Shown: one piece after another, positions 1 through 64,000 of the stretch
Position numbering within the stretch: the stretch's first letter is position 1
How the letters are laid out: every line of letters begins with the position of its first letter
Assembly: GCA_037200925.1 (NCBI GenBank)
Contig: JBBCGO010000001.1
Span: 447,698 to 511,697 of the forward strand
DNA length: 64,000 nt
Reading direction: 5' to 3'
Source: Candidatus Doudnabacteria bacterium
GTDB taxonomy: Bacteria; Patescibacteriota; Doudnabacteria; UBA920; O2-02-FULL-48-8
The notes under the pieces: model-generated
What the model was told of the DNA's origin: nothing
The model's input: the letters and a program-made list of their open reading frames with translations, nothing else
The model's database searches: none
Translations under genes and position numbers: made by a program

Positions 1-1118
1 ATAAAATCCAAGACCTGCTTATCAATCACGTCCGCTTTCACAATCGGTTGTTTGCAACTCTTATTCTCTTTCCTAAATTTACAACCATAGGCCAAATACT
101 CGCCGTTCTTCCACTTGTAATATTGGGCATACATCTTTGGCAGCATTCTGGCGTTAGGGTCATTCTCCTTGCCCTTAAGCTCTTTATAGCTGTAGTAGCA
201 ATATACCAACCCTTGCAGTAAATAAAATCTATGTTGAGCAACTGGCCGCCCAAAAGTATTCCTGCGGCCAGCTATGGCATCCTGCACCTTATCAAACAAC
301 TTTTGCGAAATTATAGCTGGGTGAATACCTTTTATCGTCGGGTAATTTTTCTTCCGAGAAAATACCATACCAAGGTAAACTTTATTGCTTAGGATGTCTT
401 TAATAGTGCTATAAGTATAGGGTCGGCCAGATTTAGTCCGTGCCTTTGCTTTATTCATTTCAACGGCTACATCCGCATACGAATACCGGCCGGTCGCATA
501 TAATAAATATATTTTCTTTACGTTCTTTGCTCCGAGAGGATCAATCCGCCATTCTGGATCATAAATCGGCCGTCCTTTTTCTTTATCAAAGCCGATTTTC
601 TTTTTCGTGTATCCCGCTGGCGGATTGCCAGTCTGTTTGCCTTGTGTGCGTTTCTCCATCAAAGAGTTCCTGACCCAAAAGCTGATCTGTCTTGAAGTGT
701 GCTCATCAAATAATTCGTTAATCCCCTCGTTTAGAAAAGAACTCGGATCATTCCAGTCATTACCAAAGTTCTGGGTTACTGATGTTACATCAATACCCAG
801 TTTCTTCCTAAGCAATTCTTTGTAATGCCTGGCTTCTTTGACATTGCGAGCAAACCGAGAGGTGTGATAAACCAAGATGACTTCAAACTTGTGTAGCATC
901 GCATCCGTAATCATCCTTTGGAAATCGTCTCGCTTCAAAGCATCCGTGCCTGACACCAAATCCTTATACCACTCCACGATTTGAATGTTGTGTTCACTGG
1001 CGAACTTCTCAATTGATCGCCTTTGGTTATCAGGCGAAAAACCCTTATCCTGCTCCTCAGTACTTTCGCGGATATAAGCAATGCCTGTTTTCAGTTTTAG
1101 AGAGGGTTTTTTAATCAT
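1..1118 (-). CDS. Large serine recombinase. The N-terminus is complete (ATG at 1118-1116); the C-terminus runs off the window start.
   Basis: Manual minus-strand translation from 1118 gives MIKKPSLKLKNGIAYIRESTEEQDKGFSPDNQRRSIEKFASEHNIQ..., i.e. the resolvase catalytic motif (IAYIRxSTEEQ with the Ser nucleophile). A downstream region is recombinase/zinc-ribbon-like (YLLQGLVYC...C). The ORF track lists no stop-bounded ORF for this frame, consistent with the ORF running off the edge. Confidence 0.8.
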   Translation of the reverse strand, partial: MIKKPSLKLKTGIAYIRESTEEQDKGFSPDNQRRSIEKFASEHNIQIVEWYKDLVSGTDALKRDDFQRMITDAMLHKFEVILVYHTSRFARNVKEARHYKELLRKKLGIDVTSVTQNFGNDWNDPSSFLNEGINELFDEHTSRQISFWVRNSLMEKRTQGKQTGNPPAGYTKKKIGFDKEKGRPIYDPEWRIDPLGAKNVKKIYLLYATGRYSYADVAVEMNKAKARTKSGRPYTYSTIKDILSNKVYLGMVFSRKKNYPTIKGIHPAIISQKLFDKVQDAIAGRRNTFGRPVAQHRFYLLQGLVYCYYSYKELKGKENDPNARMLPKMYAQYYKWKNGEYLAYGCKFRKENKSCKQPIVKADVIDKQVLDF

Positions 1119-1129
1119 AACTAATTAAC

Positions 1130-2182
1130 TTACAGTTTTCTGTATCGGGTAGCACTACCCATACCCAACCGTTCTATTTTCTTAAATTTCAATAACTTGT
1201 CCAATACTTGATTAACTGTCGGCCGAGCGACTTTAGCTTTTTTGCTAATCTCTTGGGGAGTGGCCTCGTCTACAGTTTGCAGATACTTCCAGACCAATAT
1301 CTGCTTGGGTGAGAGTAGTTTCTCTATGTCTTCTTTATTGAGCAAGCCAATGGCTATTTTTGACTGCTTAAGCAGTATGTCAAAGAAGAACTCCAACCAC
1401 GGGGTTATATCTTCTCTCTTGCTCTTAGCTGTCTGTTGGCTCTTTCTTAAGGCAATATAGTATTCTGATTTATTATCCTCGATCAATTTTTCGTGGGAGA
1501 CATAAGGCATATAGACAAACCCTTCTTTCAAAAGAAGTAAATTTGTAAGGACACGGGAAAGACGGCCGTTGCCATCTTGGAACGGATGAATGTTCAGAAA
1601 TTCTACAAGGAAGTTGCCGATCACAAGTAGCGGATTATATTTCTTAATTTTGAGCTGGGTTTCTGTCCAATCTACTAATTCTTGCATTTCTTTCGGTGTT
1701 AAGTATGCGGGAGTGGGATTAAATAAAGTTGCAACGAAATTACCTTGAGCATCCGTCATATCAACTCTATTCTCGCCTTTTTTATAATCGCCCTTATGAC
1801 CCTGATCTTTTTCGACATACTTAAGCAGCTCGTTATGCAAATGCTTAATTGAGCTTTCGGACAATTTTATTGTCTGCCAAGCATCAAAAACATTATTTAG
1901 CAGATCAAAGTATCCCTGCACTTCTTGTTTATCTCTCGACGCAAACTTCTTCATTCCCAAACCACGAATGAATTTCTCGACATCTTCATCAGTTAGTTTA
2001 GAGCCCTCAATACGGGTCGAGGCTCCTGTGGAGGTGATTAAAACCCATTTCTTAAGCCTGCCTAACAACTGTGGGCTCAATTGTGCCCCTGATGTCCAGC
2101 GACCCTTAAGATCGTCAATTTGGGCGATTTTAGCCCAAATAGCATCCGGTATGTTACTAAGGCGTTTATCGAAGTTTTTCAT
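1130..2182 (-). CDS. Fic/Doc family protein with a C-terminal winged-helix-like region
   Basis: Canonical Fic motif HPFQDGNGRLSR (HxFx[DE]GNGRxxR) in the 350-aa ORF. Confidence 0.85.
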   Translation of the reverse strand: MKNFDKRLSNIPDAIWAKIAQIDDLKGRWTSGAQLSPQLLGRLKKWVLITSTGASTRIEGSKLTDEDVEKFIRGLGMKKFASRDKQEVQGYFDLLNNVFDAWQTIKLSESSIKHLHNELLKYVEKDQGHKGDYKKGENRVDMTDAQGNFVATLFNPTPAYLTPKEMQELVDWTETQLKIKKYNPLLVIGNFLVEFLNIHPFQDGNGRLSRVLTNLLLLKEGFVYMPYVSHEKLIEDNKSEYYIALRKSQQTAKSKREDITPWLEFFFDILLKQSKIAIGLLNKEDIEKLLSPKQILVWKYLQTVDEATPQEISKKAKVARPTVNQVLDKLLKFKKIERLGMGSATRYRKL

Positions 2183-2414
2183 AGTTATTTAGCTAATATA
2201 ATGATATATATAAGATTATATACGATATATAAAATAAAGTCAAATTGTACTCCCGCTTGTAATGCTTGAGGAGTTCATCATTTTCGATTGTTAGATTTAT
2301 CATAATTTCAATTTTATTAATAGCTTGAATTTGAATTCTAAATAAAAACAGCCTTTCGGCCGCCATTTATTGCGAATCACGAAATTAAATATGTAATTCT
2401 AGCCTTTTCAGCAT

Positions 2415-3371
2415 TTAAGATAATTCGAACAATTGATTCGCTATCCCAAGTAGCTCGTCTTTCTTGGCTACATTATCAAACCATTTTTTAGGAATTCCGC
2501 CAATTCCGTAATATGCTCCGGCAAGTTGTCCGTATATTGCTCCCGTGGTATCAGCGTCATCCCCAAGATTGATTGCCTTGAGTACTCCGTCTTCAAAGAA
2601 TTCCGAGTTATAAAACGCCCACAAAGCCGCTTCCATAGATTTAACTACAAATCCACTCCCTTCTATAAAAGGCGGATCATGATGTTTGAAAGAACCACGG
2701 GCAATATTTTCTATTTCTGATGTGAGTTGATTATTTTTCCAGAAATCTGGAATCGGAGAATATAAATCAGACAATAATTCTTCTTTCGAAACCCCATTTA
2801 ATGCCCCGATAATAAGTCCGGTGTAATATTTGCAAGCATCAGAACATAACTGAGAGCCATGGGTAATTTTTGAGCTTAATCCAGCATTTTTTACTGCTTG
2901 CTCTGGATTACTTCTAAAATACAAAGGTATTGGAGCAAGTCGCATAAGACTTCCATTTCCGTCAGAATTTCGAGAAGAAATCGCCACATACGGATCGTCT
3001 CCATTTCGGTATGTCAGGAGCGCTCTAAGTATTGTTTGGCCGACACCAATAGCCTTTCCTGAGCTTGAACAGTATCCTGTTTCAAGCCATTTTTTATATT
3101 TTTCAATTTGATCAACAGGATCAAAAGATTTTTTCTCGATTAAACTGTTTGCAAGACATAATGCCATAGCAGTATCGTCAGACCAATGACCAGCGGGTAA
3201 ATCAAACCAATCAGAATCTCTAAAATCAGTTATAGGTTCAAATTCGCCAACTGCTTTAAATTCTGCGGGAACTCCGAGGGCATCGCCAATTGCTAAACCA
3301 AACAAGGAGCCATGATATTTTTCCAATAGCTCCTTTCGCACAAGAATTTTTTGTTTTGATTCGATTTCCAT
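2415..3371 (-). CDS. ADP-ribosylglycohydrolase family protein (DraG/ARH-like)
   Basis: Motifs GDALG, HWSDDT, GNGSLMR and DDADTTGAIYGQLAGAYYG are typical of the ADP-ribosylglycohydrolase fold. Confidence 0.85.
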   Translation of the reverse strand: MEIESKQKILVRKELLEKYHGSLFGLAIGDALGVPAEFKAVGEFEPITDFRDSDWFDLPAGHWSDDTAMALCLANSLIEKKSFDPVDQIEKYKKWLETGYCSSSGKAIGVGQTILRALLTYRNGDDPYVAISSRNSDGNGSLMRLAPIPLYFRSNPEQAVKNAGLSSKITHGSQLCSDACKYYTGLIIGALNGVSKEELLSDLYSPIPDFWKNNQLTSEIENIARGSFKHHDPPFIEGSGFVVKSMEAALWAFYNSEFFEDGVLKAINLGDDADTTGAIYGQLAGAYYGIGGIPKKWFDNVAKKDELLGIANQLFELS

Positions 3372-3372
3372 A

Positions 3373-4961
3373 TTATTTTAATTTAGAAAAAAACTTCCAA
3401 ATCGCAAACATACCATAAGTGTCTAGTTTACAATATTCCAACATCTGACTTTCCTTTTCTTTCGCCATCTCCCCAACTAATTCACCTTTAGTTATTTGTC
3501 GATAAGCCTCGATAGCATCGGTACCATTTTGTACACCAAGTGTTTCATAGGATAAATCTGAAGCCCCTGTTAGTTTGGCGACTATTGGCAAGACTTTTTT
3601 AATTGAGGCTCTGCCTTCAAATCCTGGATGTACGTAATGTTGATCCTCAACTATATCCATCAAATCGTATGTTCTTTCAACTACCTTAAGAAAAAAATCT
3701 TTATATTCTGGTAAAAAAATTGCAAGTTCGCGATTTCGTGTATTTTCGAATTTTTTAGACCACGAAATAACCGTTCCCTTATTACCGATATGTTCTCGTA
3801 AATTCTTCGCGATACGCTCAGAGGGCTCTCCATCTAAGATTAGACATTCGAAATGAGTAGGCTCTGAATTCTCGTCATTTAGAACATGTAACGAATATTG
3901 AAAAACAATTTGTTGGTAGGGACGATATCCGCTATACGGAGGGATGGCAGTTGGATATGTTTCATAGTCGAGAAAATAAAGAGGAAATACAAGCGAATCG
4001 AGTTCGGTCTTGATCGACTTAATATCAATCAATGGTTCTTGAGATTTATGAACCATGATTTGATTTAGTTTTCTTGGTTTACTAGGTTTTTCATTTTTTT
4101 TTGATTCTTTGGGCTTTAATCTATCGTCTATTGGCACATTGCCAATTTCCAGTATACCCTCATTAAGTAACTCCTCTAGATATCTCTTACTATTTCCAAT
4201 TCTATTTAAATCATGAACGCTGTATCTAGGTACGCTCGGGTTGATATAAGAAAACGCTGTGCAATGAGCACTGCGACCCCTATAGTAACAAGGGCATGGA
4301 ACCGAAGGCATTTTTTTACTTAATAAATAGTTTTGGGCCTGCTCCATTTCTTCTACGGCAATTGGTTTCAAGCGTTCTATCGCCTCGGTCTTATCCTCGA
4401 TGATGAAAAGTTGACCTGGTGTGAAATCTAGCTCGCCTTTTCTAATGTATGCTCGATTGAGACGGACAAGATATTTTTTATCCAATGGTACTCCACATGC
4501 TTCAAGAACATTCGCCTGGAAAGCAAGGTCATATTCGTATTGAAGTTCTCTTTTTTATTAACTCTCTTAGGTTTTCCCTCGTCTTCTTCATCATCCTCTT
4601 CGGTTGATGACATTTTTATTTCATATATTTCGTATTTCTGAATTGAATCGTTCCATTTCAGGACGTCGGCAGCAGCAACGTATCTATCAGTCGCAAAAAC
4701 AGCCTGATAAATTACAGGTGTTCGCTCCGTAATAAGTTTTTGAGTCAATTCTTGAGCACCTTCGCTCCGCCTCTCAACGAGATAACCCCCAGGAAACATT
4801 CCCCGTGCTAATTCTTCTACCTCATTGCCCATCACAGCTAACGATTTCTCGAAATCCGATACTTCAAACTTTGCATACTCTTTAGACTCATGTCTTTTTA
4901 CCCAAACGTTGTTTGGACACTCTCGGTAGAGAATAAAATCAGTTTTTGTAAGGAGTGCCAT
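3373..4961 (-). pseudogene. DUF2779/Cas4-like PD-(D/E)xK nuclease-like gene, split into two overlapping ORFs (4428..4961 and 3373..4485) by a +/-1 frameshift in an A6 run near 4549-4554
   Basis: The N-terminal ORF has a Cas4/RecB-like start (TDFILYRECPNNVW). The C-terminal ORF has FLDYETY (DUF2779-like). The frame upstream of the second ORF reads ...KRELQYEYDLAFQANVLEACGVPLDKKYLV, which is continuous with the first ORF after a 1-nt change in the aaaaaa tract. Confidence 0.55.
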
Positions 4962-4966
4962 AAATG

Positions 4967-7900
4967 TTAAGCGTTACGCGTGCCTTTGCAATAAGGAAAA
5001 CGAGAGCACCCATAAAACTTTCCTCTCCGGCTGTTTCTCAAGACCATACGTGAATTACAGCGAGGACATAACGAATCAGTTAGGACAGGCGCTGGTCTAG
5101 GTATGGATGTTGTTGTCAGGCGTGTACTGAGGTTTTTGCACGCATTGCAAAATCTCCCATAGCCAGTAATCAAATCAGCATCTTTGAAATCAATTAATGG
5201 CTTTACTTCTTTGCATCTTGGGCATTCCCTAATATCACCATTTTGGAGTCCTTCTATAGTGCCTTGTATATTTGCAAGAAGTGAGTTGGCATTCTCTGGA
5301 TTTTTAAGTAATCGCGCAATTCTATCATCAAGGCTCGCAATCGGGTTTTTCCCACTGTTGAACTTATTGATTCTTAAAAATTTATAGCCATAACTTTCTA
5401 ATACTTTCTGGCGGTATACGTCATCATTGGAGTAGTAGTGCTCATAGTTGAATTCGTTGACTTCATCTGCATCTTTGAAGTGTTCTAAGAAACCATCGTA
5501 CTCAATGATGATTTTGTGTTCCTTGTGTCGCTCATCGGTATAGATAAGATGAAAATCAACCTCGTATGCTGGATGAGTGTAGGTGGGGTCTAGTTGTTTT
5601 AGATATTTTCCTATTTCAAACTGTGGCATAAATTCAATTGAATCTTTGTGCTGTTTCCAAAATTTCGTTTGATAAAACCAATTTAGCACTTCTGGCTCTT
5701 TTTTAGAGTTTGGATCTGTCTCGGAAACGCCGTGCTCTTTTCGCGCTTCGTCCAACATATATTTATAGTGTCTTAACGCTTCTCCAGCAGAGCCGGTGAA
5801 GTCCTCCAGGGGCTTGCTCAATACGAAATGGACGCACTCTTTGGCACGACTAAAGCCCACATTCAAACGCTGCGCTTTTAGTTGCCCGTCCTCTTCAACA
5901 TCTACCTTGCTTAAATCCTTAATGAATACGCCCCAGAGCTTATCGCTGTGTGGAGAGGCTACCATTGAGTAGTAGATGATGTCGCGTTCTTCTCCCTGGC
6001 AGGTGTCGAACGTCATTATCTTGAGTTTCAGCTTGTCCTGGAAATAATCCCACTCTGGCATTTTGCCAATCATTTCTACCAGGAGCTTCTGCTGATTTGT
6101 GTGTGGTGTGATAATACCCACGCTCACGACTTTATCTTCATCCTTTAACCGTTTAAGTTCAGAGATGATAAACTCAACTTCTTTAACATTAGTGTTAGGA
6201 TAGCGTTCATCTGCTGTCGTGGTCTCAACATACGAAAATTTTATTACTTCGTCTATGGATTTCCCGCGAATCTTCATCACTTGCAAACTTTCCTGATAGA
6301 AATACTTGTTTGAATAGGAAATGATTTCTTTATAACCTCTAAAGTGTTTCAGCAATTGGATATTGTAGTTGCTGACGAACTCAAAGAACTCAAGAATAGA
6401 AGTCTTGATGTTGAATTTTTTGAGTCTTTCCAATTTTATTGGATCGGTGGAGACGTTAGCTCTAAAATTAGCATTCAATCCGTTCAGGTACTCACGGTTA
6501 GTATCTCCGCGCGCTTGTGCCGCTTTGATGTTACTAAATTGTTTTTTGTCTCCTAGAATCAGCACTTTCTTTGCCCGCAAGAGGGCAGGAAATGCTTGGG
6601 CAATGCTTACCTGTGAGGCTTCATCAATCACCACTAAATCAAATAATCCTGGCTCTAGTGGTATATACTCAGCGTAGTCCCTAATGCCTGCCAATATGCA
6701 CGGAAAAGCCTCTTTGAGCTTCTTAAACTCATCTCTCGGGAATTTCTGTTTATTCTTTATGATATTCTTTAATGTTTGGGCATCGTTGCGATTGTTTTCA
6801 CAAAAATCAATTAGCTGTCCATCGAGAAGGTATGTTACTTGAGTAGTAACCAAATCTTCAATTTGCCTCATACGAGCGGCGTAGTTCAACTCGAGAATGT
6901 TGGAAAAATCTTTGCTCACTTTTTGCTTTAGGTTCAAGTATCTAATCTGTTTATCAAATTCTAGTTCATCACCGTCCGTAATCGCGTTGCTTATCACTGT
7001 GGCGAACTGTTCGGTATTGATACCAATCTTTTTTGCTGTCTTCGGATATTTCTCAACAATCTCTTTGAGATACCCTACCTTCTCACTCAGAGCGACGATT
7101 TCTTGAACGCCCAGTATAATCGCCTCATCAGTAAGGAGCTTGTGAGCCATCGCGATGAAATCGTAGTCACCTACATTTTTTCCATTTATTTCGTCACCAA
7201 GTTTTTGAGCATAACTAAAAATCTCTTGTATGTCTTTAAGTTCCTGGAGTTGTTCGTGGGGATTGGAGATCATGCTGTGAATAAAGGTTTGCTTGAAACT
7301 AATATCCAATTCTTCTGCTCGTTTTTTACTAAACAGATATCCGACTGCCCAAAGTTTCAGCTTTGAATACTGCTCGATGAAATATTGGAGTTTCTCTAAA
7401 TCTTTTGAGTCAAACTGTGAGAACTTACTGATAGCGTCAATTTTATTATAAAATGTCGCCTTTACTTTCTGTATACTTTCAAGGGCCAGCATTAATAAAC
7501 GCAAGAAATTTTCGGAGTCATCTAGTGTTCGTATACTTTTAGGGGTTACCTCAAGAAGCTCAAAAAACTTCTGCGTGACATTAGAAGTGAAAACGTTTTT
7601 AATTTGCTGCAGTGAGCTTCGTAACTCTCCAAGTTCGATGGCCACTTCGTCTTGTGGAGCCAACTCTTCAAAATCGAAAAATAAAACTTTTTCACTAAAA
7701 TAAAGTTCCAAATCAAAAAATTCTTGGATTTCTTTGATGTTTATATTCTCATAAGCAACCATCTCCGCTTCCAAGTCTTCTTTTAGAGAATTTCCAGATT
7801 TGATAATGGTTTCTTCTATATTCTCATAGTCATTTTTTACTGCGCGATGATAAGTTTTTATTCTATCGATGGCACTTTGAGCGAGAATTGAATTATAAGT

Positions 7901-9526
7901 ATTGCCGGTTTTTCCAAGTCTTAAAATTGGGTTCTGAAAGTTTTCATCATTGCGAACCTTATTCATCGTCTGGGTAATTTTGTCTTCGACGACGTCCAGC
8001 GCTTCCTTTTTATCGGAAAGAACCAATACCGATTGGTTTTTCAAAATTGCATCGAAAATAATAGCGGTAATGGTATGACTTTTTCCCGTTCCTGGCGGCC
8101 CCGAAACTACTAAATAGTTGCAGCCTTCTTTATTAATTGCAGATAGGATTTGCCGCTGCTCGCTATTGAGTGGTATTGGACTTGGGTAGACAAGCTTATC
8201 TGCTGTTTCTGTACCGTCCCATTCACCCTCAACTTCCGGATTGAAAGGCTGAGGATTATTTCTAATAAAGTCGTCTATCAGTTTATTAAAAATTTCTGCA
8301 AGATTGCCACCTTCTAGGCTTAACATCTGGAGGATTTCTTCGTAGTCATTAACCAACGCTTCGTCCGACTTATCAAATAAACAGATGTAACTGCTGTTAG
8401 AAATACGCACAGACGCGCCACGGGCGATTGTAGATTCACCGCTTGAAAATTCCGACGTACCTTCAAGTCCAAAAAAATGAGACATTTCATTTAGAACATC
8501 GTTGATGATTTGAGGGAAATCATCTTTGTGTTGAGACAAATAGATAATGCGATCTGAAATAGTCTGTAAGCTGCCCGTGGTCCCTTTTTGGGTATTGTGC
8601 TCTTGAACTACGAACTCAAGAGCCTTTTTATTAATATATACCTGTGAATCGAAGTCGATACTTAAGGTGTCTCCTTCTCGTTTAGTTGAAAAAGGGATAT
8701 AGAAAATCGGGTACTTACTGTTATTGAAAGAAATATCTCCAAAGTAAAGATAAAATTCTTGCTTATCCAAAATGCTTTTGTTACGCTCCATCTCGAAAAG
8801 TTCCAAAAACAAATCAGCAACTTGGAGATTCTCAAAAAAGGAAGTGAGGTTGCCTTTTACGTCTTGTGGAATGAATACTGATTTGAGTTCTTTTGTGAGA
8901 TTAACCTTCTCTTGAGCAATAATAAGATTCAATACTTCTGAAATTTTGTTCTCCAACAACCGAAGTATGACTGCGGTCAACTCTTCTTCAATAAGATAAA
9001 TATTGTCTTCGTCGCCTAGGTTAAGATTTTGCAAGGGCTTCTCAACGCTTTCAACAAAAGGGTGCACCAGTGCACTACGAATAATCTTTGAGGCTTCTTC
9101 AAGAGAGTTAGTAAGAGCAACGTCGTACTCTTTTGCATATAAAGTGCCCGCCTTCTCTATTTCATCAGCGACTTTTTCAGTAATGCCAGCGATTTCTGTA
9201 TTACTGATTTTACCTATTTGGAGCTTGATTAAATCAAGTAAATTTTTAGGAAGGTTTGTTTTATAAACCCCCTTCTCAATTTTATTCAGAATGTCTTCAT
9301 CAAAACTTTTGCTAATAAGTTTTGATGTTAGCTTGCTGAAAGAAGGGTACTTTTGAAGATTCAAACCAATTAGTAAATTGTCATTGTTCCGAAACTCGAT
9401 AGCCCGACGAGGGAGCTTATGTTTATGGAAATCCGTCTCCAAGAAATCCATAAAATACTTAGCAACCTCTTTGATAAATAAGAGGCCATTTTGTTCGACT
9501 TTTTGAATTAATGTTGCTGGTTTCAT
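4967..9526 (-). CDS. Giant multidomain protein (1519 aa): N-terminal region of unknown function, SF1 (Upf1/DNA2-like) helicase core, DUF559/Vsr-like endonuclease domain, and two C-terminal topoisomerase-type C4 zinc ribbons
   Basis: Walker A VVSGPPGTGKSHT. Motif II VVIDEASQV. Motif VI-like VGFSRAKE. Vsr/DUF559-like IIIEYDGFLEH. CPRC...C..C twice, the second being CPRCNSRMVLRNSRRGKFYGCSRFPYC (zf-C4_Topoisom-like). Confidence 0.85.
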   Translation of the reverse strand: MKPATLIQKVEQNGLLFIKEVAKYFMDFLETDFHKHKLPRRAIEFRNNDNLLIGLNLQKYPSFSKLTSKLISKSFDEDILNKIEKGVYKTNLPKNLLDLIKLQIGKISNTEIAGITEKVADEIEKAGTLYAKEYDVALTNSLEEASKIIRSALVHPFVESVEKPLQNLNLGDEDNIYLIEEELTAVILRLLENKISEVLNLIIAQEKVNLTKELKSVFIPQDVKGNLTSFFENLQVADLFLELFEMERNKSILDKQEFYLYFGDISFNNSKYPIFYIPFSTKREGDTLSIDFDSQVYINKKALEFVVQEHNTQKGTTGSLQTISDRIIYLSQHKDDFPQIINDVLNEMSHFFGLEGTSEFSSGESTIARGASVRISNSSYICLFDKSDEALVNDYEEILQMLSLEGGNLAEIFNKLIDDFIRNNPQPFNPEVEGEWDGTETADKLVYPSPIPLNSEQRQILSAINKEGCNYLVVSGPPGTGKSHTITAIIFDAILKNQSVLVLSDKKEALDVVEDKITQTMNKVRNDENFQNPILRLGKTGNTYNSILAQSAIDRIKTYHRAVKNDYENIEETIIKSGNSLKEDLEAEMVAYENINIKEIQEFFDLELYFSEKVLFFDFEELAPQDEVAIELGELRSSLQQIKNVFTSNVTQKFFELLEVTPKSIRTLDDSENFLRLLMLALESIQKVKATFYNKIDAISKFSQFDSKDLEKLQYFIEQYSKLKLWAVGYLFSKKRAEELDISFKQTFIHSMISNPHEQLQELKDIQEIFSYAQKLGDEINGKNVGDYDFIAMAHKLLTDEAIILGVQEIVALSEKVGYLKEIVEKYPKTAKKIGINTEQFATVISNAITDGDELEFDKQIRYLNLKQKVSKDFSNILELNYAARMRQIEDLVTTQVTYLLDGQLIDFCENNRNDAQTLKNIIKNKQKFPRDEFKKLKEAFPCILAGIRDYAEYIPLEPGLFDLVVIDEASQVSIAQAFPALLRAKKVLILGDKKQFSNIKAAQARGDTNREYLNGLNANFRANVSTDPIKLERLKKFNIKTSILEFFEFVSNYNIQLLKHFRGYKEIISYSNKYFYQESLQVMKIRGKSIDEVIKFSYVETTTADERYPNTNVKEVEFIISELKRLKDEDKVVSVGIITPHTNQQKLLVEMIGKMPEWDYFQDKLKLKIMTFDTCQGEERDIIYYSMVASPHSDKLWGVFIKDLSKVDVEEDGQLKAQRLNVGFSRAKECVHFVLSKPLEDFTGSAGEALRHYKYMLDEARKEHGVSETDPNSKKEPEVLNWFYQTKFWKQHKDSIEFMPQFEIGKYLKQLDPTYTHPAYEVDFHLIYTDERHKEHKIIIEYDGFLEHFKDADEVNEFNYEHYYSNDDVYRQKVLESYGYKFLRINKFNSGKNPIASLDDRIARLLKNPENANSLLANIQGTIEGLQNGDIRECPRCKEVKPLIDFKDADLITGYGRFCNACKNLSTRLTTTSIPRPAPVLTDSLCPRCNSRMVLRNSRRGKFYGCSRFPYCKGTRNA

Positions 9527-9536
9527 TTTATTGGGA

Positions 9537-9716
9537 TTACTTGTTGCGAAGATTAGAGTTTCTTTTTAGGAACTCCTCAATCTCTATTTTATTAATACGC
9601 CAGTGCCCGACTTTCGTTGCCTCAAGCTTCTTACTCTGGATATAGCGAAAAACGGTCTTATAGCTAAGGCCCAGTTTCTTTGCCGTTTGTTCTATTGTTA
9701 GATAGTCTTTTGTCAT
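9537..9716 (-). CDS. Excisionase-type HTH DNA-binding protein (HTH_17 family), 59 aa, not in the ORF track because it is under 60 aa
   Basis: Manual translation gives MTKDYLTIEQTAKKLGLSYKTVFRYIQSKKLEATKVGHWRINKIEIEEFLKRNSNLRNK, matching the excisionase/MerR-like HTH_17 pattern (...KVGRxWRI...). The stop lies 10 nt upstream of the helicase start. Confidence 0.6.
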   Translation of the reverse strand: MTKDYLTIEQTAKKLGLSYKTVFRYIQSKKLEATKVGHWRINKIEIEEFLKRNSNLRNK

Positions 9717-9952
9717 AGTTAATTACTATACACCATCTGTCCAAAATTGTCAATAATTGTCCAATTTGTCCAGCAACCGGCCGTGATACTAATATTTGCT
9801 ATAAAAACCGTATTGAATTGAGACCGATATTTACTATGCCTTAGTGTCATTCCTGACAGCAGTATTTGCGTAATACTTAGGGCGGGTGGATTTGAGATGA
9901 ATTTATGATTTGGTTGCTTGTTACTGATAGAAGCGGATGATACTAATAATTG

Positions 9953-11098
9953 CTAAAATAAACTCTGTTGTTTCTGACTGGATTTTGGATTGATTCCAAA
10001 TTCTTGCAAGACAAAATTTAGGACTGCCCCGTCAGGAACATTCAGCTCTATCCCCCTAACCTCAATGTCCTTTATCTCTTTAAGGCGTCTGAAATAGGTG
10101 CTGCGAGAGCCAGTGGTTTGCTTAAGATGATTCTTTAGCCCTGCCCAACCTTCCAGCCTTAAAACTCCTACAGCTTGGTATAGCTGTGCCTTAAGTTTTC
10201 CGTCACTATAATTCTTTTCGATAAAATCCTTGACCTGTTGGTTAAGCTGCCTGTAATCATAATCCTTTGAAACAACCAAACCATTCAAGGGATGATTAAA
10301 TATCTGGTCAACTTCGTGCTTCAATAGATCATTGGCAATGTTATACTTGAAAACTTCTGCCAAGGTAAAATTCTTTTTTGACGGATAAAACTTAGATAGG
10401 AATTGTCTGACTGAAGTTACATTGTGCAGGGTCAATTCAAACCTAAGAATAGATTCCTTATTATCGGCCAGCTTTCTGTGAATTTCTTTTTCTTCTTTGG
10501 TAAAACCCTGATCCAGCAAACTCTGAATTTGGTCATAAACCACAAAATGCGACGACGTCCTATTGAAGTATTCAAGATGGGTTAACTGACCATTAGGATT
10601 AAATTTTGGTTCAAATGACGAACGAAATCGGTATTTAGAATGAGCTAAAATTGCCAAAGCTTCTTCGGTGGTGCCGAAGGCTTTCACGTTGAGGTTCTTA
10701 CAATAAGAGACCATCGTTACTACTCCGTCCCTAACACTATTTCGAGAAGCCGATACCTTGATTGAAGCTAAAAAACTTATGATTGAGTCAATCAGAACTT
10801 CAAGATCAGCTTCGGATATTTCATAATAATTCTGGCCGTATTTGAGTTTGGGCAAAGAAACCTCGAGGTATAAATAATTATTACCTCGATTAAAACTGCT
10901 TTGGTGTGTCCAGTATTTCATAATGTAAATGCCCTTGGCTTGCTGGGATTTACGAAATTGGTCGCTGGTATGAATTAACTTTTTAATTCTTTTCTTGCCG
11001 TTCTTATCGTTGTCAAAACTCCCCTTGGCATCCTGAAAATAAGGGTTGTTTTCAACCGAATGAAAATTTGAAATTCTGATTCTTACGCTATCAATCAT
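9953..11098 (-). CDS. Putative rolling-circle replication initiator (Rep_trans-like)
   Basis: HFVVYDQIQSLL...ILRFELTLHN resembles the Rep_trans core (catalytic YDK followed by RxExR). The N-terminus IDSVRIRISNF resembles IDxLRFTF. The call rests on these weak motifs plus context only. Confidence 0.45.
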   Translation of the reverse strand: MIDSVRIRISNFHSVENNPYFQDAKGSFDNDKNGKKRIKKLIHTSDQFRKSQQAKGIYIMKYWTHQSSFNRGNNYLYLEVSLPKLKYGQNYYEISEADLEVLIDSIISFLASIKVSASRNSVRDGVVTMVSYCKNLNVKAFGTTEEALAILAHSKYRFRSSFEPKFNPNGQLTHLEYFNRTSSHFVVYDQIQSLLDQGFTKEEKEIHRKLADNKESILRFELTLHNVTSVRQFLSKFYPSKKNFTLAEVFKYNIANDLLKHEVDQIFNHPLNGLVVSKDYDYRQLNQQVKDFIEKNYSDGKLKAQLYQAVGVLRLEGWAGLKNHLKQTTGSRSTYFRRLKEIKDIEVRGIELNVPDGAVLNFVLQEFGINPKSSQKQQSLF

Positions 11099-11121
11099 AG
11101 AGGGGGTTTTTTAAGAGATGG

Positions 11122-11304
11122 TTAAGTCGCCACCCTGGTCTTAGGAGAACCCCCTCTAAGAGTTGAACCTACAGCCAAGGTAGCAGCTTTACTATCCCTG
11201 TTCTTAATAACTTGTTTTTGCCAGTAATTAAAGAAGTATCTGGCTAAGGCGTCAGACACAGCTTCTTTGTTTTCTTTGGTTAGTTTTGTTCTATGATTTG
11301 TCAT
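11122..11304 (-). CDS. Hypothetical small protein
   Basis: 60-aa ORF, no recognisable motif. Confidence 0.3.
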   Translation of the reverse strand: MTNHRTKLTKENKEAVSDALARYFFNYWQKQVIKNRDSKAATLAVGSTLRGGSPKTRVAT

Positions 11305-11409
11305 TTTTTTGAAACAAAAACAGCCCCATCAGGGCTGTTCTCGTAAGAACAGATTCTAATGGGGCTTCGTAAAGCCTAAGCCACAAAGTCTCGTAAGGCC
11401 TTATGACAC

Positions 11410-12207
11410 TTATTTGTCGGGGATAATTTTCAAATCCTTTGGGATTTGGAGGGTCTCGCTACACTTGCTACATTTATGCGTTCCTCTCATAAAGTGAGAC
11501 ATATCTTCAATTTTGAAGATCAGGTTGCCGCATTTGCTACAAACACAATTCGCACTCTTAATTCTTGGTGAAATTATACCTTCTTTGATGTAGTTGTCAA
11601 CTTGTTTCTTAAATCTTTCCTCAACTTTAAGGGATATATCGTCGGCCAAATTATCAAATCTCTCTTTTAAAGCCATCACGGCCGACCTGACTTCAAATGC
11701 AGGCGATGGAGATGGGCTTGGTGAGTAAGATGGCGATGGTGAAAACGAAGGAGATAAACTGATCTGTTCGACGGTAAGACCAAAATCATATTTTTTATTC
11801 AGAGAAACAACACTACTAATAACTCGGTCACTGGCTTCGGTCAATCTTATTGTAGGTTCAGTTAAGGTGGCAAAATTAGTGGTCAACTGTTGTATTGATG
11901 ATACAACCTTTCCAGCCTGAATAAATACGGGAGAATGAGCTAAATCAGTCAACACTTTTGCGGAATTATTTAGGTCAATCAACATTCCATTATTAACTGT
12001 CATAACCGTGCCTAAATTTGCAAGATTCTGGGTTGCCAAGACTAGGCTAGGAGAATGGATCGTTTCTGCTAATGCCCTTGCCGACCTGGTTATATCAGTA
12101 ACAATTGCATCGTTGATCGAAGTTCCAATAATAGCAGAGACTGGTGCTGGTTTTTTCAAATCAACTTCGTCTTTTTTCTTGTTTTGAGGGGGTTTAGTGT
12201 CGGACAT
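11410..12207 (-). CDS. Hypothetical protein with an SP-repeat linker and a C-terminal Cys4 zinc ribbon
   Basis: SPSFSPSPSYSPSPSPSP repeat. CSKCGN...HKCSKCSETL at the C-terminus. A hairpin plus T-run terminator at 11305-11345 read on the minus strand. Confidence 0.5.
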   Translation of the reverse strand: MSDTKPPQNKKKDEVDLKKPAPVSAIIGTSINDAIVTDITRSARALAETIHSPSLVLATQNLANLGTVMTVNNGMLIDLNNSAKVLTDLAHSPVFIQAGKVVSSIQQLTTNFATLTEPTIRLTEASDRVISSVVSLNKKYDFGLTVEQISLSPSFSPSPSYSPSPSPSPAFEVRSAVMALKERFDNLADDISLKVEERFKKQVDNYIKEGIISPRIKSANCVCSKCGNLIFKIEDMSHFMRGTHKCSKCSETLQIPKDLKIIPDK

Positions 12208-12366
12208 TACTTAGAGGGGTTTATATGCATCAATATATTAACAAAAAACAGGCTTGCCGCCTATTTCAAATTTTGGAATCGCATAGTAAAGGATGTTAGA
12301 ACTCAAATATATACTACACAGAGTGCTTAAAACTACCCTAGAATATTTTAGGAGTTATAATTATTT

Positions 12367-12654
12367 TCAGTCCTCTAACCATTTATTTTTTTGAATGATC
12401 CCAATAAAATATGCGGTTGCGTGTGTTGCAAGTGTAAGTCCAGTCTTACTTAACCCGTCCCAATCGCCGATAGAAATAAAGTGATAAGCCATTATTATAG
12501 CCCAAAGCAATACTATCGCTGGTAAGACATAAATAACACAAATCAAAACATTATTTACTGCGTTTAATGCAGTTTGTTTCCGTCTATGACTTTGTGAAGC
12601 ATCATCAGCTTCCAAATCAGCCTCTGTTGCAACATTTTTGCCTTTCCTTTTCAT
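12367..12654 (-). CDS. Small membrane protein
   Basis: Two hydrophobic helices. Stop/start abuts the ImmA gene. Confidence 0.45.
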   Translation of the reverse strand: MKRKGKNVATEADLEADDASQSHRRKQTALNAVNNVLICVIYVLPAIVLLWAIIMAYHFISIGDWDGLSKTGLTLATHATAYFIGIIQKNKWLED

Positions 12655-12655
12655 A

Positions 12656-13168
12656 TTAGACTATGGTTTGCCCTAGTAAGAATCTTGCTCTCAATGTTGC
12701 CGCAGATTCTGAAACCTTAAATTGCTCTGCAACTTCCGGCAAACTAATAGCATTTTTCCAAACCCTTAAAAATAAGTCTTTAGGCATCAGTAAATCAGCC
12801 GCCATATTATTGGCTTCAATTTCGATCTTTTTTTCAGCGTCTGTTAACTCTCTGCCCTCTTCGCTATTAAGTGCCTTAACAGGTTGTTTAATATTATCAA
12901 TATGTTCATTATTTGTATCAAAAAGATGTTTATGTTGAATGAAATGAGCTATTTCGTGAGCAATTGTAAAACGCTTCCTTGTTAACGGGTGAGAAGTGTT
13001 AATGTAAATAACAAAGTTGTCGCCCTCTTTGCTCAAAGAACCAGCATAATTATCATCTAATTCGCTGGTTTCTACTACATATAGACCTAATTCTTTTGCC
13101 AAATCAACAATAGGCACAGGATTTTGCTGAGCATATTTTGCTAAGATTTGTTCGGTTTTTTGATCCAT
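12656..13168 (-). CDS. ImmA/IrrE family metallopeptidase (DUF955)
   Basis: HEIAHF (HExxH) at the expected position. Family typical of prophage/ICE regulation modules. Confidence 0.8.
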   Translation of the reverse strand: MDQKTEQILAKYAQQNPVPIVDLAKELGLYVVETSELDDNYAGSLSKEGDNFVIYINTSHPLTRKRFTIAHEIAHFIQHKHLFDTNNEHIDNIKQPVKALNSEEGRELTDAEKKIEIEANNMAADLLMPKDLFLRVWKNAISLPEVAEQFKVSESAATLRARFLLGQTIV

Positions 13169-13297
13169 ACTTTTTAGAAAATAATGCCTAATTCTATACT
13201 ACCACACCCTCTGGGTAAAGTCATTGGATAAAATGAGCCTTGCATTCTTCAATTGAAAACCTAAATTACCCAGCTTTAATTTATAGAAAATAAATTT

Positions 13298-13372
13298 TGG
13301 GGTGCCAGACGAGAATCGAACTCGCGTGACCGCTGCCACAGAGCGGCGTTCTACCATTGAACTACTGGCACC
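13298..13372 (-). tRNA. tRNA-His (anticodon GTG) with encoded G-1 and CCA
   Basis: Hand-folded cloverleaf: 8-bp acceptor including G-1:C73. Anticodon stem CCGCU/AGCGG with loop CUGUGGC. T-loop TTCGATT. 3' CCA encoded. Confidence 0.85.
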
Positions 13373-13450
13373 ATAACAATTTAATTACACTACTTGCTAC
13401 ACATCATAATGGCCACATCCTAACAGTTTAATTTGCTTCCACATTGGAAA

Positions 13451-13525
13451 GTCAGCGGCCGAGCGGAATCGGACCCACGTGACAGCTGCCACAGAGCTGC
13501 GTTCTACCATTGAACTACGGGCACC
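13451..13525 (-). pseudogene. Degenerate tRNA-His(GTG)-like copy. The 5' ~47 nt are near-identical to the intact tRNA-His. The 3' half is divergent with a poor T-arm and acceptor and no CCA.
   Basis: Alignment with 13298..13372: 3 substitutions in the 5' 47 nt versus about 9 in the 3' 25 nt. The T-stem pairs only 3/5. Confidence 0.5.
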
Positions 13526-13588
13526 TCGTCTCAGTTTGTAGACACTTCGCGATTTTGCTTCGCAAAATACGCTACGGTCTACACGCTG
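13526..13588 (-). promoter_or_regulatory. Conserved structured tRNA 5'-leader element, copy A (tRNA orientation is the minus strand)
   Basis: About 85-90% identical to copies at 19008..19081 and 38495..38567. Contains a TTTTGC-GAA-GCAAAA hairpin and an outer GYAGAC/GUCURC stem with compensatory changes. Confidence 0.6.
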
Positions 13589-13651
13589 CTCCTCTCAAAA
13601 AATTTGTTCTCGGCCTTCGGCCTGCGACTCAAATTTTTTGTGGTTTAAAAG

Positions 13652-13963
13652 CTACTTACTTGCGACCATGACCGCGAACACGACCACTGTCAGTGCAAAC
13701 ATCCAACCCACAGTATACCCAAAAAACTTCAGCGCTTCTTTTTTCTGTCCATCAAAATACATCAGCACCGGCCGGCCCAATACTAACGCGCTGGTGATCG
13801 CGGCGGATAGCACAAACAACATCAGGACTAAGATAGGAGTAAACGCAGTATCTTTCTGTCCGAACCAAACAGACCCATGGTTCATGATAGATGCGACGAG
13901 AGTGACATACAGCAGCACCAAAACCGCATGACCCAAACTGTGAGCAACTGGATTGTCTTTCAT
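13652..13963 (-). CDS. Small membrane protein (hypothetical)
   Basis: 103-aa ORF with three hydrophobic segments. Preferred over the antisense ORF 13638..13931, which has an implausible composition. Confidence 0.45.
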   Translation of the reverse strand: MKDNPVAHSLGHAVLVLLYVTLVASIMNHGSVWFGQKDTAFTPILVLMLFVLSAAITSALVLGRPVLMYFDGQKKEALKFFGYTVGWMFALTVVVFAVMVASK

Positions 13964-13977
13964 ATTTTATCCTTTCT

Positions 13978-14052
13978 TGGTGCCCCTGGCTGGAATCGAA
14001 CCAACATCAAGGCCTTAGAAGAGCCTTGCTTTATCCATTAAGCTACAGGGGC
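13978..14052 (-). tRNA. tRNA-Arg (anticodon TCT)
   Basis: Hand-folded: acceptor GCCCCUG/CAGGGGC. Anticodon stem AGGCU/GGCCU with loop CUUCUAA. T-loop TTCGATT. CCA encoded. Confidence 0.8.
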
Positions 14053-14277
14053 GCAATTTTAACAAAAAATCCCCACACAGATTGGAGATTCAGCATAAAC
14101 ATACCTGCTGTGTCAGGTAGGTTTGGATCGATTTTTTAAAGCCTCTTAATTATACTCCTGTTCAGCCTAAATGTCAAAAAATGTTAATTTTTGCTTAGGT
14201 TTCTGTTATAATAATATCAACAATTTTGGGCGGCTATCCTCAATAGAAACCCAAAAAAACAACTAAAAAGAGGGCTT

Positions 14278-15099
14278 ATGCTAAAGGCATTTTGGCTTTT
14301 CTCGCTCATCCCTACTTTCCTGTTGGTGTCAGCCACGACAGTCTACCTCCACCGGGCTTCTACCCACGTTTCAGTAAAGTTCATCTCCGGCGTCAGATGG
14401 TGCTGGAAATTCATTATCTGGTTCACGGGCGGTCCGGACGAGGCTCAGTGGGTTGCAGTTCATCGCTACCATCACGTCTACAGCGACAAACCAGGTGATC
14501 CGCACAGTCCGCACATAGATGGTTTCCCACAGATCCAAATGGGAAACGTAATCTTCTACGTGCGATGGATCAGAAATCATTCCGAGCTGGTCGAGCGGTA
14601 CTCGCGCGATGTGAGAAAGAGATACGGCTGGTGGGACCGCCATGTGTTCTGCCATCCCCGCTACGGCATCCTTGCCGGGACCGCGACCCTTTGCATGATG
14701 ATCGGTTTGTACTTTCACTCAGTTCGGATCGGATTGTACGGCGGCGTGATCGCCGCGTTCATGCATTTTCTGCAGTACGTTTTCCTGCTCACACCGTCCA
14801 TCAACGGCTTATGCCACTGGCCGCACAAATGGCTCGGCGGCTACCAGCACAGATTTCTGAAAGAGAACCAATGGATAGCCGTTGACCACGCGCTGCTTAC
14901 ATTCAACAATTGGGTCGTCGCGATGCTGACCGGCGGTGAAGGCTTCCACTACAACCACCACTGGGAACGCATGTCCGCGCGGTTCTCGAAGAATTGGATA
15001 GAACTGCCCGCAGACTGGGGCTACTGGCTCTGGATCTGGCCCATGGAAAAACTGGGCCTGGCTTACGACGTGAAAGTCGCAAAATGGACCTACATATAA
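14278..15099 (+). CDS. Membrane fatty acid desaturase
   Basis: Three histidine boxes: HRASTH, HRYHH, HYNHH. Multiple TM segments. Visibly GC-richer than the island to the left. Confidence 0.85.
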   Translation: MLKAFWLFSLIPTFLLVSATTVYLHRASTHVSVKFISGVRWCWKFIIWFTGGPDEAQWVAVHRYHHVYSDKPGDPHSPHIDGFPQIQMGNVIFYVRWIRNHSELVERYSRDVRKRYGWWDRHVFCHPRYGILAGTATLCMMIGLYFHSVRIGLYGGVIAAFMHFLQYVFLLTPSINGLCHWPHKWLGGYQHRFLKENQWIAVDHALLTFNNWVVAMLTGGEGFHYNHHWERMSARFSKNWIELPADWGYWLWIWPMEKLGLAYDVKVAKWTYI

Positions 15100-15198
15100 C
15101 CGCTTAACCTTTCGGGGTTAGGCGGCTTTTTTTGTCTGTTAATAAATGAAACAATTTACGCGATCAAACGTATAAATTATAGAAAGGAGAACAAATAT

Positions 15199-15357
15199 AT
15201 GGCATGGTATGGAGATTCAAAAGGGCACGCCGATGCTGGCAAAAAAGGGGGCAAGGCCCAGGGTAAACGCAACAATCCGGGAAATTTCGCTAATGATCGG
15301 GAAAAAGCCAAACGCGCAGGCCGCAAGGGCGGCTCAGCCTCAGGCGGCGCGGACTAA
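15199..15357 (+). CDS. KGG-repeat stress-induced protein (52 aa)
   Basis: Manual ORF: MAWYGDSKGHADAGKKGGKAQGKRNNPGNFANDREKAKRAGRKGGSASGGAD with KGG repeats. RBS aaaggaga about 8 nt upstream. Confidence 0.6.
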   Translation: MAWYGDSKGHADAGKKGGKAQGKRNNPGNFANDREKAKRAGRKGGSASGGAD

Positions 15358-15362
15358 ATTGG

Positions 15363-16415
15363 TCAGCCGGTAGCGGAAACCAGGAACAGATCAATATCAA
15401 GTTTGGTATTGGAATCCGAGCTTTTTATCCTATGGTCTATCAGAAGCAGCTGCTGGAGCAGCTGCTTTAATTTTGCAACTGAAATATTTTTGAGGTTTTT
15501 CGCAGTAATAAACACGCGCCCCGGGCTCCAGCCTAGTTTTTCCGCGATCTGCTCGTTGGTATGTCCGGCCGACTGCAAAAGGCTTGTGACCAAAAGGCTT
15601 CTTAACTGTTCGGAAAGCAAACCTATCACTTTTATAAAAGTGGTTTTTTCCTCGGTTGTGGCTCCTGCGATAAAATTCTCCAGAGCTTGGAAAGCGCCTT
15701 TTTGATTTTTGACGATCATCTCATCCGTCAAAGCAAAAACCGAATCCGGGATCTTGGGCTTTACCAGCGAATTAACGTCCTGCGGCTCGATGCGGGTGGT
15801 GTTGCTGGAAAGTTTCAATAATTCGGAATAAACTTGCCAGAGGTCAAAAGCTTCTTTGCGTTCTATAACCTTGCCCCCGGCTTTTTTTTCTTCGTACAGG
15901 TCCCGGCCCAAAAATTGGGCCAGGCGGTTTACTGCCCCGTCAGAGATCTCTGAGCCCAAAGTTTTGGCCATGGCTTTGATCCATTGGTCCAGAACCGGGC
16001 CATGCGGCAGGTTGAACTCCGTCACATTAATGCCTGATGCCAGGAATTTTTTGGTGAATCCCAGGCGGCGGTCAATTTTCAAGGTTTGCCAGAAAACCAA
16101 AAAATTATCAGCAGGCACGTTTTGGATGAATTGCAAAAGAAATTCGGCTAAAACGGCCTGATCCGCTTTTTTCGGCAGACTATCGCGGATGATGATCAGT
16201 TTCTTGCTTGAAAAAAGTGACGGCTCCAGCAAATGCTGCAGATTTTTGATGAGCTCGGTTTCGGACAGATTCTCGCCGTCAAACAGGCTGATGGAAGAAG
16301 CGGAATATTTTTTGGCGAACTCGGCTTTCCATCGGTCAAGTTTACGGCGCAGCGAAAAATCGTCCTCGCCGTAAAAAAGAAAAATGTTAGAAGAGGGAGA
16401 GGTTTTTTCCGTCAT
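15363..16415 (-). CDS. holA: DNA polymerase III subunit delta
   Basis: N-terminus IFLFYGEDDF and overall HolA-like length and pattern. Confidence 0.75.
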   Translation of the reverse strand: MTEKTSPSSNIFLFYGEDDFSLRRKLDRWKAEFAKKYSASSISLFDGENLSETELIKNLQHLLEPSLFSSKKLIIIRDSLPKKADQAVLAEFLLQFIQNVPADNFLVFWQTLKIDRRLGFTKKFLASGINVTEFNLPHGPVLDQWIKAMAKTLGSEISDGAVNRLAQFLGRDLYEEKKAGGKVIERKEAFDLWQVYSELLKLSSNTTRIEPQDVNSLVKPKIPDSVFALTDEMIVKNQKGAFQALENFIAGATTEEKTTFIKVIGLLSEQLRSLLVTSLLQSAGHTNEQIAEKLGWSPGRVFITAKNLKNISVAKLKQLLQQLLLIDHRIKSSDSNTKLDIDLFLVSATG

Positions 16416-16623
16416 GCTTTTTTGTCAATTTCTGATTGATGATCTTATTTATGTCCGACTGTCTGATCTTCCACTGTGAGCCGATCTTGAATGCCGGCAG
16501 CTTGCCGGATTTGCACCAGCGCCAGATGGTCTGGTTGGACACGCCGAAAAATTTGGATAACTGCTCGACGTTCATTATCTTATCGTCTTTGCCATTCATA
16601 TGCCTCAAGCTTATCATTCCCAA
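16387..16623 (-). CDS. HTH_17 (excisionase/MerR-like) DNA-binding protein. The true start is probably internal (MNGKDD or MNVEQL).
   Basis: NVEQLSKFFGVSNQTIWRWCKSGKLPAFKIGSQWKIRQSDINKI matches the HTH_17 pattern. Confidence 0.6.
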   Translation of the reverse strand: MGMISLRHMNGKDDKIMNVEQLSKFFGVSNQTIWRWCKSGKLPAFKIGSQWKIRQSDINKIINQKLTKKHDGKNLSLF

Positions 16624-16626
16624 ACG

Positions 16627-16655
16627 TTGATTTCAAGGCTCAAAAATGCTATATT
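16627..16655 (+). promoter_or_regulatory. Sigma70-like promoter for tRNA-Arg(TCG)
   Basis: TTGATT, 17-nt spacer, TATATT, about 21 nt upstream of the tRNA 5' end. Confidence 0.55.
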
Positions 16656-16676
16656 TTGGAAGCTATTCAGCAAAAC

Positions 16677-16751
16677 GCGTCCGTGGTGAAACGGATATCA
16701 CAACGGTCTTCGGAACCGTTATTGGGGGTTCGATTCCCTCCGGACGCACCA
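16677..16751 (+). tRNA. tRNA-Arg (anticodon TCG)
   Basis: Acceptor GCGTCCG/CGGACGC. D-stem GTGA/TCAC. Anticodon stem ACGGT/ACCGT with loop CTTCGGA. T-loop TTCGATT. CCA encoded. Confidence 0.9.
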
Positions 16752-16758
16752 AAATATT

Positions 16759-18165
16759 ATGAGAACAATTTTTGAACGAGAAATAATTCCTGTGCCTGAG
16801 TTTGATGAAAGCAGGATTTCGCCTGATAATCTCATTGAAAAAAAGAAAAGCCTTTTTGAAAAAGTCCGCCAAGGTGTATATAAGCGCTTGAATGCGATGG
16901 CCCTGGCGGGTTTTTTGACTGTAAGCCTTTCTTCGGAAAGCTACGCAGATCAGGTAAAATTTGCAAAGCCGGAAAATGCTCCTGCTCATTTTGTCATCGA
17001 AAAAGAGGTAGACGCGGATAAACTGGAGAATTTCAAGAATAAAGTAAAAGCGGAAGAGCCGGAGTTTGCACAATGGACCGAGGACTATGCCTCTTCAGTA
17101 AAAAAAGGAATGGATGAGATGTCCGCCCAGATAGATAATTTTAGCCCGGACAAAGACCGGAAGGAAGAAAAGGAATTTGAAGTTGAAAGCAGTGACAAAA
17201 AAATTTACGGCTTGAATCCAAAATATCTGGTAAAACGAAACCATAAGGTATTGGAAGAGCTCAGAACGAATAAGGATTTCCGCAAGGCCCAGCAGATGCT
17301 GAAAGACAACCTCGAGAACATTCTTTGGAGATTTATTCAGATGGATGATTCTGCGGCCGTCAGAAATACTATGCGCGAAAAAGTAGAAAAGCCAAATATA
17401 GATTTTAAATATCACCAGGGCTTTGAACTCGACCGCAGTCTCGCGGTTACCACCGTACACCCCCAACAAGATGGCGAAAAACTGCAGTCGAATCTTAAAT
17501 TTTCCCCGACAAGTTTTGTTGATGTAAACGGCAAGATCGACATAAATCTTTTTGTAAACACATTTGTCCATGAACTCTACCACGGCATGCATCCGGGAAG
17601 CCAAAAACAAGAACCCGGACTGATGACCGGCTTCCAGCTAAATATGATCGAAGGGATCGCGCAAAACGTCACCTTTGAGGTCATGCAGTCTATCGCCAGG
17701 AACAACGATATCAAAAGCTTAAGACCTGAAGTTGGCATGAACGGGTACGATGAGCTGGTGGTATTGGCTTCCATTACAGATGCGGTCATTCGGCCTTCCA
17801 AAAATCCGGACCTCCTGGCCCAGTGGAACGCCGGCATAATAAGCGAACAAAAATTTTTATCTGCTTTTAAAAAAATTCTCCCGGATATTGGCATTGATCC
17901 GGGCCTGGCCGACGACCTGGCAGAACTAAGTTCCAATCAACGGGATCCTGAAGTTTATTCTCCGGTGACCAAAGCATATGAAAGCATGCTGGCTCGGCTC
18001 AAAATAAGCGGCTATGAACTGTCTCCCAAGTTCGTCGAAGGTATACTCAAAAACGGAAGAAAAACCGATAGCACACAAGACCAGAACGTGGCAATAAACC
18101 TAAAACTGAGCAAATTAAATGAGAAGGTTTCCAGGCGAATGGAAAATATAAAAAACAAAGAATGA
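16759..18165 (+). CDS. Hypothetical secreted protein with an HExxH motif (possible metallopeptidase-like). The start is probably internal, at the signal-peptide-like MALAGFLTVSL.
   Basis: HELYHGMH motif. No confident family assignment. Confidence 0.5.
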   Translation: MRTIFEREIIPVPEFDESRISPDNLIEKKKSLFEKVRQGVYKRLNAMALAGFLTVSLSSESYADQVKFAKPENAPAHFVIEKEVDADKLENFKNKVKAEEPEFAQWTEDYASSVKKGMDEMSAQIDNFSPDKDRKEEKEFEVESSDKKIYGLNPKYLVKRNHKVLEELRTNKDFRKAQQMLKDNLENILWRFIQMDDSAAVRNTMREKVEKPNIDFKYHQGFELDRSLAVTTVHPQQDGEKLQSNLKFSPTSFVDVNGKIDINLFVNTFVHELYHGMHPGSQKQEPGLMTGFQLNMIEGIAQNVTFEVMQSIARNNDIKSLRPEVGMNGYDELVVLASITDAVIRPSKNPDLLAQWNAGIISEQKFLSAFKKILPDIGIDPGLADDLAELSSNQRDPEVYSPVTKAYESMLARLKISGYELSPKFVEGILKNGRKTDSTQDQNVAINLKLSKLNEKVSRRMENIKNKE

Positions 18166-18452
18166 AAGTGTTTCAGCGCAGAAAAGAAAATTTTGTCTGT
18201 GGGTATTGCGGCTACAAAATCACGGGAACAGGCTATACCAATCACTGCCCGAAATGCCTGTTCAGCAAGCACGTGGATATCAATCCCGGGGACCGGGCAG
18301 AGATCTGCCAAGGATTGATGGAACCGATCGGAATCGGGCAAGAACATAACGAATTTACAATTTTGCATAAATGCATTAAATGCGGAGCAATTCGAAAAAA
18401 CAAGACTGTCAAAGAAGACGATTTTGATTTAATAGTAAAACTGACTCAGTAG
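18162..18452 (+). CDS. RNHCP domain protein (zinc ribbon)
   Basis: CGYCGY...YTNHCPKC...CIKCG. Confidence 0.7.
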   Translation: MKVFQRRKENFVCGYCGYKITGTGYTNHCPKCLFSKHVDINPGDRAEICQGLMEPIGIGQEHNEFTILHKCIKCGAIRKNKTVKEDDFDLIVKLTQ

Positions 18453-18482
18453 CCCTAACAGGCTCTGTTTTTTTAATCTTTT

Positions 18483-18773
18483 TTGGCATATAATTTACAT
18501 AACAACAGCATTACGCAAGGAGGATGCATGACGGCTGAGCAAGCGCGGAGCTTGAAGCCTCATTCGATTATTTGGGTCGATGGCTACGGTACCAAAATCG
18601 TCCGCCGGTTCCCCGGCCGAGAGCGCGCAGAAGTCGTTGCAATCGACGACGAAGGGATCAACGTGAGGTTTATCGATCTTGATGCGGCTCCGCAGCTCAA
18701 TGTTCCTTTTGAGATGGCTCATAATGAACCCTCGCCGCATACCGCGCATGTCCACCTGGAGATCACGCCGTGA
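18483..18773 (+). CDS. Hypothetical protein (GC-rich). The start is probably at MTAEQ.
   Basis: ORF only. Confidence 0.35.
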   Translation: MAYNLHNNSITQGGCMTAEQARSLKPHSIIWVDGYGTKIVRRFPGRERAEVVAIDDEGINVRFIDLDAAPQLNVPFEMAHNEPSPHTAHVHLEITP

Positions 18774-19007
18774 ACAAGCCGAATGAGTCGAACCGGATCC
18801 AGCGGATACTGGAACTGAGCCGCATTAACACGCGGCCAACACCGAAACCAGCACCCAAACGCACCCCATCTTCTTCGCCGCCAAAGTGACTGGGGTCTTT
18901 TTTTACTCTTGAAAAAACCTCTTAATAAATGTAAACTGAATAAGCTTTAGGCATTAAAGCCCAACAAAAATTAAGTGCGGAGACCGTAGGTCGGGCACGA
19001 ATTTTTG

Positions 19008-19081
19008 TTGAGAGGAGCAGCATGCAGACCGTAGCACTTTTTGCGAAGCAAAAATGCGAAGTGTCTGCCAGTCTGCGACGA
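19008..19081 (+). promoter_or_regulatory. Conserved structured tRNA 5'-leader element, copy B
   Basis: ttgagaggagcagcatgcagaccgtagcactttttgcgaagcaaaaatgcgaagtgtctgc followed by ...ctgcgacga, directly abutting tRNA-Lys. Confidence 0.6.
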
Positions 19082-19157
19082 GGAGTGGTAGCTCAACTGG
19101 TAGAGCAGTTGCCTCTTAAGCAATTGGTTCTGGGTTCGAGTCCCAGCCACTCCACCA
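19082..19157 (+). tRNA. tRNA-Lys (anticodon CTT)
   Basis: Acceptor GGAGTGG/CCACTCC. Anticodon stem GTTGC/GCAAT with loop CTCTTAA. T-arm CTGGG-TTCGAGT-CCCAG. CCA encoded. Confidence 0.9.
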
Positions 19158-19160
19158 CAA

Positions 19161-19197
19161 AAAATCTCATTCATTTTGAATGAGATTTTTTGTTATC
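19161..19197 (+). terminator. Rho-independent terminator after tRNA-Lys
   Basis: 13-bp perfect stem aaaatctcattca/tgaatgagatttt with a 3-nt loop, followed by a T-run. Confidence 0.7.
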
Positions 19198-19218
19198 AAA
19201 ACATAATCAATAGAAATC

Positions 19219-19590
19219 TTATTGCCGAAAACGATAGTATAGCCAAGCTATGACCGCGATCAAACCCAATGTTCCCACGATCAGCAATATCCAATACAGC
19301 AGAACCGGTTCAGTGGATGGGGCAACCAAGTTCACTGCCGGCACGCCGACCGGAACCGGTTGAACCTCGGGCGTGGGGCTTGGTGATGGCGCCGATATTT
19401 GCTTTTGGTCAAGCGCCTGGGTTTGATTGTAAGTGCTGTCAGGGCTATTAACACTCTGGCTGTAGTTTGGCGCTGTGTTTTGCGGGATAGGCTGCAAAGG
19501 CGTGCCTATCGGGACCATGCGGGCGGCAATTGATGGCCTGGCGAAAAACAAAACTGCCAGCAAGATTGAAAAAAATATTTTTTGCTTCAT
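19219..19590 (-). CDS. Secreted Pro-rich protein with a signal peptide and a C-terminal TM anchor
   Basis: N-terminal signal-like KIFFSILLAVLFFA...A. C-terminal LLYWILLIVGTLGLIAVIAWLYY. Confidence 0.45.
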   Translation of the reverse strand: MKQKIFFSILLAVLFFARPSIAARMVPIGTPLQPIPQNTAPNYSQSVNSPDSTYNQTQALDQKQISAPSPSPTPEVQPVPVGVPAVNLVAPSTEPVLLYWILLIVGTLGLIAVIAWLYYRFRQ

Positions 19591-19593
19591 AAA

Positions 19594-20982
19594 TTAATCG
19601 GAGTCCCAGCTTATTTGCTGATAGCCGTTCACGGATAAAGGAAAACTCGGCGGCGGACCGTAGAGAAGATTGGAATCATATACTGTGTTGGTCGTCAAGT
19701 ATCCGGAGAGCAGACCTCCGGCCCCGTTGACCCAGCTCCAGGTCCAGGTGCCGTAGCTTGAGATAGATCCGTAGATCGTGATGGAATTCTTCATATCGCC
19801 CGCAAAATAATACCGCTGCGTGCTGCCGTTTTGCGCGATCATGGCCGCATCAACCTCAAGGTTCGTGGGGGCAAAAAAAGTCACCAGCACATCCTGCTGT
19901 GCGATCAGTCCCAATTCCGAACTGCCGTCTTTCGCGCTGTAAACAAGATTATTCGGGATGAGGATGCTGGGTGCGGTTGGCGCATTATAGGGCAAGCTCG
20001 CTGCTGCCACCATGGCGCGTCCCGCCACAGTCCCCTCAACCCAGGTCCTGTCCTCTACATATATAAGGCCGTTTGTCGGGATCGCCTGAGTGAATTGCAG
20101 GGTCCGGGCATTGTAATCAAGGTCCTCATTGTGCGCAGCGTTATTGACATCATACCCTGTTGCATGAGCTCTCAGGGAAGTTACCTTATAAACGCTTACC
20201 GTGCCAGTGGCATTGAACACAAGCGAGTAGCCCTGAGCGTTTGAAGGCGGCAGATAAATTCCGCCGGCTTGCGCGCCGCTTTTGATGGTCGCCAGATCAG
20301 AGGTAATGGTGGAAAAATCCACGCTCGGCAGAGGGAACTGAAAAAAATTCTTCGTAGCCACAGCAGCTGCTCCCCAAACTCCATTTTCGATTGCAGGACA
20401 AGGAGGAGAACCGGACCAGGCTTGGCAGGTATAGGTCTGCTTGGCGGAAGTGATCGGGGCATTGCCAATCCCGTCAAACCTTATTCCGCCGTTACTGTGC
20501 AGCGCGCCTGATACGCTCTCGGTGGGGCCTATCCAAACGTCGGAATTGGTCAAAAAAGCATATTTGGCCAAAGATGGTATGCCGTACTTCGTGGTAACCG
20601 TACGTTTAACAGAAGGATTTGTCAAAGTGTAAGCTGTGGATTGGATCGTAACTATGGTGGACCCTGCCGGAGGCGGCGTTATGGTCAGGCTGTATCTGCC
20701 GATGACCTGGTTGGTGTCCTTATCCAGATAATCGTGGACATACGGGCCGGGAGAATTAGTGCCGTCTTTGTAATCAACCGGAAAATGAACCAAATGCCAC
20801 TGGTAATAATTGTTCCCCGCCTCCGCGATCTGGAATGCCTGCTCGCGGTTGACCGTCGAACGTATGGCTTTCAGCTCATAAACCGAATAGCTTATCACTG
20901 AAACCATGAGTGTTGAAAAAATGAAAATGATCACGAGCTCGTAAATGATCACAACGCCGGATTGATTCGTCTTTTTGTTCAT
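19594..20982 (-). CDS. PilX-like type IV pilus minor pilin/assembly protein
   Basis: N-terminal TM followed by REQAFQIAEAG (PilX_N-like). Confidence 0.6.
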   Translation of the reverse strand: MNKKTNQSGVVIIYELVIIFIFSTLMVSVISYSVYELKAIRSTVNREQAFQIAEAGNNYYQWHLVHFPVDYKDGTNSPGPYVHDYLDKDTNQVIGRYSLTITPPPAGSTIVTIQSTAYTLTNPSVKRTVTTKYGIPSLAKYAFLTNSDVWIGPTESVSGALHSNGGIRFDGIGNAPITSAKQTYTCQAWSGSPPCPAIENGVWGAAAVATKNFFQFPLPSVDFSTITSDLATIKSGAQAGGIYLPPSNAQGYSLVFNATGTVSVYKVTSLRAHATGYDVNNAAHNEDLDYNARTLQFTQAIPTNGLIYVEDRTWVEGTVAGRAMVAAASLPYNAPTAPSILIPNNLVYSAKDGSSELGLIAQQDVLVTFFAPTNLEVDAAMIAQNGSTQRYYFAGDMKNSITIYGSISSYGTWTWSWVNGAGGLLSGYLTTNTVYDSNLLYGPPPSFPLSVNGYQQISWDSD

Positions 20983-21652
20983 CAGCTTCCTAAATTAGTT
21001 TTAAGATTGCGGATCGCCCCGCTGGCCGTTTCGGTATAGGTTCCGCTGGATCCTACCCCGGCCTTTTTAAATATGGTCAAATTGATCTTGACCAGTTTGA
21101 CGGCTGTGACATTCAGCGGCTGGACCAAAGGATTTTCAACCACTCCGGAATATGTGCCGTCATAATAATAGAAAATCGGATTTGCGCCGTTAGCCACATC
21201 TTTCTGTACCAAATTCACAGTTTCACCGCCAAGATTATAGAGCAAAGGATTTCCGGTAGGCTTGGTGACTCCTTTATACAAAGCACCGGCTTGGAGGAAA
21301 TACCGGATCCGGTTGACGCTGCCTGCCGCATTTGGAGGAAATACCGGATCCGGTTGACGCTGCCTGCCGCATTGGTATAAAAGATCAGCTGTTGAGCTGT
21401 CGCTGATTCCAGCGCGTATCCTCCGGTGTCTGAAGTTGTGGCATCGCGCAATTCCTGGATCAGCGTAAAAGCTACGCGGCGGGCGCTGTCATTATTGGCA
21501 AGCAAACTTCCTTGCAGCGAGCTGTTCACAAGCACAGAGGAAACCAAGGCTACTATCCCGTAAGCGATGATGGAAAAAATTGCAACGGAAATCATCACTT
21601 CTATCAGCGTGAATCCCTTTTCTTGTTCTCTGTTGGATGTTATCTGTTTCAT
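20982..21652 (-). pseudogene. Type IV minor pilin gene (prepilin N-terminus KGFTLIEVMISVAIF), split into ORFs 21215..21652 and 20982..21281 by a 41-bp tandem duplication
   Basis: Deleting one 41-nt unit puts the two ORFs into the same frame (21652-41=21611, same residue mod 3 as 21281). Confidence 0.6.
21291..21372. repeat. Perfect 41-bp tandem direct duplication (2 copies: 21291-21331 and 21332-21372)
   Basis: ttggaggaaataccggatccggttgacgctgcctgccgcat appears twice, head to tail. Confidence 0.95.
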
Positions 21653-21654
21653 GC

Positions 21655-24084
21655 TTACGGGCTCATCAATACCTGGATCGACTGATTACCAGAAATATTA
21701 AGACTGTTCACCGAGAATGGCTGATAACCTGGTAGTGTCACGTCCAAACTATAATTATTGTCAGCGGTTAACCCGCCAAAGCTTGTTTGTCCGGGGGTTG
21801 CGCAGCCGGAAACATAATTGATCGCAACACTTGTCAAAACCGGAGTTTGCAGGCTATCAGTCGTGGCCAGAAATGCTTTATACCGGATATAGCGGTCGTT
21901 ATTGTGAATGCTTGCAATGTTGGTTCCTGAAACGGTGTAGTAAGTTCCTGCCGTGCCGTCAGGCCCCATAAAATTCCAAGTGGCGTTATCGGAATTACTG
22001 GCGATCTGGAACTTGAGGCTGGTTGCCGGGTTTTGGGAAGTCGGGTTCCAGGTCAGAGTGGTAAAATTTGAAGCGCCGCCGGTATCGAACGTGGAAGAAA
22101 CCACTTGCCCGGAAGCTACATAATTCCCTGAAATATTTTTCAATCTGATCCCGGTCGGCAGAGAGCTGTTGTCAATATTTCCGTCATCGGCAAAGTAGCG
22201 GGTCGCAGCCGCAAAATCAGTCTGCCCCGGTCCGCCCGTCCAGTCGCTTTGCACCCAAACGCTGCCGCCCGTGGTCCCGTTAAAATCCTGAGGAGTCGCG
22301 CCGCCTCTGTGCAAATGCACACCCGCCCCTGCAAGCGCATTGCCCGTGCCTGAATCCTTTACGATCACCAAAAGGCTGTTCGCAGTCTGAGTTCCCAGGA
22401 TCATGGTGAACGTCTGGTTGGCTGCCGGCAGCACGCTGATCTGCTGGATGGGCGAAGTGCCGACTACCATCAGATTCTGGCCGGTAAGCAGGGTCGGGGT
22501 GTAGTTGTCCCATTCCAAATTATTCAGAGCGATCAATCCTGCCGAAGAAGTCAGGTTATTGTTGTATTTCAGAACATTCGGGGTAAGGCCGATCAATTTT
22601 GCCCCTGTCAGGTTTACTCCGACATTGCTTAGCGCGCTGCAGGTGGAAGGACCGCTGGCACCGAGGGTAATGGTATCGGTGTCCAATGTCACAGCGCCGT
22701 TGCGTGCGAGCATCCGGCCGCTAACATTGACGCCGGTCGTAACTGTAATGGATGTTAAGGCCAGGACATTTCCTGCGAAGTTGGAAAAAGTTCCAAACGT
22801 TGCTGAACTGCCGACCTGCCAGAAAACATTGCAAGCCTGAGCGCCGTTTATGAGACTGACGCTGCTCGCCCCTGCCGTGATAAGGGTTGATGCAGCTTTG
22901 AAAATAAACACCGCATTCGGATCGCCTTGGGCATTAAGCGTCAGAGTTCCGGTGATCCCAAAAGTTCCGGAAGCGGAATCATATACCCCTGCTGTCTCTG
23001 TAGTTCCGCCAAGTTCTGTGGGAATTGTAGAAGTAGTAGATTGTCCTGCAGCATTATTATAGGCTGCGACGAGGTCTGTTTTCGCTTGAGCAGCCGTTGA
23101 ATCAGCCACATGCTGTGCCCCATTGACCGTGCCGGGGGGAAAGCCGGTAACTGAAGTGCCGGGACTTAAGCCCAGATCCCCGTTGATGCCGCTGGAACCG
23201 GTATTGGTTATGGTCGAGCCGGCCAAAACCGCAAAACTGCCGGCAGTTCCCAGATTTACTTGCGCAGCGCCGCAGGTGGAACCGGTGGCGCCGAGGGTCT
23301 TGATGGTAAGTTTGCTGAACAGATCAATAGAAAAACTGACTAACGTCACCTGGCTGTTGACTATAGTCGGGTCAGGTTTGGTCGGGTTGGGATTCGCTAC
23401 CGTTATCGGGTAAGTCTGGTCGGTAGAGTATCCTGCTTTCGTTACTACAATATGATAGATGTTCACTCCGGGGGGCAAGCCAACTTCCACCCAGTTGCCG
23501 GATGAATCAGTAGTGCGGTCGAGGATTATTGTTCCGGCAATGTTCTGGATATGGACGGATGCTCCGGCAATTGGTTGTCCTGTTGCGTCAAAAGCTTTGA
23601 TCCAAAGCGCGCCGGCATTGACAGTGCCTTCGAGACCAAAAGGGGTGATGTTGCTTGAAAAAGATCTGACCACACCGGTAGTCATATTTTGTATGTTCAG
23701 CTTCACCTGTTTATAATCATCCGGAGCGGCATCAGTGCCCAAAAGAACCGTGCCATCTGCCGGATCATCCACAAAAGTCACTTCATAATAGACCTGATAA
23801 TTAATACCTTCGATGACGATTGTCGCGGGCGTTACGTCATCGGGCAAAACACCAATCGGATTGCCGTGCGCTGTTCCGACCTGGCTATAAGCCAGGTTTC
23901 TGACCACTTCCAGATAATTGGTTGCAAGGCTCGCTATCGTAGTTTGTTCCCGGGAGGCCCGAACGCTCCTTGTCATAACCGAAACAAGACCGATCACTCC
24001 GACCAGCAGAACCGCAAATATGGCTATCGCCACCACCATCTCAATTATCGTAAATCCGTAGCTATTTTTTTTAAATTTAAGCAT
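21655..24084 (-). CDS. Large type IV pilin-like protein (809 aa) with an ice-binding-like DUF3494 domain
   Basis: Prepilin N-terminus YGFTIIEMVVAIAIF. Central SFAVLAGSTITNTGSSGINGDLGLSPGTSVTGFPPGTVNGAQHVADSTAAQAKTDLVAAYNNAAG matches the DUF3494 signature. Confidence 0.75.
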   Translation of the reverse strand: MLKFKKNSYGFTIIEMVVAIAIFAVLLVGVIGLVSVMTRSVRASREQTTIASLATNYLEVVRNLAYSQVGTAHGNPIGVLPDDVTPATIVIEGINYQVYYEVTFVDDPADGTVLLGTDAAPDDYKQVKLNIQNMTTGVVRSFSSNITPFGLEGTVNAGALWIKAFDATGQPIAGASVHIQNIAGTIILDRTTDSSGNWVEVGLPPGVNIYHIVVTKAGYSTDQTYPITVANPNPTKPDPTIVNSQVTLVSFSIDLFSKLTIKTLGATGSTCGAAQVNLGTAGSFAVLAGSTITNTGSSGINGDLGLSPGTSVTGFPPGTVNGAQHVADSTAAQAKTDLVAAYNNAAGQSTTSTIPTELGGTTETAGVYDSASGTFGITGTLTLNAQGDPNAVFIFKAASTLITAGASSVSLINGAQACNVFWQVGSSATFGTFSNFAGNVLALTSITVTTGVNVSGRMLARNGAVTLDTDTITLGASGPSTCSALSNVGVNLTGAKLIGLTPNVLKYNNNLTSSAGLIALNNLEWDNYTPTLLTGQNLMVVGTSPIQQISVLPAANQTFTMILGTQTANSLLVIVKDSGTGNALAGAGVHLHRGGATPQDFNGTTGGSVWVQSDWTGGPGQTDFAAATRYFADDGNIDNSSLPTGIRLKNISGNYVASGQVVSSTFDTGGASNFTTLTWNPTSQNPATSLKFQIASNSDNATWNFMGPDGTAGTYYTVSGTNIASIHNNDRYIRYKAFLATTDSLQTPVLTSVAINYVSGCATPGQTSFGGLTADNNYSLDVTLPGYQPFSVNSLNISGNQSIQVLMSP

Positions 24085-24089
24085 TATGT

Positions 24090-24434
24090 TTAAGGCGAAT
24101 ATTTGAAGGGGTCGGGGTTGGTCAGCGTCAGGCCTGCGGGCTGGAAGCTGTCCAATGCATCAAGGAACTTGGAGACGTCGCTTAGTGAAGTGCGGTTGAT
24201 TCTGACAATGCTGTTATTTTCCGAGACCTGCGGCTGAGGCGATAATTTGGTGTACAGCAAAAAGTAAGCCAGGTAGGCCTCGATCAGGATCACCACGACC
24301 AGGATCAGGGTGGTAACCATGCGGATGCTGATTTTTTTGGGTAAAGCAAGTTTCATATCAGGGCTTGGGTCTCTGTACAAAAAATACGGCATTAATAGCG
24401 CCTGTAAGATCCCCCGAGTGGACGACCTCTCCAC
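24090..24434 (-). CDS. Small membrane protein in the pilus operon. Probable start at MKLALPKK, near 24357.
   Basis: TM segment TTLILVVVILIEAYLAYFLLY. Overlaps the upstream pilO-like ORF. Confidence 0.4.
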   Translation of the reverse strand: MERSSTRGILQALLMPYFLYRDPSPDMKLALPKKISIRMVTTLILVVVILIEAYLAYFLLYTKLSPQPQVSENNSIVRINRTSLSDVSKFLDALDSFQPAGLTLTNPDPFKYSP

Positions 24435-24969
24435 TGCCTGCGGTAGCGGTATCAGAGGTAGCGGCGCTGACGGTAAGTTTGCTGACCTCGGAAAAATTCG
24501 GCAGGTGCTCTATATATTGAAGGAAAGTGACCAGAGAGGTGAATGTGGATGAAATACTGACCGTGTAAGGGATCTCTTCTATGTCCGGGTTCCCCGTTAT
24601 GATCTGCTTGGCCGTGGTATCCAAGGTCTGGTCCGTCGAATTCAGGGGTTCCTGGATCGTCATCCCTTCCTCGGTATTGGATGCCAGCGCCGCGGCCTCG
24701 ACCTCCTGTATCGCCGTCTGCAGATTGTCGCGCGGCAAAATGCTGTTTTGGATCTTGTCGGTATTGGAAACCGCGCTCAGATCCGATTGGGAATTCTTAT
24801 AGGCTATGATCTGGTCCGAAAGATTATTCAGCTGCGTCTGTTTTGCTATGCCGGCATTATACAGATCGCCGACCTGATTCAAATTCGGGCGGATGAGAAA
24901 AGCAAAGATAATGACGCTGACAATAAAGCCGCCGACTGAAATTAAAATCAATTTGGTGAAAATTCTCAT
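24358..24969 (-). CDS. pilO: PilO-like pilus assembly protein
   Basis: N-terminal TM plus coiled-coil architecture. Position between pilN and the pilins. Confidence 0.55.
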   Translation of the reverse strand: MRIFTKLILISVGGFIVSVIIFAFLIRPNLNQVGDLYNAGIAKQTQLNNLSDQIIAYKNSQSDLSAVSNTDKIQNSILPRDNLQTAIQEVEAAALASNTEEGMTIQEPLNSTDQTLDTTAKQIITGNPDIEEIPYTVSISSTFTSLVTFLQYIEHLPNFSEVSKLTVSAATSDTATAGSGEVVHSGDLTGAINAVFFVQRPKP

Positions 24970-25523
24970 GGGCTGTTGATCTTGTCGTTGTTTACAAAAA
25001 AAGTAAAAGTAAAATTGGCGGTTGTGGCCCGCTCAAGGTTTGAAAGCGGAAAATTTATGCCGTGAAAAAAACCTGATTTTATTATGCTGGTCCAAAGCGC
25101 AATCACATCTTCGCGCGTTTTGGCTTGGCCCGCGATATCAACCCTCCCCGTTTCCCGGTCAAGGATTATCTGGTTCAGCTGAACAGTCGTGGGAGTCAGG
25201 TTCGCCAGAGCGATCAGGGCGTTTGACCAGTAGTAATGATGGGATTTAAGATTATTGATCTCTTTGACGCTGTTGTTCAAAGCCAAAACCTTGTCCTGCA
25301 GGCCCTTATAGTCAGCGGAATTAAGAATAGCCATGTTTTGAGCGATCTGATCGTCCGTCTGAGAATTGCTTCTCATAAGATAGATCCTGGTTCCCACCGC
25401 CAGCCCCAAAAAAACCAGCAGGCTTAGCGTAAGCCATGTCCAAAACATGAACAGCCTGCCGAACAGGAACTCAAATGTGACTTCTTTTTGCGCGTCTTGG
25501 GGCAGGAGGTTGATTATTTTCAT
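24966..25523 (-). CDS. pilN: PilN fimbrial assembly protein
   Basis: N-terminal INLLP motif plus TM. Confidence 0.7.
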   Translation of the reverse strand: MKIINLLPQDAQKEVTFEFLFGRLFMFWTWLTLSLLVFLGLAVGTRIYLMRSNSQTDDQIAQNMAILNSADYKGLQDKVLALNNSVKEINNLKSHHYYWSNALIALANLTPTTVQLNQIILDRETGRVDIAGQAKTREDVIALWTSIIKSGFFHGINFPLSNLERATTANFTFTFFVNNDKINSP

Positions 25524-26608
25524 ATGCTGTATTCGTTAAAGTTGACTCCGCGCAAAGCCAGGCCGATGACCGTGGTGTAGCCTAAGGCGGAAAGCCGGTC
25601 AAGCGGTACTGGGATCTTCGGGTCAACTGCAACATTCGCCCACGGATCGGCCAGAATGACTTTGGCCGCAGAGCGGACCGACCCGAGGTTCAGCCGGTCG
25701 GAAATATATTCGGCAATTCCGGTCAATTTAGCCGAGCCTCCGCAGAGCAGGATCGTATCAATGCTTTTGTGGGTTGTTTCGTGTTCTTCAAAGAACCTGA
25801 TGACATTTTTTATCTCATCCACGAGGTTGTCCAGGATCGGCAGGATCGCTTTGCGCACTTCCAGCCCTTTGTCGCCGGTCAAACCCAGCTCCTGTTTCAT
25901 TTTTTCGGCTTGCGGCGCCGTGACTCCGAGATTTCTGGAAATGCTTTCCGTAAACGCGTTGCCGGCGATCGGAATGCTGGAAGTGTACTGGATGATCCCG
26001 TTGTCCACGATGATAAAACTGGTCAGCTTGGTTGCCGGGTCCACGATCAAAACGCTTTTGGTCGCAAGGTCTCGGCTGATCAGAGCTCTGGCCGTCGCCT
26101 GCGACTCCAGCTCCATGGCCACCGGCACGAGTTTGGCTTTTCTAAGCGAAGAAACAAGCGCGTCTATATAATCTTTGGGAGTGGCGTGCGCCAAAACCTC
26201 AAGTTTGTCTCCCCCATCCTTGATGATCTGCCAGTCAAGGTAAACCTGGTCCACAGGCACCGGAATATCCTGTTCAAGTTCGAACGGGAGCGCGGTCCCG
26301 ATCTCGCTTTCCGCCATTTTGGGAATTGTCAGGGTGCGCACAAATGATTTGGCTTCCGGAACGGAACAGACCACGAACTTGGTGTCTATCTTGCGCGCCG
26401 CCGCAATCGCGCGGAGGATATTGTCCGCCAGCCGGTCTTCGCTGATGATCATGTGATTATTGACCACCTGTTCGGACAGCGGGGAATCGGTAAAAGGTAT
26501 TGACGCCAAACGGCCGTGCGCATAGACCAGCTGCATGACTTTGATGGAAGAATCGGAAATATCCAGGCCGAATGCTTTGATTTTTTTACTGCTCAAAAAT
26601 GAGAACAT
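25520..26608 (-). CDS. pilM: PilM actin-like pilus assembly protein
   Basis: Actin/FtsA-like fold motifs. Operon position. Confidence 0.8.
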   Translation of the reverse strand: MFSFLSSKKIKAFGLDISDSSIKVMQLVYAHGRLASIPFTDSPLSEQVVNNHMIISEDRLADNILRAIAAARKIDTKFVVCSVPEAKSFVRTLTIPKMAESEIGTALPFELEQDIPVPVDQVYLDWQIIKDGGDKLEVLAHATPKDYIDALVSSLRKAKLVPVAMELESQATARALISRDLATKSVLIVDPATKLTSFIIVDNGIIQYTSSIPIAGNAFTESISRNLGVTAPQAEKMKQELGLTGDKGLEVRKAILPILDNLVDEIKNVIRFFEEHETTHKSIDTILLCGGSAKLTGIAEYISDRLNLGSVRSAAKVILADPWANVAVDPKIPVPLDRLSALGYTTVIGLALRGVNFNEYSI

Positions 26609-26656
26609 TTTATTTCAGGATCAAACGATGACTTGTAGAAATTATAGCACTTAATA

Positions 26657-27868
26657 TTAACTTATGCTTGAACTAATATTGTAGATCGGCATGATCAAAG
26701 CCACGGCCAAAAATCCGACCGCTACCCCCATGACCATCATGATCAGCGGCTCCAGAATTGACGACAGGTTTTTCATGGTCTGGTCCACTTCCTGCTCGTA
26801 AAAATTCGCCACTTCCTCAAGCACCACGTCCGTGGTGCCCGATTCCTCCCCGACTTCCATCATCTGGATCACCAGGTTGGAAAATAATTTCGGCTCTTTT
26901 TTGAATGCCGTTGTCAAAGGAGAGCCGATCTTCACTTTTGACGCCGCATCAAGAATGGTCCGTTGGTAATAAATATTGCCGACGACGTTCGAAGAAACTT
27001 CCAGCGCCTCGACGATGGTCATGCCGCTTTTGATCAGCGATGCGAACACGCGGACAAACCTCGCCAGATTGATCTTGATCACAATGCCGGAAATCACCGG
27101 GGTATAAAGCACTAATTTGTGAAGAACTTTTTTGCCGCCCATGGTCGAGCGCCAGTAAAAAAACCCGGCCACGGCCAGAACGGTGCCCAATAAAATAAAT
27201 ATGCCGTAGTGGGCAAAAACATCGACGAGCCCGATGACGATCCTCGTCGGGAGCGGCAATACGACGTTCAGGTCCGTAAATGTCGAGGTCAGTTTCGGCA
27301 GGACAAAGGTCAGCATCAGATAGCCGACAATGGCCAAAGCGATCAGGACCATGATCGGATAGGTCAGGGCTCCCCGGGCTTTGGAAACCAGGTCATAATC
27401 CCTCTGCATCTGCTCGGCCAGATATGTCAGATTTTGTTCGAGGTTGCCCGACATTTCCCCGGCCCGCACCATGCTCACGAAAATTCCGGAAAATACATTG
27501 GGGTATTTCGCCATGGCATCGGCCAGTGAAGTGCCGCTCTCAACCTGCGCAGCAACCTCGTTCACGATCTTGGCAAACCTCGGATTGGGCGTCTGTGCGG
27601 CCAGGACCTTCAGCGACCTGGTGGCCGGAAGACCCGCCTTGATCATGACCCCGAGATTTTTGATGAACGTGATGCGGTCAATGAGTTTGATGGGGCGGAA
27701 GATCTGGAACAAATGGCCGATATCAAAAGCCTGGTGAACCGCCTTGATCGATGTCGGCAGCAGGCCCTGGGCGCGCAAAGCGTCAACCACAGCCCGTTCG
27801 TTCATGGCCTGCATTATGTCTTTTTGGATGACGCCCGCTTTATTCCGGGCGGTGTATTGGAAATCCAT
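26657..27868 (-). CDS. pilC: Type IV pilus platform protein PilC (GspF family)
   Basis: Two GspF repeats. Three TM segments. Confidence 0.85.
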   Translation of the reverse strand: MDFQYTARNKAGVIQKDIMQAMNERAVVDALRAQGLLPTSIKAVHQAFDIGHLFQIFRPIKLIDRITFIKNLGVMIKAGLPATRSLKVLAAQTPNPRFAKIVNEVAAQVESGTSLADAMAKYPNVFSGIFVSMVRAGEMSGNLEQNLTYLAEQMQRDYDLVSKARGALTYPIMVLIALAIVGYLMLTFVLPKLTSTFTDLNVVLPLPTRIVIGLVDVFAHYGIFILLGTVLAVAGFFYWRSTMGGKKVLHKLVLYTPVISGIVIKINLARFVRVFASLIKSGMTIVEALEVSSNVVGNIYYQRTILDAASKVKIGSPLTTAFKKEPKLFSNLVIQMMEVGEESGTTDVVLEEVANFYEQEVDQTMKNLSSILEPLIMMVMGVAVGFLAVALIMPIYNISSSIS

Positions 27869-27875
27869 ATCAGGA

Positions 27876-27909
27876 AATTTCTAAATTACTAAAATTCCAA
27901 GTTCTAAAT
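27876..27909 (-). promoter_or_regulatory. Conserved 34-nt element, 7 nt upstream of the pilC ATG
   Basis: aatttctaaattactaaaattccaagttctaaat (plus-strand reading). About 30/34 identical to 29732..29764 upstream of pilB. Confidence 0.5.
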
Positions 27910-27973
27910 TTTTGTTGATTAGGCATTAGTAATTTTTTAGAAATTATAATTTCAGAACTTCAGTCATTTTTTT

Positions 27974-29722
27974 TTACTCCCTGCTCACTCTCACTATCTC
28001 CTCTATCGTCGTCTTGCCTTGCAGGCATTTGATGAATCCGTCCTGCCACATCAGGATCATCCCTTCCTCCACGGCCTTTGCCTCCAGCTGGCTGGTCGGC
28101 GAGCGCTTCATGATCAGGTCCTGGACCATAGTGGAGATCTCCATCACTTCATAGATGCCCTTGCGGCCGCGGTAACCCGAATGCCCGCACTTATCGCATC
28201 CTTTTCCGTGAAAAAAAGTCAGTTCCATCAGGCCGGTTATTTTCTCGTCAATGAATTTCTCGCGCTTGAGGATGGCCAGCAGGGCCGGGACGTCATAATC
28301 TTTTTTCAGAGTTTCTTCAAGCTCCGCGTCAATTTTGATCTCTTCCTTGCAGTCGGGGCAGATCTGGCGGGTCAGGCGCTGGCCGACCACGACGTTGACC
28401 GTGGACGCGATCAGGTACGGCTCCACGCCGATATCCAAAAGCCTCGGCAAAGCTCCTGCCGCATTGTTCGTGTGCAGGGTGGATAGCACGATGTGCCCGG
28501 TCAATGCCGCGTGCACGGATTCCTCGGCGGTCTCAGCATCTCTGATTTCCCCGATCATGATGATGTTCGGGTCCTGCCGTAAGAGCGCCCGCAAACCCAT
28601 GGCAAAGGTCAGGCCGATCTTGGGACTGACCTGCGTCTGGTTGATGCCTTCTATGCGGTACTCTATCGGGTCCTCGATGGTGGCAATGTTCACACTCTTA
28701 GTATTCAGAAGCGACAGGATAGAATACAAGGTCGTGGATTTTCCGCTGCCCGTGGGCCCGGTGACCAGCAGAGCGCCATGCGGCTTCTTCACGTTCCTCA
28801 TAATGACCTCGTAATTGCGCGCGATAAATCCGAGTTCCTCCAATGTCATGGCTTTCGTGGACTCGTCGAGCAAGCGCATCACGACCTTCTCGCCGTCAAA
28901 CACGGGGATGGTGGATACGCGCAAAGAGATATTGTAATTCTCCTTCGCAACCTTGAACCGGCCGTCCTGCGGCAAACGGTGCTCGTCTATCTTGAGGTTG
29001 GCAATGACCTTGATGCGGGCGATCAGCGCCGGCTGGATGATCTTCGGCAAGGTCATGACATCATGCAGCACGCCGTCAATCCGATACCTGACCATGACCT
29101 CTTTTTCCTGCGGCTCTATATGAATGTCCGATGCTTTTTCAAATATCGCGTATTCCAGCAGAGTATCCACCACGCGGACCACGGGAATTTCCTCCGCCAT
29201 TTCTTTGAGCTTTTCCGTGACATTCTCCGTGCCGGCCGCGCCTTCTTTTTCCTGCTTGGTGATGATCTTGGCAAACTCCGCCTCAAGACTCGTGTGGTAC
29301 TGCTTCAGCCCGTAGTCCAAAGACGCTTTGCTGATGAGAAAAGGCACGATCTGCAGGTCGGTCGTCTTTTTTATGGAATCCCGGGTCTCCAGATCATCCG
29401 GGTCCGTCATGCCCACGTTCAGCTTGCCTTTCTCGCTGCCGAAAGCGATAACCTTATGCCTGCGAGCTATCGGCTCCGGCACCAAAAGCAGAACTTCTTT
29501 GGGTATCTGGCCCATGTCCGTCAGGTTCTTGTATTCCACATCGAAAAATCCGGCGATGATCATGGCCAGTTTTTCTTCGTCAATGATCTTTTTCTCAACC
29601 AGAAGGTCGTTCAGCTCGCGCCTGCCTGCCACAGCTTCTTTTTCTAAAGTTGTAAAAGCCTCAGCAGTGGTGAGTTTTTGGGCCACCAGGCTCCGCTTCA
29701 ATTGTTCTGTGTCAAAAGCCAT
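27974..29722 (-). CDS. pilB: Type IV pilus assembly ATPase PilB (GspE family)
   Basis: Walker A GPTGSGKSTT. MIGEIRD. C-terminal tetracysteine. Confidence 0.9.
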   Translation of the reverse strand: MAFDTEQLKRSLVAQKLTTAEAFTTLEKEAVAGRRELNDLLVEKKIIDEEKLAMIIAGFFDVEYKNLTDMGQIPKEVLLLVPEPIARRHKVIAFGSEKGKLNVGMTDPDDLETRDSIKKTTDLQIVPFLISKASLDYGLKQYHTSLEAEFAKIITKQEKEGAAGTENVTEKLKEMAEEIPVVRVVDTLLEYAIFEKASDIHIEPQEKEVMVRYRIDGVLHDVMTLPKIIQPALIARIKVIANLKIDEHRLPQDGRFKVAKENYNISLRVSTIPVFDGEKVVMRLLDESTKAMTLEELGFIARNYEVIMRNVKKPHGALLVTGPTGSGKSTTLYSILSLLNTKSVNIATIEDPIEYRIEGINQTQVSPKIGLTFAMGLRALLRQDPNIIMIGEIRDAETAEESVHAALTGHIVLSTLHTNNAAGALPRLLDIGVEPYLIASTVNVVVGQRLTRQICPDCKEEIKIDAELEETLKKDYDVPALLAILKREKFIDEKITGLMELTFFHGKGCDKCGHSGYRGRKGIYEVMEISTMVQDLIMKRSPTSQLEAKAVEEGMILMWQDGFIKCLQGKTTIEEIVRVSRE

Positions 29723-29731
29723 AAGATAAAA

Positions 29732-29764
29732 AATTCTAAATTACTAAAGTCCTAAGTTCTAAAT
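29732..29764 (-). promoter_or_regulatory. Conserved 34-nt element, 9 nt upstream of the pilB ATG
   Basis: aattctaaattactaaagtcctaagttctaaat. See 27876..27909. Confidence 0.5.
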
Positions 29765-29807
29765 AATCTCGCAACCCTGAACTTGGTATCGAAACCCTGA
29801 ACTTGTT

Positions 29808-30110
29808 TCAGGGTCTCTTAATAAAATCGTCATATACATCTTTCCATTCCGGATTATCTTTTTCTATAAGATTTATCTTCCATTGCCGATGCCAATTTTT
29901 GATCTGCCGCTCTCTTTCAAAGGCCTGTTCGATTGTCTCACATGGTTCATAGTAGACCAGTTTGTCAAGATTATATTTTTTCGTGAATCCCTCCACTAGT
30001 TTTTCTTTATGCTGCCAAATTCTTTCCAATCCTATGCCGGTGGCTCCTGTATAAAGAACTGTATTCATCTTGTTGGTTAATATATAAACTCCCGGTTCTT
30101 TTTCTTGCAT
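29808..30110 (-). CDS. GIY-YIG nuclease family protein (YhbQ/UPF0213-like)
   Basis: VYILTN...LYTGATG...R...H; about 100 aa. Confidence 0.8.
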   Translation of the reverse strand: MQEKEPGVYILTNKMNTVLYTGATGIGLERIWQHKEKLVEGFTKKYNLDKLVYYEPCETIEQAFERERQIKNWHRQWKINLIEKDNPEWKDVYDDFIKRP

Positions 30111-30330
30111 GTATCCAAAGATGCTGAAACGAGTTCAGCATTGCGGTATGGGTAATTTCCTATTTGAACCTTGAACCTTGAAGTTTATTTCTGTTGGACT
30201 TTGGACATTGGTCATTTGGTTTTCTTTTAGCCCCTTTTATTGGTATTTTTTATTTCTAAAACTAAAAAATGTGCCATCATTATAGCACATTCAGTCAAAA
30301 AATCAAAAAAATAATTAACCTCTTTAGTAA

Positions 30331-30390
30331 CTCCCCCTTCCTCCGCCCTCTTAACTAGAAGAGGGCGGGGCAGGGTGAGGGGAGTTAAAA
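30331..30390. repeat. Solo nested-palindrome element of the DUF559-flanking repeat family
   Basis: taactcccc...ccgccctctt-aactag-aagagggcgg...gggtgaggggagtta. Confidence 0.6.
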
Positions 30391-30419
30391 TTAAGCGGCG
30401 GAGGAGTTACGGGATACGG

Positions 30420-32003
30420 CTACTGCGCTATTCCGCCGTCATCATAGGAAGCAAGATCAGAACTGCTCAACCGAATTATCTTATTCAGCGACAGCTTCAT
30501 GTTCCGGAATACCGCCATAGACGGTATTCCGAGTTTGGCATCACCCGAAACTATATAAATAGTGGACCCGCTGTCGCGGATGAGAGTGTTGTCAGGATAA
30601 CCCATGGCCCGTCCCAGGTTATCAGCAGTCATCACATCAGAACCGATGATCTGAACGTCGGAAAATTTCAGCCCGCGCGACAGGAACACTGATCCTGAGG
30701 TGAACGGCCGGAATTTTCCGTCGGATGCCATGAACACGGTTTTGATATCATCAGCTTTGACCAACATACCGTCAGCAGATGTTATCGCGCCCAAAACCTG
30801 GCCTGGGGCTGGAACTATGACAGGAGTCGCAGCCGAAGCTGGAGATGGAGTCGAAGCTGCCACGGGAGGCAAAATACCGTTCCCGCTGCCGCCCCCTCCT
30901 CCTCCGCCACCGCCGCCGCCGGAAATAATATTTGCGGCAAAGCTTGCGGCGATCGTGTGATCTAACTTAACGCTACTGAATGTGTAGCTTGCGACTGCGC
31001 CGACAGAAACGCCGTCAGCCAGAACATCGGCCACATGAAAACCGGAACTGGGACTGATAGTGAAAGTTTGATCCATGCTATCATTGACCGAGACCGGACC
31101 GACAGGAGAAATAGAGCCATTCGTGTCAGCTGCAGCTGTGATAGTATGCGCTAATTGCGAAGAAGAAAGAGTGAGATTATCGAACAGGAAACCTTTGCCC
31201 AGATCTGCCGCAGTTGCAGCGCCGCTTTCGCGGAATTCAACTGTCTTGATGATGCGCGGAGTGGGTTCAGTCGCAGATTCGCTGTCAAACACATAATAAT
31301 TCTCCCAGCTGGTGCCTGTGTGGACAAGTGCTCCGTCAATATATACTTTCACAATATCATTGGACGGGCCGTCCAGCATATCCATCGTAAGTTTTATCGT
31401 ATGCGGCGACGTCCTTGTCAGGTCCGTTGCAATTTGAGTCTCCACAAAATTAGCCGGGTTTGTAGCGCCCTGCACATCGTCAAAGAAAACATTGATGCCA
31501 GCTGTGCCGTCTTCAAACCGCAGATAGCTCATGCGCGAGCCGTCCCCGCGGTCAGGCGATAATGAAACATGCAAACCGGGCTGCATAGCAGCTTGCGTTG
31601 AAGCCATATCAAACTGCATTTCAAAATGATTTTGTTTGGTTCCCACAGGAAATGCTCCGTTAGTAGAAGCAGTCTCCCCTACAGAGTCAGCCAAAGGCTT
31701 GGCAAATGTCTGGTCGCCGAATCCGCCTGAGGTCACAGCGTCCGAGATGCGGAAGGTTTGAGTGCCGAAAGATGCATAGCCGTACGTGTTCGCAACCACT
31801 GACTGATCATATGCTCCGATAGCTTTCCAGCCGTCCTGTGCGTTGATGGTTCCGGGTGCATAAGTTTCAAAATTAATGGCATTGCTGTCTGCATGCGATC
31901 TGTTCGCCGCAAAAAAACCGCCTAGGACCAATGCGGCGATGCTGAAGACGCTGATGCTAATTCTCAAAGACCGGGTTTGGGTTGTCATTTTGTTTGCTTT
32001 CAA
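30420..32003 (-). CDS. Secreted protein with a signal peptide, a poly-Gly linker and a C-terminal domain of unknown function
   Basis: Signal-like N-terminus. GGGGGGGGGGGSG run. Confidence 0.55.
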   Translation of the reverse strand: MKANKMTTQTRSLRISISVFSIAALVLGGFFAANRSHADSNAINFETYAPGTINAQDGWKAIGAYDQSVVANTYGYASFGTQTFRISDAVTSGGFGDQTFAKPLADSVGETASTNGAFPVGTKQNHFEMQFDMASTQAAMQPGLHVSLSPDRGDGSRMSYLRFEDGTAGINVFFDDVQGATNPANFVETQIATDLTRTSPHTIKLTMDMLDGPSNDIVKVYIDGALVHTGTSWENYYVFDSESATEPTPRIIKTVEFRESGAATAADLGKGFLFDNLTLSSSQLAHTITAAADTNGSISPVGPVSVNDSMDQTFTISPSSGFHVADVLADGVSVGAVASYTFSSVKLDHTIAASFAANIISGGGGGGGGGGGSGNGILPPVAASTPSPASAATPVIVPAPGQVLGAITSADGMLVKADDIKTVFMASDGKFRPFTSGSVFLSRGLKFSDVQIIGSDVMTADNLGRAMGYPDNTLIRDSGSTIYIVSGDAKLGIPSMAVFRNMKLSLNKIIRLSSSDLASYDDGGIAQ

Positions 32004-32178
32004 TTACGTTTTTTCTACCTCTTTATCGTATGCGTTGCGCAAACAATATGATACGAACGGATCGAACATAAAACCGCCGACTTCCGGCGGTATTTATGGA
32101 TAGTATGGCTTTCCCTACTTCGGGCGGATGTCTTCCCTTCTCCCTCTGGGAGAAGGTGGCCGAAGGCCGGATGAGGGA

Positions 32179-32526
32179 TTATGTCTTAAGCATATCCAAA
32201 ATCCTCTCTGCGACTCCTTCAAGATTATTGTTTATTTCGTTGTTCCAGATCCGTAACACCTTGTAACCAAGTTTATTGAGGTACTTACCTCTTTCAATAT
32301 CTTTGTTAGCATTCTCAGGTTGATTGTGTTGCCCTCCGTCTATTTCTATGACCAGTTTATATTTATAGCAGCAAAAATCAGCAATGTATTTGCCGATCAC
32401 GAATTGCCGGCGGAATTTATAATCATAAAATCTTCGGCTGCGAAGCAAATACCAAAGTTGATTCTCTTCCGGAGTTGAAGTTTTTCTCAGCTTCCTCGCC
32501 AGTTTTGTAATATTTTCTTCTTGCAT
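32179..32526 (-). CDS. DUF559 (Vsr-like) endonuclease domain protein. The ATG at 32526 is preferred over the upstream GTG.
   Basis: IEIDGGQH and the overall DUF559 pattern. Flanked by inverted repeats. Confidence 0.8.
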   Translation of the reverse strand: MQEENITKLARKLRKTSTPEENQLWYLLRSRRFYDYKFRRQFVIGKYIADFCCYKYKLVIEIDGGQHNQPENANKDIERGKYLNKLGYKVLRIWNNEINNNLEGVAERILDMLKT

Positions 32527-32758
32527 CAAACCCCTCACCCGCCCCTTCGGGGCACCCTCTCCCGTTGGGAGAGGGTAAATTAGATTTAATTAATTATATC
32601 AAACGAAAACATTTTTGCTCATGAGCAGAGTCATGAGCAAATAAAAACCCGCCTCTGGATTGAGGCGGGTTTTTGCTCGATTCACCCTCCCACCAAAATT
32701 TGGTGGGAGGGTTTATAGTTTCGAGAAACTAACTGCTTATCTCTTAACTAACTATGGG

Positions 32759-35700
32759 TTAGTTGTGCAATGACCAAGTCTGAGTTGGGTAATTGAAGAG
32801 GTAAGTGTGATTTGGACCCACGCCGCCAGTAAACGCTGTTGGGTTGCTGCCCGCGGTATCAAACCACGAGAAGTTGTCTGCAACGGTAAGCGTGGTCGTG
32901 ATGCTGGAAGTTCCAGCTGCGCCCAAGGTACCGGTTGTAGTTCCGAACAACGTGAAGGTTGTCGCGGAGGTAACCTGGTAGTTAGCCGGGAAGACGCAGG
33001 TATCTACTGCAGGAGCAGTACCAACAACGGTACAAGTAACGCCTGCAATGGTAGTGCTGCCAAGAGCAAGTCTTGTAGATGTGGTAGTAGCTGCAGGGGC
33101 CACGATAGTGCCCGAAGGAGATATCGAGAACTCGAGCTTGCCGACTGCAATAGGACCTTTGGCGTTCGGTGTGATGGTCACATCAAAGAGATGGTTTTCA
33201 CCAACCAACAATCCGGCATTGCTCGTGGTTGTCACGGAAAGGATCGGAACTGAGCCAACCATGTTCATGGTATTGGCTGCAAGCGGGGTCAACCCTCTGG
33301 TGAGAGTGCTGCCGCCTGAGGTGAACCTCACATAGCTCAACAGCAGTGTTGAGAGTGAGCCGGAAGCAACACCATTCGTGCCAACCGATGCATAGGTCGG
33401 CAGGGCGTTCACAAAGATACCGCCGCCGCCGTTTGGAACAGCAATGGACAAACCGGTCAGATAAGCTGTGCCGGCAATCGTTGCAGCTTCTGTTCCGGTA
33501 TGAGTTCCGGCAGGAAGAGTGCGCAACACGCTGGCGTGAGTGGCATCAATCACAGAAAGTACTGTGAAGTCTTCCGGAGCAACTGAGGCAACCGTAATCA
33601 CAGAACCAACGCCCAAGTTCGCGGTTGAACCGAGAACTAATGCGTTAGTAATATTGCTTACTACTTCGCCCGTAAGATGCGCAATAGCAACTGTGCCATT
33701 GAATCCGCGGACAACAGTAAGAACAGCACCAGCTACGTTTGTAACCAGCATTTGTTCAGCGGCACCACCAGCTGTAGTAACAGTGATGTTTGCGCCAGAA
33801 ACAATACCGGCGCCTGAAGTCACGGTTACAGTGGTCGTTACGCCATCAATACCGCCATTAAGCGTGGTATTGGCTGGGTTTGCAGCAACAGCTGTGGTCA
33901 GCGTTGTAGCAGCCGGAGTTGAGACAACTGCGGAAGAACCGCCAACTTTGACTGAAGCTACGGTGTTAGGAACAGCTCCTTTGACCGCGAATTTCAGTTC
34001 GGAAAGATTGGCTGCGCCGCCGGTTGAAACGAAGTTGAAGGAATTAGTGCTACCGTCAACAGAACCGCCGGAGGCAGCAATGTATTGCTGAGGTGTTGAG
34101 CCGGAGGAGGTGAAGGTCGGTGTGCCCAAAGCACCTGAAGTCAGAGTGATAAGCTGGCCAACTGTGGCTGCAGCCGGGGTCAAACTGACATTGGAGCTTG
34201 CGCCCAGAGCAGTCGGCAACAAGGTGGCCCTGAATTGAGAGCCGGTGCTGTCAGTGCTGGTGTCGGCAAGAATGCCAATGGTGGTTGAACCGCCCGGAGG
34301 CAGAGTGAAGTTAACCGAGAAGTTGTTGGCAGCTGTCGGGTTGATAGGTGTAGAACCTGAGCCCGAAGTTTCCGTAGTTCTCAAGTTAGAGAAGTTGGTC
34401 AGAGCAGGGAAAACACCTGATGACGCAGTGTTCGTCAGCACAGTAGTACCGTCAGCTCGGGTCAAACCAACTGAGAGGTTGGTGACGCGGACTCCTTCTG
34501 AGGAGCTGTTGTTCTGCATCGTGAACTCAGCAATCTTCACACCAGAGGTGTTCGGATTGGCGTTCTGGTCTGCATAAGAGCTCTTGGATACTGAGAGAGT
34601 GCCGGTCTGAATGGTCAAACCGGAAGTGGTCAGGGTGCTGGCTGGCAGGACATTGGTCGTGTTCAGCGAGCTTAGGCCCTGGGCTGAGGAAGAACCGAAC
34701 AAGATAGCGGATGTAACAGTGCCTGCAGTGTAATTGGCAAAGGCATTGTTCTGCATGTCTGCGCGGATTTCCAACCAGCTGTCAGTGCCGGCAGGAGCGA
34801 TCATGGAAGAACCAAGAGTGTAGGACAGGGTACCTGAACACCAGTTTTGGCTGGAACCGACCTGGCCAAGAGTGGTCAAGCTGGAACCAAAGTACAAAGC
34901 TACGTTGTTCAAGCCATTGGCAGTGTTGCCAGGACAGCCGCCAGCCTGAGCCGGTATTGTACCGCTCAAGCCTGGTTGGATCACCAAAGTCATAACTTTG
35001 ATGTCTTCACCATAAGCATGCAGTCTGAACCGGCCGATGACCGCATTGGTCGCTCCGCCGGTGACATTGGTCAAGGACTGGAAAGTAGGATCGATAACAG
35101 CGCTCAATGTGCCCTGGCTGATCAAAACGCTGGCTGCCGTCAGAGGCGAGAAAGCAGCGTTATTGACAGTTGGGGAAACGTTCACATTCAACTGGGAATC
35201 GGTAACCGTGAAGTCTGCTGAGTTCTGCAAAGCGAACTGAACCGTGCGGTTCGAGCCTTTTTGCACATCAGCGCGGACTTCAAGCGTGGTAGTGCCGGGT
35301 TGGCAGAAGAGGTGGCGCGGCATTGAGGTCAAAGAACACAAAACCGTTGACCACAGCAACAGGACTGCCTATCGGTGCGCCATTAACGTACAACTGGATA
35401 TTGGATAGCGCATCAAAAGGAGCGGAACCAATAAGCTGAAGCTGTAAGCTCTTGAAGTACACGGAATGGGTATTGACCTGGACCGGGATCTGCCAGAACG
35501 AGTAACCGGTTGAACCGGCATTTACGGTCGGGGTGCCTGTCGGGGTCAGAGAAGCGCTGGTGAAGTTAACGCCAGCCAAGAGACCGGTACCTGAGGCAAT
35601 GGTGAACAGGTTGCCCTGGACATTGGCATTGGTCATAACTGAATCGCCACTAAGCATAAACCCAACCAGGGTCATGCCAGAGTCTGGCCTGCAGTTGCAG

Positions 35701-36692
35701 TGGAGGCAATATCAGCCTTGACCGCAAGCGTCTGCGGGCCGCTGATGGCGAGGTTCAGGTTATTGAATGTAACTAAGCCATTGGTGTTAATGGAAGCGGC
35801 ATCAGTGATGCGCTGGGTGCCGCGATACAGGTAAACATTGTTTACAGCTGTATTGGTGGACACGCCCGGTGCGCTGCAGAGTGATCTGCGAAACTGTGCC
35901 GGTGCCATTGAACAAGGGGTGCAGCAAGTCGGCGCTGGCCTGGCCTGCGACGATACTGCCGGCAGCCGGGTTGTCAGAAGCGAGGCTTACTGAAACCGAA
36001 CCTGACGGTGGAGGAGGAGGATTGAAGCCTCCGCATCCGGAGAGCAGGACTACGACACCGGTTTGAGGCAAAGCCAAGTCAGCCGCGTTGGCTGCTACGA
36101 CTTTGGCCAGTGTCATGCCGTGGGATGCGAACACATCCATTGACGGGTAACCCATGCGGCCGGTGGATGACATAAGCCAAACAGTTCCATTGCTGAGAAC
36201 TGTGACGCCGGCTGGATGAGCGGAAACTGTGTCGTTCATGTTTGCGCCTGTTGGCAGGTCAGCAAAGGTGTTGAACGGAGCAGATTGGACGTTGGAGAAG
36301 CTGTAGCCGCCGCCGCTGAAAACAGCGCCGGAAGTAAAGCCTCTTTTTTGTCCGCTTGTAACGAGATAAACGAGTGGGTCGCCTGGGCCTTTAACTAAAG
36401 TGCCATCGGCGTAGACCATAATAGGACCTACTGGCAAAGCTAGATCTTCCGCACTTGCCTGGCTAAGCTGACCAAAATTGTAGCCATAGGATTGGAAGAC
36501 TTCAGCTGACGGGAATCCGCGTCGTGTGCCGCCGGTAATGAACCAGGCGGTGCCATTTGAGATCACTATACAGCCATCTGTATGAACCGCTGCGGAAGCG
36601 ATAAGAGGAGCAGAAAGCATGGCGCTCCACAGTAAAGTGGAAACGGTCAGGCCGACTGCAACAGCTTTCCGAGCGTTTGAAGATAATTGCAT
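32759..36692 (-). pseudogene. Large repetitive secreted surface protein (~1300 aa), fragmented into four ORFs (35802..36692, 35672..35908, 35280..35675, 32759..35359) by three frameshifts
   Basis: The N-terminal ORF has a signal peptide and three ~55-aa repeats (G.RRGFPS.EVF.SYGY). The fragments continue the same Thr/Ser-rich repeat character. The overlaps are 107, 4 and 80 nt. Confidence 0.5.
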
Positions 36693-37550
36693 TGTATTCT
36701 CCTGTTTATAGGTAAGCTTTCGGGATCAGGATTAATTATTCATATGAGACAATCAATCCCTAACCTATAAAACGAACCTGTAAACATGTTTTGATTAATT
36801 TTTTATCCCGATATACGGGAATATTTTGTCCCGATATACGGGAACATGGAACTAAACGCCTGTCCGTCTAACGGGACATTTAAAGAAAACAAAGACCGAC
36901 CATCCAGCACCAGTTTTCGGTTATAATTACTTGGTTTAGACTGCTTCGCTTCGCTCGCAGATTCGAATTTGCGAGGAAGCCGCAAGGCTGACGAAGCAAT
37001 CTATAATTATGTTAATTATTTAAGCCAAAAACTGGGGCTGGAACAGTGCCTTATTTAGGCAATTTTAATTCCATTTGTTAAGACGCACGTTTGCATAGTC
37101 AGTTACAGATAAAGTGTTGATAACACCATATTGCAAATGACTTTGCAAACATCGATGAATTTCGCTGGGGTTAGCCAATATTCGCAAAATAAAACAACCG
37201 CGATCTATTGAACCGTGGCAGTTATAATGCTTATTATTCGGCTGACTTGTAAGAGATTTTCATCGAGTACAAGCATTATGGATTAAAAAAACATTTTTGT
37301 CAAGCAAAAATAATGCTAACTTATCGCATCTGCAAGCAACCGTAGGTTGCGCGGCAGTCTAAATCAATTGTCATTCCGGACCCGATCCGGAATCCAGAAA
37401 TAAAGCTTTATGCTGGATCCTGAAACAAGTTCAGGATGACATATTCGGGATGACATAAAATTGATTGCTTTGTCGTGGACAATTGGCTGACTTCTCGCAA
37501 ATTCAAACGTTTTCTGTTAAAATTGCATTTGAACTAAGCGGGATTTTTTT

Positions 37551-37624
37551 GCGGGTGTTGTATAACGGTATTACCTCAGATTTCCAATCTGATGACAGGG
37601 GTTCGACTCCCCTCACCCGCTCCA
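37551..37624 (+). tRNA. tRNA-Gly (anticodon TCC)
   Basis: Acceptor GCGGGTG/CACCCGC. Anticodon stem TCAGA/TCTGA with loop TTTCCAA. T-arm AGGGG-TTCGACT-CCCCT. CCA encoded. Confidence 0.9.
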
Positions 37625-37837
37625 AGGAATGGTTCGTCAGGTCATTCGACCTGACGCCCGGTCGGATGACCGGGCGATTCCCGCATCCCGCTCCAAAATA
37701 AGGGAATTTTAATTTATCCCCAACCAACCTGATAGGTGTTGATAGTTCTAAACTTATTATCCACAATTTTTCAAAACAATCTAAATCGTCCCACTTTCTG
37801 CTCGTACGAGCAAAAATCGGTATCGAATTACTGGCAT

Positions 37838-38326
37838 TTAAAATTGTTCGATCTTGCCGGCAACAATTGAAATGTTAGAATCTATTTTTAATTCTTCGGC
37901 AAATTCCTTAAGTTCATCGAAAATCTGAAAAGGACTGATAAAAACGCTTTTTTGGATCTGGGTGTAGCCGTGCCTGATAAGATAACGCCGGAAGTTATCC
38001 CTGGCCCTATGCTTTTCCTCGGGAATATCAAACATGATGATCGTAGACTGCCCATCTGTTCTGTTCATTTTTACTAGCGGCTTTTGACGCAATTTTTTCG
38101 CTTTGTCGGTCAGGATATATGCAGAGCCGTCGTGTTTTCGCACCTTTGTAACCAAGCCGTTCTTTTCAAATCTTTCAAGTCTCCGGTAATAGGTCGTTCT
38201 GGGAATTCGGTGAATTTTTAATTTCCCATAAGGCGTAAAAACGATATCCTCTATTAAGAGGCCCAAGTCCTCTGCCATGGCAAACATTTCTACTGCAATT
38301 TCATAGGCAAGCTCTTTATTGTTCAT
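37838..38326 (-). CDS. PaaX-like regulator: N-terminal winged HTH plus a C-terminal Cas2-like-fold domain
   Basis: C-terminal TIIMFDIPEEKHRARDNFRRYLIRHGYTQIQKSVFISPF resembles the Cas2/PaaX_C fold pattern. Confidence 0.5.
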   Translation of the reverse strand: MNNKELAYEIAVEMFAMAEDLGLLIEDIVFTPYGKLKIHRIPRTTYYRRLERFEKNGLVTKVRKHDGSAYILTDKAKKLRQKPLVKMNRTDGQSTIIMFDIPEEKHRARDNFRRYLIRHGYTQIQKSVFISPFQIFDELKEFAEELKIDSNISIVAGKIEQF

Positions 38327-38420
38327 GAACCTATCGTACCACTTTCTGCTCGGTCGAGCAAAAAATGGTACTCGAGATATCTAAAATATATCTAAATATG
38401 TGTTATAGATTTATTCTTCC

Positions 38421-38494
38421 TGGTCGGGGTGCTGGGAATTGAACCCAGTCTACCTGCTCCCAAAGCAGGCGTACTACCGGTATACGACACCCCG
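38421..38494 (-). tRNA. tRNA-Pro (anticodon TGG)
   Basis: Acceptor CGGGGTG/CACCCCG. Anticodon stem CCTGC/GCAGG with loop TTTGGGA. T-arm CTGGG-TTCAATT-CCCAG. CCA encoded. Confidence 0.85.
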
Positions 38495-38567
38495 TCGTCT
38501 CAGCCGGCAGACGCTTCGCGATTTTGCTTTGCAAAATGCGCTACGGTCTGCATGCTGCTCCTCTCAA
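38495..38567 (-). promoter_or_regulatory. Conserved structured tRNA 5'-leader element, copy C
   Basis: The minus-strand reading ttgagaggagcagcatgcagaccgtagcgcattttgcaaagcaaaatcgcgaagcgtctgccggctgagacga abuts the tRNA-Pro 5' end. Confidence 0.6.
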
Positions 38568-38708
38568 TTTCAAATGCCATAAACTACCCTTGTCAGCATT
38601 TGAAATTGTAAAAAAACAACTTAACTGCTCTATTATACAAAAATTCGGTTGTAATTAAAACCCCCGAATCCGCCAGACGGCGAACGGGGGTTTTTGCATA
38701 TAATAATT

Positions 38709-38999
38709 TTAACTCGGCATGGAAGTCCGGACGGCTTCTTTCAGATTTTTGCCGGCGCGGAACTTCGGGACCCTGGTGGCCGCGATCTGGATCTTCTGCT
38801 CCGGGTGCTGCGGATTCACGCCCATGCGGGCCGAGCGGCTGGAAACCATGAAAGCGCCGAAGCCCGAAATATTAACTTCCTGCCCGTTCTTCAGAGCATC
38901 GGTTATGACTTCCACGAATCCATGCAGGATCTTTTCCGCTTCGCTTTTGCCCACAGCCAGTTTGGCCGCCAAAGTATCTATCAATTCTTGTTTGTTCAT
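38709..38999 (-). CDS. hup: HU/IHF family DNA-binding protein
   Basis: MNKQELIDTLA...GFGAF...R.ARMGVNP....I.I.A...P.F.AGK matches the HU signature. Confidence 0.9.
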   Translation of the reverse strand: MNKQELIDTLAAKLAVGKSEAEKILHGFVEVITDALKNGQEVNISGFGAFMVSSRSARMGVNPQHPEQKIQIAATRVPKFRAGKNLKEAVRTSMPS

Positions 39000-41266
39000 A
39001 AACTTTTATTCCGCAGCATTAACTTGACTAGAATATAGCAGAAAGCCAAATTTAAGGCAAAACTGCCGGCCAAAAACCACAACCACTGCCTGCTTGTATT
39101 TACAGGCGTTGGATAGGATAAAACAGGCCCAGCGGCAACTGCGGCAATTTCGTTCGAGCCGCTGACTATGCCGGTGGAATCTGCTTGTGACTGCGAATCA
39201 ACACTTGCGACTGCAAGCCGATCTTGGCGGATCGGTTCGGAGATCGTTGAAGACGTATTAACTTTCTTAACCGGAACAGCGGCTGCAGCCAAAGCTATTT
39301 GATTGGCGGCTCCAGGGGTCAATTTGACGCTCCAGGCGTAAGTGCCGTCCGCAGTTAAATTGTAAGATTGCTCGGGAGGCGCATCCTCGTATTCCACTGC
39401 CGCCACCGAAACTTGCTTGGGATCTGTCAGGCTGACTGTTTCCTTGCCGGTATTGTTGAGCGAAATATTGCTTTCAGATTTAGGGATGACCAAATAGCCG
39501 CTTGCGGGAATTGTAACTGACAACTTATAACTTGTAGCACTGTCAGCTATCTTAAATCCTGTCAGATCCACATCTTCCGCACCCGGGTTAAATAATTCTA
39601 TGAATTCCTCCTGCTGGCTCTTTCTTAATGGTTCAGGAAAAAGTTCGTTAATGAGAATTGAGATCTGCTGCGGTTCTGGTACCGATTCGGACCGGATATT
39701 CGCGGCATTGGGCGTTGGGTCGCCCCAAACCCATTTGCCGTTCACAAAAGCGCAGCTTAGATCTTCTGCGGCATTTTCATACGCCACCGAATCGATCAAA
39801 ACATTATTTTCATTGAACAGACGTACCGTATCGGAAGTGTTATTCAGGCTGAACTTGCCTGCCGGAATGACCAGCACGGCAAAGCCTCCGGGAGAAACTA
39901 TCGGGCTTTGGATCTTGTAGCTTGATGAACCAATATCACTGCCGACCAACCCGTCATCCAGAGTCCAATTATGCAAATATACCGGCTCAGTTCCATTATT
40001 TGTAACCTCCACCCACTCCGCACCGGAATCAGGACCTGCAGGGTTGGGAAAAATTTCATTGATCTTTATCAAAGTTTGCGCAGCCGCAGTAATTCCGGTC
40101 TCGGAACTTTCTATGAATTGATTGGGCTCGCCTTTGGTCGGGAATTGTGTCCAGGCATAGATCCCGTCCGTTTTCAGAGCATAGGCAATGTCAATTTTCG
40201 CACTGTCATTGTAACTGACCTGCTTGAATAAAGTTTTACTCGGCCAAAATATTCTTAAATTATCACCTCCGGTATTATCCAGCACAAAAGCCGAGTCTGG
40301 CAGATCGATGGCCAAATAACTCTTGGCCAAAACGGAAACTCCGGCAGGAATAGTATAGGCGGAAGAGCCGATAGAGCCGTCGGCCGATTCATCATCAATG
40401 ATCCAGCCGCCCAGATCCACATCAGCGGGCGAGTTATTGTAAAGTTCCACCCACTCCGCTCCCGCATCAGGACCGTCCGGATTCGGCAGGAATTCTGAGA
40501 TCAAAATATCGGATGAATAAACCGGCATTGCCTGACCTCCGCCGCCTGACTGCTGCTGATCATCAGCCGGCGGGCTGGGCGGTGGTGGCGGTGGCGGAGG
40601 TTCAGCAGGAGGCGGTTCCGCGGGTGGCGGCTCGGCAGGCGGGGGCTCTACGGTAATTGCCGGCACAGCCGGGCTTTGTGAATTCCTCGGATGAGCGGTG
40701 GCTTGCAGAAAAAAATCAGCGGCATTGTTATTGGTATCAGCGCCATTGCCAAGGTCAGCTCCCGGCATTCGTTCCAGACTCTGATTCGCCGCAGGATTGG
40801 AAGCGAACGCCGATGCTTCCACAAATGCATTTGCCGCCAATCCCCATGCAACGCTATCAATGATGGTGCCCGTATCCTCTGCGCCACTGCGTAGCGCCAC
40901 GCCATTGTCATCCGCAATACTGCCCGTGGTCGCAACATCAGGCGTTGCCGCGATATCCGTAAAAGAAGAATTGGCCCACAAATAAAATCCATGCGGATGC
41001 ACGATCGTAGAGTCAGTCCAGGATTTCAGAGAGGTGTCAGTCGTGCCGGTCTTGGTTCTTTTTACCAGGCGCATGCCGGACAGGTCAATATCGGCTGATG
41101 TGGGATTATATATTTCCACAAAATCATTAGTGGTTTTCCCGGGCCCGCCGGTTGTCTGCACCTGGCTGATGACCAGGTGGTCCGCATCAGCAAGCGCCAG
41201 CAATGGAAAAAATAAAATACAAACGGGAGCAATCATGAAAAAAATATATCGAATTCGCTTTATCAT
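38996..41266 (-). CDS. Secreted lamin-tail-domain (LTD) protein with four LTD repeats, Pro-rich linkers and a C-terminal TM anchor
   Basis: Recurrent I[SN]E[FIL][LF]PNP...GAEWVE[LV][YT]N motifs. (EPPPA)n repeats. C-terminal hydrophobic helix. Confidence 0.8.
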   Translation of the reverse strand: MIKRIRYIFFMIAPVCILFFPLLALADADHLVISQVQTTGGPGKTTNDFVEIYNPTSADIDLSGMRLVKRTKTGTTDTSLKSWTDSTIVHPHGFYLWANSSFTDIAATPDVATTGSIADDNGVALRSGAEDTGTIIDSVAWGLAANAFVEASAFASNPAANQSLERMPGADLGNGADTNNNAADFFLQATAHPRNSQSPAVPAITVEPPPAEPPPAEPPPAEPPPPPPPPSPPADDQQQSGGGGQAMPVYSSDILISEFLPNPDGPDAGAEWVELYNNSPADVDLGGWIIDDESADGSIGSSAYTIPAGVSVLAKSYLAIDLPDSAFVLDNTGGDNLRIFWPSKTLFKQVSYNDSAKIDIAYALKTDGIYAWTQFPTKGEPNQFIESSETGITAAAQTLIKINEIFPNPAGPDSGAEWVEVTNNGTEPVYLHNWTLDDGLVGSDIGSSSYKIQSPIVSPGGFAVLVIPAGKFSLNNTSDTVRLFNENNVLIDSVAYENAAEDLSCAFVNGKWVWGDPTPNAANIRSESVPEPQQISILINELFPEPLRKSQQEEFIELFNPGAEDVDLTGFKIADSATSYKLSVTIPASGYLVIPKSESNISLNNTGKETVSLTDPKQVSVAAVEYEDAPPEQSYNLTADGTYAWSVKLTPGAANQIALAAAAVPVKKVNTSSTISEPIRQDRLAVASVDSQSQADSTGIVSGSNEIAAVAAGPVLSYPTPVNTSRQWLWFLAGSFALNLAFCYILVKLMLRNKSL

Positions 41267-41465
41267 AAAATTATTGTAGTCAGCCGATTTATCGGCTATT
41301 AATTAATTATAAAAATGCTATAAACAATTCGCGAGTCCCAAAACCGCATCTGCGAGCGACCGCAATTCCTAAGCCTAGTTTAGGCGGTTGCGTGGCAGTC
41401 TAATCTAAGGATTAGATTGCTTCGTCGCTGCGCTCCTTGCAAATGCGTCATATTCACGTGGAATT

Positions 41466-41762
41466 CTAATCCAAGTCTTCATAAAGATCTTTCCAGTCTT
41501 TGTTAAGACTTTCTATTAATTTTACTTTGTCATTTCGAGACCCTGCTTTGATTTGTTTTTCTCGATTAAGTGCTGACTCTAAATCACTATAAACTTCATA
41601 ATAAATTAATTTGTTGATATTATATCGCTTTGTAAAACCTTCGACCAGTTTTTGTTTATGCTCCCATATCCGTTCTTTCAAACTCTTACCGGTAGAACCG
41701 GTATATAAAACAGTATTTGTATAATTTGTCATTATGTAAACAAACGATAACTTGTCTTGCAT
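41466..41762 (-). CDS. GIY-YIG nuclease family protein (YhbQ-like)
   Basis: VYIMTN...LYTGSTG...R...H. Confidence 0.8.
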   Translation of the reverse strand: MQDKLSFVYIMTNYTNTVLYTGSTGKSLKERIWEHKQKLVEGFTKRYNINKLIYYEVYSDLESALNREKQIKAGSRNDKVKLIESLNKDWKDLYEDLD

Positions 41763-41873
41763 AGATTAGATTGCTTCGGAGCAATGCTCCTCGCAAATTC
41801 ACCTAAATAATTCTGACAGGGATAAGATTTTTCGAACATAAAAGCGCCTTATGCTTTAGGCGCTTCTTTTTCT

Positions 41874-42335
41874 TTATCTTCTTTTGTTTCTTTCTCCCGG
41901 GCTTCCCCTGCCAGCTTCTCTTCTTCCGGCAGCTGCTTGTAGAGGGTTCCCATCACTCCGTTGATGAACTTGCCGCTGCTCTCCCCCCCCGAAAGCCTTG
42001 CCCAGCTCCACCGCCTCATTGATCACCACTTTCGGCGGCACCTCTTTGCTGAACATCAGCTCGTAGATCCCCAGTCTCAGGATGTTCCGGTCAATGACCG
42101 TGATCTGCTCCAGCGGCCACTCCGGGGCCGTTTTGACGATTATCTTGTCAATGTCCTCCAAGTGCTTTTCCACTCCGTTTATCAGCTCAAAAATAAAAGC
42201 GGGATCATCGAGCCCGGGCGCAAACTGTTTGACGTTGAATTCCGTGATCGCCAAAAGCGGCCTTACGCGCTCGTTGAAGTCCCACTCATATAAAGATTGC
42301 ATTGCCACCGTGCGGGATAAATGCCTGTTGGCCAT
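41874..42335 (-). CDS. nusB: Transcription antitermination factor NusB. The 3' end is probably frameshifted at a C8/G8 homopolymer (41983-41990).
   Basis: RHLSRTVAMQSLYEWDF. The alternative frame after the G-run gives the canonical NusB tail GGESSGKFINGVMGTLYKQL. Confidence 0.8.
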   Translation of the reverse strand: MANRHLSRTVAMQSLYEWDFNERVRPLLAITEFNVKQFAPGLDDPAFIFELINGVEKHLEDIDKIIVKTAPEWPLEQITVIDRNILRLGIYELMFSKEVPPKVVINEAVELGKAFGGGEQRQVHQRSDGNPLQAAAGRREAGRGSPGERNKRR

Positions 42336-42336
42336 A

Positions 42337-42531
42337 CTACTTCTTTGCTTTCTTGACTTTGACCTTGATCACTTGGCGGCCTTTGTAGTAACCGCAGTTC
42401 TTGCAAACTTCATGGGGCAAAGTTGGAAAATTGCAATTCTTGCAAACCGACAATGCGGATGCTTTCAGATGATCGTGCGAGCGTCTCTGATTCCGGCCCG
42501 ACCGGGTTTTATGCTTCTTTGGAACTGCCAT
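42337..42531 (-). CDS. rpmF: 50S ribosomal protein L32
   Basis: MAVPKKHKTRSGRNQRRSH plus C..C....C..C. Confidence 0.85.
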   Translation of the reverse strand: MAVPKKHKTRSGRNQRRSHDHLKASALSVCKNCNFPTLPHEVCKNCGYYKGRQVIKVKVKKAKK

Positions 42532-42596
42532 ATTTTTTCGTTGAATTATTTAAAATTACTATAGATGTATAACATAAAAGACCATTAGGGTCAAAT

Positions 42597-42630
42597 AAAA
42601 CCCCACACCAAAAATTTTGGTGTGGGGTTA
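42597..42630. terminator. Strong palindromic hairpin (terminator-like, functional on either strand)
   Basis: aaccccacaccaaaaattttggtgtggggtt followed by A/T runs. Confidence 0.5.
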
Positions 42631-43291
42631 AAAAAATTCTCAAATATCTGTCGGTGAACAGGAGTTTCTGACATTTTGTAAACAAAATTTCAGAATTCAC
42701 CGACAGATAACTGAGAACTTTGGGAAACGGGCGGGGAATGACAGTCGATGTTGACTGACTTACTCATTCCCCTTCTTGCGCGTAACTTTTGGCTTAACCC
42801 ACCAATCCAGCACAAGGCTGGCTATCAAAGCGGGGATGCCGAAGGCCAAAATAACATTGGCTAACTCCTTCATATTGGTGCCTCCAAGTAGTTTTTGAAG
42901 CGGGGCTGGGATCCCGCTTCTTTTGGTGTTTGCAACTACTTCTGATCCTCCGGTAAAAAATCTTCAAACCAGAGATAGATGCGGTCGAGCCAAATGGTCA
43001 TTCGGCGGTAGATGCGCGAAGACGTGAATCTGGGCAGACGAACGACGACGATTGTGATCATGCTCCACTCCGTCAGAAACTAAGTTTCCGGGTTTCCGAA
43101 CGCCGAGTGTACGAGCGCCGCCGGTTCGGGAGTATTCTAACCCTTTTCTCTCTTGCGTTCAAGCAGGAGGAACAGGGTAAAATTACTTTCCGATCCTCTG
43201 GATCCAAATTGATTTGGGTCCAGGGGAAGGGAGCAGGCTGGAAAACGGGTTCAAGCCTGCTGTCTTGGGGTTTGTTTTGGCGGGTTGCATG

Positions 43292-43495
43292 TCACATCTC
43301 CAGCTGGTCGAGCCAGTCCTGAAGGTTCCGCTCAGCCCGCGCCTTTATCTGGCATAGCCGGCATTCCGCGATGTGGTCAAACATGAGACGCTTGACCTCG
43401 CCAAATGCCGAGCGGACGGGCTTGCCGGTCCTTACTGATTCGACATAGTCGGTCACCTCGTCGTCCGTCATGCACCGCTCGCCATGGTATTCCAT
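43292..43495 (-). CDS. Hypothetical small protein
   Basis: ORF only. GC-rich. Confidence 0.35.
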   Translation of the reverse strand: MEYHGERCMTDDEVTDYVESVRTGKPVRSAFGEVKRLMFDHIAECRLCQIKARAERNLQDWLDQLEM

Positions 43496-43506
43496 CTCTC
43501 ACCTCA

Positions 43507-43683
43507 AGGTCTGCTCAGGCAGACATTGGCCAACTGCACGGGAAGTTTGTTGCATAATTCTTCCTTGTGCGCGGCCAGATACCCCAGGCCGACGGCGGCG
43601 ATACCTACGGCAATAAAAATGATCATGATGACCAGTAATTGCCTATCGGTGAGAGGCTTCGGGTCTTCTTCATCATTCGTCAT
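43507..43683 (-). CDS. Hypothetical small membrane protein (58 aa, manual)
   Basis: MTNDEEDPKPLTDRQLLVIMIIFIAVGIAAVGLGYLAAHKEELCNKLPVQLANVCLSRP. Confidence 0.3.
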
Positions 43684-43686
43684 GAT

Positions 43687-43971
43687 TCACCTCTTCACGG
43701 GTTGCGAATCGAGCTCGTTTTGAACCTTGCGGCGGCGGATATTGCAACCGGCGCACGGTTTCGCCCTGTCATCCCCATTCAAGTGCACTAATATCCGGGC
43801 GTTGTCTTGCATCGAGAAACCAGTAGCGTCGTCGAAGGTCCTCACACCACAAAATACCTCAATCTCCGCCAATGTGAGACACTTGCCGCCATAGACCATC
43901 TTCATAAATCCTCCTAAAACTTTCCGTTTTTTCCGTACAACTCCTCTGGATCCAAATCGCTTTGGGTCCAA
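43687..43971 (-). CDS. Hypothetical protein (probable start at MKMVYGG)
   Basis: ORF only. Confidence 0.35.
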   Translation of the reverse strand: MDPKRFGSRGVVRKKRKVLGGFMKMVYGGKCLTLAEIEVFCGVRTFDDATGFSMQDNARILVHLNGDDRAKPCAGCNIRRRKVQNELDSQPVKR

Positions 43972-44059
43972 GGGAATGGGGATGTCTTTCTTGGGAAGAC
44001 ATCCGGTTAAAATTCATGGCTCAAGACCATGCGCAAGCGCTATGCCTGCGGTTTCCTCC

Positions 44060-44428
44060 TTAATCCTTGTTGGCCACTCGAGTCCAATTGTTCGAGCCGC
44101 AGTTTGTGCAGGTCAGCCAGCCCTTTTTCCAAATGAAAGGTTTTTTGGACTTACATTTGGGGTTGAAGCACTTCCGCAAATCTTCGGAAAGGGGCTCCAG
44201 GGATTTGATCTCCAATGCGCGAATGAGCTGAGGCTCTGAGACTACCTCATGCGCTTCGTCAGAGGAAAAAAAGACGTAATATAGCTCTATCCCCGCGAAG
44301 GAAGTAATCGCCTTGTTCGCCCGGGCCATTACAATAACATCGCCTGCTTCCTCGGTGCCATCGAGCAAGACACAATTGTATTGTGCCTGCTCGTCCCATT
44401 TAATTTCCACATGTGCCTCACGCGCCAT
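44060..44428 (-). CDS. Hypothetical protein with a C-terminal Cys cluster (zinc ribbon-like)
   Basis: CFNPKCKSKK...CTNCGSNNW. Confidence 0.4.
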   Translation of the reverse strand: MAREAHVEIKWDEQAQYNCVLLDGTEEAGDVIVMARANKAITSFAGIELYYVFFSSDEAHEVVSEPQLIRALEIKSLEPLSEDLRKCFNPKCKSKKPFIWKKGWLTCTNCGSNNWTRVANKD

Positions 44429-44465
44429 ATGCGCTAACTGAGCTGTTTACAAAAAATTGCTGACC

Positions 44466-44666
44466 TTAGAATTTGATTTTCGCCAGGATAATGCCCCACA
44501 ACATGAGGATCAAAGCTAAGATCATCATGATACCGAGCATCTCCGGGTAAAGCGGCAAGCCCGTGATCATCAGGAACAATCCGCCTGCACTCTTGTAGAA
44601 CACGAGCATCAACACGACGTAGACAGGCAATGTGACAAGAACGTAGCCGATCGTTTTACGAACCAT
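44466..44666 (-). CDS. Small membrane protein
   Basis: Two TM helices. Confidence 0.4.
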   Translation of the reverse strand: MVRKTIGYVLVTLPVYVVLMLVFYKSAGGLFLMITGLPLYPEMLGIMMILALILMLWGIILAKIKF

Positions 44667-45535
44667 GTGGACCCTCGTGCTTGGGAAACTCTTTTGCGGG
44701 AGCTTGATTGCTTGCCCACAACTCTGAATGCTTAGTGAACTTTACGGGGCAAATAGATATCCGTGTTACAACTTTTAAGTATTCAGAATAGTGGGAGCAA
44801 TTCCTTTGTTTTCACAATTGAATGTACTTAACTGTTATAGGTTCGAGACTGATATTCAGTGATTCTCTCTTAACTTTAGTTAACTACACTCGCATTCTAG
44901 AAACAAATTTATTCAATTTTTTCTTTCGTTTTGTTCTTACATTAAGAAACAGGATTCCGATCCTCTGAACTCCATTCTCCGCGAAATTAATGGCGGATGA
45001 AGTACAAGGGAAGAGAGAACTGTTGGCGGGCAGTTCTTTTGGTGCTCTATTGAGCAACCTAATGTTTATTAATCCGGCCGCCAAGCCGTTTTTTTTTGTG
45101 AACTCCTTTTATTGTTGCGGGCTGCGGATGAGCATCGCGATGGCACAAATGGCCAAGGCCAGCACGATTCCGGTGAGCGCTATGACGTGCGTGCCGTTCT
45201 GTTCCAAGAACAGCCATTGAAACATTCTATCGTTCATTCTGTACTTCTTTCTTGCTGTGACAAGGGACCCATATTACCTTACAAAGATAATGATCACTAC
45301 GTCTGCAAACAATACGATGGCAAATATCACCATGGCACAATTGAGCGAAAGGTTGACGTACCCATCAATTTTAGTCCGATTCAGCTTCATGTCACCTTCT
45401 TGACTTAAACTAGGAAAGAACTCGGGAATTATTTCCCTTCCAAAATCTTCTAGCTTTAGAAAACTTAGGAAGAGGCGAGACGGTTATTGACTGTCTCGCA
45501 AACTTCGCACACACGAACTTCCTCCTGTAAATTAT

Positions 45536-46078
45536 CTATCCGCGCATCGCATGAGTCGACCAGTACTCGATTGCTATTGCGAATTGCTCGGCGGTATACC
45601 AGTCAGAATATGTCCCACCGGGTAGGCCCAGCATGTCGCGAGCCATGGCCACCGGATGCATGGGTACCCGTTCTTCGGCTGGACATGCGTCGAATGAAAT
45701 GATCTCCCACTCGTGATCGCCGACGGGCCCGTGATCTTTATCTAGAGAATCGCGGTGACGGATAACGATATCCACCACACCCTTAGCCGGCATCTTCACG
45801 CCGCCGAGTGCGGTAACTACGAGAAGTTTACTCTCACCATCTCGGCGCGCTTCGAAAGTTGCCTTTAAAGGCGTTTCGTCCGTTACTTCGACGACACTTG
45901 TGAAAAACCCTTTTGACGAAACCGGGACATCCTTCTCTCCTTCGCGATACCCGTTAGAAGCGGATTTGAAGCGTTCTTCGACCATAGCGATGAGAGTCTC
46001 CCAACCGCCTTCAAAATGCGAGAACCGCGATTCCGGAGTCTGTCTTTTCACGAATTCTCCGATGCCGATCAATTTCAT
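45536..46078 (-). CDS. Hypothetical protein
   Basis: 180-aa ORF flanked by 60-nt direct repeats. Confidence 0.4.
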   Translation of the reverse strand: MKLIGIGEFVKRQTPESRFSHFEGGWETLIAMVEERFKSASNGYREGEKDVPVSSKGFFTSVVEVTDETPLKATFEARRDGESKLLVVTALGGVKMPAKGVVDIVIRHRDSLDKDHGPVGDHEWEIISFDACPAEERVPMHPVAMARDMLGLPGGTYSDWYTAEQFAIAIEYWSTHAMRG

Positions 46079-46233
46079 ATCACCCTCACTATTTAGCTAG
46101 GAGCCAAAGAACTCGGGAATTATTTCCCTTCCAAAATCTTCTAGCTTTAGAAAACTTAGGAAGAGGCAGGCTTGAAAACGGGTTCAAGCCTGCTGTCTTT
46201 GTTTTGGCGGGATTCCCGATCGATGCACGGGAG

Positions 46234-46521
46234 CTAACGGTTTTGAGTCTGATCGAGAAAGAGATAGGTGCGAAAGTCATCCGACAAGCGCACGTATGGT
46301 GACAGCTTGCGCGCCAACTCTTCAACGTTATCGATTCGCGGCGGCGTGGCACCGATCCAGAAGATCGTGCCGTCCTTCTCTTCGCCGTTCTCCTCGTAGA
46401 TGTCGATGCGCTCGCCGTCTTCATCGATCATGTAGATCTGGCCGAAATACGACTGCAGCGGCGGATCCCATCCGACCAGCGCCTCGGTCTTGCTGTCTAT
46501 CTTCAAGATATACTGGGACAT
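46234..46521 (-). CDS. Hypothetical acidic protein
   Basis: ORF only. Confidence 0.35.
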   Translation of the reverse strand: MSQYILKIDSKTEALVGWDPPLQSYFGQIYMIDEDGERIDIYEENGEEKDGTIFWIGATPPRIDNVEELARKLSPYVRLSDDFRTYLFLDQTQNR

Positions 46522-46982
46522 TCTAACTCCTCCTATTTACCGCAGATTGACTTCATCGCGGCGTAGACCGATTGCTCCTGCTTCGTATCGAGCGAACGAA
46601 GCGGAAGCAACGTCGGCTTCTGGCGGTAGAACTTCACCGCCTGACAGATCACAAGCCACCCGAGAGCGAAGACGATAAATGCTGTCATGCTGACCTCTTT
46701 TTGAATTGAGTATTTTGTTTCGGCGATACTGGGTGCTATCAGGCAAGTAACGGGCTAAAGTTTATTTGACCCCCTTAAACCTGATAACAGCCCAACATTC
46801 GCGGAAACAAATGAGAAAATTACTAATTTCTAATATCTAATTTTTAATGTTCTCTTCTTTGAATCCAAATTGTTTTTAGATTCAAGGGAGAGAGAACTGT
46901 TGGCGCAGTTCGTTGTGGTTGCTACTGATGAGCAACCGGTGTGTAGAACTTGCGGCCGCCAAGCCGTTTGTGACTTCCTCCG

Positions 46983-47429
46983 TTAACCTCGAGTAGCTTG
47001 TCTCTGTCGCTGCATATACCGCTCTTTTCGGTACCGCCGACTTGTCCAAGCAAGCTGAAATTCAACTCGGTTGCTCACTCGAACGACATGGTATACGGCT
47101 TTGAGTTCCAATGCATCATCCTTTCGTCTCAATGCGTGGTTCTCAAAAACCCCGAACTCTTGGTGACCGTTAACCGCGGCCCAGAGGCAGTGTGACGTCT
47201 CGGCTGTCGTGTACGTAAATCCATCATGGTGTTCCGCGAGATACTCGCCGAATGCTTCGGTGGTTTTGAACACGACGCGATCCTTAATGATCTTAACGTC
47301 ATCGCCGTGGATTTCCCGAACGGCCTTGATCTGGCCGAGCGACATCTTCTGACGAGAAACCCAATAAATCTTCTCCATCTGAACCTCCCCACCTTTTAGG
47401 TGAGAGAAACGAACTGTCATTACTTCCAC
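46983..47429 (-). CDS. Hypothetical protein (probable start at MEKIYWV)
   Basis: ORF only. Confidence 0.35.
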   Translation of the reverse strand: MEVMTVRFSHLKGGEVQMEKIYWVSRQKMSLGQIKAVREIHGDDVKIIKDRVVFKTTEAFGEYLAEHHDGFTYTTAETSHCLWAAVNGHQEFGVFENHALRRKDDALELKAVYHVVRVSNRVEFQLAWTSRRYRKERYMQRQRQATRG

Positions 47430-47740
47430 GATTCTGGGTGCTTAAGCATGATTGCTTGAGGACAAATGTTGATTTTTCCTGCTAAATCAAGATAAGCCCC
47501 CAGAATGGTGGAAACAAAAAATGGTCCCGCAGGACCATTAAATTGCTCATACTTACTCGGTCCTGAACGAATAAGTACTATTATTCATATTGGTAAGGTA
47601 ATAGTCAATTGTACACTTAAATGCCGGTTTTGTCAAGCCTTATACCCAGCTTTATGTCAATAAAGGCTAATATTAGCCAAAAAAGAAATTATTAAAGGCT
47701 TAGATTGGCCAAAAAGGTTATGCTGGTATGGTTTGATTAT

Positions 47741-47835
47741 AATAATCGAGGATCGAATTTGCGAGGAGCGTTAGCGACGAAGCAATCTAATCATTGGAAT
47801 AGATTGCCGCGTCGGCCTACGGCCTCCTCGCAAAT
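47741..47835. repeat. About 95-nt nested palindromic element downstream of groEL, member of the gattagattgcttcg/cctcgcaaat repeat family
   Basis: Outer IR cgaatttgcgaggagcg/cgctcctcgcaaat-like. Inner IR gcgacgaagcaatcta/tagattgccgcgtcg. Confidence 0.6.
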
Positions 47836-47894
47836 ACGAAAAAGACTAGGCCTAAACCTAATCTTTTCTATTTTCTACTTACTATTTTCTTCTC

Positions 47895-49830
<1,936 letters not shown>

Positions 49831-49963
49831 ATATTTCCTTTCTTGAATAAAAAATGCCCCGAGGCATTTTTTATTTTTTTCGCTGGTTTATTATATAACT
49901 TTACGGCAAGCTTTGCAAGAGCCTAAAAATTCAATTACAATATGCTTACTAAGGGGGGCTAGC

Positions 49964-50188
49964 ATGGAAAAAATCTTTTTCGGATGGACCCATCGGAACA
50001 GTACCGGCAAAACCATCTGCTTCACAATAATGCTTGACGAGGCCGATATAACACGCGTCGCCGAAATGGTTGCGCAAAAACCAGAAAGCGGCTTCGTCAA
50101 TCTCCGTGCACAAATCCAGATCGAACCGGTCGAGAAACAAACTGGTAAAAATGCTGAGATGGACGAGATGTTGGTAGGCGGATCTTAG
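49964..50188 (+). CDS. Hypothetical protein (start at MEKIFFGW)
   Basis: RBS aagggggg about 8 nt upstream of the ATG at 49964. Confidence 0.4.
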   Translation: MEKIFFGWTHRNSTGKTICFTIMLDEADITRVAEMVAQKPESGFVNLRAQIQIEPVEKQTGKNAEMDEMLVGGS

Positions 50189-51141
50189 GTTCGCCTTTTT
50201 TTTATCTTTTCCAGTTCTTCAATGTATCTGTAAGCGATCTCTGCGCGCACGTCATAGCCGTGGAGTTTCAGCATGTCGGCATTGGCCACAGTGGTGGAAG
50301 CTGCAACCCTGTTCTCGGGAAGTCGGAAAGTATGGCTGATATGGATGCGGGCCAGGAGCGGTTCAATCAAAGCTGCGGGGATCGAGAGCAAAAATTCCAA
50401 AATAAACCTAATGACCTTGATTGCGGTATGCGGTTCTTTAATCGTATTCAGCCGCAAAGCCGGCTCGAAATTCGGAAAATAAGTTTTGATCCAGGAATTT
50501 TCTTTCATAAAATATTCATATTCCGTTTGGTTCAGGATCGGCCGCATACTAGCCAGCCAAAAAACCAAATAAGGATCTTCCGGTTTGATCAGCAGCGGTT
50601 GCAAATTTTGACGGTTTTGAGAAACGAAAAAACCGAAGCAGAACCGGTCTTTGATCCGCTGCCGGGTTTTGTACACACCGAGCAGGCGGAATAGAACGAT
50701 GATCACGGAACGGACAAAATACAGCCGGTTGGGTCTGCTGACCACAAAAAAATCAATATCAGAATCACTGTCAGCCGTGCCTAAGGCCAAACTGTTGATC
50801 ACCGAGATCTGGCGGACAAACGGCAAAACAGCCAGCCAATGAAAGTATTTGTCGATCTTCCGCCATTTTTTGGTTAATTCCAGCTGATTGGCGTTGTGTC
50901 GGCCCAGATCCCATTTTTTCAGCGCGAACAAATTGCCTTCCTGGATGATCTGATCGTTAGCTGCCAAAAATGAAAGCATTTTATCAACGTCTCTTTGGGT
51001 CGATCTTACTCCCAGAAGTAATTCATAAACCCTCTTCCCGGAAAGCGGCAGATTATACAAACTGAAAAATGCCAGAGTTGAAATTACGGCTTCGGCTAAG
51101 TTTTGTTTTTCTTTTGTCTCAACTGCTAAATCCTGCGGCAT
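50185..51141 (-). CDS. Nucleotidyltransferase-domain protein (probable start at MPQDLAV; the track ORF extends to 51282)
   Basis: GTADSDSDIDFFVV matches the Pol-beta-type NTase G[ST]...D.D motif. Confidence 0.5.
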   Translation of the reverse strand: MPQDLAVETKEKQNLAEAVISTLAFFSLYNLPLSGKRVYELLLGVRSTQRDVDKMLSFLAANDQIIQEGNLFALKKWDLGRHNANQLELTKKWRKIDKYFHWLAVLPFVRQISVINSLALGTADSDSDIDFFVVSRPNRLYFVRSVIIVLFRLLGVYKTRQRIKDRFCFGFFVSQNRQNLQPLLIKPEDPYLVFWLASMRPILNQTEYEYFMKENSWIKTYFPNFEPALRLNTIKEPHTAIKVIRFILEFLLSIPAALIEPLLARIHISHTFRLPENRVAASTTVANADMLKLHGYDVRAEIAYRYIEELEKIKKRRT

Positions 51142-51466
51142 CGATCTCCTTCCACTCGTCGTTATAATCGTCCCATTTGTACGCTTTGATCTTGTGTGAA
51201 AATTCAGTTTCTGAAAAAGTGTATTCAGTTCGAGCCGACTTTCCCTGCTGGTGCGAATAAATTTCCCGCTTAGATAAAACAACCGGCTTGGATTCCCGGG
51301 TTAATTTAACTTTGCCCATGGGCGTAGGAAAAATTAAAACTTCGATTTTTCCCTGCTTCACCGGGCCGTCTGCTGAATCCATGGTCAAATCCTCAAAGTG
51401 CTCGTCTTCCACTTTGAATTTACGGTGCAATTCTTCTTTCAGCGCTTCCCATTTTTCGTCCTGCAT
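51119..51466 (-). CDS. Hypothetical protein
   Basis: 115-aa ORF, charged. Confidence 0.4.
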   Translation of the reverse strand: MQDEKWEALKEELHRKFKVEDEHFEDLTMDSADGPVKQGKIEVLIFPTPMGKVKLTRESKPVVLSKREIYSHQQGKSARTEYTFSETEFSHKIKAYKWDDYNDEWKEIDAAGFSS

Positions 51467-51470
51467 GGTA

Positions 51471-51866
51471 TTATTTCCTCTTTTCTTCTCCCCTTGCGGG
51501 AGAAGATGCCCGGAGGGCAGATGAGGGGTGAATAAGATTCAAAAGAATCTTTTCAAGGACTTTTTTAGGATTCCGGTCTAAATCGCTATTCCAAAATCTA
51601 AGCATTTTAAATCCTTGCTTTCTCAAATATGTTTCTCTTTCTCTATCCATAATTATATTAACAGATTTATTATGCGGACTGCCATCTAATTCAATAATTA
51701 AGCGTTTTCGGAAACAACAAAAATCGGCAATATAGTTGTCAATTCTAACCTGCCTGCGGAATTTAAATCCAAATAGTCTTCGATCTTGTAGCCAAAACCA
51801 GAGTTTTTTCTCTTGAGTGGTTTGTCTCTTTCTTAAATTCCTGGCTATATTTACACGCTCTTTCAT
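51471..51866 (-). CDS. DUF559 (Vsr-like) endonuclease domain protein. The C-terminal tail reads through the flanking repeat.
   Basis: IIELDGSPH. Paralog of 32179..32526. Flanked by inverted repeats. Confidence 0.8.
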   Translation of the reverse strand: MKERVNIARNLRKRQTTQEKKLWFWLQDRRLFGFKFRRQVRIDNYIADFCCFRKRLIIELDGSPHNKSVNIIMDRERETYLRKQGFKMLRFWNSDLDRNPKKVLEKILLNLIHPSSALRASSPARGEEKRK

Positions 51867-51931
51867 TCACCCTCACCTGTCGCGTTCCGCGACATCCTCT
51901 CCCGTCAAGGGAGAGGAAAAATTGAAATTGC

Positions 51932-52849
51932 TCACTTCTGTTCTTTGGGACAATAACTTCCTGTCCGCCCGTTAAACTTTATGCTCTTTATAATACTACC
52001 ACAAACTTTGCATTTCTCGCCCGCCCGGCCGTAAACTTTGTGCAAAAGCCCGTAAGTTCCCCAGTCCCCGCTTGGCCTGACAAAATCCCCGACCGATGAG
52101 CCGTAATGATCCACCGCATCCTGCAAGATCTTTTTAATGCCTTTGAACAATAAGTGTTTTTCCGCATCTGACAGGCTTTTTACTCTTCTTGTCGGCCGGA
52201 CCTTGGCGTAATACAAGATCTCGTCAGAATAAATATTCCCGATGCCGGCAATGATGCCTGGGTCCATCAGCCAAGGTTTGACTAAAGCGTTGGATCTTTT
52301 CAGCAAAAGCTTTTCAAACTCTAGGTAAATGAATTTTTTATCCAGGGGTTCCGGCCCATATCCCAGCAATTCCGGAACCCGGGATAATTCTTTGTCCGTA
52401 ACCAGTTTCAGGTAGCCGAACTGGCGGGAATCATTGTAAAAAAGCCTGGAACCGTCAGTGAAATCAAAGATCACATGCGTGGATTTGGCGGGAAGGCGGA
52501 CCGGCGTGTAATTTTCAATGTTCAAAAGCTTAATTTGTCTGTCCTTATGTTTCTTGTCCAGAAAGATCAGCTGGCCGGTCATTTTTAGATGGACCAAGAT
52601 CGCGAACTTCCCGGCCAAGTCAATAATGATCATCTTTGCGCGCCTAGAAACATCAGTGATCTTTTGTCCTTTCAAAGTACGGGCGAATTCGGAGCTTACA
52701 TTTTCACCGGGTTTCCGTAAATTAGATAAAGTCTTAGGTCCCATGGCCACCATTTTCGGCAGCAGGACCCGGACCTCTTTGATCTTCTTATTTTTGAGTT
52801 TCGACCGCAATTCATTGACCACGGTCTCAACCTCTGGCAGTTCAGGCAT
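51932..52849 (-). CDS. mutM: Formamidopyrimidine-DNA glycosylase (Fpg/Nei family)
   Basis: MPELPEVETV. C-terminal zinc finger CKVCGSII....C. Confidence 0.85.
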   Translation of the reverse strand: MPELPEVETVVNELRSKLKNKKIKEVRVLLPKMVAMGPKTLSNLRKPGENVSSEFARTLKGQKITDVSRRAKMIIIDLAGKFAILVHLKMTGQLIFLDKKHKDRQIKLLNIENYTPVRLPAKSTHVIFDFTDGSRLFYNDSRQFGYLKLVTDKELSRVPELLGYGPEPLDKKFIYLEFEKLLLKRSNALVKPWLMDPGIIAGIGNIYSDEILYYAKVRPTRRVKSLSDAEKHLLFKGIKKILQDAVDHYGSSVGDFVRPSGDWGTYGLLHKVYGRAGEKCKVCGSIIKSIKFNGRTGSYCPKEQK

Positions 52850-52917
52850 TACTTTCTGTAAATTACTACTCAGACATTATAGCAAAATCTGCAAAAAGAA
52901 AAGCCCTTTGCTTCCGC

Positions 52918-53232
52918 TTAGGACTTGACCGATATCTTAAGCCGATTCCTGTCGTAAGTTATAGTGACGAATTTGTGGATCTCGCCGTTTTTTTCCAGCC
53001 AGAAAGATTTATGATACAGTTTCACGTTCAGCCCCTGCGCCTCGTAAAAATCGGAAATAGCCTTTCGCAGATCCTCGGCGTCAAACGGTTCGCGAACCGT
53101 AAACCCCATATCTTCATCATCTTCCCTAATGCGGGAAGAGTTCCGCGAGTCTCTGCAACCGTATTGATCCGGGATGAGTTTGTCCGGAAATTTCTGGAGC
53201 AAAAATCTGCAAAGAGTTTCGGGCTCGTTCAT
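52918..53232 (-). CDS. Hypothetical protein
   Basis: ORF only. Confidence 0.35.
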   Translation of the reverse strand: MNEPETLCRFLLQKFPDKLIPDQYGCRDSRNSSRIREDDEDMGFTVREPFDAEDLRKAISDFYEAQGLNVKLYHKSFWLEKNGEIHKFVTITYDRNRLKISVKS

Positions 53233-53421
53233 GCTTCCCCCTGTTTATAAAATATTATAACAAATTCGGCAAAAAGAAAACTGCCTATTGCTGGCAATAG
53301 GCAGAAAATTGGACGCCGGCGAACGGATCATTCTTGCAATCCTAGATTTTCAGCCGCTGCTGTCAATAAAAAACAGCCAATTCCGGCTGTTTTGTTTAGA
53401 GTCTGCAGATAGGAATGTATT

Positions 53422-54006
53422 TTATTCGTCCATCCGCTTATAGCTGCGGATCTTTTTCTTCATGTCCCAATGTTCAATTTCATGAGCCGCTTCTTCCGGG
53501 GTTTCAGAAGCGTGGATCAAATTATAGATCGCGCGCTTGTCTTTATTGGCGGAAGCGGCGGAATCAACTGAAAAATCCCCCCGGATCGTGCCCATTTCAG
53601 CCAGCGCCGGCTGGGTGTTGCCCGAAAGCTTTCTGACCATGTCCACGGCGTGAATGCCTTGCACCACAATTTTTACCACCGGGCCCGAGCTCATATAATC
53701 CACCAGCCAGCGGCGGACGTGCGGTCCGATCTCTTCCGCTTTGGCGGTGCCCATTTCTTCCATGGCGTCATAGCCGTATTTTTCGTAAGTGGTCAAAGTT
53801 TTGGTCCCAAGCCTGGTGATCCAAGCTTCATCTTTCGGATAGTGGCTGTCCATCTCTTCTTTCGTGGGCTGATGCATTTCCAAAGCCACGATCTTGAGAC
53901 CGACCTGCTCGATCCTGCGGATGATCTCGCCGGTCAAGCCGCGCCTGACGCCGTCAGGCTTGACCATGACAAATGTTATTTCTTCTTTCGGATGCGCCTT
54001 GGGCAT
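53422..54006 (-). CDS. ndk: Nucleoside diphosphate kinase (long form)
   Basis: TFVMVKPDGVRRGL.GEII.RIE..GLKIVA. Confidence 0.8.
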   Translation of the reverse strand: MPKAHPKEEITFVMVKPDGVRRGLTGEIIRRIEQVGLKIVALEMHQPTKEEMDSHYPKDEAWITRLGTKTLTTYEKYGYDAMEEMGTAKAEEIGPHVRRWLVDYMSSGPVVKIVVQGIHAVDMVRKLSGNTQPALAEMGTIRGDFSVDSAASANKDKRAIYNLIHASETPEEAAHEIEHWDMKKKIRSYKRMDE

Positions 54007-54111
54007 TTTACCCCCACACCAAATGCTTAGAAAACAAAATTGTTTCTAGCAAATTAATTTTTTCTGGTTTCAACATAATTCTATTTTATCCGCCACAATT
54101 GGTGTGGGGGT

Positions 54112-54807
54112 TTATTTAATCGTTATCTTATTAATTATAACCGGCGTATTGGGAAGAGACGGTTCGCCTTGCAGATTTGGCTGGACCGGCACTGCCGCGA
54201 TTTTGGTCACTACATCCATGCCGCTTGTGACATAGCCAAAAAATGTGTAGTTTCCGTCGAGGGACGCGTGAGTGTTTGGACTCTCGGTTGTCACTATAAA
54301 AAACTGACTGCCCGATGAAGGTCCTTTGGCTGCGGTTGATGCCATACCAATCGCGCCAATGTTCGCCTTCAGCCCGATCTCGGCAGGAACAGTATAACCG
54401 GGACCACCCGTGCCCCAGGTCGAGACATCACCTTTGATCGAATTCGGATCGCAACCTTGTATCACGAAGTCTTTCAGAATGCGGTGGAACTTCGTGTTGT
54501 TGCAGTAATTCTCATTGGCGAGTTTGATAAAATTCGCTACTGTCAGCGGCGCTGATTTTGCGTCCAGCGTCACTTGAAAACTTCCCATATTGGTATCGAT
54601 CGTTGCCACAGAACCGGCCGACGCCGCAGGGCTGGCCGGCGGAGTGGCTGCCGGGGAAGGAGTGGGAGGAGCCGGCGTGGGGTTTGGAGTGGTTTGAGCT
54701 TGATCGTTGGTGGGCGCCTGCGCTTTGTTCGTACGGAAATAAAAATATCCGCCTATCAAAATAATGACCACGACAATTGCGATTAAAACTTTACCTAAAG
54801 TATTCAT
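54112..54807 (-). CDS. Cyclophilin-type peptidyl-prolyl isomerase with an N-terminal TM and a Pro-rich linker
   Basis: FHRILKDFVIQG...QFFIVT. Confidence 0.8.
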   Translation of the reverse strand: MNTLGKVLIAIVVVIILIGGYFYFRTNKAQAPTNDQAQTTPNPTPAPPTPSPAATPPASPAASAGSVATIDTNMGSFQVTLDAKSAPLTVANFIKLANENYCNNTKFHRILKDFVIQGCDPNSIKGDVSTWGTGGPGYTVPAEIGLKANIGAIGMASTAAKGPSSGSQFFIVTTESPNTHASLDGNYTFFGYVTSGMDVVTKIAAVPVQPNLQGEPSLPNTPVIINKITIK

Positions 54808-56285
54808 ATTTTTAATAATTTAATTTCCTTAAGTTTAGCAATAAATCCGATTTTTGTAAACCCTCGGCCGAAGAACAAAGCGCAGATGATCGCGTAATAG
54901 ACGCACACAGCCCAAAAACTAATGTGCATTGAAACTGCGGCAAACGGCAATGACGCGAACAATCCGATGACCTTGATGATATAGGTCAAAAGCAAATACG
55001 TCACCCAGGCCAAAGGCAGAGCCAGCTTCAGCCAGATCAATCCTGCAAGGCCTGTCAAAAATCCGAACAGCATCGTGACCGGCACAATGGGCAACACCAA
55101 AATATTCGGCAAAAGCGCCACGAGCGACAATTGCCCGAAGTTGAACACCAAGATCGGCAGGGTAAAGATCTGCGCCGAGAGAGTGGCCAAAAAATATTGG
55201 CGCAGAACTTGCGGCAGCCATGAAAAGTGAGGCTCAAGCACGGGCGAAATATAAATAATCCCTAGAAGTGCGGCAAATGACAACTGGAATCCCACATCAA
55301 AAACCAGGATCTGCGGATTGATCGCAAGCATAACCACCGCGGTAAATGCCAGGGAGTTGGCAGCCACGCTCAAGCGACCAACGTTGAGGGCCAGCAGCAG
55401 CAAAATGCCCATGATCCCGGCTCTGATCGCGGAAGCCGAAGCGCCGGTCATCACGACAAATATGACAATTGCCAAAACCGAAAATAAAAAAGAAAATCTC
55501 CGGCGTACTCCCAGCCACTGCAGGATCCAGGTCATGGCAGCTGCAATAATCGTAATATTGAACCCGGAAATAGCCACAATATGCGAAGTGCCGGTGCGGT
55601 TGAACTGATCGGTCAGGGTTTGGGGGATCGTGCGTTTGGCGCCCAGAAGCAATCCTGCCAAAAATGAATTCTGCGGCTCCGGCAAAATATCGCTTAAACG
55701 GTCCGTAAATTTTTTCTTAAGGAGCAGAATCTCCCGCATGACAGGATTGCCGAAATTGCCCGCAGCCACGCTCAGTTTGGGCATGTAGGCGACGGCATCA
55801 ATGCCGAATCGTGATAAATAATTTTTATAGGAAAAATCCGGATATTCTTTCGGCTCGGAGATCTTGGTTTCAAAACTCAGCTTCTGGCCGTATTCATATT
55901 CAGGGAACCGGTTCACAGTCAGCAGTAATTTTGAATGAATAGATTTTTCATTCACTTTTAAATTTCCCAAAGTTAAATAAATTTTGTCAGACCTGATATC
56001 CGGCTCGCTTGAGATGATTCCGGTAACCTGCGCTTTTTGGCCATAAAATTGAGCAATATCGTTTTGGGCAAAATCCTGCTTGAACCTTAAACTGCCGAGG
56101 ATCATGACAAGTCCGGCCAAGCCGATAACTACGGCTAATTTATTATTCCAGCCGACTGTCGCGACAATTATAAAAACCATGGCCAGTATAGCCATGGTTT
56201 CGTAGTTGATGTAGCGCCCCAAAAATACTCCGAATATCAAGCCCAAGCAAAGGATCAAAAAAATTTTGGACTTATTGAGGGTCAT
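54804..56285 (-). CDS. comEC: ComEC/Rec2 family competence membrane protein
   Basis: GTSHIVAISGFNI hallmark. Polytopic membrane protein. Confidence 0.8.
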   Translation of the reverse strand: MTLNKSKIFLILCLGLIFGVFLGRYINYETMAILAMVFIIVATVGWNNKLAVVIGLAGLVMILGSLRFKQDFAQNDIAQFYGQKAQVTGIISSEPDIRSDKIYLTLGNLKVNEKSIHSKLLLTVNRFPEYEYGQKLSFETKISEPKEYPDFSYKNYLSRFGIDAVAYMPKLSVAAGNFGNPVMREILLLKKKFTDRLSDILPEPQNSFLAGLLLGAKRTIPQTLTDQFNRTGTSHIVAISGFNITIIAAAMTWILQWLGVRRRFSFLFSVLAIVIFVVMTGASASAIRAGIMGILLLLALNVGRLSVAANSLAFTAVVMLAINPQILVFDVGFQLSFAALLGIIYISPVLEPHFSWLPQVLRQYFLATLSAQIFTLPILVFNFGQLSLVALLPNILVLPIVPVTMLFGFLTGLAGLIWLKLALPLAWVTYLLLTYIIKVIGLFASLPFAAVSMHISFWAVCVYYAIICALFFGRGFTKIGFIAKLKEIKLLKI

Positions 56286-56301
56286 GCCAAAGGAGGAGAA
56301 G

Positions 56302-57537
56302 TTACCACAACATTGATTTCACTTCCGTGACCAGATCATCCAGGTCTACGGTCTTTTGTTCTTTTTCCCGCAAATTTTTAATATTCACTTTCCTCTTTTT
56401 AGCCTCATTCGCGCCGTAAATTACCGCCACCTGCATGTTTTTACTTTCCGCATATTTAAACTGTTTATCAAGTTTTGCGGTTTCAAAATAAAATTCCGTA
56501 TCAATGCCGGCATTGCGCAATGTGGTCGCAATTTTAAGATAATCGGGAATCAAATCCTTATCCATATTAAACACGATCACTTCCGCGGCAGTTTGAGGCG
56601 CGATCTTGCCTGAATCGGAAAGCGCAGCAAACAGCCGGTCCAAGCCGATCGAGCCGCCCACAGCGGGCATTTCCTTGCCGGAGATCTTGCCGATCAAATT
56701 ATCATATCGCCCGCCGCCGGCAATTGAGCCGAACTCCGGTTTGGCTTTCAGCACGAATTCAAAGATCATACCGGTGTAATAATCCAATCCCCGCGCCAAT
56801 GTCGGGTCAAACTGAAAATTGTCCATACCGAAACTGCCCAGCAAACTTTCAAACTCAGCAATGAATTTTTTGCCTTTTTTCTGCATTTCGGAGCGGTATT
56901 CGCTCAGTTTGAAATTAAATCCGGCCTGCTTGATCCGCTCAGCCACTGTTTTCTCTCCTAATTTATCGAGTTTGTCGATCAGGCGCAAAAAATTGGCAAT
57001 ATCGCTCGTGACAAATTTTCTTTCGCCCAAAACCTCGTCAATGATCTGCCGGTTGTTGTACTTGACCACGACCTCGCCGACTTCCAAAGATCTGAAAGCT
57101 TCGTTCAATGTCGCGATCACTTCCGCATCGGCGATCAGGGAATCTGAGCCCACAATATCCGCGTCGCACTGCATCAATTCCCGGAACCGGCCCTTCTGCG
57201 GTTTTTCCGCGCGCCAGACATTGGCGATCTGGTAACGCTTGAAGGGTTTCGGCAAATTCGAATTATTGGTCACCACGCGCACCAATGGCAGAGTCAGATC
57301 GTAGCGCAGGGCCACTTCACGTTCGCCCTGGTCCATGAAGCGATAGATCAATTTTTCGTCCTCGCCGATCTTGCCGGCCAAAAGTTCATATGGTTCCAGA
57401 GACGGCGTATCAATAGGAGCAAAGCCGAAGCGTTCGAAAACTTCGGAAATTTTTGCGATCATTTTCTTCCGCGCTATCTGCTCCTGAGGCAAGTAATCGC
57501 GAAAGCCTTTGAGGACTTGGGGGATATCTTTTGACAT
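56302..57537 (-). CDS. hisS: Histidyl-tRNA synthetase
   Basis: Class II motifs, including RYDLTLPL. Confidence 0.85.
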   Translation of the reverse strand: MSKDIPQVLKGFRDYLPQEQIARKKMIAKISEVFERFGFAPIDTPSLEPYELLAGKIGEDEKLIYRFMDQGEREVALRYDLTLPLVRVVTNNSNLPKPFKRYQIANVWRAEKPQKGRFRELMQCDADIVGSDSLIADAEVIATLNEAFRSLEVGEVVVKYNNRQIIDEVLGERKFVTSDIANFLRLIDKLDKLGEKTVAERIKQAGFNFKLSEYRSEMQKKGKKFIAEFESLLGSFGMDNFQFDPTLARGLDYYTGMIFEFVLKAKPEFGSIAGGGRYDNLIGKISGKEMPAVGGSIGLDRLFAALSDSGKIAPQTAAEVIVFNMDKDLIPDYLKIATTLRNAGIDTEFYFETAKLDKQFKYAESKNMQVAVIYGANEAKKRKVNIKNLREKEQKTVDLDDLVTEVKSMLW

Positions 57538-57684
57538 AAGCTAATTTTAACATAAAAATAAGCAAAAAAAAATCCTGTCCCAGTCTGCAACATATGTGCA
57601 TAACAAGGAACAGGAGCTAACCCTATCATGGCTGTAACCTAAGATAGGATTAAAAGTTTGGAATGGCGTTGGGTTGCGGCGGCG

Positions 57685-59406
57685 TTAACCCACCGACTCT
57701 TGTGGCGCTGGATGCTTACGGGAATTTTCCACGCTAAGCAGAGCCATGGCTTTTTCCGGACCCCAGAGCTGGGCGATCGATTTGAGGAAACGGATCATCC
57801 GCTTTTGCTGATCGTTGCTCACATCATCCTTGACCAGCTCGAGCTGCTGCGCGCCGATGCTGTGAAGCTGAAATCTCCGGCTGTATCCTTCGAGCCTCAC
57901 TTCGAAGAACGAATCGGCCCTCAGTTTGACGGAATTCTCCATGCAGAATCCGTAGATCCAGTCCTGATTGGCCTTCGAGACCAGTCCATTACTGATCAAG
58001 TTTCGGAACTGGAGTATGGATGTCCACTCCACGACTTCAGGCAAGTTGGGCTTGACCAAGTCGCTGAGCACTCCCGCTTCTCCGGCGGCGCTGATACAAA
58101 CCGGGTCGTCGGAGTTCATTCCTGAAATCCATCTCTGGAAGCTGATCGGACCGACGGTAACACGCACAGGTGTCGTTGGTTGCGGTGGAACCGCCCTAAG
58201 GTGAACGGGTTCTCGATGAAACTCTTCTTCTGACGGCGCCTCAATAGGCTTAACGGTGATTCCGACCCGAGTCTCTGTGGGCTCCTCTTCTTCGTCCTCG
58301 TATCCTTCGGTATACTCATCGGGCATGACCAGGGTTGGAGTCTTCCACAAGACTTCCTGAGGTTTGAACACTTGGCCATCCTTAGGGGCGGCACAGAACA
58401 TGCCGGCGATCTCGGCCGGCGGGTTTGTAAATTCCGTACCGGTAAAGATCGGTTTGTAGTCCAGCATGTTCTTTTCGCCGCGGGCGATCACCGCGATCTG
58501 CTTTCGAAAACCTTTCGTGGTATCCTGATTCATTGGTCCAAGGTTCGTGATGATCGCCCGACCAATGTGGCCCTCAAAATCATAGTACGGATTCTCGATC
58601 ACTTCTCGAGCTCCCTTAATGATCAGGCTCTCCCGATCAGGAGATTTTTCCATCTCGGGAGTCCAGATGGTGCGACCCACCTTGAAGTTGCCGCCGCCGC
58701 TCATGACGCGAAGCGTGTCCTTGCCGTCAGCTTCTCGGCCCTGGATGAAGGTGTAGAACATAGTAATCAGGCCCCTGACAGCGGCCCGATTCAGCTCTTT
58801 CCACGCCTTTTTTTTGGGCATCTTGAGTGCGTAGGCCGTGGCATTGTTGATCACGAGACAACGAACGTTCTTCTCTGCCAATCTCGTTAGGGTGTCGATC
58901 GCGAAATTGTACTGCTCTTTCGACACCTCTTCGATATCGGGAAAGACCACGATCGCGACGGTGAACATCTTGAGGCTAAGAGCCAAATCGCAACATGGTT
59001 CCAACCCGCCCGCCGCCGTGCCTTTGTTCAGCGAACCGGTGATCAACGCGGTGTCGTAGGGCCGCAGAATTGCCGAGACCTTGTCTTTCGCTTTCTCGAA
59101 AGCTTCCCGCCCGGCTTTCGGATCGTGTCCACTCCCCTCGCCATCGCCGATCACGAGTGAACGGCCTTCGGGTGCGAACGCAACCTCAGCCTTGAGCGTG
59201 TCAATGAAGAAGATGTCAAGAAACGACCTGACGAGTGTCGAGTACCAGATTTTGTCAGCAGGAAATTCCTTGCCTTCCGCTTTTTTCCTAGCTCGAATCA
59301 GATCTTCGACTCTCTCGGTCTCAGCAGCGTTGGCGGAGATTGTTTTCCCGAAATCCTTGCCAATACTTACCCCGCAACCTCCAAGGCTCAGCATCACTGG
59401 CTTCAC
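57685..59406 (-). CDS. Divergent FtsZ/tubulin-family GTPase with a degenerate signature motif and a ~250-aa C-terminal extension
   Basis: LSLGGCGVSIG (G-box). LVIGDGEGSGHDPKAGREAFE (T3-like). LITGSLNKGTAAGGLEPCCDLA in place of GGGTGTG. Confidence 0.65.
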   Translation of the reverse strand: MKPVMLSLGGCGVSIGKDFGKTISANAAETERVEDLIRARKKAEGKEFPADKIWYSTLVRSFLDIFFIDTLKAEVAFAPEGRSLVIGDGEGSGHDPKAGREAFEKAKDKVSAILRPYDTALITGSLNKGTAAGGLEPCCDLALSLKMFTVAIVVFPDIEEVSKEQYNFAIDTLTRLAEKNVRCLVINNATAYALKMPKKKAWKELNRAAVRGLITMFYTFIQGREADGKDTLRVMSGGGNFKVGRTIWTPEMEKSPDRESLIIKGAREVIENPYYDFEGHIGRAIITNLGPMNQDTTKGFRKQIAVIARGEKNMLDYKPIFTGTEFTNPPAEIAGMFCAAPKDGQVFKPQEVLWKTPTLVMPDEYTEGYEDEEEEPTETRVGITVKPIEAPSEEEFHREPVHLRAVPPQPTTPVRVTVGPISFQRWISGMNSDDPVCISAAGEAGVLSDLVKPNLPEVVEWTSILQFRNLISNGLVSKANQDWIYGFCMENSVKLRADSFFEVRLEGYSRRFQLHSIGAQQLELVKDDVSNDQQKRMIRFLKSIAQLWGPEKAMALLSVENSRKHPAPQESVG

Positions 59407-60662
59407 AGATCACCTCCGGCGTGCACAAAGGGCACACAAACACCCGGTTTATCGTCAACGAAAGGCTCCTTGAACGTAAACGGCTCATTAGGGAACGTTT
59501 CGTTGAATTTAGCTAAATCACAGTCAAGATCAACCTTGTGGTTGGTGAGATTCGGATAGTTGCCTTTCTGGGGCACGATCCGAATTACTCCCTTTCCGTT
59601 CCAAGGCAAGTATTCAGGCAAAATCTCAACCGAGTTGGCGTTTGCGTTCAGGTAGTGCTTAAAGAACATCTCGAACCTCGAGACAAATTCTTGTACGCGC
59701 CCCTTCAACTCCCGAAGCTCTTCCAGCCGTATATCTGCTAAGCCCGCTTGAAGCGCATTGTCTGCTCTTGCTTTCTTGATGTACAAGTGCCAGGCAATAC
59801 CCAGGACGATAACCCCGACTATTGCTGCTGCGGCTATTATGTAGATGAGTGCTGTTGGCGGAGAAGAATTCGATGATGATGAAGCCGCCTGATCTGCTGC
59901 GACTGCTGCTGGCTGATCTGCTGCGACTGCTGCTGGCTGATCTGCTGCGGCTGTGGCTGCTGATGGAGGTTTATCTGGAGGCTTATCTGCTGCTGACGCT
60001 GGTGTTACACGCGGAGCAGCGACTGCTGGTGGCGGAACCGGCACCTCCGCAGGTGCGGGTGCAGCAGGAGCCTTGGTCGGTTGCGGCGTTTCAACTTTCG
60101 CCACGACTGGCACCTGAACTGGAACCTGGGCAGAAACCGTAGAAGCAGCCAACATTCCCGGCAACGCGTAAACGTCGTCGGTCAAAGTCTTGGACAAGCG
60201 CGACGCGATGTCACGCTTGGACATCTTTGACGTGATGTTGCCGTTGAGCAAAGCCAACTTTTGCGCGCAGCGAAGATCCGAAGATCCTTTGCACACTTGC
60301 GCGAAAGTCTTGCCTGCGGAACCTTTTACCGGTTCCGTCTTTGCCAAGTCGGTCTTGATGCGCACTTCCCAACCGGGATATACCACACCAAGCTCTTCCT
60401 TCGGCCTAACCCTGCCCGTGTCCTTTCCGTTCACAATAATAGCAACAACAATTCCGTCTTTCAGGTAATTGTTGCTGCCGGTGAGCTTCAGCACGATCTT
60501 GCTGACATTCTCACCCTTTTTGATCACGTGCGTGACGTAATCAGCGGCCGAGCACAAGCTCGGGAACAACAGACAAACTACCGCGAAAAACAAACGAAAC
60601 TTAGTCACCATTCCAACATCCTCCGTAGATCTGAGAAGAACTGCGATTTTATAATATACCAA
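59403..60662 (-). CDS. LysM-domain membrane protein with an Ala/Pro-rich tandem repeat
   Basis: LysM-like DYVTHVIKKGENVSKIV...VYPGWEVRI. TM segment. 4-nt overlap with the upstream FtsZ-like gene. Confidence 0.6.
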   Translation of the reverse strand: MVYYKIAVLLRSTEDVGMVTKFRLFFAVVCLLFPSLCSAADYVTHVIKKGENVSKIVLKLTGSNNYLKDGIVVAIIVNGKDTGRVRPKEELGVVYPGWEVRIKTDLAKTEPVKGSAGKTFAQVCKGSSDLRCAQKLALLNGNITSKMSKRDIASRLSKTLTDDVYALPGMLAASTVSAQVPVQVPVVAKVETPQPTKAPAAPAPAEVPVPPPAVAAPRVTPASAADKPPDKPPSAATAAADQPAAVAADQPAAVAADQAASSSSNSSPPTALIYIIAAAAIVGVIVLGIAWHLYIKKARADNALQAGLADIRLEELRELKGRVQEFVSRFEMFFKHYLNANANSVEILPEYLPWNGKGVIRIVPQKGNYPNLTNHKVDLDCDLAKFNETFPNEPFTFKEPFVDDKPGVCVPFVHAGGDL

Positions 60663-60711
60663 TATTTGCTGACTAAGTCAATAGTAAAAACCGACCACTG
60701 CCCTGGCCGAG

Positions 60712-60933
60712 TTATAATTCGATTTCAATCAGTTTATGAGCGCTTTTATATCCTGAACGGATGCGGATTTTAGATGGCGAAGTATTAAAGTGATCAGCCA
60801 AAAGATCGATCACGGCATTATTGGCCTGGTTATCAGCGGGCGGAACCGTGACCCAAACTTTATATTCTTCCAAGCCTAATTGTTCGATCCGCTCGCTTGA
60901 GGCTCTCGTTTGTACTTTAACGCGAATGACCAT
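60712..60933 (-). CDS. DUF167 (YggU/UPF0235) protein (start at MVIRVKV)
   Basis: VKVQTRASSERIEQL...VWVTVPPADNQANNAVIDLLA....IRSG. Confidence 0.6.
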   Translation of the reverse strand: MVIRVKVQTRASSERIEQLGLEEYKVWVTVPPADNQANNAVIDLLADHFNTSPSKIRIRSGYKSAHKLIEIEL

Positions 60934-61397
60934 ATCAATTCGTATGCTCCGAATAATACTCCGACATAAAACAGATCTCCTAACAATGTATTTCCAAAAA
61001 ACGGAATGGCATTCGTATAAGATGCGATCTGTCCGGCCCAGGTATGCGGATACATTTTCGTGGAATAGAACAGCACGCAATTGGTGATCAGATAAAATAA
61101 TGTTGAACCCAGCAAAGATCCGCCGACTACAGTAAAAACATTTTTGTGGTTGCGAATATATAGGCCGATCAAACCAATGAGGAGGAAACTGCCGTAAATC
61201 ACCAGCCGCGACTGCAGAGAATCAAATCCGATAAAAATATCAGAAATAAACATAGCCGCCAGCGGCAGGAGCAAAGCGTATCTTTTTTTCAGATAAACCC
61301 CGCCGAACAAAGCAGTCGCGCCGATCGGCGCAAAGTTGGCAGGGTGAGGAATCACGCGCAACAGTGCGCCGAAAAAGATAAAGAAATATGGTAGCAT
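60876..61397 (-). CDS. Polytopic membrane protein (possibly an ECF-type substrate-binding component)
   Basis: Five predicted TM segments. Adjacent to a DUF4430 gene. Confidence 0.45.
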   Translation of the reverse strand: MLPYFFIFFGALLRVIPHPANFAPIGATALFGGVYLKKRYALLLPLAAMFISDIFIGFDSLQSRLVIYGSFLLIGLIGLYIRNHKNVFTVVGGSLLGSTLFYLITNCVLFYSTKMYPHTWAGQIASYTNAIPFFGNTLLGDLFYVGVLFGAYELIWSFALKYKREPQASGSNN

Positions 61398-61874
61398 TTA
61401 TTTTGTGGTATCTACGACCGCGTCAATTTCCCATTTAATATTATCTGTAGATTTTGTGATGTAAGCGGATGCTCCCAGTTGCGAAAAACTCCCGTTCACG
61501 TACATGGCCCAGAAATGCTGTGCATCCGGCGTGATCCCGTCAATGCCCGTCACCAGATCCCCAAACGAATAATGCTTGGCGTCCACTTTATGATCGGCTT
61601 CCAAAAGCTCTAAGGCATTTTTTCCGTCTTGTCCCTGATATTCAACAACGCTGCTGGGTACTTGAACTTGTTGTTGTGTTTGACCGCCGGCCGCAGGATT
61701 AACCGAAGCTTGGCCCGTGGATGGAATATTGAGATCCTGGTTGGTCAGAGCAACATTGGGGTTATTTGTGGTTGGGGCCAAAACCGGCTGTTGCTTAAAA
61801 GCATAAATAATACCGATGAAGGCAATAACTGTGACAATAACGAATATTTCAAGTTTTCTTCCCAGATTATTCAT
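61398..61874 (-). CDS. DUF4430-like secreted protein
   Basis: N-terminal TM. C-terminal FGDLVTGIDGI......FWAMYVNG...LGASAY pattern. Confidence 0.5.
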   Translation of the reverse strand: MNNLGRKLEIFVIVTVIAFIGIIYAFKQQPVLAPTTNNPNVALTNQDLNIPSTGQASVNPAAGGQTQQQVQVPSSVVEYQGQDGKNALELLEADHKVDAKHYSFGDLVTGIDGITPDAQHFWAMYVNGSFSQLGASAYITKSTDNIKWEIDAVVDTTK

Positions 61875-61971
61875 TGTATAGGATTAATTTTGCATAACAA
61901 TTTTAGCAGATGACGCTCATTTTTGTAAATCATATATAGATTGTCATTCCCGCGAAAGCGGGAATCCAGTT

Positions 61972-62259
61972 CTAAAGCAAATTTTGATACAAATCTTGCC
62001 ATTTAGGGTTAAACTTTTCAATCAGTTCTAATTTCCACTTTCGGTTCCATTTCTTCAGTTGTTTTTCTCTTTTGATTGCACTTTCAACATCAGGAGTTTC
62101 TTCATAATAAACTAAAGTATTCACATCGTATTTTTTTGTAAAGCCTTTTACGGATTTTTGTTTATGTTGATAAACTCGTTTAATCAAATCTCTCGTAATT
62201 CCAATGTACAGAGTTCCGTTTCGCTTACTGTCTAAAATATAAACAAAATATGATTTCAT
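61972..62259 (-). CDS. GIY-YIG nuclease family protein (YhbQ-like)
   Basis: YFVYILDSKRNGTLYIGITRDL..R..QH. Confidence 0.8.
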   Translation of the reverse strand: MKSYFVYILDSKRNGTLYIGITRDLIKRVYQHKQKSVKGFTKKYDVNTLVYYEETPDVESAIKREKQLKKWNRKWKLELIEKFNPKWQDLYQNLL

Positions 62260-62301
62260 AGTTCTGGATCCCCGATTAGGTCGGGGATGACAGCTTCGCT
62301 G

Positions 62302-62829
62302 TCAGTAGTCAATGCCCCGCAGTGCGAGGATGCCTTGATAATATGGATGCTTTATCATCTTCATCTCAGTCACCAGATCAGCCATATCGATCAATTTTTT
62401 GAACTGTTTATGCCCGGTCAGGCAGAGGTGAGTTTCTGCAGGTTTGGATCTGATGATCTTGGCAACATCATCAACTGTCAGAAGTTTGGATTCAATTGCT
62501 GAGATGGCCTCATCCAAGATCACCAAGTCATATTTTTTTGATTTGAGGGCTTTAATCGATTCTTTCATGGCGTCTTTGGCCGCTTTAATATGTTCCTGGA
62601 TGGGCTTGCGATCTCCCAGGATGCCGACAAAGCCCCGGCCCATCAATTTCACGTCCACATTCTTAAGCTTGCTCAGAACTTCGCGCTCGCCCGAAGGCCA
62701 GTCGCCTTTCACGAACTGCAAATACAAAACCTTAAAGCCGGTGCCGGCTGCTCGGACCGCAAGTCCGGCAGCAGCAGAAGTTTTTCCTTTGCCGTTGCCG
62801 ATATAAATTATTGTAAGGCCTTTGGTCAT
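62302..62829 (-). CDS. cobO: Cob(I)alamin adenosyltransferase (CobO/BtuR type)
   Basis: IYIGNGKGKTSAAAGLAVRAAGTGFKVLYLQFVKG. Confidence 0.85.
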   Translation of the reverse strand: MTKGLTIIYIGNGKGKTSAAAGLAVRAAGTGFKVLYLQFVKGDWPSGEREVLSKLKNVDVKLMGRGFVGILGDRKPIQEHIKAAKDAMKESIKALKSKKYDLVILDEAISAIESKLLTVDDVAKIIRSKPAETHLCLTGHKQFKKLIDMADLVTEMKMIKHPYYQGILALRGIDY

Positions 62830-62872
62830 TGTTTCAAAAGACGGCGGATGTCCGCCGCCTTTTTTATAATCT

Positions 62873-63094
62873 TTATTCTTGTACCTTAGGTTCGTTTGAA
62901 GCTTCCAGTTTCTCTTTCAGCTTCGCGATGCTTCTATCGAGCGCAGCTATGTCGGCAGGGCTCATCCCGGGCTCTGTCTTGGCTTTTTCAAGCCCTGCGA
63001 TCCTATGCGGAAGATTGTCCCCAAATCCATTTTTGGGAACACCCTCTTCTCTCTTATAGCCTCTGGGAGCTTGTTTATGATTGTGTGAGTCCAT
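62873..63094 (-). CDS. Hypothetical small protein
   Basis: ORF only. Confidence 0.3.
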   Translation of the reverse strand: MDSHNHKQAPRGYKREEGVPKNGFGDNLPHRIAGLEKAKTEPGMSPADIAALDRSIAKLKEKLEASNEPKVQE

Positions 63095-63097
63095 AAA

Positions 63098-64000
63098 TTA
63101 GCATTTGCTGAATCCGCACATTTCGCATTTGGAACATCCTTCAGCCAAAACCATCATGTTCCCGCATTCAGGACATGCCGGAGCCAAGCCGCTGTTCGCA
63201 ATTGAAGTTTTTTGCGTCACAAATGTGCTGCCAACCTCATGCACTTGGCGCGTCACAGCCTGGAACACAGGTTCCCGGTCAACTTTCGGGATCTCAAGTT
63301 GCTTAAAATCCAGCTGCAGTTCTTTTTGTCCGCGCTTCAGATGATTTTCCAAAACATTCGCGATCGCATCAGGCAAAGAAAGTATCCGTTCGCCGTTATG
63401 GAACATGGGATCAGGGCCGCGAATGCCTTTCAATTGTTCTACCACGTTTTGCAAACTGATGCCGGAACGCAGGGCCAAAGAGATCATGCGGCAGATGGCC
63501 TCGGTCTGGGCGCCGAAGAAGCCTCCGGCCTTGCCAAGCTGGGAAAAAACCTCGAAAGGTCCGTATTCGTCTTCATTGACCGTGACATACAAATTACCGT
63601 ACGCGGTCGGGACTTTGTAGGTCGACCCTTCCATGACATCCGGCCTTTTTCGCGGAGAAATATTTCCCATTTGTGGTGAAGTCGGCATTTGTGGATGAGG
63701 TTCAGTTGCTGGCATGGGAGCAGGCATAGGTTCCGGCATTGGCTGCGGCGCGGGAGCCGGTTCAGGCTCATTCTGCATTTTTATACGCAGGTCCTCTATA
63801 GCTTTTTCGTTTTGCTGCGCAACCACCTGATCGCTGGCGTCTTTGCCAAGCTTGGTATGGTCAGTGGCCAATATCTGCTCGTCGCGTGAGCCGTCGCGGT
63901 AGATCGTGCCGCCTTTGCAGCCAAGGTCATACATCAGTTCATAAAGTTTTTTCGTCTGCTCTATCGTATATTCTTCCGGCGCGTTCACGGTTTTGGAGAT
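63098..64000 (-). CDS. nrdJ: C-terminal part of an adenosylcobalamin-dependent (class II) ribonucleotide reductase. The ORF is open to the window end.
   Basis: DLGCKGGTIYRDGSRDEQIL. C-terminal zinc ribbon CPECGNMMVLAEGCSKCEMCGFSKC. Confidence 0.65.
   Translation of the reverse strand: MSKTVNAPEEYTIEQTKKLYELMYDLGCKGGTIYRDGSRDEQILATDHTKLGKDASDQVVAQQNEKAIEDLRIKMQNEPEPAPAPQPMPEPMPAPMPATEPHPQMPTSPQMGNISPRKRPDVMEGSTYKVPTAYGNLYVTVNEDEYGPFEVFSQLGKAGGFFGAQTEAICRMISLALRSGISLQNVVEQLKGIRGPDPMFHNGERILSLPDAIANVLENHLKRGQKELQLDFKQLEIPKVDREPVFQAVTRQVHEVGSTFVTQKTSIANSGLAPACPECGNMMVLAEGCSKCEMCGFSKC

Follow-up and report, generated by a model that had tools for sequence, protein, structure and literature searches.

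A folded RNA cassette placed directly before tRNA genes and start codons in Doudnabacteria

Three tRNA genes of the window (the whole 64,000-nucleotide stretch of Doudnabacteria DNA analysed here) are preceded by the same sequence, the last base of which touches the first base of the tRNA. What is this sequence, and what does it do there? An earlier note on this DNA had described it as a ~74-nt structured leader occurring in three copies in tRNA orientation. All three are present, each being followed by a tRNA detected by ARAGORN and Rfam. The ~74-nt unit is real, but the conserved part runs ~45 nt further 5′, through an additional hairpin (P1/P2). The spans given for the Lys and Pro cores stand, while that of the His copy (13526-13588) is 10 nt short, the equivalent segment being 13526-13598. 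The three cores share 81-87% identity. A 24-nt degenerate core pattern matches the window three times, against 0.00 matches expected from shuffles, and the 10-mer TTGAGAGGAG also three times, against 0.16 expected. Every copy ends in CTG(A/C)GACGA, and the tRNA (His with its G-1, Lys, or Pro) starts at once: the element/tRNA boundaries are located at 19081/19082 (Lys), 38495/38494 (Pro), and 13526/13525 (His, the first tRNA base being G-1). Other genes of the window encode a type IV pilus/type II secretion system (T2SS) ATPase and platform proteins, pilin-like proteins, and a lamin-tail-domain protein, and include holA. A 103-aa ORF of the window is 100% identical to an NCBI protein of a Candidatus Doudnabacteria MAG (locus tags WDN47_); the host is thus a CPR/Patescibacteria bacterium and not a phage.

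The full Lys copy spans positions 18962-19081 of the plus strand. A sigma70-like promoter, TTGAAA-17-TAAACT (18909..18937, plus strand), located ~25 nt upstream, is the probable start of the leader transcript. The P1/P2 domain (18962..19010), assigned by helix-1 covariation and the minimum free energy (MFE) fold, displays an 11-bp A-tract/U-tract helix P1 (CAACAAAAATT/AATTTTTGTTG), with a GUGC...GCAC cap bearing an apical hairpin. The joining strand AGAGGA follows (19011..19016); together with the next G it reads AGAGGAG and is Shine-Dalgarno-like. P3 (19017..19076), a long hairpin assigned by the covariation of helices 4-6, is composed of P3a (GCAGC/NCUGM), a hinge, P3b (GCAGAC/GUCUGC), an internal loop (CGUAGC/GCGAAG), and P3c (UUUUUGC-GAA-GCAAAAA). 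The last base of the 3′ tail GACGA (19077..19081) adjoins position +1 (19082) of the downstream cargo, tRNA-Lys(CTT) (19082..19157, plus strand, ARAGORN and Rfam).

The two other copies lie on the minus strand. The full His copy (13526..13642; 114.8 bits with the covariance model) consists of P1/P2 (13642-13596), AGAGGA (13595-13590), P3 (13589-13531), and the tail GACGA (13530-13526). Directly after it, tRNA-His (13453..13525, minus strand; 38.5 bits) begins with G-1 and shows a decayed 3′ half when compared with the intact orthologue of locus L155. Ahead of this copy, a perfect TTGACA-17-TATAAT promoter is found upstream of a tRNA-Arg (14177-14149, minus strand), and the His copy is probably embedded in one tRNA-Arg/ORF/element/tRNA-His transcript. 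The full Pro copy (38495..38608; 95.9 bits) possesses a variant P1 devoid of the P2 motif (CAAUUUCAAAUGC/GCAUUUGAAAUUG, 38608-38565), followed by AGAGGA (38564-38559), P3 (38558-38500), the tail GACGA (38499-38495), and its cargo, tRNA-Pro(TGG) (38421..38494, minus strand, ARAGORN and Rfam). As the earlier note had reported, the inner hairpin TTTTGC-RAA-GCAAAA is perfect in the three window copies, and for the outer stem the His copy has GTAGAC/GTCTAC where the Lys and Pro copies have GCAGAC/GTCTGC. The remaining four tRNAs of the window, described as lacking the element, do lack it, since the covariance model gives no further window copy at E<0.1. One of them, tRNA-Arg(TCG), had been credited with an ordinary sigma70 promoter, and a sigma70-like TTGATT-17-TATATT with a TG is indeed observed 21 nt upstream.

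Outside the window, a pattern scan of GTDB species genomes returned six true copies among the 24 matches listed, the rest being chance matches in GC-rich coding sequences, and a scan of JGI metagenomes returned one true copy among the 10 matches listed. A covariance model made from ten copies added three others, more divergent, from these loci. At least 13 distinct copies are available in total, from about seven Doudnabacteria assemblies; the copy of loci L173 and L174 is identical to that of L012. The covariance model gave no new copy in ~300 kb of related Doudnabacteria DNA. The element was not found in phage and plasmid collections, and the matches listed by pattern scans of IMG/VR were chance ones only. 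A spread across CPR classes, suggested by the 'Candidatus Saccharibacteria' titles of three loci, was discarded: a protein identical to the L27 encoded in one of these loci is recorded under Doudnabacteria, the lineage to which the nearest named relatives of that L27 also belong. For these reasons, the family is treated as apparently confined, so far, to Doudnabacteria. Scanning the whole window and four loci with Rfam 15 at gathering thresholds detects tRNAs only, and permissive scans (E up to 5-10) of three separate copies give no sense-strand match on the element; two weak antisense matches (E 2.7-4.4) touch it by chance. Literature searches on ribozymes or leaders of Patescibacteria and Doudnabacteria, and on the sequence string itself, returned nothing relevant.

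The comparison of these copies defines a ~115-nt folded unit, composed of the 5′ hairpin domain P1/P2, the purine strand AGAGGAG, P3, and the tail GACGA. The window cores fold better than their own shuffles (z = -2.8 to -3.7). Covariation of the stems, asserted by the earlier note from three copies, becomes stronger with 13: in a covariance-fitted alignment, which leans towards the model structure, 95.2% of the cells are paired and 22 of the 31 pairs are changed on both sides. An independent MAFFT/RNAalifold run yields the same helices. None of 500 shuffles matches these pairing and double-change values, and controls with slid partners are paired at 24-45%. On the strength of these figures, the fold of the element is under selection.

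P1 is a helix of 10-13 bp with an A-tract on its 5′ strand and a U-tract on its 3′ strand. Its base covaries (CGAAC/GUUCG, CGGAC/GUCCG, UUCCC/GGGAA, CAAG/CUUG), double changes being observed at nine of the ten pairs of helix 1. The P2 cap, GUGCGCAG-(hairpin)-CGAGCAC, is found in ten copies; the other three harbor a different or minimal cap, and P1/P2 is therefore accessory. The joining strand AGAGGAG is the same in 12 of the 13 copies, and its GGAG in all of them. P3a (GCAGC/NCUGM) is swapped to GCAAU/AUUGC in one copy, and is followed by a hinge of 1-2/2-4 nt and by P3b (GYAGAC/GUCURC). The internal loop CGUAGC/GCGAAG is nearly invariant, with the two central bases of each arm invariant, and its GUA/GAA is the signature of a bulged-G (loop-E/sarcin-ricin-type) module. 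P3c is replaced outright with its pairing kept (UUUUGC/GCAAAA, CCCC/GGGG, CCGUU/AACGG, AUCCGC/GCGGAU), with double changes at five of its seven pairs, and helices 4-6 are paired at 93-96%. The tail GACGA is invariant (13/13). Overall, the cores are only 52-88% identical, yet GGAG, the loop centres, and GACGA do not vary. Such invariant unpaired or non-canonical positions in diverged cores form a pattern typical of catalytic or tightly bound RNAs.

The strand GAGGA may pair with the tail GACGA as G.A, A.G, G-C, G.A, A.G, the central G-C being the lone foot pair in MFE folds, in which the element and the tRNA form independent domains. If real, this GA-type foot closes P3 on the very last nucleotide of the element, beside the closing pair of P1. 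The earlier note had missed the P1/P2 domain, this putative purine-rich foot, and the fact that the insertion is absent from orthologous sites (see below).

The 13 copies are not restricted to tRNAs. Nine precede tRNA genes (Lys, Pro, His (two), Met (two), Asp (two), and Glu), and in eight of these nine, 0 nt separate GACGA from the mature tRNA 5′ end; for the window tRNA-His, the boundary before G-1 is that mature end. The remaining tRNA-linked copy (L145, 1284-1405) lies 3 nt (CGT) before the G-1 of a tRNA-His. The four others (L003, L012, L022, L145-1) precede ORFs with secure starts, with GACGA-to-ATG distances of 1 nt for rpmA (MAHKKAGG...), 0 nt for rplQ (MRHLKK...), 1 nt for a pilN-like gene following pilM, and 2 nt for a KGG-repeat stress gene. 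The earlier reading of a structured leader with covarying stems, rather than a promoter, stands, but its restriction to pre-tRNAs does not, because four of the 13 copies adjoin protein start codons. The note had held that copies at random intergenic sites unrelated to tRNAs would count against it. This is half the case: copies unrelated to tRNAs exist (rpmA, rplQ, pilN, KGG), but their sites are not random, every one being a gene start, in sense.

Sense orientation and a position at a gene start are observed in 13 of 13 copies, the distance being 0-2 nt in 12 of them and 3 nt in one. The contexts comprise promoter-proximal leaders, tRNA-tRNA spacers, and operon interiors (rpoA|rplQ, pilM|pilN, and tRNA-Arg/ORF/element/tRNA-His in the window). 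Sigma70-like sites occur upstream of P1 in L003 (TTGAAA-17-TATAAT) and L019 (TTGAAA-17-TATACT), none being found inside the element. Tenants of the two kinds of site belong to the same subfamilies: the copy of the KGG gene is 84-88% identical to the window tRNA copies, and the copy of the L17 gene 87% identical to a tRNA-Met copy, so that function cannot depend on the cargo type. Eleven of the 13 cargoes are tRNAs or ribosomal proteins.

How did the element come to these sites? At the tRNA-His site, the small ORF between tRNA-Arg and tRNA-His provides an anchor. In five relatives (ORF 70-75% identical), tRNA-His starts 8-9 nt after the ORF stop codon, and no element is found anywhere in the tRNA-His locus. 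This site carries the element only in the window and in L145, the ORF of the latter being more distant than those of the five element-free relatives. The two insertions are of different subtypes (66-72% identical) and occupy different exact positions. The CGT of L145 is also found as the last 3 nt of a relative's spacer; its being kept from the ancestral spacer suggests that insertion is not intrinsically exact. In relatives, the rpoA|rplQ junction measures 6-10 nt; pilM and pilN overlap by 14 nt in L155, and overlap in the window too. The rplQ and pilN genes carry the element in one genome each, and rpmA of an 80%-identical relative has an unrelated leader. As it is absent from the orthologous sites of relatives, the element is an insertion that has spread. 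Two copies of one genome can be only 66-68% identical, versus up to 82-88% for copies of different genomes, and L006 and L021 have their subtypes exchanged at the orthologous Met-Met-Asp tRNA cluster. Subtypes cut across genomes and cargo types, which indicates that the element has passed, by moving or being copied, between tRNA and mRNA contexts more than once. Since a structured insertion of 115-160 nt occupies junctions that otherwise measure 6-10 nt or overlap, downstream expression must survive it. Neither terminal inverted repeats (TIR) nor target-site duplications (TSD) are found when the filled and empty His sites are compared. In the loci examined, no transposase or reverse transcriptase (RT) is associated with the copies; the only Y1 transposase gene belongs to L159, a relative without the element. 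In a relative without the element, TTGAGAGGAG occurs where pilM meets pilN; it was considered as a sign that the joining strand is a native SD or recombination anchor and rejected, as it corresponds to PilM codons for LRGV; stray matches to this 10-mer across 175 loci are in chance number.

Several known identities were considered. A hammerhead ribozyme is rejected, as only nested two-way helices covary, the core strings CUGANGA ... GAAA are absent, and the downstream sequence varies. In HDV-like or theta ribozymes, the order of segments would not be the fully nested a b c c′ b′ a′ found here, where moreover it is the 3′ end of the element that touches the tRNA. The hairpin ribozyme (loop B AGAAACA/GUAUAUUAC) is dismissed for want of a partner 3′ of the junction, its loops differ, and Rfam gives no match; pistol, twister, and hatchet folds are excluded by topology and by the position of the cleavage site. 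P1/P2 is not flagged as an intrinsic terminator; its U-tract is paired with covariation, and it lies upstream of or between co-oriented tRNAs. Sigma70 promoters have no hexamers inside the element and sit upstream of P1, and a sigma54 promoter, evoked by a GGCACG-N4-TTGC-like string in P2, is refuted by AGCAC in most copies, without the obligatory GG. A hidden ORF could start in the AGGAG-CAGC-AUG frame of the Lys copy, but reads GUG-UAG in the His copy and AUG-UAG or AUG-UAA in several others, with no conserved peptide. Two tertiary pairings were also abandoned: a pseudoknot joining the tail to the 5′ strand of P2 (GUCGCAG / CUGCGAC) has 7 bp in L019, 6/7 in the His copy, and 3-5 bp elsewhere, P2 being missing in three copies, and pairing of the tail with the CCGUA loop amounts to 3 bp only and is broken by the L006-2 variant. 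None of the known kinds tested fits, and the element is provisionally considered a previously undescribed structured RNA cassette.

The contact of its last base with the first base of a tRNA or with a start codon suggests that the cassette sets where the downstream RNA begins. We tentatively favour a cut at its 3′ foot, by which tRNAs would obtain their mature 5′ end and mRNAs would become nearly leaderless. The cassette would be transcribed in sense, as a promoter-proximal leader or an intercistronic spacer, and AGAGGAG would pair non-canonically with GACGA at the foot of P3, up to the last nucleotide. A cut at this foot would free a tRNA with its mature 5′ end (G-1 for His) or, at ORFs, an mRNA starting 0-2 nt ahead of the AUG. 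RNase P could serve as the cutter at tRNAs; self-cleavage or a structure-specific nuclease would be required at ORFs. Three demands have to be satisfied jointly, namely a fold under selection in which non-Watson-Crick positions do not vary, a 3′ end fixed against two unrelated kinds of cargo, and a tolerated insertion, and cutting at the foot is the simplest account of them. The exactness of the junctions, the sense orientation of all copies at gene starts, and the subfamilies common to tRNA and mRNA cargoes also speak for it. Against it, tRNAs need no such device, and relatives manage with 8-10-nt spacers; CPR bacteria also keep their RNase P RNA (PMC8172020). The L145 copy at 1284-1405 leaves 3 nt before G-1, and no ribozyme family gives even a weak Rfam match. 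To our knowledge, no small ribozyme cleaves its own 3′ end without pairing to the downstream sequence. Self-cleavage would leave a 5′-OH, an end from which leaderless translation is reportedly poor in E. coli. Finally, the quality of the joining strand as a Shine-Dalgarno sequence favours, at the ORF-linked copies, a non-cleaving rival.

A bolder form of foot cleavage, which we regard as unlikely, would make the element a small ribozyme of a new self-cleaving class, cutting at its own 3′ terminus irrespective of the downstream sequence and behaving as a mobile "5′-terminal intron". It would be the mirror image of the HDV and hatchet ribozymes; tRNAs would receive their mature 5′ end independently of RNase P, and mRNAs would become leaderless. 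Its self-excision would open even the 0-10-nt spacers of a streamlined CPR genome to invasion.

The non-cleaving rival, which seems doubtful to us, is an adaptor with a split SD: AGAGGAG would be the ribosome-binding site, P3 would loop out, and GACGA (plus 0-2 nt) would form the SD-AUG spacer, whereas at tRNAs RNase P would remove the cassette and GACGA would serve as a single-stranded leader; the purine foot could gate both the ribosome and RNase P. This arrangement would explain why no more than 0-2 nt are tolerated at ORF junctions. AGAGGAG could pair with the CUCCUUU of a canonical 16S 3′ tail (one G.U); the 3′ foot of P3a lies 5-7 nt from the AUG in the four ORF copies (L003, L012, L022, L145-1), no other SD is found between element and ATG, and some window genes use GGAG-type SDs. 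However, the geometry of an SD at the 5′ foot and an AUG 5-9 nt from the 3′ foot is found in four of the 13 copies only. The nine others precede tRNAs, where an SD is useless while AGAGGAG is equally conserved, and the adaptor gives no reason for the 0-nt spacing there. Even at ORFs, the SD may be dispensable, since many genes of this genome, and rplQ in relatives, start without one, and at ~60 nt the hairpin greatly exceeds those of T4 described below. A selfish mobile repeat (MITE/REP-like or RNA-mediated), unlikely as a full account, would have no host function, its hairpins and loops serving its own propagation as single-stranded DNA or RNA recognised by a transposase, an RT, or a ligase; the junctions would reflect the insertion mechanism or the insertions that survived. 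The presence/absence polymorphism at orthologous sites (tRNA-His, rplQ, pilN) agrees with this, as do the distinct subtypes and positions of the two His insertions, the subtypes swapped at the Met-Met-Asp cluster together with the 66-68% (within genomes) versus 82-88% (between genomes) identities, and the several copies per genome (three in 64 kb here). The element is thus multi-copy and polymorphic as a mobile repeat should be, but it does not show the either orientation and loose intergenic position of such repeats: it is in sense and at a gene start, within 0-3 nt, in 13 of 13 copies, unlike ordinary MITEs. No TIR or TSD distinguishes filled from empty His sites, no transposase or RT lies by the copies in the loci examined, and the phage, plasmid, and IMG/VR collections lack it. 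A selfish origin is compatible with a cleavage function, and the readings are not all mutually exclusive.

Two other explanations fare worse. That the element is a cis-regulatory RNA co-regulating the translation apparatus, either as a leader responding to a ligand, a protein, or temperature or through processive antitermination (as HK022 put and B. subtilis EAR do), is in our view very improbable. The fold in two domains, whose stems covary and whose junction nucleotides are invariant, the promoter-proximal or intra-operon positions, and the 11 of 13 cargoes that are tRNAs or ribosomal proteins are what such a regulator would show. It would nevertheless be one without an expression platform, with 0 nt between element and cargo, an exact abutment that it leaves without explanation; most relatives lack it, a strange distribution for a core regulator, and pilN and the KGG stress gene fall outside a translation regulon. 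A signal acting at the DNA level, either a promoter starting at the tRNA +1 or the A of the ATG, or a terminator of the upstream gene, is scarcely credible. The junctions do match the expected starts of leaderless transcripts, and P1/P2 resembles a GC-rich hairpin with a U-run, but there are no -10/-35-like hexamers at a fixed distance from the junction, and the terminator scan does not flag P1/P2, the U-run of which is paired to the A-tract with covariation at the helix base. A terminator in tRNA arrays would also silence the next tRNA. Furthermore, as the stems of P3 covary, P3 must be transcribed (or single-stranded).

Among known systems, the theta ribozymes of the HDV type that abut phage tRNAs, the nearest precedent for a cut at the foot, are also small structured RNAs with one end against a tRNA, patchy and multi-copy in their distribution (PMC10879173). 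They have been proposed to trim tRNA 3′ trailers, replacing or assisting protein enzymes in tRNA end maturation (PMC10879173). They differ, however, by a double-pseudoknot HDV fold that cuts its own 5′ end (PMC10879173), whereas the present element is a nested pair of hairpins with its 3′ end at the tRNA 5′ end, is also found before ORFs, and its cleavage is putative. The hairpin ribozyme (H1-loop A-H2-hinge-H3-loop B-H4) likewise stacks its helices in line, a hinge separating two conserved internal-loop regions, one of them of the loop-E/bulged-G type, and it also has a purine-rich strand (AGAA there, AGAGGAG here). The element has no H1 formed with the downstream sequence and no N|GUC, and its loop strands are oppositely arranged; the resemblance is architectural only. 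In the initiation regions of T4 genes 38 and 25, a hairpin between SD and start codon restores an effective spacing of 5-7 nt, as the adaptor would. These hairpins are ~20 nt long, single-copy, and found before ORFs only, in contrast to a ~60-nt hairpin with invariant loops, most copies of which precede tRNAs.

Correia/NEMIS, REP/REPIN, BOX, RUP, and ERIC repeats are likewise of ~100-150 bp, multi-copy, hairpin-forming, and polymorphic between relatives, and some carry promoters and are processed in mRNA. These repeats occupy loose intergenic sites in either orientation and possess terminal repeats or a partner transposase (RAYT), whereas the element is always in sense and always at a gene start, with no TIR or TSD seen. 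The function proposed for it is that of RiboJ-type insulators, self-removing cassettes that follow the promoter and precede the cargo. Engineered from a hammerhead and a hairpin, RiboJ insulates expression from the upstream context and leaves a defined hairpin on the cargo; we know of no natural equivalent leaving a clean 5′ end.

If the foot is cut, by the element itself or by a host nuclease, the cassette would be the first known natural device for making a precise RNA 5′ end whatever follows, and proof of self-cleavage would add a new class to the self-cleaving ribozymes. It would then bear on tRNA maturation without or alongside RNase P, on the origin of leaderless mRNAs in CPR bacteria, and on the way selfish RNA elements may colonise very compact genomes without killing expression; arrays of tRNAs, guide RNAs, or mRNAs could also be insulated with it whatever their sequence. 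Even without cleavage, a single module that serves tRNA genes and ORFs and moves between them has no described counterpart that we could find. Judged from its distribution, the element proliferates, with an unusually strict tie to gene starts, and it would make gene expression in an uncultured phylum accessible to experiments.

The decayed tRNA-His that adjoins the structured RNA cassette in the window (13453-13525, minus strand) agrees over about 60 nt with its intact syntenic counterpart in L155, a relative lacking the cassette, and its T-arm and 3' acceptor strand are decayed (38.5 vs 63.9 bits). A second, intact tRNA-His (13298-13371, minus strand) lies 80 nt downstream and differs from the first in its T-arm. 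The pair looks like the replacement of the ancestral gene. The tRNA-Arg/His cluster coincides with a step in base composition, from a GC content of 0.37-0.40 over positions 1-14000 to 0.45-0.54 over 14001-64000, and this step may be an island boundary. A σ70 promoter of perfect consensus (TTGACA-17-TATAAT; 14149-14177, minus strand) precedes tRNA-Arg(TCT), and implies a predicted mixed transcript of tRNA, small membrane ORF, and tRNA.

The window also harbors a type IV pilus gene cluster (~21600-29800, minus strand), found as well in L003 (1824-6331), a cassette-bearing locus in which the cassette is inserted at the pilM|pilN junction. The cluster comprises pilM/N/O together with genes for a platform protein, an ATPase, and pilin-like proteins that bear an N-methylation motif and an ice-binding-like domain, and its synteny is kept in relatives.

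Upstream of rpmA (L27), two Doudnabacteria relatives carry a different leader of ~112 nt (L169 9889-10000; L170 7732-7843), to which the cassette covariance model gave no match and which may serve as a regulatory leader of rpmA in its own right. The AUG start codon is enclosed by a perfect 11-bp long-range helix (CAUUCGACUUC...GAAGUCGAAUG), within which lies the hairpin UUCAGC-CGCAA-GCUGAA, with GGUCGAAG/CGAAGACC on its flanks. CGAAG occurs four times in this leader.

The GTDB representative MAGs of the cassette-bearing loci L012, L019, and L021 bear the record title "uncultured Candidatus Saccharibacteria". This title looks wrong in the case of L012, which encodes an L27 with an identical counterpart filed under Doudnabacteria. 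The Met-Met-Asp tRNA cluster of L021 is syntenic with that of a Doudnabacteria genome. These NCBI labels look unreliable.

In a crude window-wide scan, many well-supported ORFs display an A/T-rich upstream region devoid of a Shine-Dalgarno (SD) motif, and others are preceded by strong GGAG sites. On this crude scan, the organism appears to combine SD-dependent and SD-independent initiation.

Follow-up and report, generated by a model that had tools for sequence, protein, structure and literature searches.

The pilus locus of a Candidatus Doudnabacteria bacterium carries, in its deposited sequence, a perfect tandem duplication within a putative minor pilin gene, and the question posed by this locus is whether the duplication is the fixed state of the organism, a mutation borne by part of its population, a switch that turns piliation on and off, or an error introduced between the cell and the database. 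The window analysed here is a single stretch of 64 kb, and the coordinates given below are positions within it unless otherwise indicated. The features at the site are as follows:

21291..21331, minus strand: first copy of the 41-bp unit, reading TTGGAGGAAATACCGGATCCGGTTGACGCTGCCTGCCGCAT on the plus strand (string comparison, TRF)
21332..21372, minus strand: second copy of the unit, identical to the first (string comparison, TRF)
20982..21652, minus strand: the whole disrupted gene, a putative GspJ/PilW-like minor (pseudo)pilin (repaired ORF, N_methyl motif, AF2/Foldseek)
21215..21652, minus strand: truncated ORF of 145 aa, GenBank MEJ0021477.1 (GenBank annotation)
20982..21281, minus strand: orphaned 3' half of 99 aa, corresponding to native residues 111-209 and listed mechanically from a TTG

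A perfect 41-bp tandem duplication at 21291-21372 had been described in the earlier note, and both methods confirm it: in a direct string comparison 21291-21331 and 21332-21372 are identical units arranged head to tail, and TRF returns one array (21291-21373, period 41, 2.0 copies, 100% matches, no indels). The junction between the copies reads GCCTGCCGCAT immediately followed by TTGGAGGAAATACC, and on the coding strand the first copy runs from the last two nucleotides of codon 94 through codon 107. Identity extends by one further base only, the T at 21373, which leaves the duplication with a register ambiguous by 1 nt and with 1 nt of microhomology at its ends; this provides no positive signature of slippage. 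No further copy of the unit is present on either strand of the 64-kb window at up to three mismatches (0 of 100 shuffles gave any match), which excludes a dispersed or mobile repeat, and a scan of JGI metagenomes for the unit gave 0 matches. The window contains no second perfect tandem duplication, and TRF over 20000-23000 finds no repeat other than the two copies of the 41-nt unit. A hairpin-driven origin was also considered and is uninformative: the unit contains a 12-bp palindrome, ACCGGATCCGGT, of a kind expected about 16 times by chance per 64 kb (an arithmetic estimate), and the DNA fold z-score of -3 reflects mainly the pairing between the two palindrome copies of the duplicated sequence. 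Elsewhere in the window, a 24-bp tandem repeat (59889-59964, 3.2 copies, 92% identity), its period divisible by 3, lies within a 419-aa ORF (59403-60662), and a 23-bp repeat is present in 2.1 copies at 36797-36844.

As 41 is not a multiple of 3, the duplication shifts the reading frame, as had been pointed out from the letters of the DNA. Deletion of one unit fuses the two minus-strand ORFs, 21215..21652 and 20982..21281, into a single ORF of 630 nt (671 nt with the duplication) that encodes 209 residues; the predicted fusion into a prepilin gene of about this length is thus borne out, and its N-terminus, EKGFTLIEVMISVAIF, harbors the class III signal motif G-F-T-L-I-E with a glutamate at +5. 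In the duplicated form, the frame shifts after Gln107: MEJ0021477.1 consists of native residues 1-107 and 38 out-of-frame residues ahead of a premature stop, 102 native residues are lost, and the orphaned frame 20982..21281 is absent from the gene calls of the source record. The missing part would comprise five of the eight β-strands predicted in the model described below (110-116, 131-136, 147-150, 173-181 and 191-199) and includes a near-invariant R-N-L-K-T-N-L motif (R201 to L207). Programmed ribosomal frameshifting past the duplication was dropped as a candidate; it would need a +1/-2 shift, and nothing points to a recoding signal.

Homologues of the 209-aa protein are numerous, with 150 database proteins matching at E ≤ 0.001. 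Among the 120 matches listed, nearly all are 191-263 aa long and cover 89-100% of the query, the exceptions being the truncated 145-aa product itself (P0038) and a few shorter entries. In an alignment of 24 sequences, a conserved block (R-I-R-Y-F-x-Q-x-G-x-L-Y-K-G-V) crosses the duplication junction without a gap, and none of the 22 full-length homologues aligned has a duplication or indel at this site. In a larger alignment of 95 sequences, 17 of the 36 invariant or near-invariant positions fall past residue 107 and are hence lost in the frameshifted product. A scan of GTDB genomes located the gene in eight related Patescibacteria genomes; at all eight syntenic loci, it is one uninterrupted match lying between homologues of the same large (809-aa) pilin and the same 462-aa protein, in unchanged order. 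The named members of this globular-domain family and the genomes in which it was located all belong to the Patescibacteria, and the family has the C-terminal R-N-L-K-T-N-L motif as its own. Since homologues are full length, the conserved block is ungapped and conserved positions continue past residue 107, the comparison of these sequences identifies the single-copy gene as the ancestral, functional state. That the two ORFs might normally be separate genes, one of the observations that the earlier note had named as counting against its reading, can be discarded, as more than 100 full-length homologues and eight syntenic loci carry one gene.

Curated models recognize only the N-terminus of the protein. 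PF07963 N_methyl scores 32.7 bits (cutoff 21.2) and TIGR02532 scores 25.3 bits (cutoff 16.3), while TIGR01711 gspJ remains below its cutoff (18.4 bits vs 64.85) and covers residues 12-43 only; no curated Pfam or TIGR model matches the globular part, and a sequence-profile search of the PDB recovered pilin N-terminal helices only. Assignment to a named minor-pilin family by sequence was thus abandoned and a structure search was needed, since sequence models match the N-terminal motif only. An AlphaFold2 (AF2) model built from the 95-sequence alignment (mean pLDDT 85.6, pTM 0.74) predicts a long helix (residues 16-69) followed by eight strands. The best PDB matches found by Foldseek are XcpW, EpsJ and GspJ (E 2e-4 to 4e-3), and the best ten comprise these proteins and a Thermus type IV-like pilin, with a probability of 1.00; TM-scores over these ten are modest, ranging over 0.39-0.48 when normalised to the query and 0.43-0.61 when normalised to the target, the target-normalised values for XcpW, EpsJ and GspJ being 0.50-0.61. 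The signal motif and the long helix with a β-sheet body place the protein in the type IV pilin/pseudopilin superfamily. Like the GspJ/XcpW/EpsJ and PilW class, it combines the class III signal motif and Glu5 with a long N-terminal helix and a globular body of eight predicted strands, and its gene sits beside other minor-pilin-like genes downstream of PilB/C/M/N; unlike in GspJ, XcpW and EpsJ, its sequence similarity to the class is confined to the N-terminal motif. It is called here a GspJ/PilW-like core minor pilin by modelled fold and context, not by sequence model.

This context is a tight minus-strand cluster that runs from PilB through PilC, PilM, PilN, a gene in the position of PilO and a small ORF to the 809-aa prepilin, and that ends with the 809-aa prepilin, the 209-aa gene, the 462-aa gene and then a 123-aa ORF:

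27974-29722, minus strand: PilB/T2SSE
26657-27868, minus strand: PilC/T2SSF
25520-26608, minus strand: PilM
24966-25523, minus strand: PilN
24358-24969, minus strand: 203-aa gene in the PilO position
21655..24084, minus strand: 809-aa prepilin upstream of the gene, carrying N_methyl, CarboxypepD_reg and Ice_binding-like domains
19594..20982, minus strand: 462-aa gene downstream, which matches PilX_N weakly and below threshold and lacks a prepilin cleavage motif

The 209-aa gene is thereby flanked by the 809-aa prepilin and by the 462-aa protein with its weak PilX_N match, an order kept in the eight relatives; this context hints that the protein may form a priming tip complex with GspI- and GspK-like partners. 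The stop codon of the 809-aa prepilin lies 2 nt ahead of the start of the 209-aa gene, and the intact 209-aa gene ends in a stop codon that overlaps, as TGATG, with the start codon of the 462-aa gene. The premature stop of the duplication allele falls about 230 nt upstream of the 462-aa gene start; because ribosomes on this allele would halt at that distance from the TGATG overlap, translational coupling to the 462-aa gene would be lost. Consensus scans for an internal promoter or terminator that could rescue the 462-aa gene were not above shuffles.

Several observations concern the neighbours of the gene. Placed between the pilin N-terminus and the C-terminal part of the 809-aa prepilin is a full Ice_binding-like domain (PF11999, residues 286-473, E 1.4e-61); as the homologues in the related loci L006-L010 skip query residues ~282-481, the sequence of this domain looks like an insertion present in this 809-aa prepilin and in that of locus L005 only. 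In two relatives, some 860-900 bp of extra DNA separates the homologues of the 209-aa and 462-aa genes (L006 4024-4889; L007 2150-3054), while in the window and in the remaining relatives the two genes lie end to end or overlap. A small GIY-YIG domain ORF (29808-30110, minus strand) lies directly upstream of pilB; several ORFs of this kind (~86-100 aa) are scattered over the genome, with others at L013 535-801 and L016 5279-5566, and they may be homing-endonuclease-like or mobile genes. A tRNA-Lys(CTT) gene (19082-19157, plus strand) is found just downstream of the pilus cluster.

In comparison, the type IV pilus system of the Saccharibacterium TM7x (T4P-1/T4P-2, PMC11623550) is likewise encoded by T4aP-like loci of a member of the Patescibacteria, in which PilB/C/M/N/O are accompanied by several divergent minor pilins. 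Among the shared components are a large pilin that bears an accessory domain and a PilX-like protein devoid of a prepilin peptidase signal. The pilin genes of the machinery-linked locus one of TM7x were not deletable, the single minor pilins of its second pilus are dispensable, and pilin homologues across phyla reach only 10-25% coverage (PMC11623550). The present organism belongs to a different class, Doudnabacteria, and the likeness is one of the loci as a whole.

The hifiasm-meta assembler lays out individual corrected reads and is not known to take a consensus. MEJ0021477.1 sits on JBBCBH010000057.1, a 964,444-bp contig of GCA_037975565.1 that is 100% identical to the window. The window crosses the origin of this record, a record position being 34721 minus the window position, and the protein at window 38996-41266 maps to record 957,899-960,169; since the window wraps the record origin in this manner, the contig is circular. 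An 866-aa ORF (32759-35359, minus strand, no Pfam match) spans the boundary 34720|34721, window position 34720 being record position 1, and fits true circularity. [quoted passage not shown] Its relative abundance in samples 6/7/84/57 is 0/0/0/2.20% (PMC11613949 Table S8); as it is 0 in three of the four, all reads of the organism come from one sample.

These facts bear on the proposal that the duplication has a technical origin. An artefact produced by joining de Bruijn contigs, with a k of 41 or 42 and an overlap of k or k-1 left untrimmed, is rejected, as hifiasm-meta is an overlap/string-graph assembler, not a de Bruijn one, and was applied to HiFi reads of over 99% accuracy (PMC11613949). 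What is left is an error in a single SMRTbell molecule, made when the library was repaired or in CCS, or one made by hifiasm-meta where its layout joins two reads. No cell would then carry the duplication, and the organism would have the intact gene only; this we regard as possible, though less likely than not. The usual errors of HiFi reads are homopolymer indels, unlike a perfect duplication of 41 bp; moreover, the repeat is located about 13.3 kb from the record origin, away from the contig ends, and the library was made from 5 ug of DNA with no amplification step described (PMC11613949). On the other side, a coverage of 8.35 is low, so that one aberrant read could set the sequence of the contig, the microhomology is merely 1 nt, and the 209-aa gene is conserved and syntenic in all relatives; by analogy with the undeletable locus-one pilins of TM7x (PMC11623550), a null allele may also be strongly deleterious. 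To this is added the outcome of a comparison with an independent k-mer assembly of the same reads, which follows.

The exact 209-aa protein (P0001) is present in two other assemblies, a 13,037-bp contig (L001) that Logan assembled from SRR28211699, itself among the four input runs, and a 3,279-bp contig of GCA_015689235.1. L001 is 100.000% identical to window 19100-31652 over 12,512 bp, except that it has one copy of the unit instead of two. SRR28211699 yields two more Logan contigs, which match window 1-13617 (13,617 bp) and 46138-59918 (13,781 bp) at 100.000% identity; over about 39.9 kb, the k-mer assembly thus departs from the hifiasm-meta contig in the duplication only. Logan contigs with these exact proteins were found for SRR28211699 only, a run that appears to be sample 57, the one positive sample. 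Since an independent assembly of a run from this project gives a single-copy allele in otherwise identical DNA, the duplication is either very recent and not fixed or confined to one molecule.

How far a Logan contig can testify to single-copy reads depends on its construction. Logan uses k=31, drops k-mers seen once and simplifies its graph in the style of SPAdes with Minia3, and all 31-mers are distinct within the contigs of one accession (PMC12424806); such a contig can hence never display both copies of the unit. Each 31-mer of the single-copy allele also occurs in the two-copy allele, so that L001 is by itself no direct proof of single-copy reads. Both properties are what a different reading draws upon, namely that the two-copy state is the true, fixed sequence of a real pseudogene and that the single-copy contigs are collapse artefacts of de Bruijn graphs. 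Graph logic speaks against it: if all reads were duplicated, the 30 junction k-mers, at full coverage, would close a loop over the 11 intra-unit k-mers, at which the contig should stop; instead, L001 continues through the site, with flanks of 10.3 kb and 2.2 kb. A through-going single-copy contig would imply that k-mers of the junction were missing, occurred once or were several-fold scarcer than those of the flanks. The heuristics of Minia and SPAdes apply a four-fold relative-coverage cut-off to erroneous connections; with such a cut-off assumed, and at a coverage of about 8, this would mean roughly one or two duplication reads. The second assembly, GCA_015689235.1, also has the intact gene, and the intact form agrees with all homologues. 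A fixed pseudogene is thus very unlikely, and the duplication would not be fixed in the population. Of the two origins offered by the earlier note, an assembly or collapse artefact or a genuine recent duplication, the k-mer join or collapse is made unlikely by the use of hifiasm-meta, and the choice narrows to a minority allele or an artefact of a single read.

Two further observations were made in these assemblies. L001 ends within the tRNA-Lys(CTT) gene, at 19100, probably at a repeated k-mer. A DUF2779 gene (3373-4961, minus strand) is split into overlapping ORFs of 177 and 370 aa in both the window and the Logan contig L014, and is a single 529-aa gene in GCA_015689235.1, at the same position after a 1519-aa helicase-like gene; two A6 runs are located near the change of frame, and the split may reflect either a genuine change of frame or a homopolymer error common to both sequences.

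The explanation we favour, with moderate confidence, is a spontaneous 41-bp duplication carried by a minority of DNA molecules in one deadwood sample, possibly by one HiFi read. The repeat and its frameshift, the full-length homologues, an intact allele in further assemblies and the class of fold are shown; the minority status of the duplication, its origin in vivo and its phenotypic consequence are all inferred. Replication slippage or unequal exchange would have generated the tandem duplication within the GspJ/PilW-like minor pilin gene of a type IV pilus operon in this uncultivated bacterium, and the private variant of one read would have entered the deposited contig through the layout of individual corrected reads, the predominant allele in the population being the intact 209-aa gene. 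In a cell that carried the duplication, the shift after Gln107 would lead to a stop 38 codons further on with 102 residues gone, and translation of the downstream 462-aa gene would be uncoupled; the outcome would be a null allele, with which the pilus should be poorly primed or assembled. If real in vivo, the event is an ordinary one of a known kind, a loss-of-function mutation in a pilus gene.

It is in the nature of perfect tandem repeats to undergo precise deletion readily, and surface pili are common targets of phase variation. It can thus be asked whether duplication and precise loss of the unit toggle the minor pilin, and with it piliation, as a reversible on/off switch for bet-hedging, as with the capsule of Streptococcus pneumoniae. 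Many independent duplications of different lengths have reportedly been seen in that system. Its genes cap3A, cap8E and tts are, as cited in PMC4243769, governed by reversible intragenic tandem duplications (Waite 2001, 2003). The present locus resembles them in that a perfect tandem duplication within an ORF inactivates, here by frameshift, a gene for a surface structure; wild-type and duplicated alleles may also coexist here, since a two-copy hifiasm-meta contig and a single-copy Logan contig come from a read set that is clonal in other respects. It differs in that reversion and a high switching frequency were, according to the same citation, demonstrated experimentally for the pneumococcal genes, while a single event is observed here; the likeness is formal only.

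Simple-sequence-repeat contingency loci are built from long tracts of 1-9-nt units and slip at high rates. In common with them, the copy number of the repeat shifts the frame of a surface-structure gene here; unlike in such loci, the unit measures 41 nt, is present twice and occurs once in the ancestral gene. TRF finds 2.0 copies of 41 nt in place of many copies of a 1-9-nt unit, and recurrent copy-number variation is seen neither in the 22 homologues nor at the eight related loci, all eight of which are uninterrupted. There is no repeat tract or long microhomology to raise the forward rate, and the JGI metagenome scan for the unit was empty. A switch of this type is accordingly quite improbable, and the phase-variable pilus gene of the earlier note finds no support in two copies of a long unit with 1-nt microhomology and no recurrence. 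That both alleles coexist in vivo at appreciable frequency, duplication and excision acting as a reversible piliation switch in an episymbiotic Patescibacterium, is a very improbable conjecture; if true, the switch could serve escape from pilus-dependent phages or alternation between attached and free stages, and no earlier case would be known in which long reads directly revealed duplication-type phase variation in a CPR population that is uncultivated. The duplication would be of biological interest only if reads showed recurrent, reversible duplications.

With the minority spontaneous mutation as the preferred reading, the locus illustrates that low-coverage HiFi assemblies made without a consensus can fix private variants, and that such variants can be flagged when the same run is assembled independently from k-mers. 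In the deposited genome, described as 'nearly finished', the 145-aa MEJ0021477.1 most likely misrepresents the organism, the predominant allele encoding an intact 209-aa GspJ-like minor pilin.

Follow-up and report, generated by a model that had tools for sequence, protein, structure and literature searches.

The closest described counterpart of the genes treated in this work is SsnA of Neisseria meningitidis with its NTS/SRM hairpins (Chenal et al. 2025, Nat Commun 16:2388, PMC11893778). The enzyme, a single-domain GIY-YIG protein of ~94 aa, has been characterised biochemically, and specificity for single-stranded DNA (ssDNA) as well as the position of the cut have been drawn from four Neisseria and Wolbachia enzymes (PMC11893778). 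The Ssn proteins (cd10448) are treated there as a family of their own, with membership defined by a BLASTP match to SsnA CAX49033.1 at E<1e-10 and ≥75% coverage or by cd10448 as the top CDD match (PMC11893778). A link between Ssn and transformation has been proposed in Neisseria.

Small nuclease genes between inverted copies of the hairpin repeat that their products recognise (a recognition that is predicted in our case) are also found in the REP/REPIN systems with RAYT (TnpA_REP) proteins, which share with the locus described below a short tag beside the hairpin (GTAG in REP, GTCAT or GCA here), gene-less inverted doublets in intergenic DNA and the vertical inheritance of some copies. RAYTs are, however, HUH/Y1 enzymes that form a covalent intermediate and usually occur as a single copy per REP family, whereas the enzymes considered here are hydrolytic GIY-YIG proteins of unrelated fold, and no strand-transfer activity is known for Ssn. 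TnpA of IS200/IS605 likewise recognises ssDNA hairpins near the ends of a compact element with one small gene, and left and right hairpins differ in both cases (again, recognition is predicted here); yet this Y1 HUH enzyme works by peel-and-paste at defined target tetranucleotides, while neither identical multi-copy elements nor a defined target site are seen in our case. GIY-YIG homing endonucleases of the I-TevI type have the GIY-YIG core, a selfish flavour and presence/absence polymorphism in common with the present genes, but exceed 200 aa, carry linker and DNA-binding domains and cut double-stranded DNA at intron-less alleles. UPF0213/YhbQ and prokaryotic Slx1-like proteins are of similar size and minimal GIY-YIG fold, with weak profile similarity, and we know of no hairpin-repeat association described for UPF0213.

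Here, we describe three related genes in a window (the whole stretch of DNA that was analysed, 64,000 nucleotides in length) from a Candidatus Doudnabacteria genome. They resemble the Neisseria system in protein size and domain content, in 44-59% identity to a Neisseria ortholog with the catalytic Tyr/Tyr/Glu kept, and in tagged hairpins on both sides of the gene with more copies in nearby intergenic DNA. They differ in that the host belongs to the Patescibacteria and in that three divergent paralogs, each with its own hairpin class, lie within 32 kb; a term search of PMC11893778 returned no mention of within-genome paralogs or of Patescibacteria. Very probably, the three genes encode Ssn-family nucleases (~95 aa, CDD cd10448 clade), each placed between inverted SRMs of its own class that would guide the cutting of ssDNA.

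Nuclease genes

The three GIY-YIG genes listed in a preliminary description of this DNA were all recovered as intact ORFs with unchanged ends:

29808..30110, minus strand: ssn copy 1, gene for a 100-aa single-domain GIY-YIG (Ssn-type) nuclease; ORF, Pfam PF01541 with E 5e-14.
41466..41762, minus strand: ssn copy 2, 98-aa Ssn-type GIY-YIG gene; Pfam PF01541 with E 2e-14.
61972..62259, minus strand: ssn copy 3, 95-aa Ssn-type GIY-YIG gene; Pfam PF01541 with E 1e-19.

PF01541 covers residues ~4-80 of each protein and no further domain was detected, and all three have the size of Ssn proteins (~94 aa, ≤150 aa, without an added DNA-binding domain). The catalytic Tyr/Tyr/Arg/Glu is kept in copy 1; VYI(L/M), LY(T/I)G and RE(K/R)Q are kept in each of the three and line up with the Neisseria sequence, and the Tyr, Tyr and Glu aligning to Y6, Y17 and E64 of PMC11893778 are present throughout. 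With 51-59% pairwise identity the three are old paralogs and not recent copies of one another. By tblastn, no fourth ssn copy was found in the 64-kb window.

Copies 1, 2 and 3 are 48% (E 4e-32), 44% (E 2e-28) and 59% (E 5e-42) identical to the N. gonorrhoeae SsnA ortholog, at 90-95% coverage. This reference is a single ortholog (L125 1501-1770, from two chromosomes filed as plasmids in PLSDB) that stands as a proxy for N. meningitidis CAX49033.1, apparently lacks an in-frame ATG and agrees in its numbering with Y6/Y17/E64 of PMC11893778. Judged by this proxy, the three proteins very probably also pass the BLASTP threshold against CAX49033.1 itself. More than 7,000 homologs were found at E<1e-10, the best 120 of which include no Neisseria protein, and no homolog was found in a phage collection. 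No model reached its cut-off in an NCBIfam scan of the three proteins, a PDB sequence search with them returned weak UPF0213 and UvrC matches and nothing stronger, and their profile matched the UPF0213 structures 1zg2 (BH0048) with E 0.003 (20.8 bits) and 1ywl (EF2693) with E 0.31. Set against E-values of 1e-28 to 1e-42 for the SsnA ortholog, the 1zg2 value makes the earlier label 'YhbQ-like' imprecise; by sequence, the proteins are of the Ssn (cd10448-like) and not of the YhbQ/UPF0213 type. A GIY-YIG homing endonuclease was considered and rejected, as the NCBIfam model for group I intron endonucleases, TIGR01453, scored 19-20 bits over ~35 residues against a cut-off of 56 and the proteins stop after the catalytic domain. 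We assign the three genes, as very probable members, to the Ssn family and, on sequence grounds, the system to the known Ssn nuclease/SRM hairpin kind (Chenal et al. 2025, PMC11893778).

Hairpins flanking the genes

Each gene lies between two inverted SRMs, that is, hairpins with a short tag in front that sets their orientation (GTCAT, or CGCA(A)T in the Doudnabacteria lineage), with the tags pointing outward, the stop codon in or beside the 3' hairpin and one hairpin class per paralog. Together with gene-less hairpin singlets and doublets, the window contains three predicted nuclease/hairpin specificity pairs. The short hairpins have 8-bp ssDNA stems and fold with z -2.8 to -5.2; several TGCGAGG-class copies fold weakly (z about 0).

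Copy 3 comes closest to the Neisseria arrangement:

62264..62293, minus strand: 5' SRM of copy 3, TGTCATCCCCGACCTAATCGGGGATCCAG; fits the published SRM pattern (62264-62292); fold z -4.8.
61941..61969, plus strand: 3' SRM of copy 3, TGTCATTCCCGCGAAAGCGGGAATCCAG; fold z -5.2.
62289..62305, unstranded: additional hairpin TGACAGC-GAA-GCTGTCA, overlapping the cobO-like stop codon and the GTC tag of the copy 3 5' SRM.

The published pattern, HGTCWYN(0-2)YYVSBRHN(0-5)WNVSBRGN(0-2)RNCYNB, with flanking defined as within 500 bp 5' and 3' (PMC11893778), matches both flanks, at 61942-61969 (+) and 62264-62292 (-), where 0.16 matches are expected per shuffled window, and the stretch 61942-61969 equals the Neisseria NTS consensus defined in PMC11893778 at all bases but the first. 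The hairpins reported earlier around this gene, GTCATTCCCGCGAAAGCGGGAATCCAG (61943-61969), TCCCCGATTAGGTCGGGGA (62269-62287) and GACAGCTTCGCTGTC (62289-62303), were confirmed with small coordinate offsets only. Stem and tag of the 5' SRM are invariant in two relatives (L086, L087), its left-end type also occurring in L126, and those of the 3' SRM in all three; in the additional hairpin a compensatory change is seen in L087 (GACAAC...GTTGTC). At copy 3, loops and spacers differ among three genomes with 78-79% identity in the flanking proteins, but stems and tags are unchanged.

Strict matches to the pattern on both sides are seen at copy 3 only. The hairpins of copies 1 and 2 have variant tags and fail the literal pattern, as do most SRM-like elements in the window (GCA/GAA tags, TGCGAGG class), but they have the same architecture and are homologous to GTCAT-tagged versions in other phyla. 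Relative to the published SRM, two classes here, with CGCA(A)T or CGAAT tags and the longer TGCGAGG...GCAATCTAATC architecture, lie outside the pattern. Around copy 1 the following elements were found:

30116..30146, minus strand: 5' SRM of copy 1, CGCA-ATGCTGAA-CTCGT-TTCAGCAT-CT; tag GCA in place of GTC.
29790..29815, plus strand: 3' SRM of copy 1, hairpin ACCCTGAA-CTTGT-TTCAGGGT; ssDNA fold z -4.1.
29767..29789, plus strand: partial duplicate of the 3' SRM with outward GCA tag (GCA-ACCCTGAACTTG); outer cassette end.
30279..30306, minus strand: promoter-like site upstream of copy 1, TTGATT-16-TGnTATAAT; consensus match alone.

The 5' SRM is an 8-bp ssDNA hairpin (fold z -4.0) at which homology to related cassettes in L006/L007 starts, and the same alignment stops at ...CAGGrTTGCG. 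The 3' SRM is inverted relative to it and holds the stop codon TGA (29808-29810) within its stem. Since the gtgytataat... leader also occurs in the pilB leaders of L089 and L132, the copy-1 cassette would sit between a promoter and pilB. The duplicated units noted earlier beside this gene were found as described (AACCCTGAACTT at 29773 and 29793); the hairpin CCTGAACTTGTTTCAGG and its inverted copy are likewise real but lie at 29796-29812 and 37419-37435 and not, as first given, at 29793-29809 and 37407-37423. In a terminator scan of this locus, the only one scanned, no hairpin was flagged.

The surroundings of copy 2 are more complex:

41762..41803, minus strand: 5' SRM of copy 2, TGCGAGG class, GA-ATTTGCGAGGAG-[inner hairpin]-CGAAGCAATCTAATCT; abuts the ATG; fold z -2.3.
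41445..41468, plus strand: degenerate GTCAT mini-hairpin beside the stop codon; weak fold, z -0.3; missing in L091.
41408..41449, minus strand: extra solo SRM of 5' type, second member of the direct repeat around copy 2.
41343..41405, plus strand: ancestral 3' SRM of the cassette, CGCATCTGCGAGCGACCGC...GCGGTTGCGTGGCAGTCTAATC; fold -10.6 kcal/mol.

The 5' SRM is kept in L091 and L037, and the ancestral 3' SRM is orthologous to the stop-overlapping 3' SRM of the same two loci, homology stopping at CTCGCAGATGCG. The direct repeats previously reported on both sides of the gene are real: GATTAGATTGCTTCG (at 41410 and 41764) and CTCCT[CT]GCAAAT (at 41433 and 41787) together form a 35-nt repeat of 83% identity (family D19). 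By sequence, they are the 5' hairpin and a further solo hairpin, inserted downstream of the stop codon, the latter within a 60-nt segment (41406-41465) that is edged by duplicated CTAATC (41400-05, 41466-71) and missing in L091; comparison with L091 rules out that the repeats are a target-site duplication.

Gene-less elements

Further SRMs without a gene are spread over intergenic parts of the window:

37368..37442, unstranded: gene-less SRM doublet, GTCATTCCGG..CCGGAATCCAG, 15 nt, then CTGGATCCTGAA..TTCAGGATGAC; outward tags as at gene flanks.
36934..37003: pair of TGCGAGG-class SRMs adjoining tag to tag, one at 36934-36964 (-), the other at 36961-37003 (+).
37323..37365, plus strand: solo SRM of 3' type, CGCATCTGCAAGCAACC..GGTTGCGCGGCAGTCTAAATC; fold z -3.0.
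37441..37505, minus strand: partial GTCATCCCGA fragment (37441-37456) and solo TGCGAG-class SRM (37458-37505), upstream of tRNA-Gly.
47750..47840, unstranded: gene-less doublet of TGCGAGG-class SRMs; outward tags, 7-nt spacer.

In the 860-nt hairpin-rich spacer at 36.7-37.55 kb, tblastn found no degraded ssn gene, and the ORFs there are all short. No Rfam family was detected at the hairpins, the gathering scan of the window yielding tRNAs and permissive scans of three hairpin regions yielding chance-level matches.

Hairpins at homologous loci

A loose scan of the hairpins (any GTC with a 7-bp stem, ≤1 mismatch, long loop) gave 148 matches and was uninformative, and the criteria were then tightened. 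Homologous loci from many phyla (78 in all) were then compared. Within 60 nt upstream of the gene, 39 of them have a GTC-tagged hairpin in forward and nine in reverse orientation; downstream, the reverse orientation prevails (31 of 78, against 17 forward). Both sides are canonical at 20 of the 78 loci and both reversed at three, shuffles giving ~1.7 per category. Pairing is cognate: loci nearest copy 3 have NTS-like stems, and those nearest copy 2 the TGCGAGG class only. The outward-tag geometry is not universal, since the nearest NTS copies of N. gonorrhoeae have tags facing the gene, in contrast to the outward tags found here.

Presence and absence in relatives

The slot of copy 1 is an empty pilB leader in relatives with PilB 82-85% identical (L132-134, L129-131) and holds unrelated cargo in L088-L090. 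Clean empty NusB-LTD sites correspond to copy 2 in L092, L093 and L097 (NusB 79-89% identical); the cassette is retained in L091, where the gene at that site is 74% identical to copy 2. Copy 3 is syntenic (CobO-ssn-...-DUF4430) in three Doudnabacteria genomes, with orthologs 75-77% identical in L086 and L087 and a divergence about equal to that of its neighbours. Related cassettes (77-86% aa identity) occur in other contexts, three each for the copy-1 and copy-2 types, and homology ends at the hairpin tags, so that inverted tags mark the unit boundaries (CGCAAT...ATTGCG and CGCATyTGCGAG, respectively). The left end differs from the right (ATCCCCG versus ATTCCCGC), a distinction retained across unrelated genomes, and in L127 a truncated second ssn abuts a 3' SRM. 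Comparison of cassettes in differing contexts revealed no consistent target-site duplication.

Judged from these alignments, the SRM-ssn-SRM block behaves as a discrete unit gained or lost among Doudnabacteria, with copies 1 and 2 polymorphic and copy 3 stably inherited. Of the two roles originally suggested for all three genes, mobility or that of a recombination hotspot, the idea of mobility is supported in part: copies 1 and 2 are insertion polymorphisms, homology between related cassettes ends at the tags, and copy 3 is syntenic in three genomes. The opposite outcome had been framed as ancient, syntenic paralogs with unrelated terminators as flanks. The paralogs are indeed old and copy 3 is syntenic, but the flanks are orientation-tagged hairpins of the type beside which Ssn nucleases bind and cut ssDNA (PMC11893778), lack T-runs and include no hairpin flagged as terminator at the copy-1 locus. 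Presence/absence polymorphism and unit boundaries thereby complement PMC11893778, where mobility is only hypothesised.

Discussion

By homology with N. meningitidis SsnA, each nuclease would bind its own hairpin solely in single-stranded DNA, take its orientation from the tag and cut the strand a few nucleotides 5' of that tag; as a member of the family it would be inactive on double-stranded DNA and RNA. If the hairpin is bound solely in this form, the enzyme would act on ssDNA arising from DNA uptake, replication or repair. Cutting at the hairpin would limit the recombination of incoming SRM-bearing ssDNA and may occasionally promote the spread or replacement of cassettes and hairpins.

Small stand-alone GIY-YIG proteins were once grouped as prokaryotic Slx1-like repair enzymes (PMC1564403) and the hairpins are intergenic, so that ordinary YhbQ/UPF0213- or Slx1-like repair nucleases next to unrelated terminators or REP-like mRNA stabilisers come to mind. 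We regard this as extremely improbable and already largely refuted: UPF0213 structures are matched with E 0.003-0.3 as opposed to 1e-28 to 1e-42 for the SsnA ortholog, the hairpins have outward tags on opposite strands and no T-runs, tagged hairpins flank homologs across phyla far above shuffles, and one 5' hairpin separates a promoter-like site from the ATG, a position in which a terminator would prevent expression. Very unlikely, too, if less so, is a role of the hairpins chiefly in RNA, where they would regulate in cis or stabilise the ssn mRNA and neighbouring transcripts, with DNA recognition by the nuclease being secondary. The 5' and 3' hairpins are probably co-transcribed with the gene, in copy 1 also with the pilB operon, and compensatory changes preserve pairing, an observation that fits RNA and ssDNA equally. 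However, as the flanks are inverted, only one tagged motif is in sense form in the mRNA, whereas in the DNA each strand has one in forward orientation; solo copies are numerous and are found either way round with respect to adjacent genes, no Rfam family matches, and SsnA showed neither binding nor cleavage of RNA in vitro (PMC11893778).

A more serious rival, though still one we hold to be less than probable, is an autonomous selfish element that mobilises itself: the enzyme would nick opposite strands outside the two tagged hairpins, the unit would then be copied or transferred to new sites, and gene-less doublets would be non-autonomous REPIN-like derivatives or homing targets. An IS-like hypothesis was raised in PMC11893778, and unit boundaries that coincide with inverted tags, clean empty sites, doublets with the geometry of gene flanks, the 6-nt duplication edging the extra solo SRM at copy 2, the constancy of the differing ends and the truncated ssn in L127 all speak for it. 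Measured against insertion sequences, the cassettes do end in inverted tagged hairpins and do have empty sites, but near-identical copies are absent in the window (51-59% aa identity) and GIY-YIG enzymes are hydrolytic, without known strand-transfer activity or transposase chemistry. Moreover, copy 3 has kept a single site in three genomes, and target-site duplications are not consistently seen. The slots also receive genes of other kinds (23S_rRNA_IVP and DUF559), as would be expected of host recombination hotspots. It is a tentative proposal that SRM-ssn-SRM cassettes may be mobile elements with hairpin ends, left and right being distinct, and with a hydrolytic GIY-YIG ssDNA nuclease of 95 aa as their driver. 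REPIN-like doublets would be their non-autonomous forms, several specificities insulated from each other (GTCAT versus CGCA tags) would coexist in a single Patescibacteria genome of roughly 1 Mb, and the elements would spread into the leaders of operons, for example that of the type IV pilus gene pilB.

The present findings add three new nuclease/hairpin pairs with predicted specificities to the Ssn family. Ssn enzymes are wanted as sequence-specific ssDNA cutters, and each new specificity is a candidate tool. As the published SRM pattern misses whole hairpin classes (CGCA/CGAAT tags, TGCGAGG...GCAATCTAATC), the reported share of SRM-flanked Ssn genes is probably an underestimate. Clean empty sites, homology ending at tags and distinct left and right ends lend comparative support to the published idea of an NTS-ssnA-NTS mobile unit. 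The Patescibacteria are assumed to rely on the uptake of DNA, and with a cassette in the leader of a pilB operon the link between Ssn and transformation becomes testable outside Neisseria.

Probable Ssn-type nucleases in the window

Ssn proteins (CDD cd10448) consist of a single GIY-YIG domain in about 94 aa; they bind a tagged hairpin repeat solely in single-stranded form, cleave the DNA a few nucleotides to its 5' side and show no activity on dsDNA or RNA (Chenal et al. 2025, PMC11893778). In Neisseria this repeat, termed NTS, reads CGTCATTCCCGCGMAVGCGGGAATCYRG. For Ssn-related motifs (SRMs) the same study gives a degenerate pattern, and it places an SRM near 71% of Ssn homologs, on both sides in 42% (PMC11893778). 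The three GIY-YIG reading frames of the preliminary description were confirmed in place, each spanned over essentially its full length by Pfam PF01541, and tblastn across the window found no fourth copy.

Small GIY-YIG (ssn) genes, with identity to the N. gonorrhoeae homolog
29808..30110, minus strand, copy 1, 100 aa, PF01541 E 5e-14; 48%, E 4e-32
41466..41762, minus strand, copy 2, 98 aa, PF01541 E 2e-14; 44%, E 2e-28
61972..62259, minus strand, copy 3, 95 aa, PF01541 E 1e-19; 59%, E 5e-42

The copies are 51-59% identical to each other. The window (46% GC) belongs to a Candidatus Doudnabacteria MAG; the sequences of copy 3 and of the PilB-like protein recur identically on a contig of GCA_037975565.1. 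Alignments with the N. gonorrhoeae homolog, used from PLSDB in place of N. meningitidis SsnA, cover 90-95% of the length and conserve Tyr, Tyr and Glu, its numbering agreeing with Y6, Y17 and E64 of PMC11893778. Against UPF0213 structures, a profile built from copies 1-3 reaches no better than E 0.003 and 0.31, and the label "YhbQ-like" first given to these genes is therefore imprecise. Copies 1-3 are very probably further members of the known Ssn nuclease/hairpin system. Two N. gonorrhoeae chromosomes of 2.17 Mb, listed as plasmids in PLSDB, each hold one ssn homolog with flanking NTS copies. Their ssnA ortholog (locus NZ_CP119142.1 1880219-1883488) lacks an in-frame ATG ahead of the conserved VYIL and may be a pseudogene or use an alternative start.

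Flanking hairpins

All flanking strings quoted earlier are present, two positions needing small corrections; hairpin CCTGAACTTGTTTCAGG lies at 29796-29812, with an inverted copy at 37419-37435. Read in the orientation of the gene, copy 3 is preceded by GTCAT-CCCCGA-cctaa-TCGGGG-ATCCAG, 4 nt and ATG, and its TAG is followed after 2 nt by CTGGAT-TCCCGC-tttc-GCGGGA-ATGAC; the gene therefore lies between two inverted 8-bp hairpins whose GTCAT tags face away from it. Copy 1 has the same layout in other sequences, with CGCA-ATGCTGAA-ctcgt-TTCAGCAT upstream and, downstream, the hairpin ACCCTGAA-acaag-TTCAGGGT, which contains the stop codon and precedes a partial duplicate with the end GGGT-TGCG. The element that abuts the ATG of copy 2, GA-ATTTGCGAGGAG-(inner hairpin)-CGAAGCAATCTAATCT, is longer; downstream of the gene come a degenerate GTCAT mini-hairpin, an additional solo copy of the upstream element type and inverted CGCATCTGCGAGCG...GGCAGTCTAATC. 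The direct repeats described around copy 2 are real and were detected independently (35 nt, 41410-41444 and 41764-41798, 83% identical), but they represent the 5' element and the extra solo element. About 18 SRM-like elements occur in five intergenic regions of the window.

Gene-less SRM-like elements
36934-37505, further singlets and a tag-to-tag pair
37368-37442, doublet with outward tags as at the genes, 15-nt spacer
47750-47840, doublet, 7-nt spacer

Folded as ssDNA, the short hairpins reach z-scores of -2.8 to -5.2. Several long elements of the TGCGAGG class fold no better than shuffles, and conserved sequence blocks may therefore matter more than pairing in this class. No terminator was called on the hairpins of the copy 1 locus, the single region scanned, and by eye no T-run follows a hairpin anywhere in the window.

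The copy 3 flank at 61942-61969 equals the NTS consensus except for the first base; the nearest NTS tags at the N. gonorrhoeae locus point toward the gene, whereas those at the window genes point away. Besides one doubtful site, the published SRM pattern matches the two copy 3 flanks, inverted relative to each other, against 0.16 matches per window in dinucleotide shuffles. Rfam FtrB, a Francisella sRNA family that may itself contain an SRM-like hairpin, overlaps the NTS-like hairpin at 61910-61986 with a weak match (26 bits, E 0.03; gathering score 66). An extra hairpin, TGACAGC-gaa-GCTGTCA, with a compensatory change in the Doudnabacteria locus L087, overlaps the stop codon of the cobO-like gene and the GTC tag near copy 3.

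Homologs in other genomes

A scan of one genome per species yielded more than 584 relatives, of which the best 80 (50-86% identity) were examined; their hosts are Patescibacteria, Omnitrophota, Chloroflexota, Planctomycetota, cyanobacteria, Melainabacteria, several proteobacterial classes and Legionella. Their flanks have the same layout nearly everywhere. GTC followed by a 7-bp stem, at most 60 nt from the reading frame, was counted at 78 usable loci: upstream it is forward in 39 and reverse in 9, downstream reverse in 31 and forward in 17, while 20 loci are canonical on both flanks and 3 reversed on both. Shuffled flanks gave about 1.7 loci per single-flank category.

Loci whose protein is nearest copy 3 carry NTS-like stems, those nearest copy 2 the TGCGAGG class only, and those nearest copy 1 CTGAA, CTGAGG or NTS-like stems. 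Hairpin class follows protein relatedness, which fits the published picture of many co-evolving nuclease/hairpin pairs (PMC11893778), and the window therefore holds three different pairs. The CTGAA and TGCGAGG classes bear CGCA(A)T or CGAAT tags in Doudnabacteria and GTCAT in other phyla; classes tagged with CGCA(A)T or CGAAT escape the published SRM pattern.

Stability and turnover of the three loci

Two Doudnabacteria loci (L086, L087) share the gene order around copy 3 (ribonucleotide reductase, CobO-like, ssn, DUF4430, DUF6580), with 75-77% identity for ssn and 78-79% for the CobO-like gene. Stems and tags are identical in 3/3 genomes; loops, spacers and everything beyond ATGAC differ. Just past the 3' hairpin, L086 has a CYTH-domain gene, L087 a 171-aa ORF and the window no gene. 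Copy 3 is ancient at its site, and stems and tags kept unchanged amid varying loops and spacers are the mark of purifying selection acting on noncoding sequence. Copy 3 also has relatives of 77-78% protein identity in unrelated contexts, one of them in a non-Patescibacteria genome, and these retain the same distinct left (ATCCCCG) and right (ATTCCCGC) hairpins. Loci L126 and L127 encode the same ssn protein and diverge right after the 3' hairpin; in L127 a 5'-truncated second ssn-like coding fragment (2817-2996) abuts the hairpin.

Copy 1 lies between a promoter-like site (30306-30279) and pilB. In three relatives (PilB 82% identical) the same leader, gtgttataat...aaaa, runs directly to the pilB ATG without a cassette (SRM-ssn-SRM), and three others (85%) have no cargo there. 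Elsewhere the slot holds a 23S_rRNA_IVP gene (L089), a DUF559 gene (L088) or a small membrane ORF with a gene-less SRM doublet (L090). The closest relatives of copy 1 (L006, 86%; L007, 77%) occupy two other contexts, and in the three-way alignment homology extends from CGCAATGCTGAA to CAGGrTTGCG, the two inverted tags.

At nusB, L091 (NusB 91% identical) reads NusB-SRM-ssn-SRM-LTD, its 3' element containing the stop codon. L092, L093 and L097 (79-89%) have spacers of about 45-80 nt with neither hairpin nor gene, a DUF559 gene fills the slot in L094, and L037 carries a 77% identical cassette elsewhere, homology spanning GCATTTGCGAGG to CTCGCAGATGCG. A segment of 60 nt after the copy 2 stop (41406-41465), bounded by duplicated CTAATC and carrying the solo element, is present in the window but not in L091. 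Copies 1 and 2 are both polymorphic among relatives.

Further observations at these loci

In two Patescibacteria MAGs, one of them from Saccharibacteria, an ssn homolog directly adjoins a PilB/GspE ATPase gene, as it does in the window (L035 1345-3112, L064 44-1773; window 27974-30110). Either chance or a preference for pilus-operon leaders could account for this, a point worth noting given the effect of Ssn on transformation in Neisseria. In relatives, the pilB leader and the interval between pilB and pilC can instead carry 23S_rRNA_IVP (four-helix-bundle) genes as cargo (L089 2267-2674; L088 5283-5645; L007 2641-2985), with low-complexity repeats rich in AAGTTCAA/TTGAACTT at their borders; repeats of this kind (family D18) persist in the window upstream of both pilB and pilC (27875-27909, 29730-29764).

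The small DUF559 (Vsr-like endonuclease) genes in cassette slots (L088 2560-3400, L094 3060-3500) are flanked by palindromes of their own, CCCTCTCC..GGAGAGGG or CCCCTCCTCGTGAGGAGGGG, and look like a second nuclease-plus-hairpin cassette type; a similar gene-less palindrome lies at 30330-30390, downstream of a 527-aa protein gene. Between rpmF and nusB, L093 carries a different, distant GIY-YIG gene (1254-1580; 108 aa, 28-37% identity to copies 1-3) bracketed by GATCGCGA repeats. The NusB ORF of the window (41849-42335, minus strand) is apparently frameshifted at a G run around 41985, which could be an assembly error or genuine: residues 1-117 match relatives, and the C-terminus GESSGKFINGV..LYKQLPEE lies in an overlapping 56-aa ORF (41849..42019).

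Next to the genes for tRNA-His, tRNA-Pro and tRNA-Lys lies a conserved element, about 70 nt long and containing a CTTCGC..GCGAAG palindrome (13526-13598 and 38495-38567, 88% identical; similar at 19024-19079), which may serve these tRNAs as a common promoter or leader. Two tandem tRNA-His(GTG) genes (13298-13371, 13453-13525) lie 153 nt apart, the second with a far lower Rfam score (38.5 vs 63.9 bits).

Repeats unrelated to SRMs
21291-21372, perfect 41-nt tandem duplication
43194-43266, 43942-43979, 46166-46199, GGATCCAAAT..GGGTCCA palindromes and adjacent GCAGGCT..AGCCTGC hairpin
45415-45476 and 46106-46167, perfect 62-nt repeat, 691 nt apart

Mobility and mechanism

Comparison of loci shows that the gene and its two hairpins form a discrete conserved unit that is gained or lost whole. 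The mobility proposed in the preliminary description is partly supported: it agrees with the insertion polymorphism of copies 1 and 2, which emerged from the comparison with relatives it had called for, but does not extend to copy 3, syntenic in L086 and L087. That the units mobilise themselves by self-catalysed transposition seems less likely than not: GIY-YIG chemistry is hydrolytic, near-identical copies and a consistent target duplication are absent, and unrelated small genes also turn up in these slots, a sign of host recombination.

Following the published enzymology, each nuclease would bind its own hairpin on ssDNA and cut on the 5' side of its tag; since the tags face outward and lie on opposite strands, cuts are predicted just outside the unit on each strand. 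In Patescibacteria with DNA uptake by type IV pili, the enzymes may trim incoming hairpin-bearing ssDNA as in Neisseria, and breaks at hairpins could seed recombination that spreads or replaces cassettes. Beyond the published system (PMC11893778), our findings comprise three specificities that share one small genome, hairpin classes and tags that the published pattern does not cover, a distinction between left and right ends that is conserved across genomes, and direct comparative evidence that cassettes come and go as units.

What the first reader, a model, noticed from the sequence alone, without database searches (positions are those of the whole stretch)
32100..32590. DUF559 (Vsr-like) endonuclease genes enclosed by inverted-repeat hairpin cassettes, plus a solo copy
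Both DUF559 genes (32179..32526 and 51471..51866) have, on the upstream side, CCCTCACC followed by a GC hairpin and then CCTCTCCCGT-nn-GGGAGAGG. On the downstream side they have CTTCTCCC-n-GGGAGAAG ... GATGAGGG, which is the reverse complement of CCCTCATC. That makes imperfect terminal inverted repeats of about 45-60 nt. A gene-less nested palindrome of the same family sits at 30331..30390. The second gene's reading frame even runs through the repeat. This looks like a small selfish or homing-type cassette, or a MITE-like vehicle, dispersing Vsr-like nucleases.
Basis: seen in the sequence. Interest (0 to 1): 0.65.

Follow-up and report, generated by a model that had tools for sequence, protein, structure and literature searches.

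The report
Nuclease gene cassettes bracketed by triplex-motif repeats
Two small DUF559 (YcjD-type) nuclease genes each sit between inverted copies of a known but unexplained bacterial repeat (BoxC/PIT/TMECO), and one of these packages is an insertion that close relatives lack, which for the first time ties that repeat to a candidate partner enzyme.

Summary
Both DUF559 genes (32179-32526 and 51471-51866, minus strand) are bracketed by inverted structured units of about 45 nt. No such unit occurs in shuffled sequence.

The units are not ordinary terminators. Each has three blocks: a C/T-rich hairpin, a variable GC hairpin, and a third block that mirrors the hairpin's purine arm. This is the known E. 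coli BoxC/PIT/TMECO "intrastrand triplex" repeat. Its authors reported no associated mobility gene.

The same bracket surrounds this DUF559 clade in most of 80 genomes from many phyla. The E. coli member is ycjD.

The second cassette lies exactly between fpg and the next gene. Seven relatives have only 2-12 nt there. Two contigs (identical matches, possibly one lineage) keep a truncated remnant. Others carry GIY-YIG-type remnants at the same junction.

The first gene is under strong purifying selection (dN/dS 0.06).

Best reading: a compact, mobile or formerly mobile nuclease cassette whose nuclease and flanking repeat are a matched pair, loosely like RAYT and REP. Cleavage of the units is inferred, not shown. 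No target-site duplication or recombinase was found. The "solo copy" at 30331-30390 is not a complete unit.

The parts
32531..32576 (-). g1 5' unit. Hairpin A is 32554-32576 (ACCCTCTCCC/GGGAGAGGGT). Hairpin B is 32541-32553 (GCCCC-GAA-GGGGC). The third block GGGTGAGGGG is 32531-32540 and ends 4 nt before the ATG.
   Evidence: It matches the TMECO blocks CCCTCNCCC..GGGNGAGGG..GGGNGAGGG, with 0 matches in shuffles. DNA fold -16.1 kcal/mol, z -3.8.
32179..32526 (-). g1: DUF559/YcjD-family nuclease gene, 115 aa.
   Evidence: Pfam PF04480 E=3e-40. NCBIfam PRK09767 (YcjD) E=4e-30. PDB 3HRL E=2.6e-21. dN/dS 0.06 against the 80%-identical ortholog in L001. Invariant D50, E61, D63, H67, D76.
32136..32177 (-). 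g1 3' unit. Block CCCTCATCC is 32169-32177. Hairpin B' is 32158-32168. Hairpin A' is 32136-32156 (CCTTCTCCC/GGGAGAAGG). It starts 1 nt after the stop codon.
   Evidence: perfect mirror third block. DNA fold z -3.3.
51870..51928 (-). g2 5' unit. Hairpin A is 51895-51917. Hairpin B is 51878-51894 (TGTCGCG-GAA-CGCGACA). The third block AGGTGAGGG is 51870-51878. An outer inverted-repeat extension runs 51918-51928 (ATTTCAATTTT).
   Evidence: (I1, 36-nt arms). DNA fold z -6.2.
51471..51866 (-). g2: DUF559/YcjD-family nuclease gene, 131 aa. The conserved domain ends near 51534. The last ~20 codons are a read-through of the 3' unit.
   Evidence: Pfam PF04480 E=3e-37. 45% identical to g1. The C-terminal tail HPSSALRASSPARGEEKRK is encoded by the repeat.
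51473..51527 (-). g2 3' unit. Block CCCTCATCT is 51519-51527. Hairpin B' is 51507-51519. Hairpin A' is 51484-51506 (TCTTCTCCC/GGGAGAAGA). The outer extension is 51473-51483. It abuts the ATG (51466) of the next gene.
   Evidence: The orthologous 3' unit survives next to a truncated gene in L095/L096.
30328..30387 (-). Gene-less nested palindrome that contains CCCTCACC. A doubtful relative, not a complete three-block unit.
   Evidence: -20.8 kcal/mol, z -5.9. Not found by the three-block detector.
32684..32712 (.). 13-bp C/T-G/A hairpin (ACCCTCCCACCAA/TTGGTGGGAGGGT), about 110 nt from the g1 cassette. Similar in composition, with no third block.
   Evidence: z -6.0. Terminator-like on the + strand only.

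Best explanation
Each DUF559 gene is the cargo of a compact cassette of about 0.45 kb. The ends of the cassette are inverted copies of a BoxC/PIT/TMECO-type unit.

Each unit is a C/T-G/A hairpin plus a third block that mirrors the purine arm. In this genome loop 2 is expanded into an extra GC hairpin. The third blocks face the gene. They lie within a few nucleotides of the start codon and of the end of the conserved domain.

The cassette is a mobile, or formerly mobile, selfish unit that lands in short intergenic spacers. The g2 copy sits exactly between fpg and the next gene of a conserved gene string.

The encoded nuclease has a Vsr/EDxHD-homing-endonuclease fold and a conserved catalytic core. 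It is proposed to be the partner enzyme of the repeat. It would recognise the folded or duplex unit and nick or cut at or near it. Host recombination and repair would then copy the cassette, or gene-less units, into new sites.

Gene-less units vastly outnumber genes, as REPs outnumber RAYT genes.

What is shown: the anatomy, the covariation, the cross-phylum association, the insertion polymorphism, decay of the gene in L095/L096, and purifying selection on g1.

What is inferred: that the nuclease acts on its own flanks, and the copy mechanism.
For: 1. Anatomy and non-randomness.

2. The flanks are true inverted copies that co-vary within a locus. In 79 loci the within-locus score has median 48, against 20 between loci and 16 shuffled. 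73% of loci beat every shuffle. Mann-Whitney p=1.6e-22. Linker lengths match between the two sides.

3. Association across phyla. A C/T hairpin lies within 160 nt upstream in 59/80 loci, downstream in 63/80 and on both sides in 48/80, against 1.7% of background windows. The third block faces the gene in 49/77 upstream and 48/77 downstream cases. The arms end a median of 13 nt before the start-equivalent position and begin 5 nt after the domain end. The ORF reads into the 3' arm in 47/57 loci.

4. Three-block covariation follows the mirror rule: 73 perfect fits against 24 for a direct repeat. All four window units obey it, each with a different variant.

5. Identity of the unit. The TMECO pattern and its BoxC/PIT history are given in PMC4666352. 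The E. coli ortholog ycjD has such units beside it.

6. Insertion polymorphism at the fpg|orf115 junction: empty in seven relatives, a truncated remnant with an intact 3' unit in L095/L096, and a solo unit in L100.

7. The gene is functional. dN/dS is 0.06 with dS near saturation, yet the non-coding units are still conserved.

8. Nuclease fold. PDB 3HRL at 1e-33 and the catalytic domain of the homing endonuclease I-Bth0305I (3R3P) at 2e-6.

9. E. coli genomes with ycjD carry a median of 13 other unit-like places, against 3 in genomes without it.

10. Seven Gastranaerophilales loci share no flanking genes, so the cassette sits in different contexts in related species.
Against: - No target-site duplication is visible at the g2 junction.
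- No transposase, integrase or recombinase is present, and a PD-(D/E)xK nuclease alone cannot join strands.
- In E. coli, ycjD sits at one fixed locus in 3,377 genomes, so recent movement within that species is not evident.
- g1 is strongly conserved with its relative. That fits a domesticated gene as well as a selfish one.
- Most canonical units have no DUF559 gene nearby: 4 of 142 in IMG/VR loci. Units also persist in E. coli without ycjD, about 10 places in O157:H7.
- The E. coli correlation is confounded by phylogroup.
- The neighbour-joining tree used to polarise gain and loss is rough. Repeated precise deletion is not excluded.
- Only 64 kb of this genome could be searched.
Confidence: 0.6

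Rival explanations
1. RAYT-like domestication. The DUF559 gene is a vertically inherited host gene. Its job is to process, spread or restrain the dispersed triplex-motif units. The gene is merely nested between two of them, as RAYT genes are nested between REPs, and the gene itself does not move.
For: - One fixed ycjD locus in E. coli, with many solo units (PMC4666352).
- Strong purifying selection on g1.
- Rare on plasmids (51 of 72,556 records) and phages (2 of 50,697).
- Units far outnumber genes.
Against: - The empty fpg|orf115 junctions carry no unit at all, so the gene and both units arrived together.
- A truncated remnant shows the gene is dispensable there.
- In the 64-kb window every complete unit flanks a gene, so there is no dispersed population to serve.
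- This reading overlaps with the best explanation rather than excluding it.
Confidence: 0.2
2. The flanks are expression or insulation structures for a housekeeping repair nuclease. The hairpins would stabilise or delimit the mRNA. The third block next to the ATG would act as the ribosome-binding site, and its complement after the stop would pair with it to throttle translation of a potentially toxic nuclease.
For: - GGTGAGGG lies 3-4 nt (g1, g2) before the ATG and resembles a Shine-Dalgarno sequence.
- The 5' and 3' blocks are complementary, with a G-U-compatible change in both window genes.
- A DUF559 protein causes DNA damage in Caulobacter when unchecked (PMC12907096).
Against: - Across loci there is no excess of G-U-compatible over A-C-type changes (15 against 11).
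- Neither mRNA hairpins nor long-range pairing explains the mirror-repeat covariation of the third block. Purine-motif triplexes do not form in RNA (PMC4666352).
- The same units occur in large numbers without any gene.
- No Rfam family matches.
- It does not explain the insertion polymorphism.
Confidence: 0.1
3. It is a Vsr-type mismatch-repair nuclease working with an unlinked cytosine methyltransferase, as proposed for Caulobacter VsrA. The flanking repeats would be incidental neighbours.
For: - Same fold superfamily as Vsr.
- A DUF559 protein is functionally linked to a solitary methyltransferase in Caulobacter.
Against: - The Vsr model TIGR00632 scores 21.6 bits against a cut-off of 97.85.
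- No methyltransferase gene is adjacent.
- Flanks found in about 60-80% of 80 loci across phyla, co-varying within each locus, cannot be incidental.
Confidence: 0.07
4. The hairpins are ordinary intrinsic terminators, or chance GC-rich palindromes.
For: They are GC-rich hairpins in intergenic DNA. One compositionally similar hairpin (32684-32712) scores as terminator-like on the + strand.
Against: - None of the four units has a T-run, and none is called on the gene strand.
- They occur upstream as well as downstream of the genes.
- 0 matches in shuffles.
- They are absent after the other genes of the window.
Confidence: 0.02

Closest known systems
BoxC / PIT (potential intrastrand triplex) / TMECO repeats of E. 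coli and other bacteria (Holder et al. 2015, PMC4666352; earlier work by Bergler, Bachellier and Hoyne as cited there)
   Same: - The same three blocks in the same order: CCCTCNCCC, loop, GGGNGAGGG, loop, GGGNGAGGG.
- The third block mirrors the second.
- Intergenic location.
- Occurrence as inverted pairs of two slightly different types.
- Linked by its authors to local genome rearrangement.
   Different: - In the window, loop 2 is a 12-16 nt GC hairpin instead of 3 nt. The 3' units carry coordinated C-to-T variants.
- Every complete unit in the window brackets a nuclease gene.
- The published work reports no associated gene or mobility function. In the searched library, none of the 25 papers that mention DUF559 turned up in the BoxC or intrastrand-triplex searches, and ycjD and 'endonuclease' are absent from Holder et al..
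REP / REPIN elements and their RAYT (TnpA-REP) genes
   Same: - A low-copy nuclease-type gene nested between inverted copies of a short structured repeat. The repeat is otherwise dispersed, gene-less and far more numerous.
- The repeat sequence co-varies with the gene copy.
- Chromosomal, and rare on plasmids and phages.
   Different: - The enzyme is a PD-(D/E)xK Vsr-like nuclease, not an HUH Y1 transposase.
- The unit has three blocks with triplex-type mirror symmetry, not a simple hairpin with a GTAG tag.
- Here the gene plus flanks behaves as an insertion absent from relatives. RAYT genes are described as vertically inherited (my knowledge of Nunvar 2010 and Bertels & Rainey 2011; both titles are listed).
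Free-standing homing endonuclease genes, and the Vsr-like (EDxHD) homing endonuclease I-Bth0305I (PDB 3R3P)
   Same: - A small stand-alone nuclease gene wedged between conserved genes, present in some lineages and absent in others, with decayed copies.
- Detectable homology to the I-Bth0305I catalytic domain (2e-6).
- A second nuclease family (GIY-YIG) occupies the same junction in other relatives.
   Different: - Homing endonuclease genes are not bounded by structured inverted repeats.
- No intron or intein is involved.
- Cleavage of the empty site is untested.
E. coli YcjD (b1289, NCBIfam PRK09767)
   Same: A full-length homolog (E=4e-30) with a repeat-derived hairpin over its stop codon and a canonical TMECO unit downstream. 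It is polymorphic among strains, alternating with the eefRABCD operon at the sapF-fabI locus.
   Different: Below the equivalog cut-off (104 against 218 bits). The E. coli cassette is degenerate: there is no 5' unit, and the gene's 3' end is partly duplicated.
MITEs and TIR transposons
   Same: Terminal inverted repeats of about 40-60 nt, insertion into intergenic spacers, and many gene-less relatives.
   Different: No DDE transposase. No target-site duplication seen. The common gene-less pairs face outward (third blocks outside), which is not what an internally deleted cassette would look like.

Membership tests
BoxC/PIT/TMECO triplex-motif repeat | Three blocks CCCTCNCCC / GGGNGAGGG / GGGNGAGGG, in that order | tested here: met
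   The g1 5' unit matches all three blocks exactly. The other three units match with one coordinated substitution per block.
BoxC/PIT/TMECO triplex-motif repeat | Loop 1 of 3-6 nt and loop 2 of 3 nt | tested here: not met
   Loop 1 is 3-5 nt, which fits. Loop 2 is 12-16 nt and forms its own GC hairpin in all four window units. Among 80 other loci, 3 nt is the commonest loop 2.
BoxC/PIT/TMECO triplex-motif repeat | The third block is an antiparallel (mirror) copy of the purine arm, with G opposite G and A or T opposite A | tested here: met
   Three units are perfect by the detector. The g1 5' unit is perfect by inspection. Across loci, 73 units fit the mirror rule perfectly against 24 for the direct rule.
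BoxC/PIT/TMECO triplex-motif repeat | Many dispersed intergenic copies in the genome | tested here: not met
   In the 64-kb window all complete units flank the two genes. The rest of the 964-kb contig could not be searched.
BoxC/PIT/TMECO triplex-motif repeat | Forms an intrastrand triplex in vitro | not testable with these tools
   ViennaRNA predicts only the hairpins.
DUF559 (PF04480) / YcjD (PRK09767) | Pfam gathering score | tested here: met
   136.9 and 127.3 bits against a cut-off of 20.6.
DUF559 (PF04480) / YcjD (PRK09767) | NCBIfam equivalog cut-off of 218 bits | tested here: not met
   104.3 and 98.2 bits, aligned over the full length. These are homologs, not equivalogs.
Vsr very-short-patch repair endonuclease | TIGR00632 cut-off of 97.85 bits | tested here: not met
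   21.6 bits for g1 and no hit for g2.
Vsr very-short-patch repair endonuclease | Linked cytosine-5 methyltransferase gene | tested here: not met
   The neighbours are fpg, an unannotated 115-aa gene and large surface-type proteins.
Free-standing homing endonuclease gene | Presence/absence at one site between conserved genes | tested here: met
   At the fpg|orf115 junction the window has 465 nt and seven relatives have 2-12 nt.
Free-standing homing endonuclease gene | The nuclease cleaves the allele that lacks the gene | not testable with these tools
   Needs biochemistry.
REP/RAYT | HUH Y1 transposase | tested here: not met
   The protein has a PD-(D/E)xK / Vsr-like fold.
REP/RAYT | The gene is flanked by inverted copies of a repeat that is dispersed in the same genome | tested here: inconclusive
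   Inverted flanks are met. Dispersal is shown for E. coli and other genomes but not for this genome.
MITE / TIR transposon | Terminal inverted repeats plus a target-site duplication | tested here: inconclusive
   Inverted repeats are present. No duplication is recognisable when the filled and empty junctions are compared. Sequence divergence limits this test.
Intrinsic terminator | GC hairpin followed by a T-run | tested here: not met
   None of the four units is called on the gene strand.

The most novel reading that the evidence does not exclude
YcjD-family DUF559 nucleases are the missing partner enzymes of the BoxC/PIT/TMECO triplex-motif repeats. Together they would form a previously unrecognised, phylum-spanning class of nuclease-repeat element. 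In it, a Vsr-like PD-(D/E)xK nuclease acts on a three-block, hairpin-plus-third-strand DNA structure to move itself and its gene-less units. This would also explain the genome instability reported around these repeats.
Probability: 0.35. Interest if true: 0.85.

Novelty: new variant of a known kind. Interest (0 to 1): 0.7.

Why it matters
BoxC/PIT/TMECO repeats have had no origin, partner protein or function since the 1990s. The 2015 survey counted 3,610 copies in 262 genomes, linked them to genome rearrangement, and stated that no mobility gene lies near them.

DUF559/YcjD is a very large family with almost no functional data. It has 25,300 clusters at 50% identity.

Almost every gene of this clade is nested between inverted copies of that repeat, and the package comes and goes at a conserved gene junction. 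That turns two orphan problems into one testable hypothesis.

It can be tested in E. coli K-12 with ycjD and its 23 TMECO copies. It would also add a non-HUH, non-DDE enzyme to the short list of proteins tied to bacterial interspersed repeats.

Tried and rejected
- RNA-level pairing between the 5' and 3' blocks. Both window genes show a G-U-compatible change, but across loci the counts are 15 against 11, so there is no signal.
- Known RNA families. Rfam finds only tRNAs at gathering scores, and nothing on the units at E<=1.
- Ordinary terminators. Rejected.
- Target-site duplication at the g2 junction. None recognisable.
- Carriage by plasmids or phages. 51 of 72,556 plasmid records, several of them chromosome-sized, and 2 of 50,697 phage records.
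- Defence-system membership. Only weak domain-level PADLOC hits: DpdF, a type II methyl-directed enzyme and a homing endonuclease, at 1e-5 to 5e-4.
- Reverse association, starting from canonical units in IMG/VR. Only 4 of 142 units lie beside a DUF559 gene, so units far outnumber genes. This test cannot confirm the link.
- Literature. Searches for DUF559 with repeat or palindrome terms, for ycjD, for boxC and for intrastrand triplex found no paper that links the gene to the repeat. The library lacks most subscription journals.
Full report
**What is in the window**

The window is 100% identical over 5.5 kb to GCA_037975565.1, contig JBBCBH010000057.1. Its closest protein relatives are from Patescibacteria.

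Two minus-strand ORFs, 32179-32526 (g1, 115 aa) and 51471-51866 (g2, 131 aa), match Pfam DUF559 at 3e-40 and 3e-37. They are 45% identical to each other.

Read on the gene strand, both genes have the same surroundings:
- a hairpin CCTCTCCC-loop-GGGAGAGG;
- a second, sequence-variable GC hairpin;
- the block GGTGAGGG, 3-4 nt before the ATG;
- the gene;
- CCCTCATC at or just after the end of the conserved domain;
- another variable GC hairpin;
- the hairpin CTTCTCCC-loop-GGGAGAAG.

The composite patterns occur only at these four places, and never in 100 shuffles. Each unit folds as two adjacent hairpins with z-scores of -3.3 to -6.2.

The 'solo' at 30331-30390 is a stable nested palindrome containing CCCTCACC, but it has a different stem and is not a complete unit.

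**The 'imperfect' repeats are internally consistent**

The 5' units use GGGAGAGG with a third block GGTGAGGG. The 3' units use GGGAGAAG with GATGAGGG on the other strand. g1 and g2 also differ at the end of the stem (…GGG/T against …GGA), and the third block follows that change too.

In every case the third block is the mirror image of the purine arm, with T or A opposite A (g1 5' unit by inspection).

Across 80 other loci, units whose purine arm is not mirror-symmetric fit the mirror rule perfectly 73 times, against 24 for a direct-repeat rule. This three-way covariation is the signature of a potential intrastrand purine-motif triplex.

**Identity of the unit**

The pattern CCCTCNCCC-N3-6-GGGNGAGGG-N3-GGGNGAGGG is the 'TMECO' motif of Holder et al. 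2015 (PMC4666352). It was earlier called BoxC and PIT. That paper reports:
- 23 copies in E. coli K-12;
- 3,610 copies in 262 proteobacterial genomes;
- triplex formation in vitro;
- excess rearrangement at TMECO loci;
- explicitly, no transposase, integrase or other mobility function nearby.

The g1 5' unit matches the three blocks exactly, but its loop 2 is 15 nt instead of 3. The window units are therefore a variant in which loop 2 has become a hairpin.

**The association is general**

A scan of one genome per species returned 80 loci that encode relatives 43-57% identical to g1. They come from Melainabacteria, Alpha-, Beta-, Gamma- and Deltaproteobacteria, Dehalococcoidia, Nitrospirota, Bacteroidota, Firmicutes and Patescibacteria.

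- A C/T-rich perfect hairpin lies within 160 nt upstream in 59 loci, downstream in 63 and on both sides in 48. Only 1.7% of background windows have one.
- The 5' flank and the reverse complement of the 3' flank align far better within a locus (median score 48) than between loci (20) or after shuffling (16). 73% of loci beat every shuffle.
- Variants change together on both sides, for example CCCTCCCC with GGGTGGGG, or CCTTCCC with GGATGGG. Linker lengths match between the two sides.
- The third blocks face the gene (49/77 upstream, 48/77 downstream).
- The arms hug the coding region: a median of 13 nt before the start-equivalent position and 5 nt after the domain end. In 47 of 57 loci the ORF reads into the 3' arm.

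The E. coli member is ycjD. It has a repeat-derived hairpin over its stop codon and a canonical TMECO unit about 150 nt downstream.

**Mobility**

The g2 cassette fills the whole 465-nt gap between the fpg stop codon and the ATG of the next gene. Metagenome loci encoding Fpg proteins 45-80% identical keep the order fpg, orf115, orf365. Their junctions differ:

| State of the fpg/orf115 junction | Loci |
|---|---|
| Empty, only 2-12 nt | L088, L090, L091, L092, L098, L099, L102 |
| 5'-truncated DUF559 remnant plus a 3' unit whose hairpin A is identical to the window's, loop included, and whose hairpin B differs by compensatory changes | L095, L096 (identical matches, possibly one lineage) |
| 87-nt solo unit | L100 |
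| Hairpins of the type that flank the window's GIY-YIG gene | L089, L093 |
| The same, plus a short GIY-YIG C-terminal remnant (16 aa, 75% identical, E=0.004) | L094 |

A rough neighbour-joining tree places the empty sites basally and the occupied ones in the crown. The window's sister (L088) is empty.

The gene and both units therefore arrived together in a spacer that had no unit. The gene can decay, and the junction has been used repeatedly by two nuclease families. No target-site duplication is recognisable.

Seven Gastranaerophilales loci share no flanking genes. In E. coli, ycjD is present in 3,377 of 5,426 complete genomes. In the genomes without ycjD that were examined, and in the published survey, the eefRABCD operon occupies the same locus.

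**The gene is functional**

g1 and its ortholog in L001-L004 are 80% identical in protein. dN/dS is 0.06 and synonymous sites are near saturation. The non-coding units nevertheless remain alignable at about 80-90%. The neighbouring genes are only 33-44% identical.

D50, E61, D63, H67 and D76 are invariant across 24 homologs.

The closest solved structures are the Neisseria DUF559 protein 3HRL (1e-33) and the catalytic domain of the homing endonuclease I-Bth0305I, 3R3P (2e-6).

The curated Vsr model is not met (21.6 bits against 97.85). The YcjD model aligns over its full length but below the equivalog cut-off.

The family is very large, with 25,300 clusters at 50% identity. It is rare on plasmids and phages.

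**Interpretation**

The best-supported reading is a compact nuclease cassette bounded by inverted triplex-motif units. It is mobile or formerly mobile, and the nuclease and the repeat are a matched pair.

Three features recall RAYT/REP and autonomous/non-autonomous transposon pairs:
- Gene-less units vastly outnumber genes. E. coli has 23 units and one gene, and only 4 of 142 canonical units in IMG/VR loci lie beside a DUF559 gene.
- E. coli genomes with ycjD have a median of 13 other unit-like places, against 3 in genomes without it. This comparison is confounded by phylogroup, and O157:H7 keeps about 10 places.
- DNA more than 600 nt from DUF559 genes carries about 16 times more complete units per kb than unrelated metagenome loci.

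That the nuclease recognises or cuts its own flanks, and that spread goes through host recombination or repair, is inference.

Points against a simple transposon: no strand-transfer enzyme, no target-site duplication, a fixed locus in E. coli, and strong long-term conservation of g1.

**Rivals**

- A purely domesticated RAYT-like gene is compatible with much of the data, but not with the unit-free empty sites.
- An RNA-level regulatory role for the flanks is not supported. There is no G-U bias, no Rfam match, and it does not explain the mirror covariation.
- A Vsr-type repair role with incidental flanks does not explain the cross-phylum bracket.
- Ordinary terminators are excluded.

**Novelty**

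The repeat is known and the protein family is known. In the searchable library I found no paper that links them, and the main paper on the repeat states that no such gene context was found. The library lacks most subscription journals, so earlier mention elsewhere cannot be excluded.

I rate this a new variant of a known kind (nuclease-associated interspersed repeats, or free-standing nuclease cassettes). It matters because it gives an orphan repeat and an orphan nuclease a shared hypothesis that can be tested in E. coli.

Noticed in passing
window 29795-30141 (minus strand): A 100-aa GIY-YIG nuclease gene (29808-30110, Pfam E=5e-14) is bracketed by its own pair of related hairpins. ATGCTGAA-CTCGT-TTCAGCAT (30121-30141) lies 10 nt before the ATG. 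CCCTGAA-ACAAG-TTCAGGG (29795-29813) spans the stop codon, with a partial extra copy at about 29773-29784. This is the same design as the DUF559 cassettes but with a different repeat family.
   Followed up: partly
L089 3416-3527, L093 1204-1281, L094 3416-3574: At the exact fpg|orf115 junction where the window has the DUF559 cassette, these relatives carry hairpins of the GIY-YIG-associated type (ATCCTGAA..TTCAGGAT, ATCCCGGA..TCCGGGAT). L094 also has a 16-aa remnant of a GIY-YIG C-terminus (E=0.004). The same spacer has apparently been invaded by two different nuclease-cassette families.
   Followed up: partly
L024 1734-2855 (also L034 and L053): In three gut-associated genomes that share flanking genes, the DUF559 cassette, including both repeat units, lies in frame inside a 373-aa ORF. 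Judged by eye (no family search was run), the two halves of that ORF carry zinc-carboxypeptidase (M14)-like motifs: HGDEPQG ... NPDG..NANGVDLNRNF. The repeats are translated as PPLPCPPPRGGRE and LPPLRGRVRERG.
   Followed up: partly
L086 2250-2430 (E. coli K-12, between ycjD and fabI): About 50 nt of the 3' end of ycjD (…GAGACGGTGCTGGAGAATATTC…CTGAACCG) is duplicated just downstream of the gene, between its stop-codon hairpin and the canonical TMECO unit. This may be a scar of recombination or gene conversion.
   Followed up: no
L087 (E. coli O157:H7) compared with L086 (K-12): ycjD and the eefRABCD efflux operon are alternative occupants of the sapF-fabI locus (also reported in PMC12817139). 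In a spread sample, genomes without ycjD show fewer TMECO-like places (median 3 against 13). B2-type strains have 1-3 and O157:H7 about 10.
   Followed up: partly
window 32614-32641: A perfect 11-bp palindrome, TTTGCTCATGA-N6-TCATGAGCAAA, lies in the AT-rich stretch just upstream of the g1 5' unit. It could be an operator or a terminator for g1 transcription. The relative L001 has a different hairpin at that position.
   Followed up: no
L014 2330-2420, L033 2336-2450, L066 2340-2470, L226 5162-5321: Gene-less units often occur as outward-facing inverted pairs (block-hairpin, spacer, hairpin-block). This is the opposite arrangement to the inward-facing pair around DUF559 genes. In the Enterobacteriaceae loci L014 and L033, such a pair sits just downstream of the gene and no unit lies upstream. 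How the two arrangements relate is unexplained.
   Followed up: no
P0121, P0124: Some predicted proteins contain two or three DUF559 domains: 377 aa with 3 stretches, and 1,214 aa with 2. Many 'single-domain' representatives are 130-200 aa long, probably because the ORF calls read through the flanking repeats.
   Followed up: no
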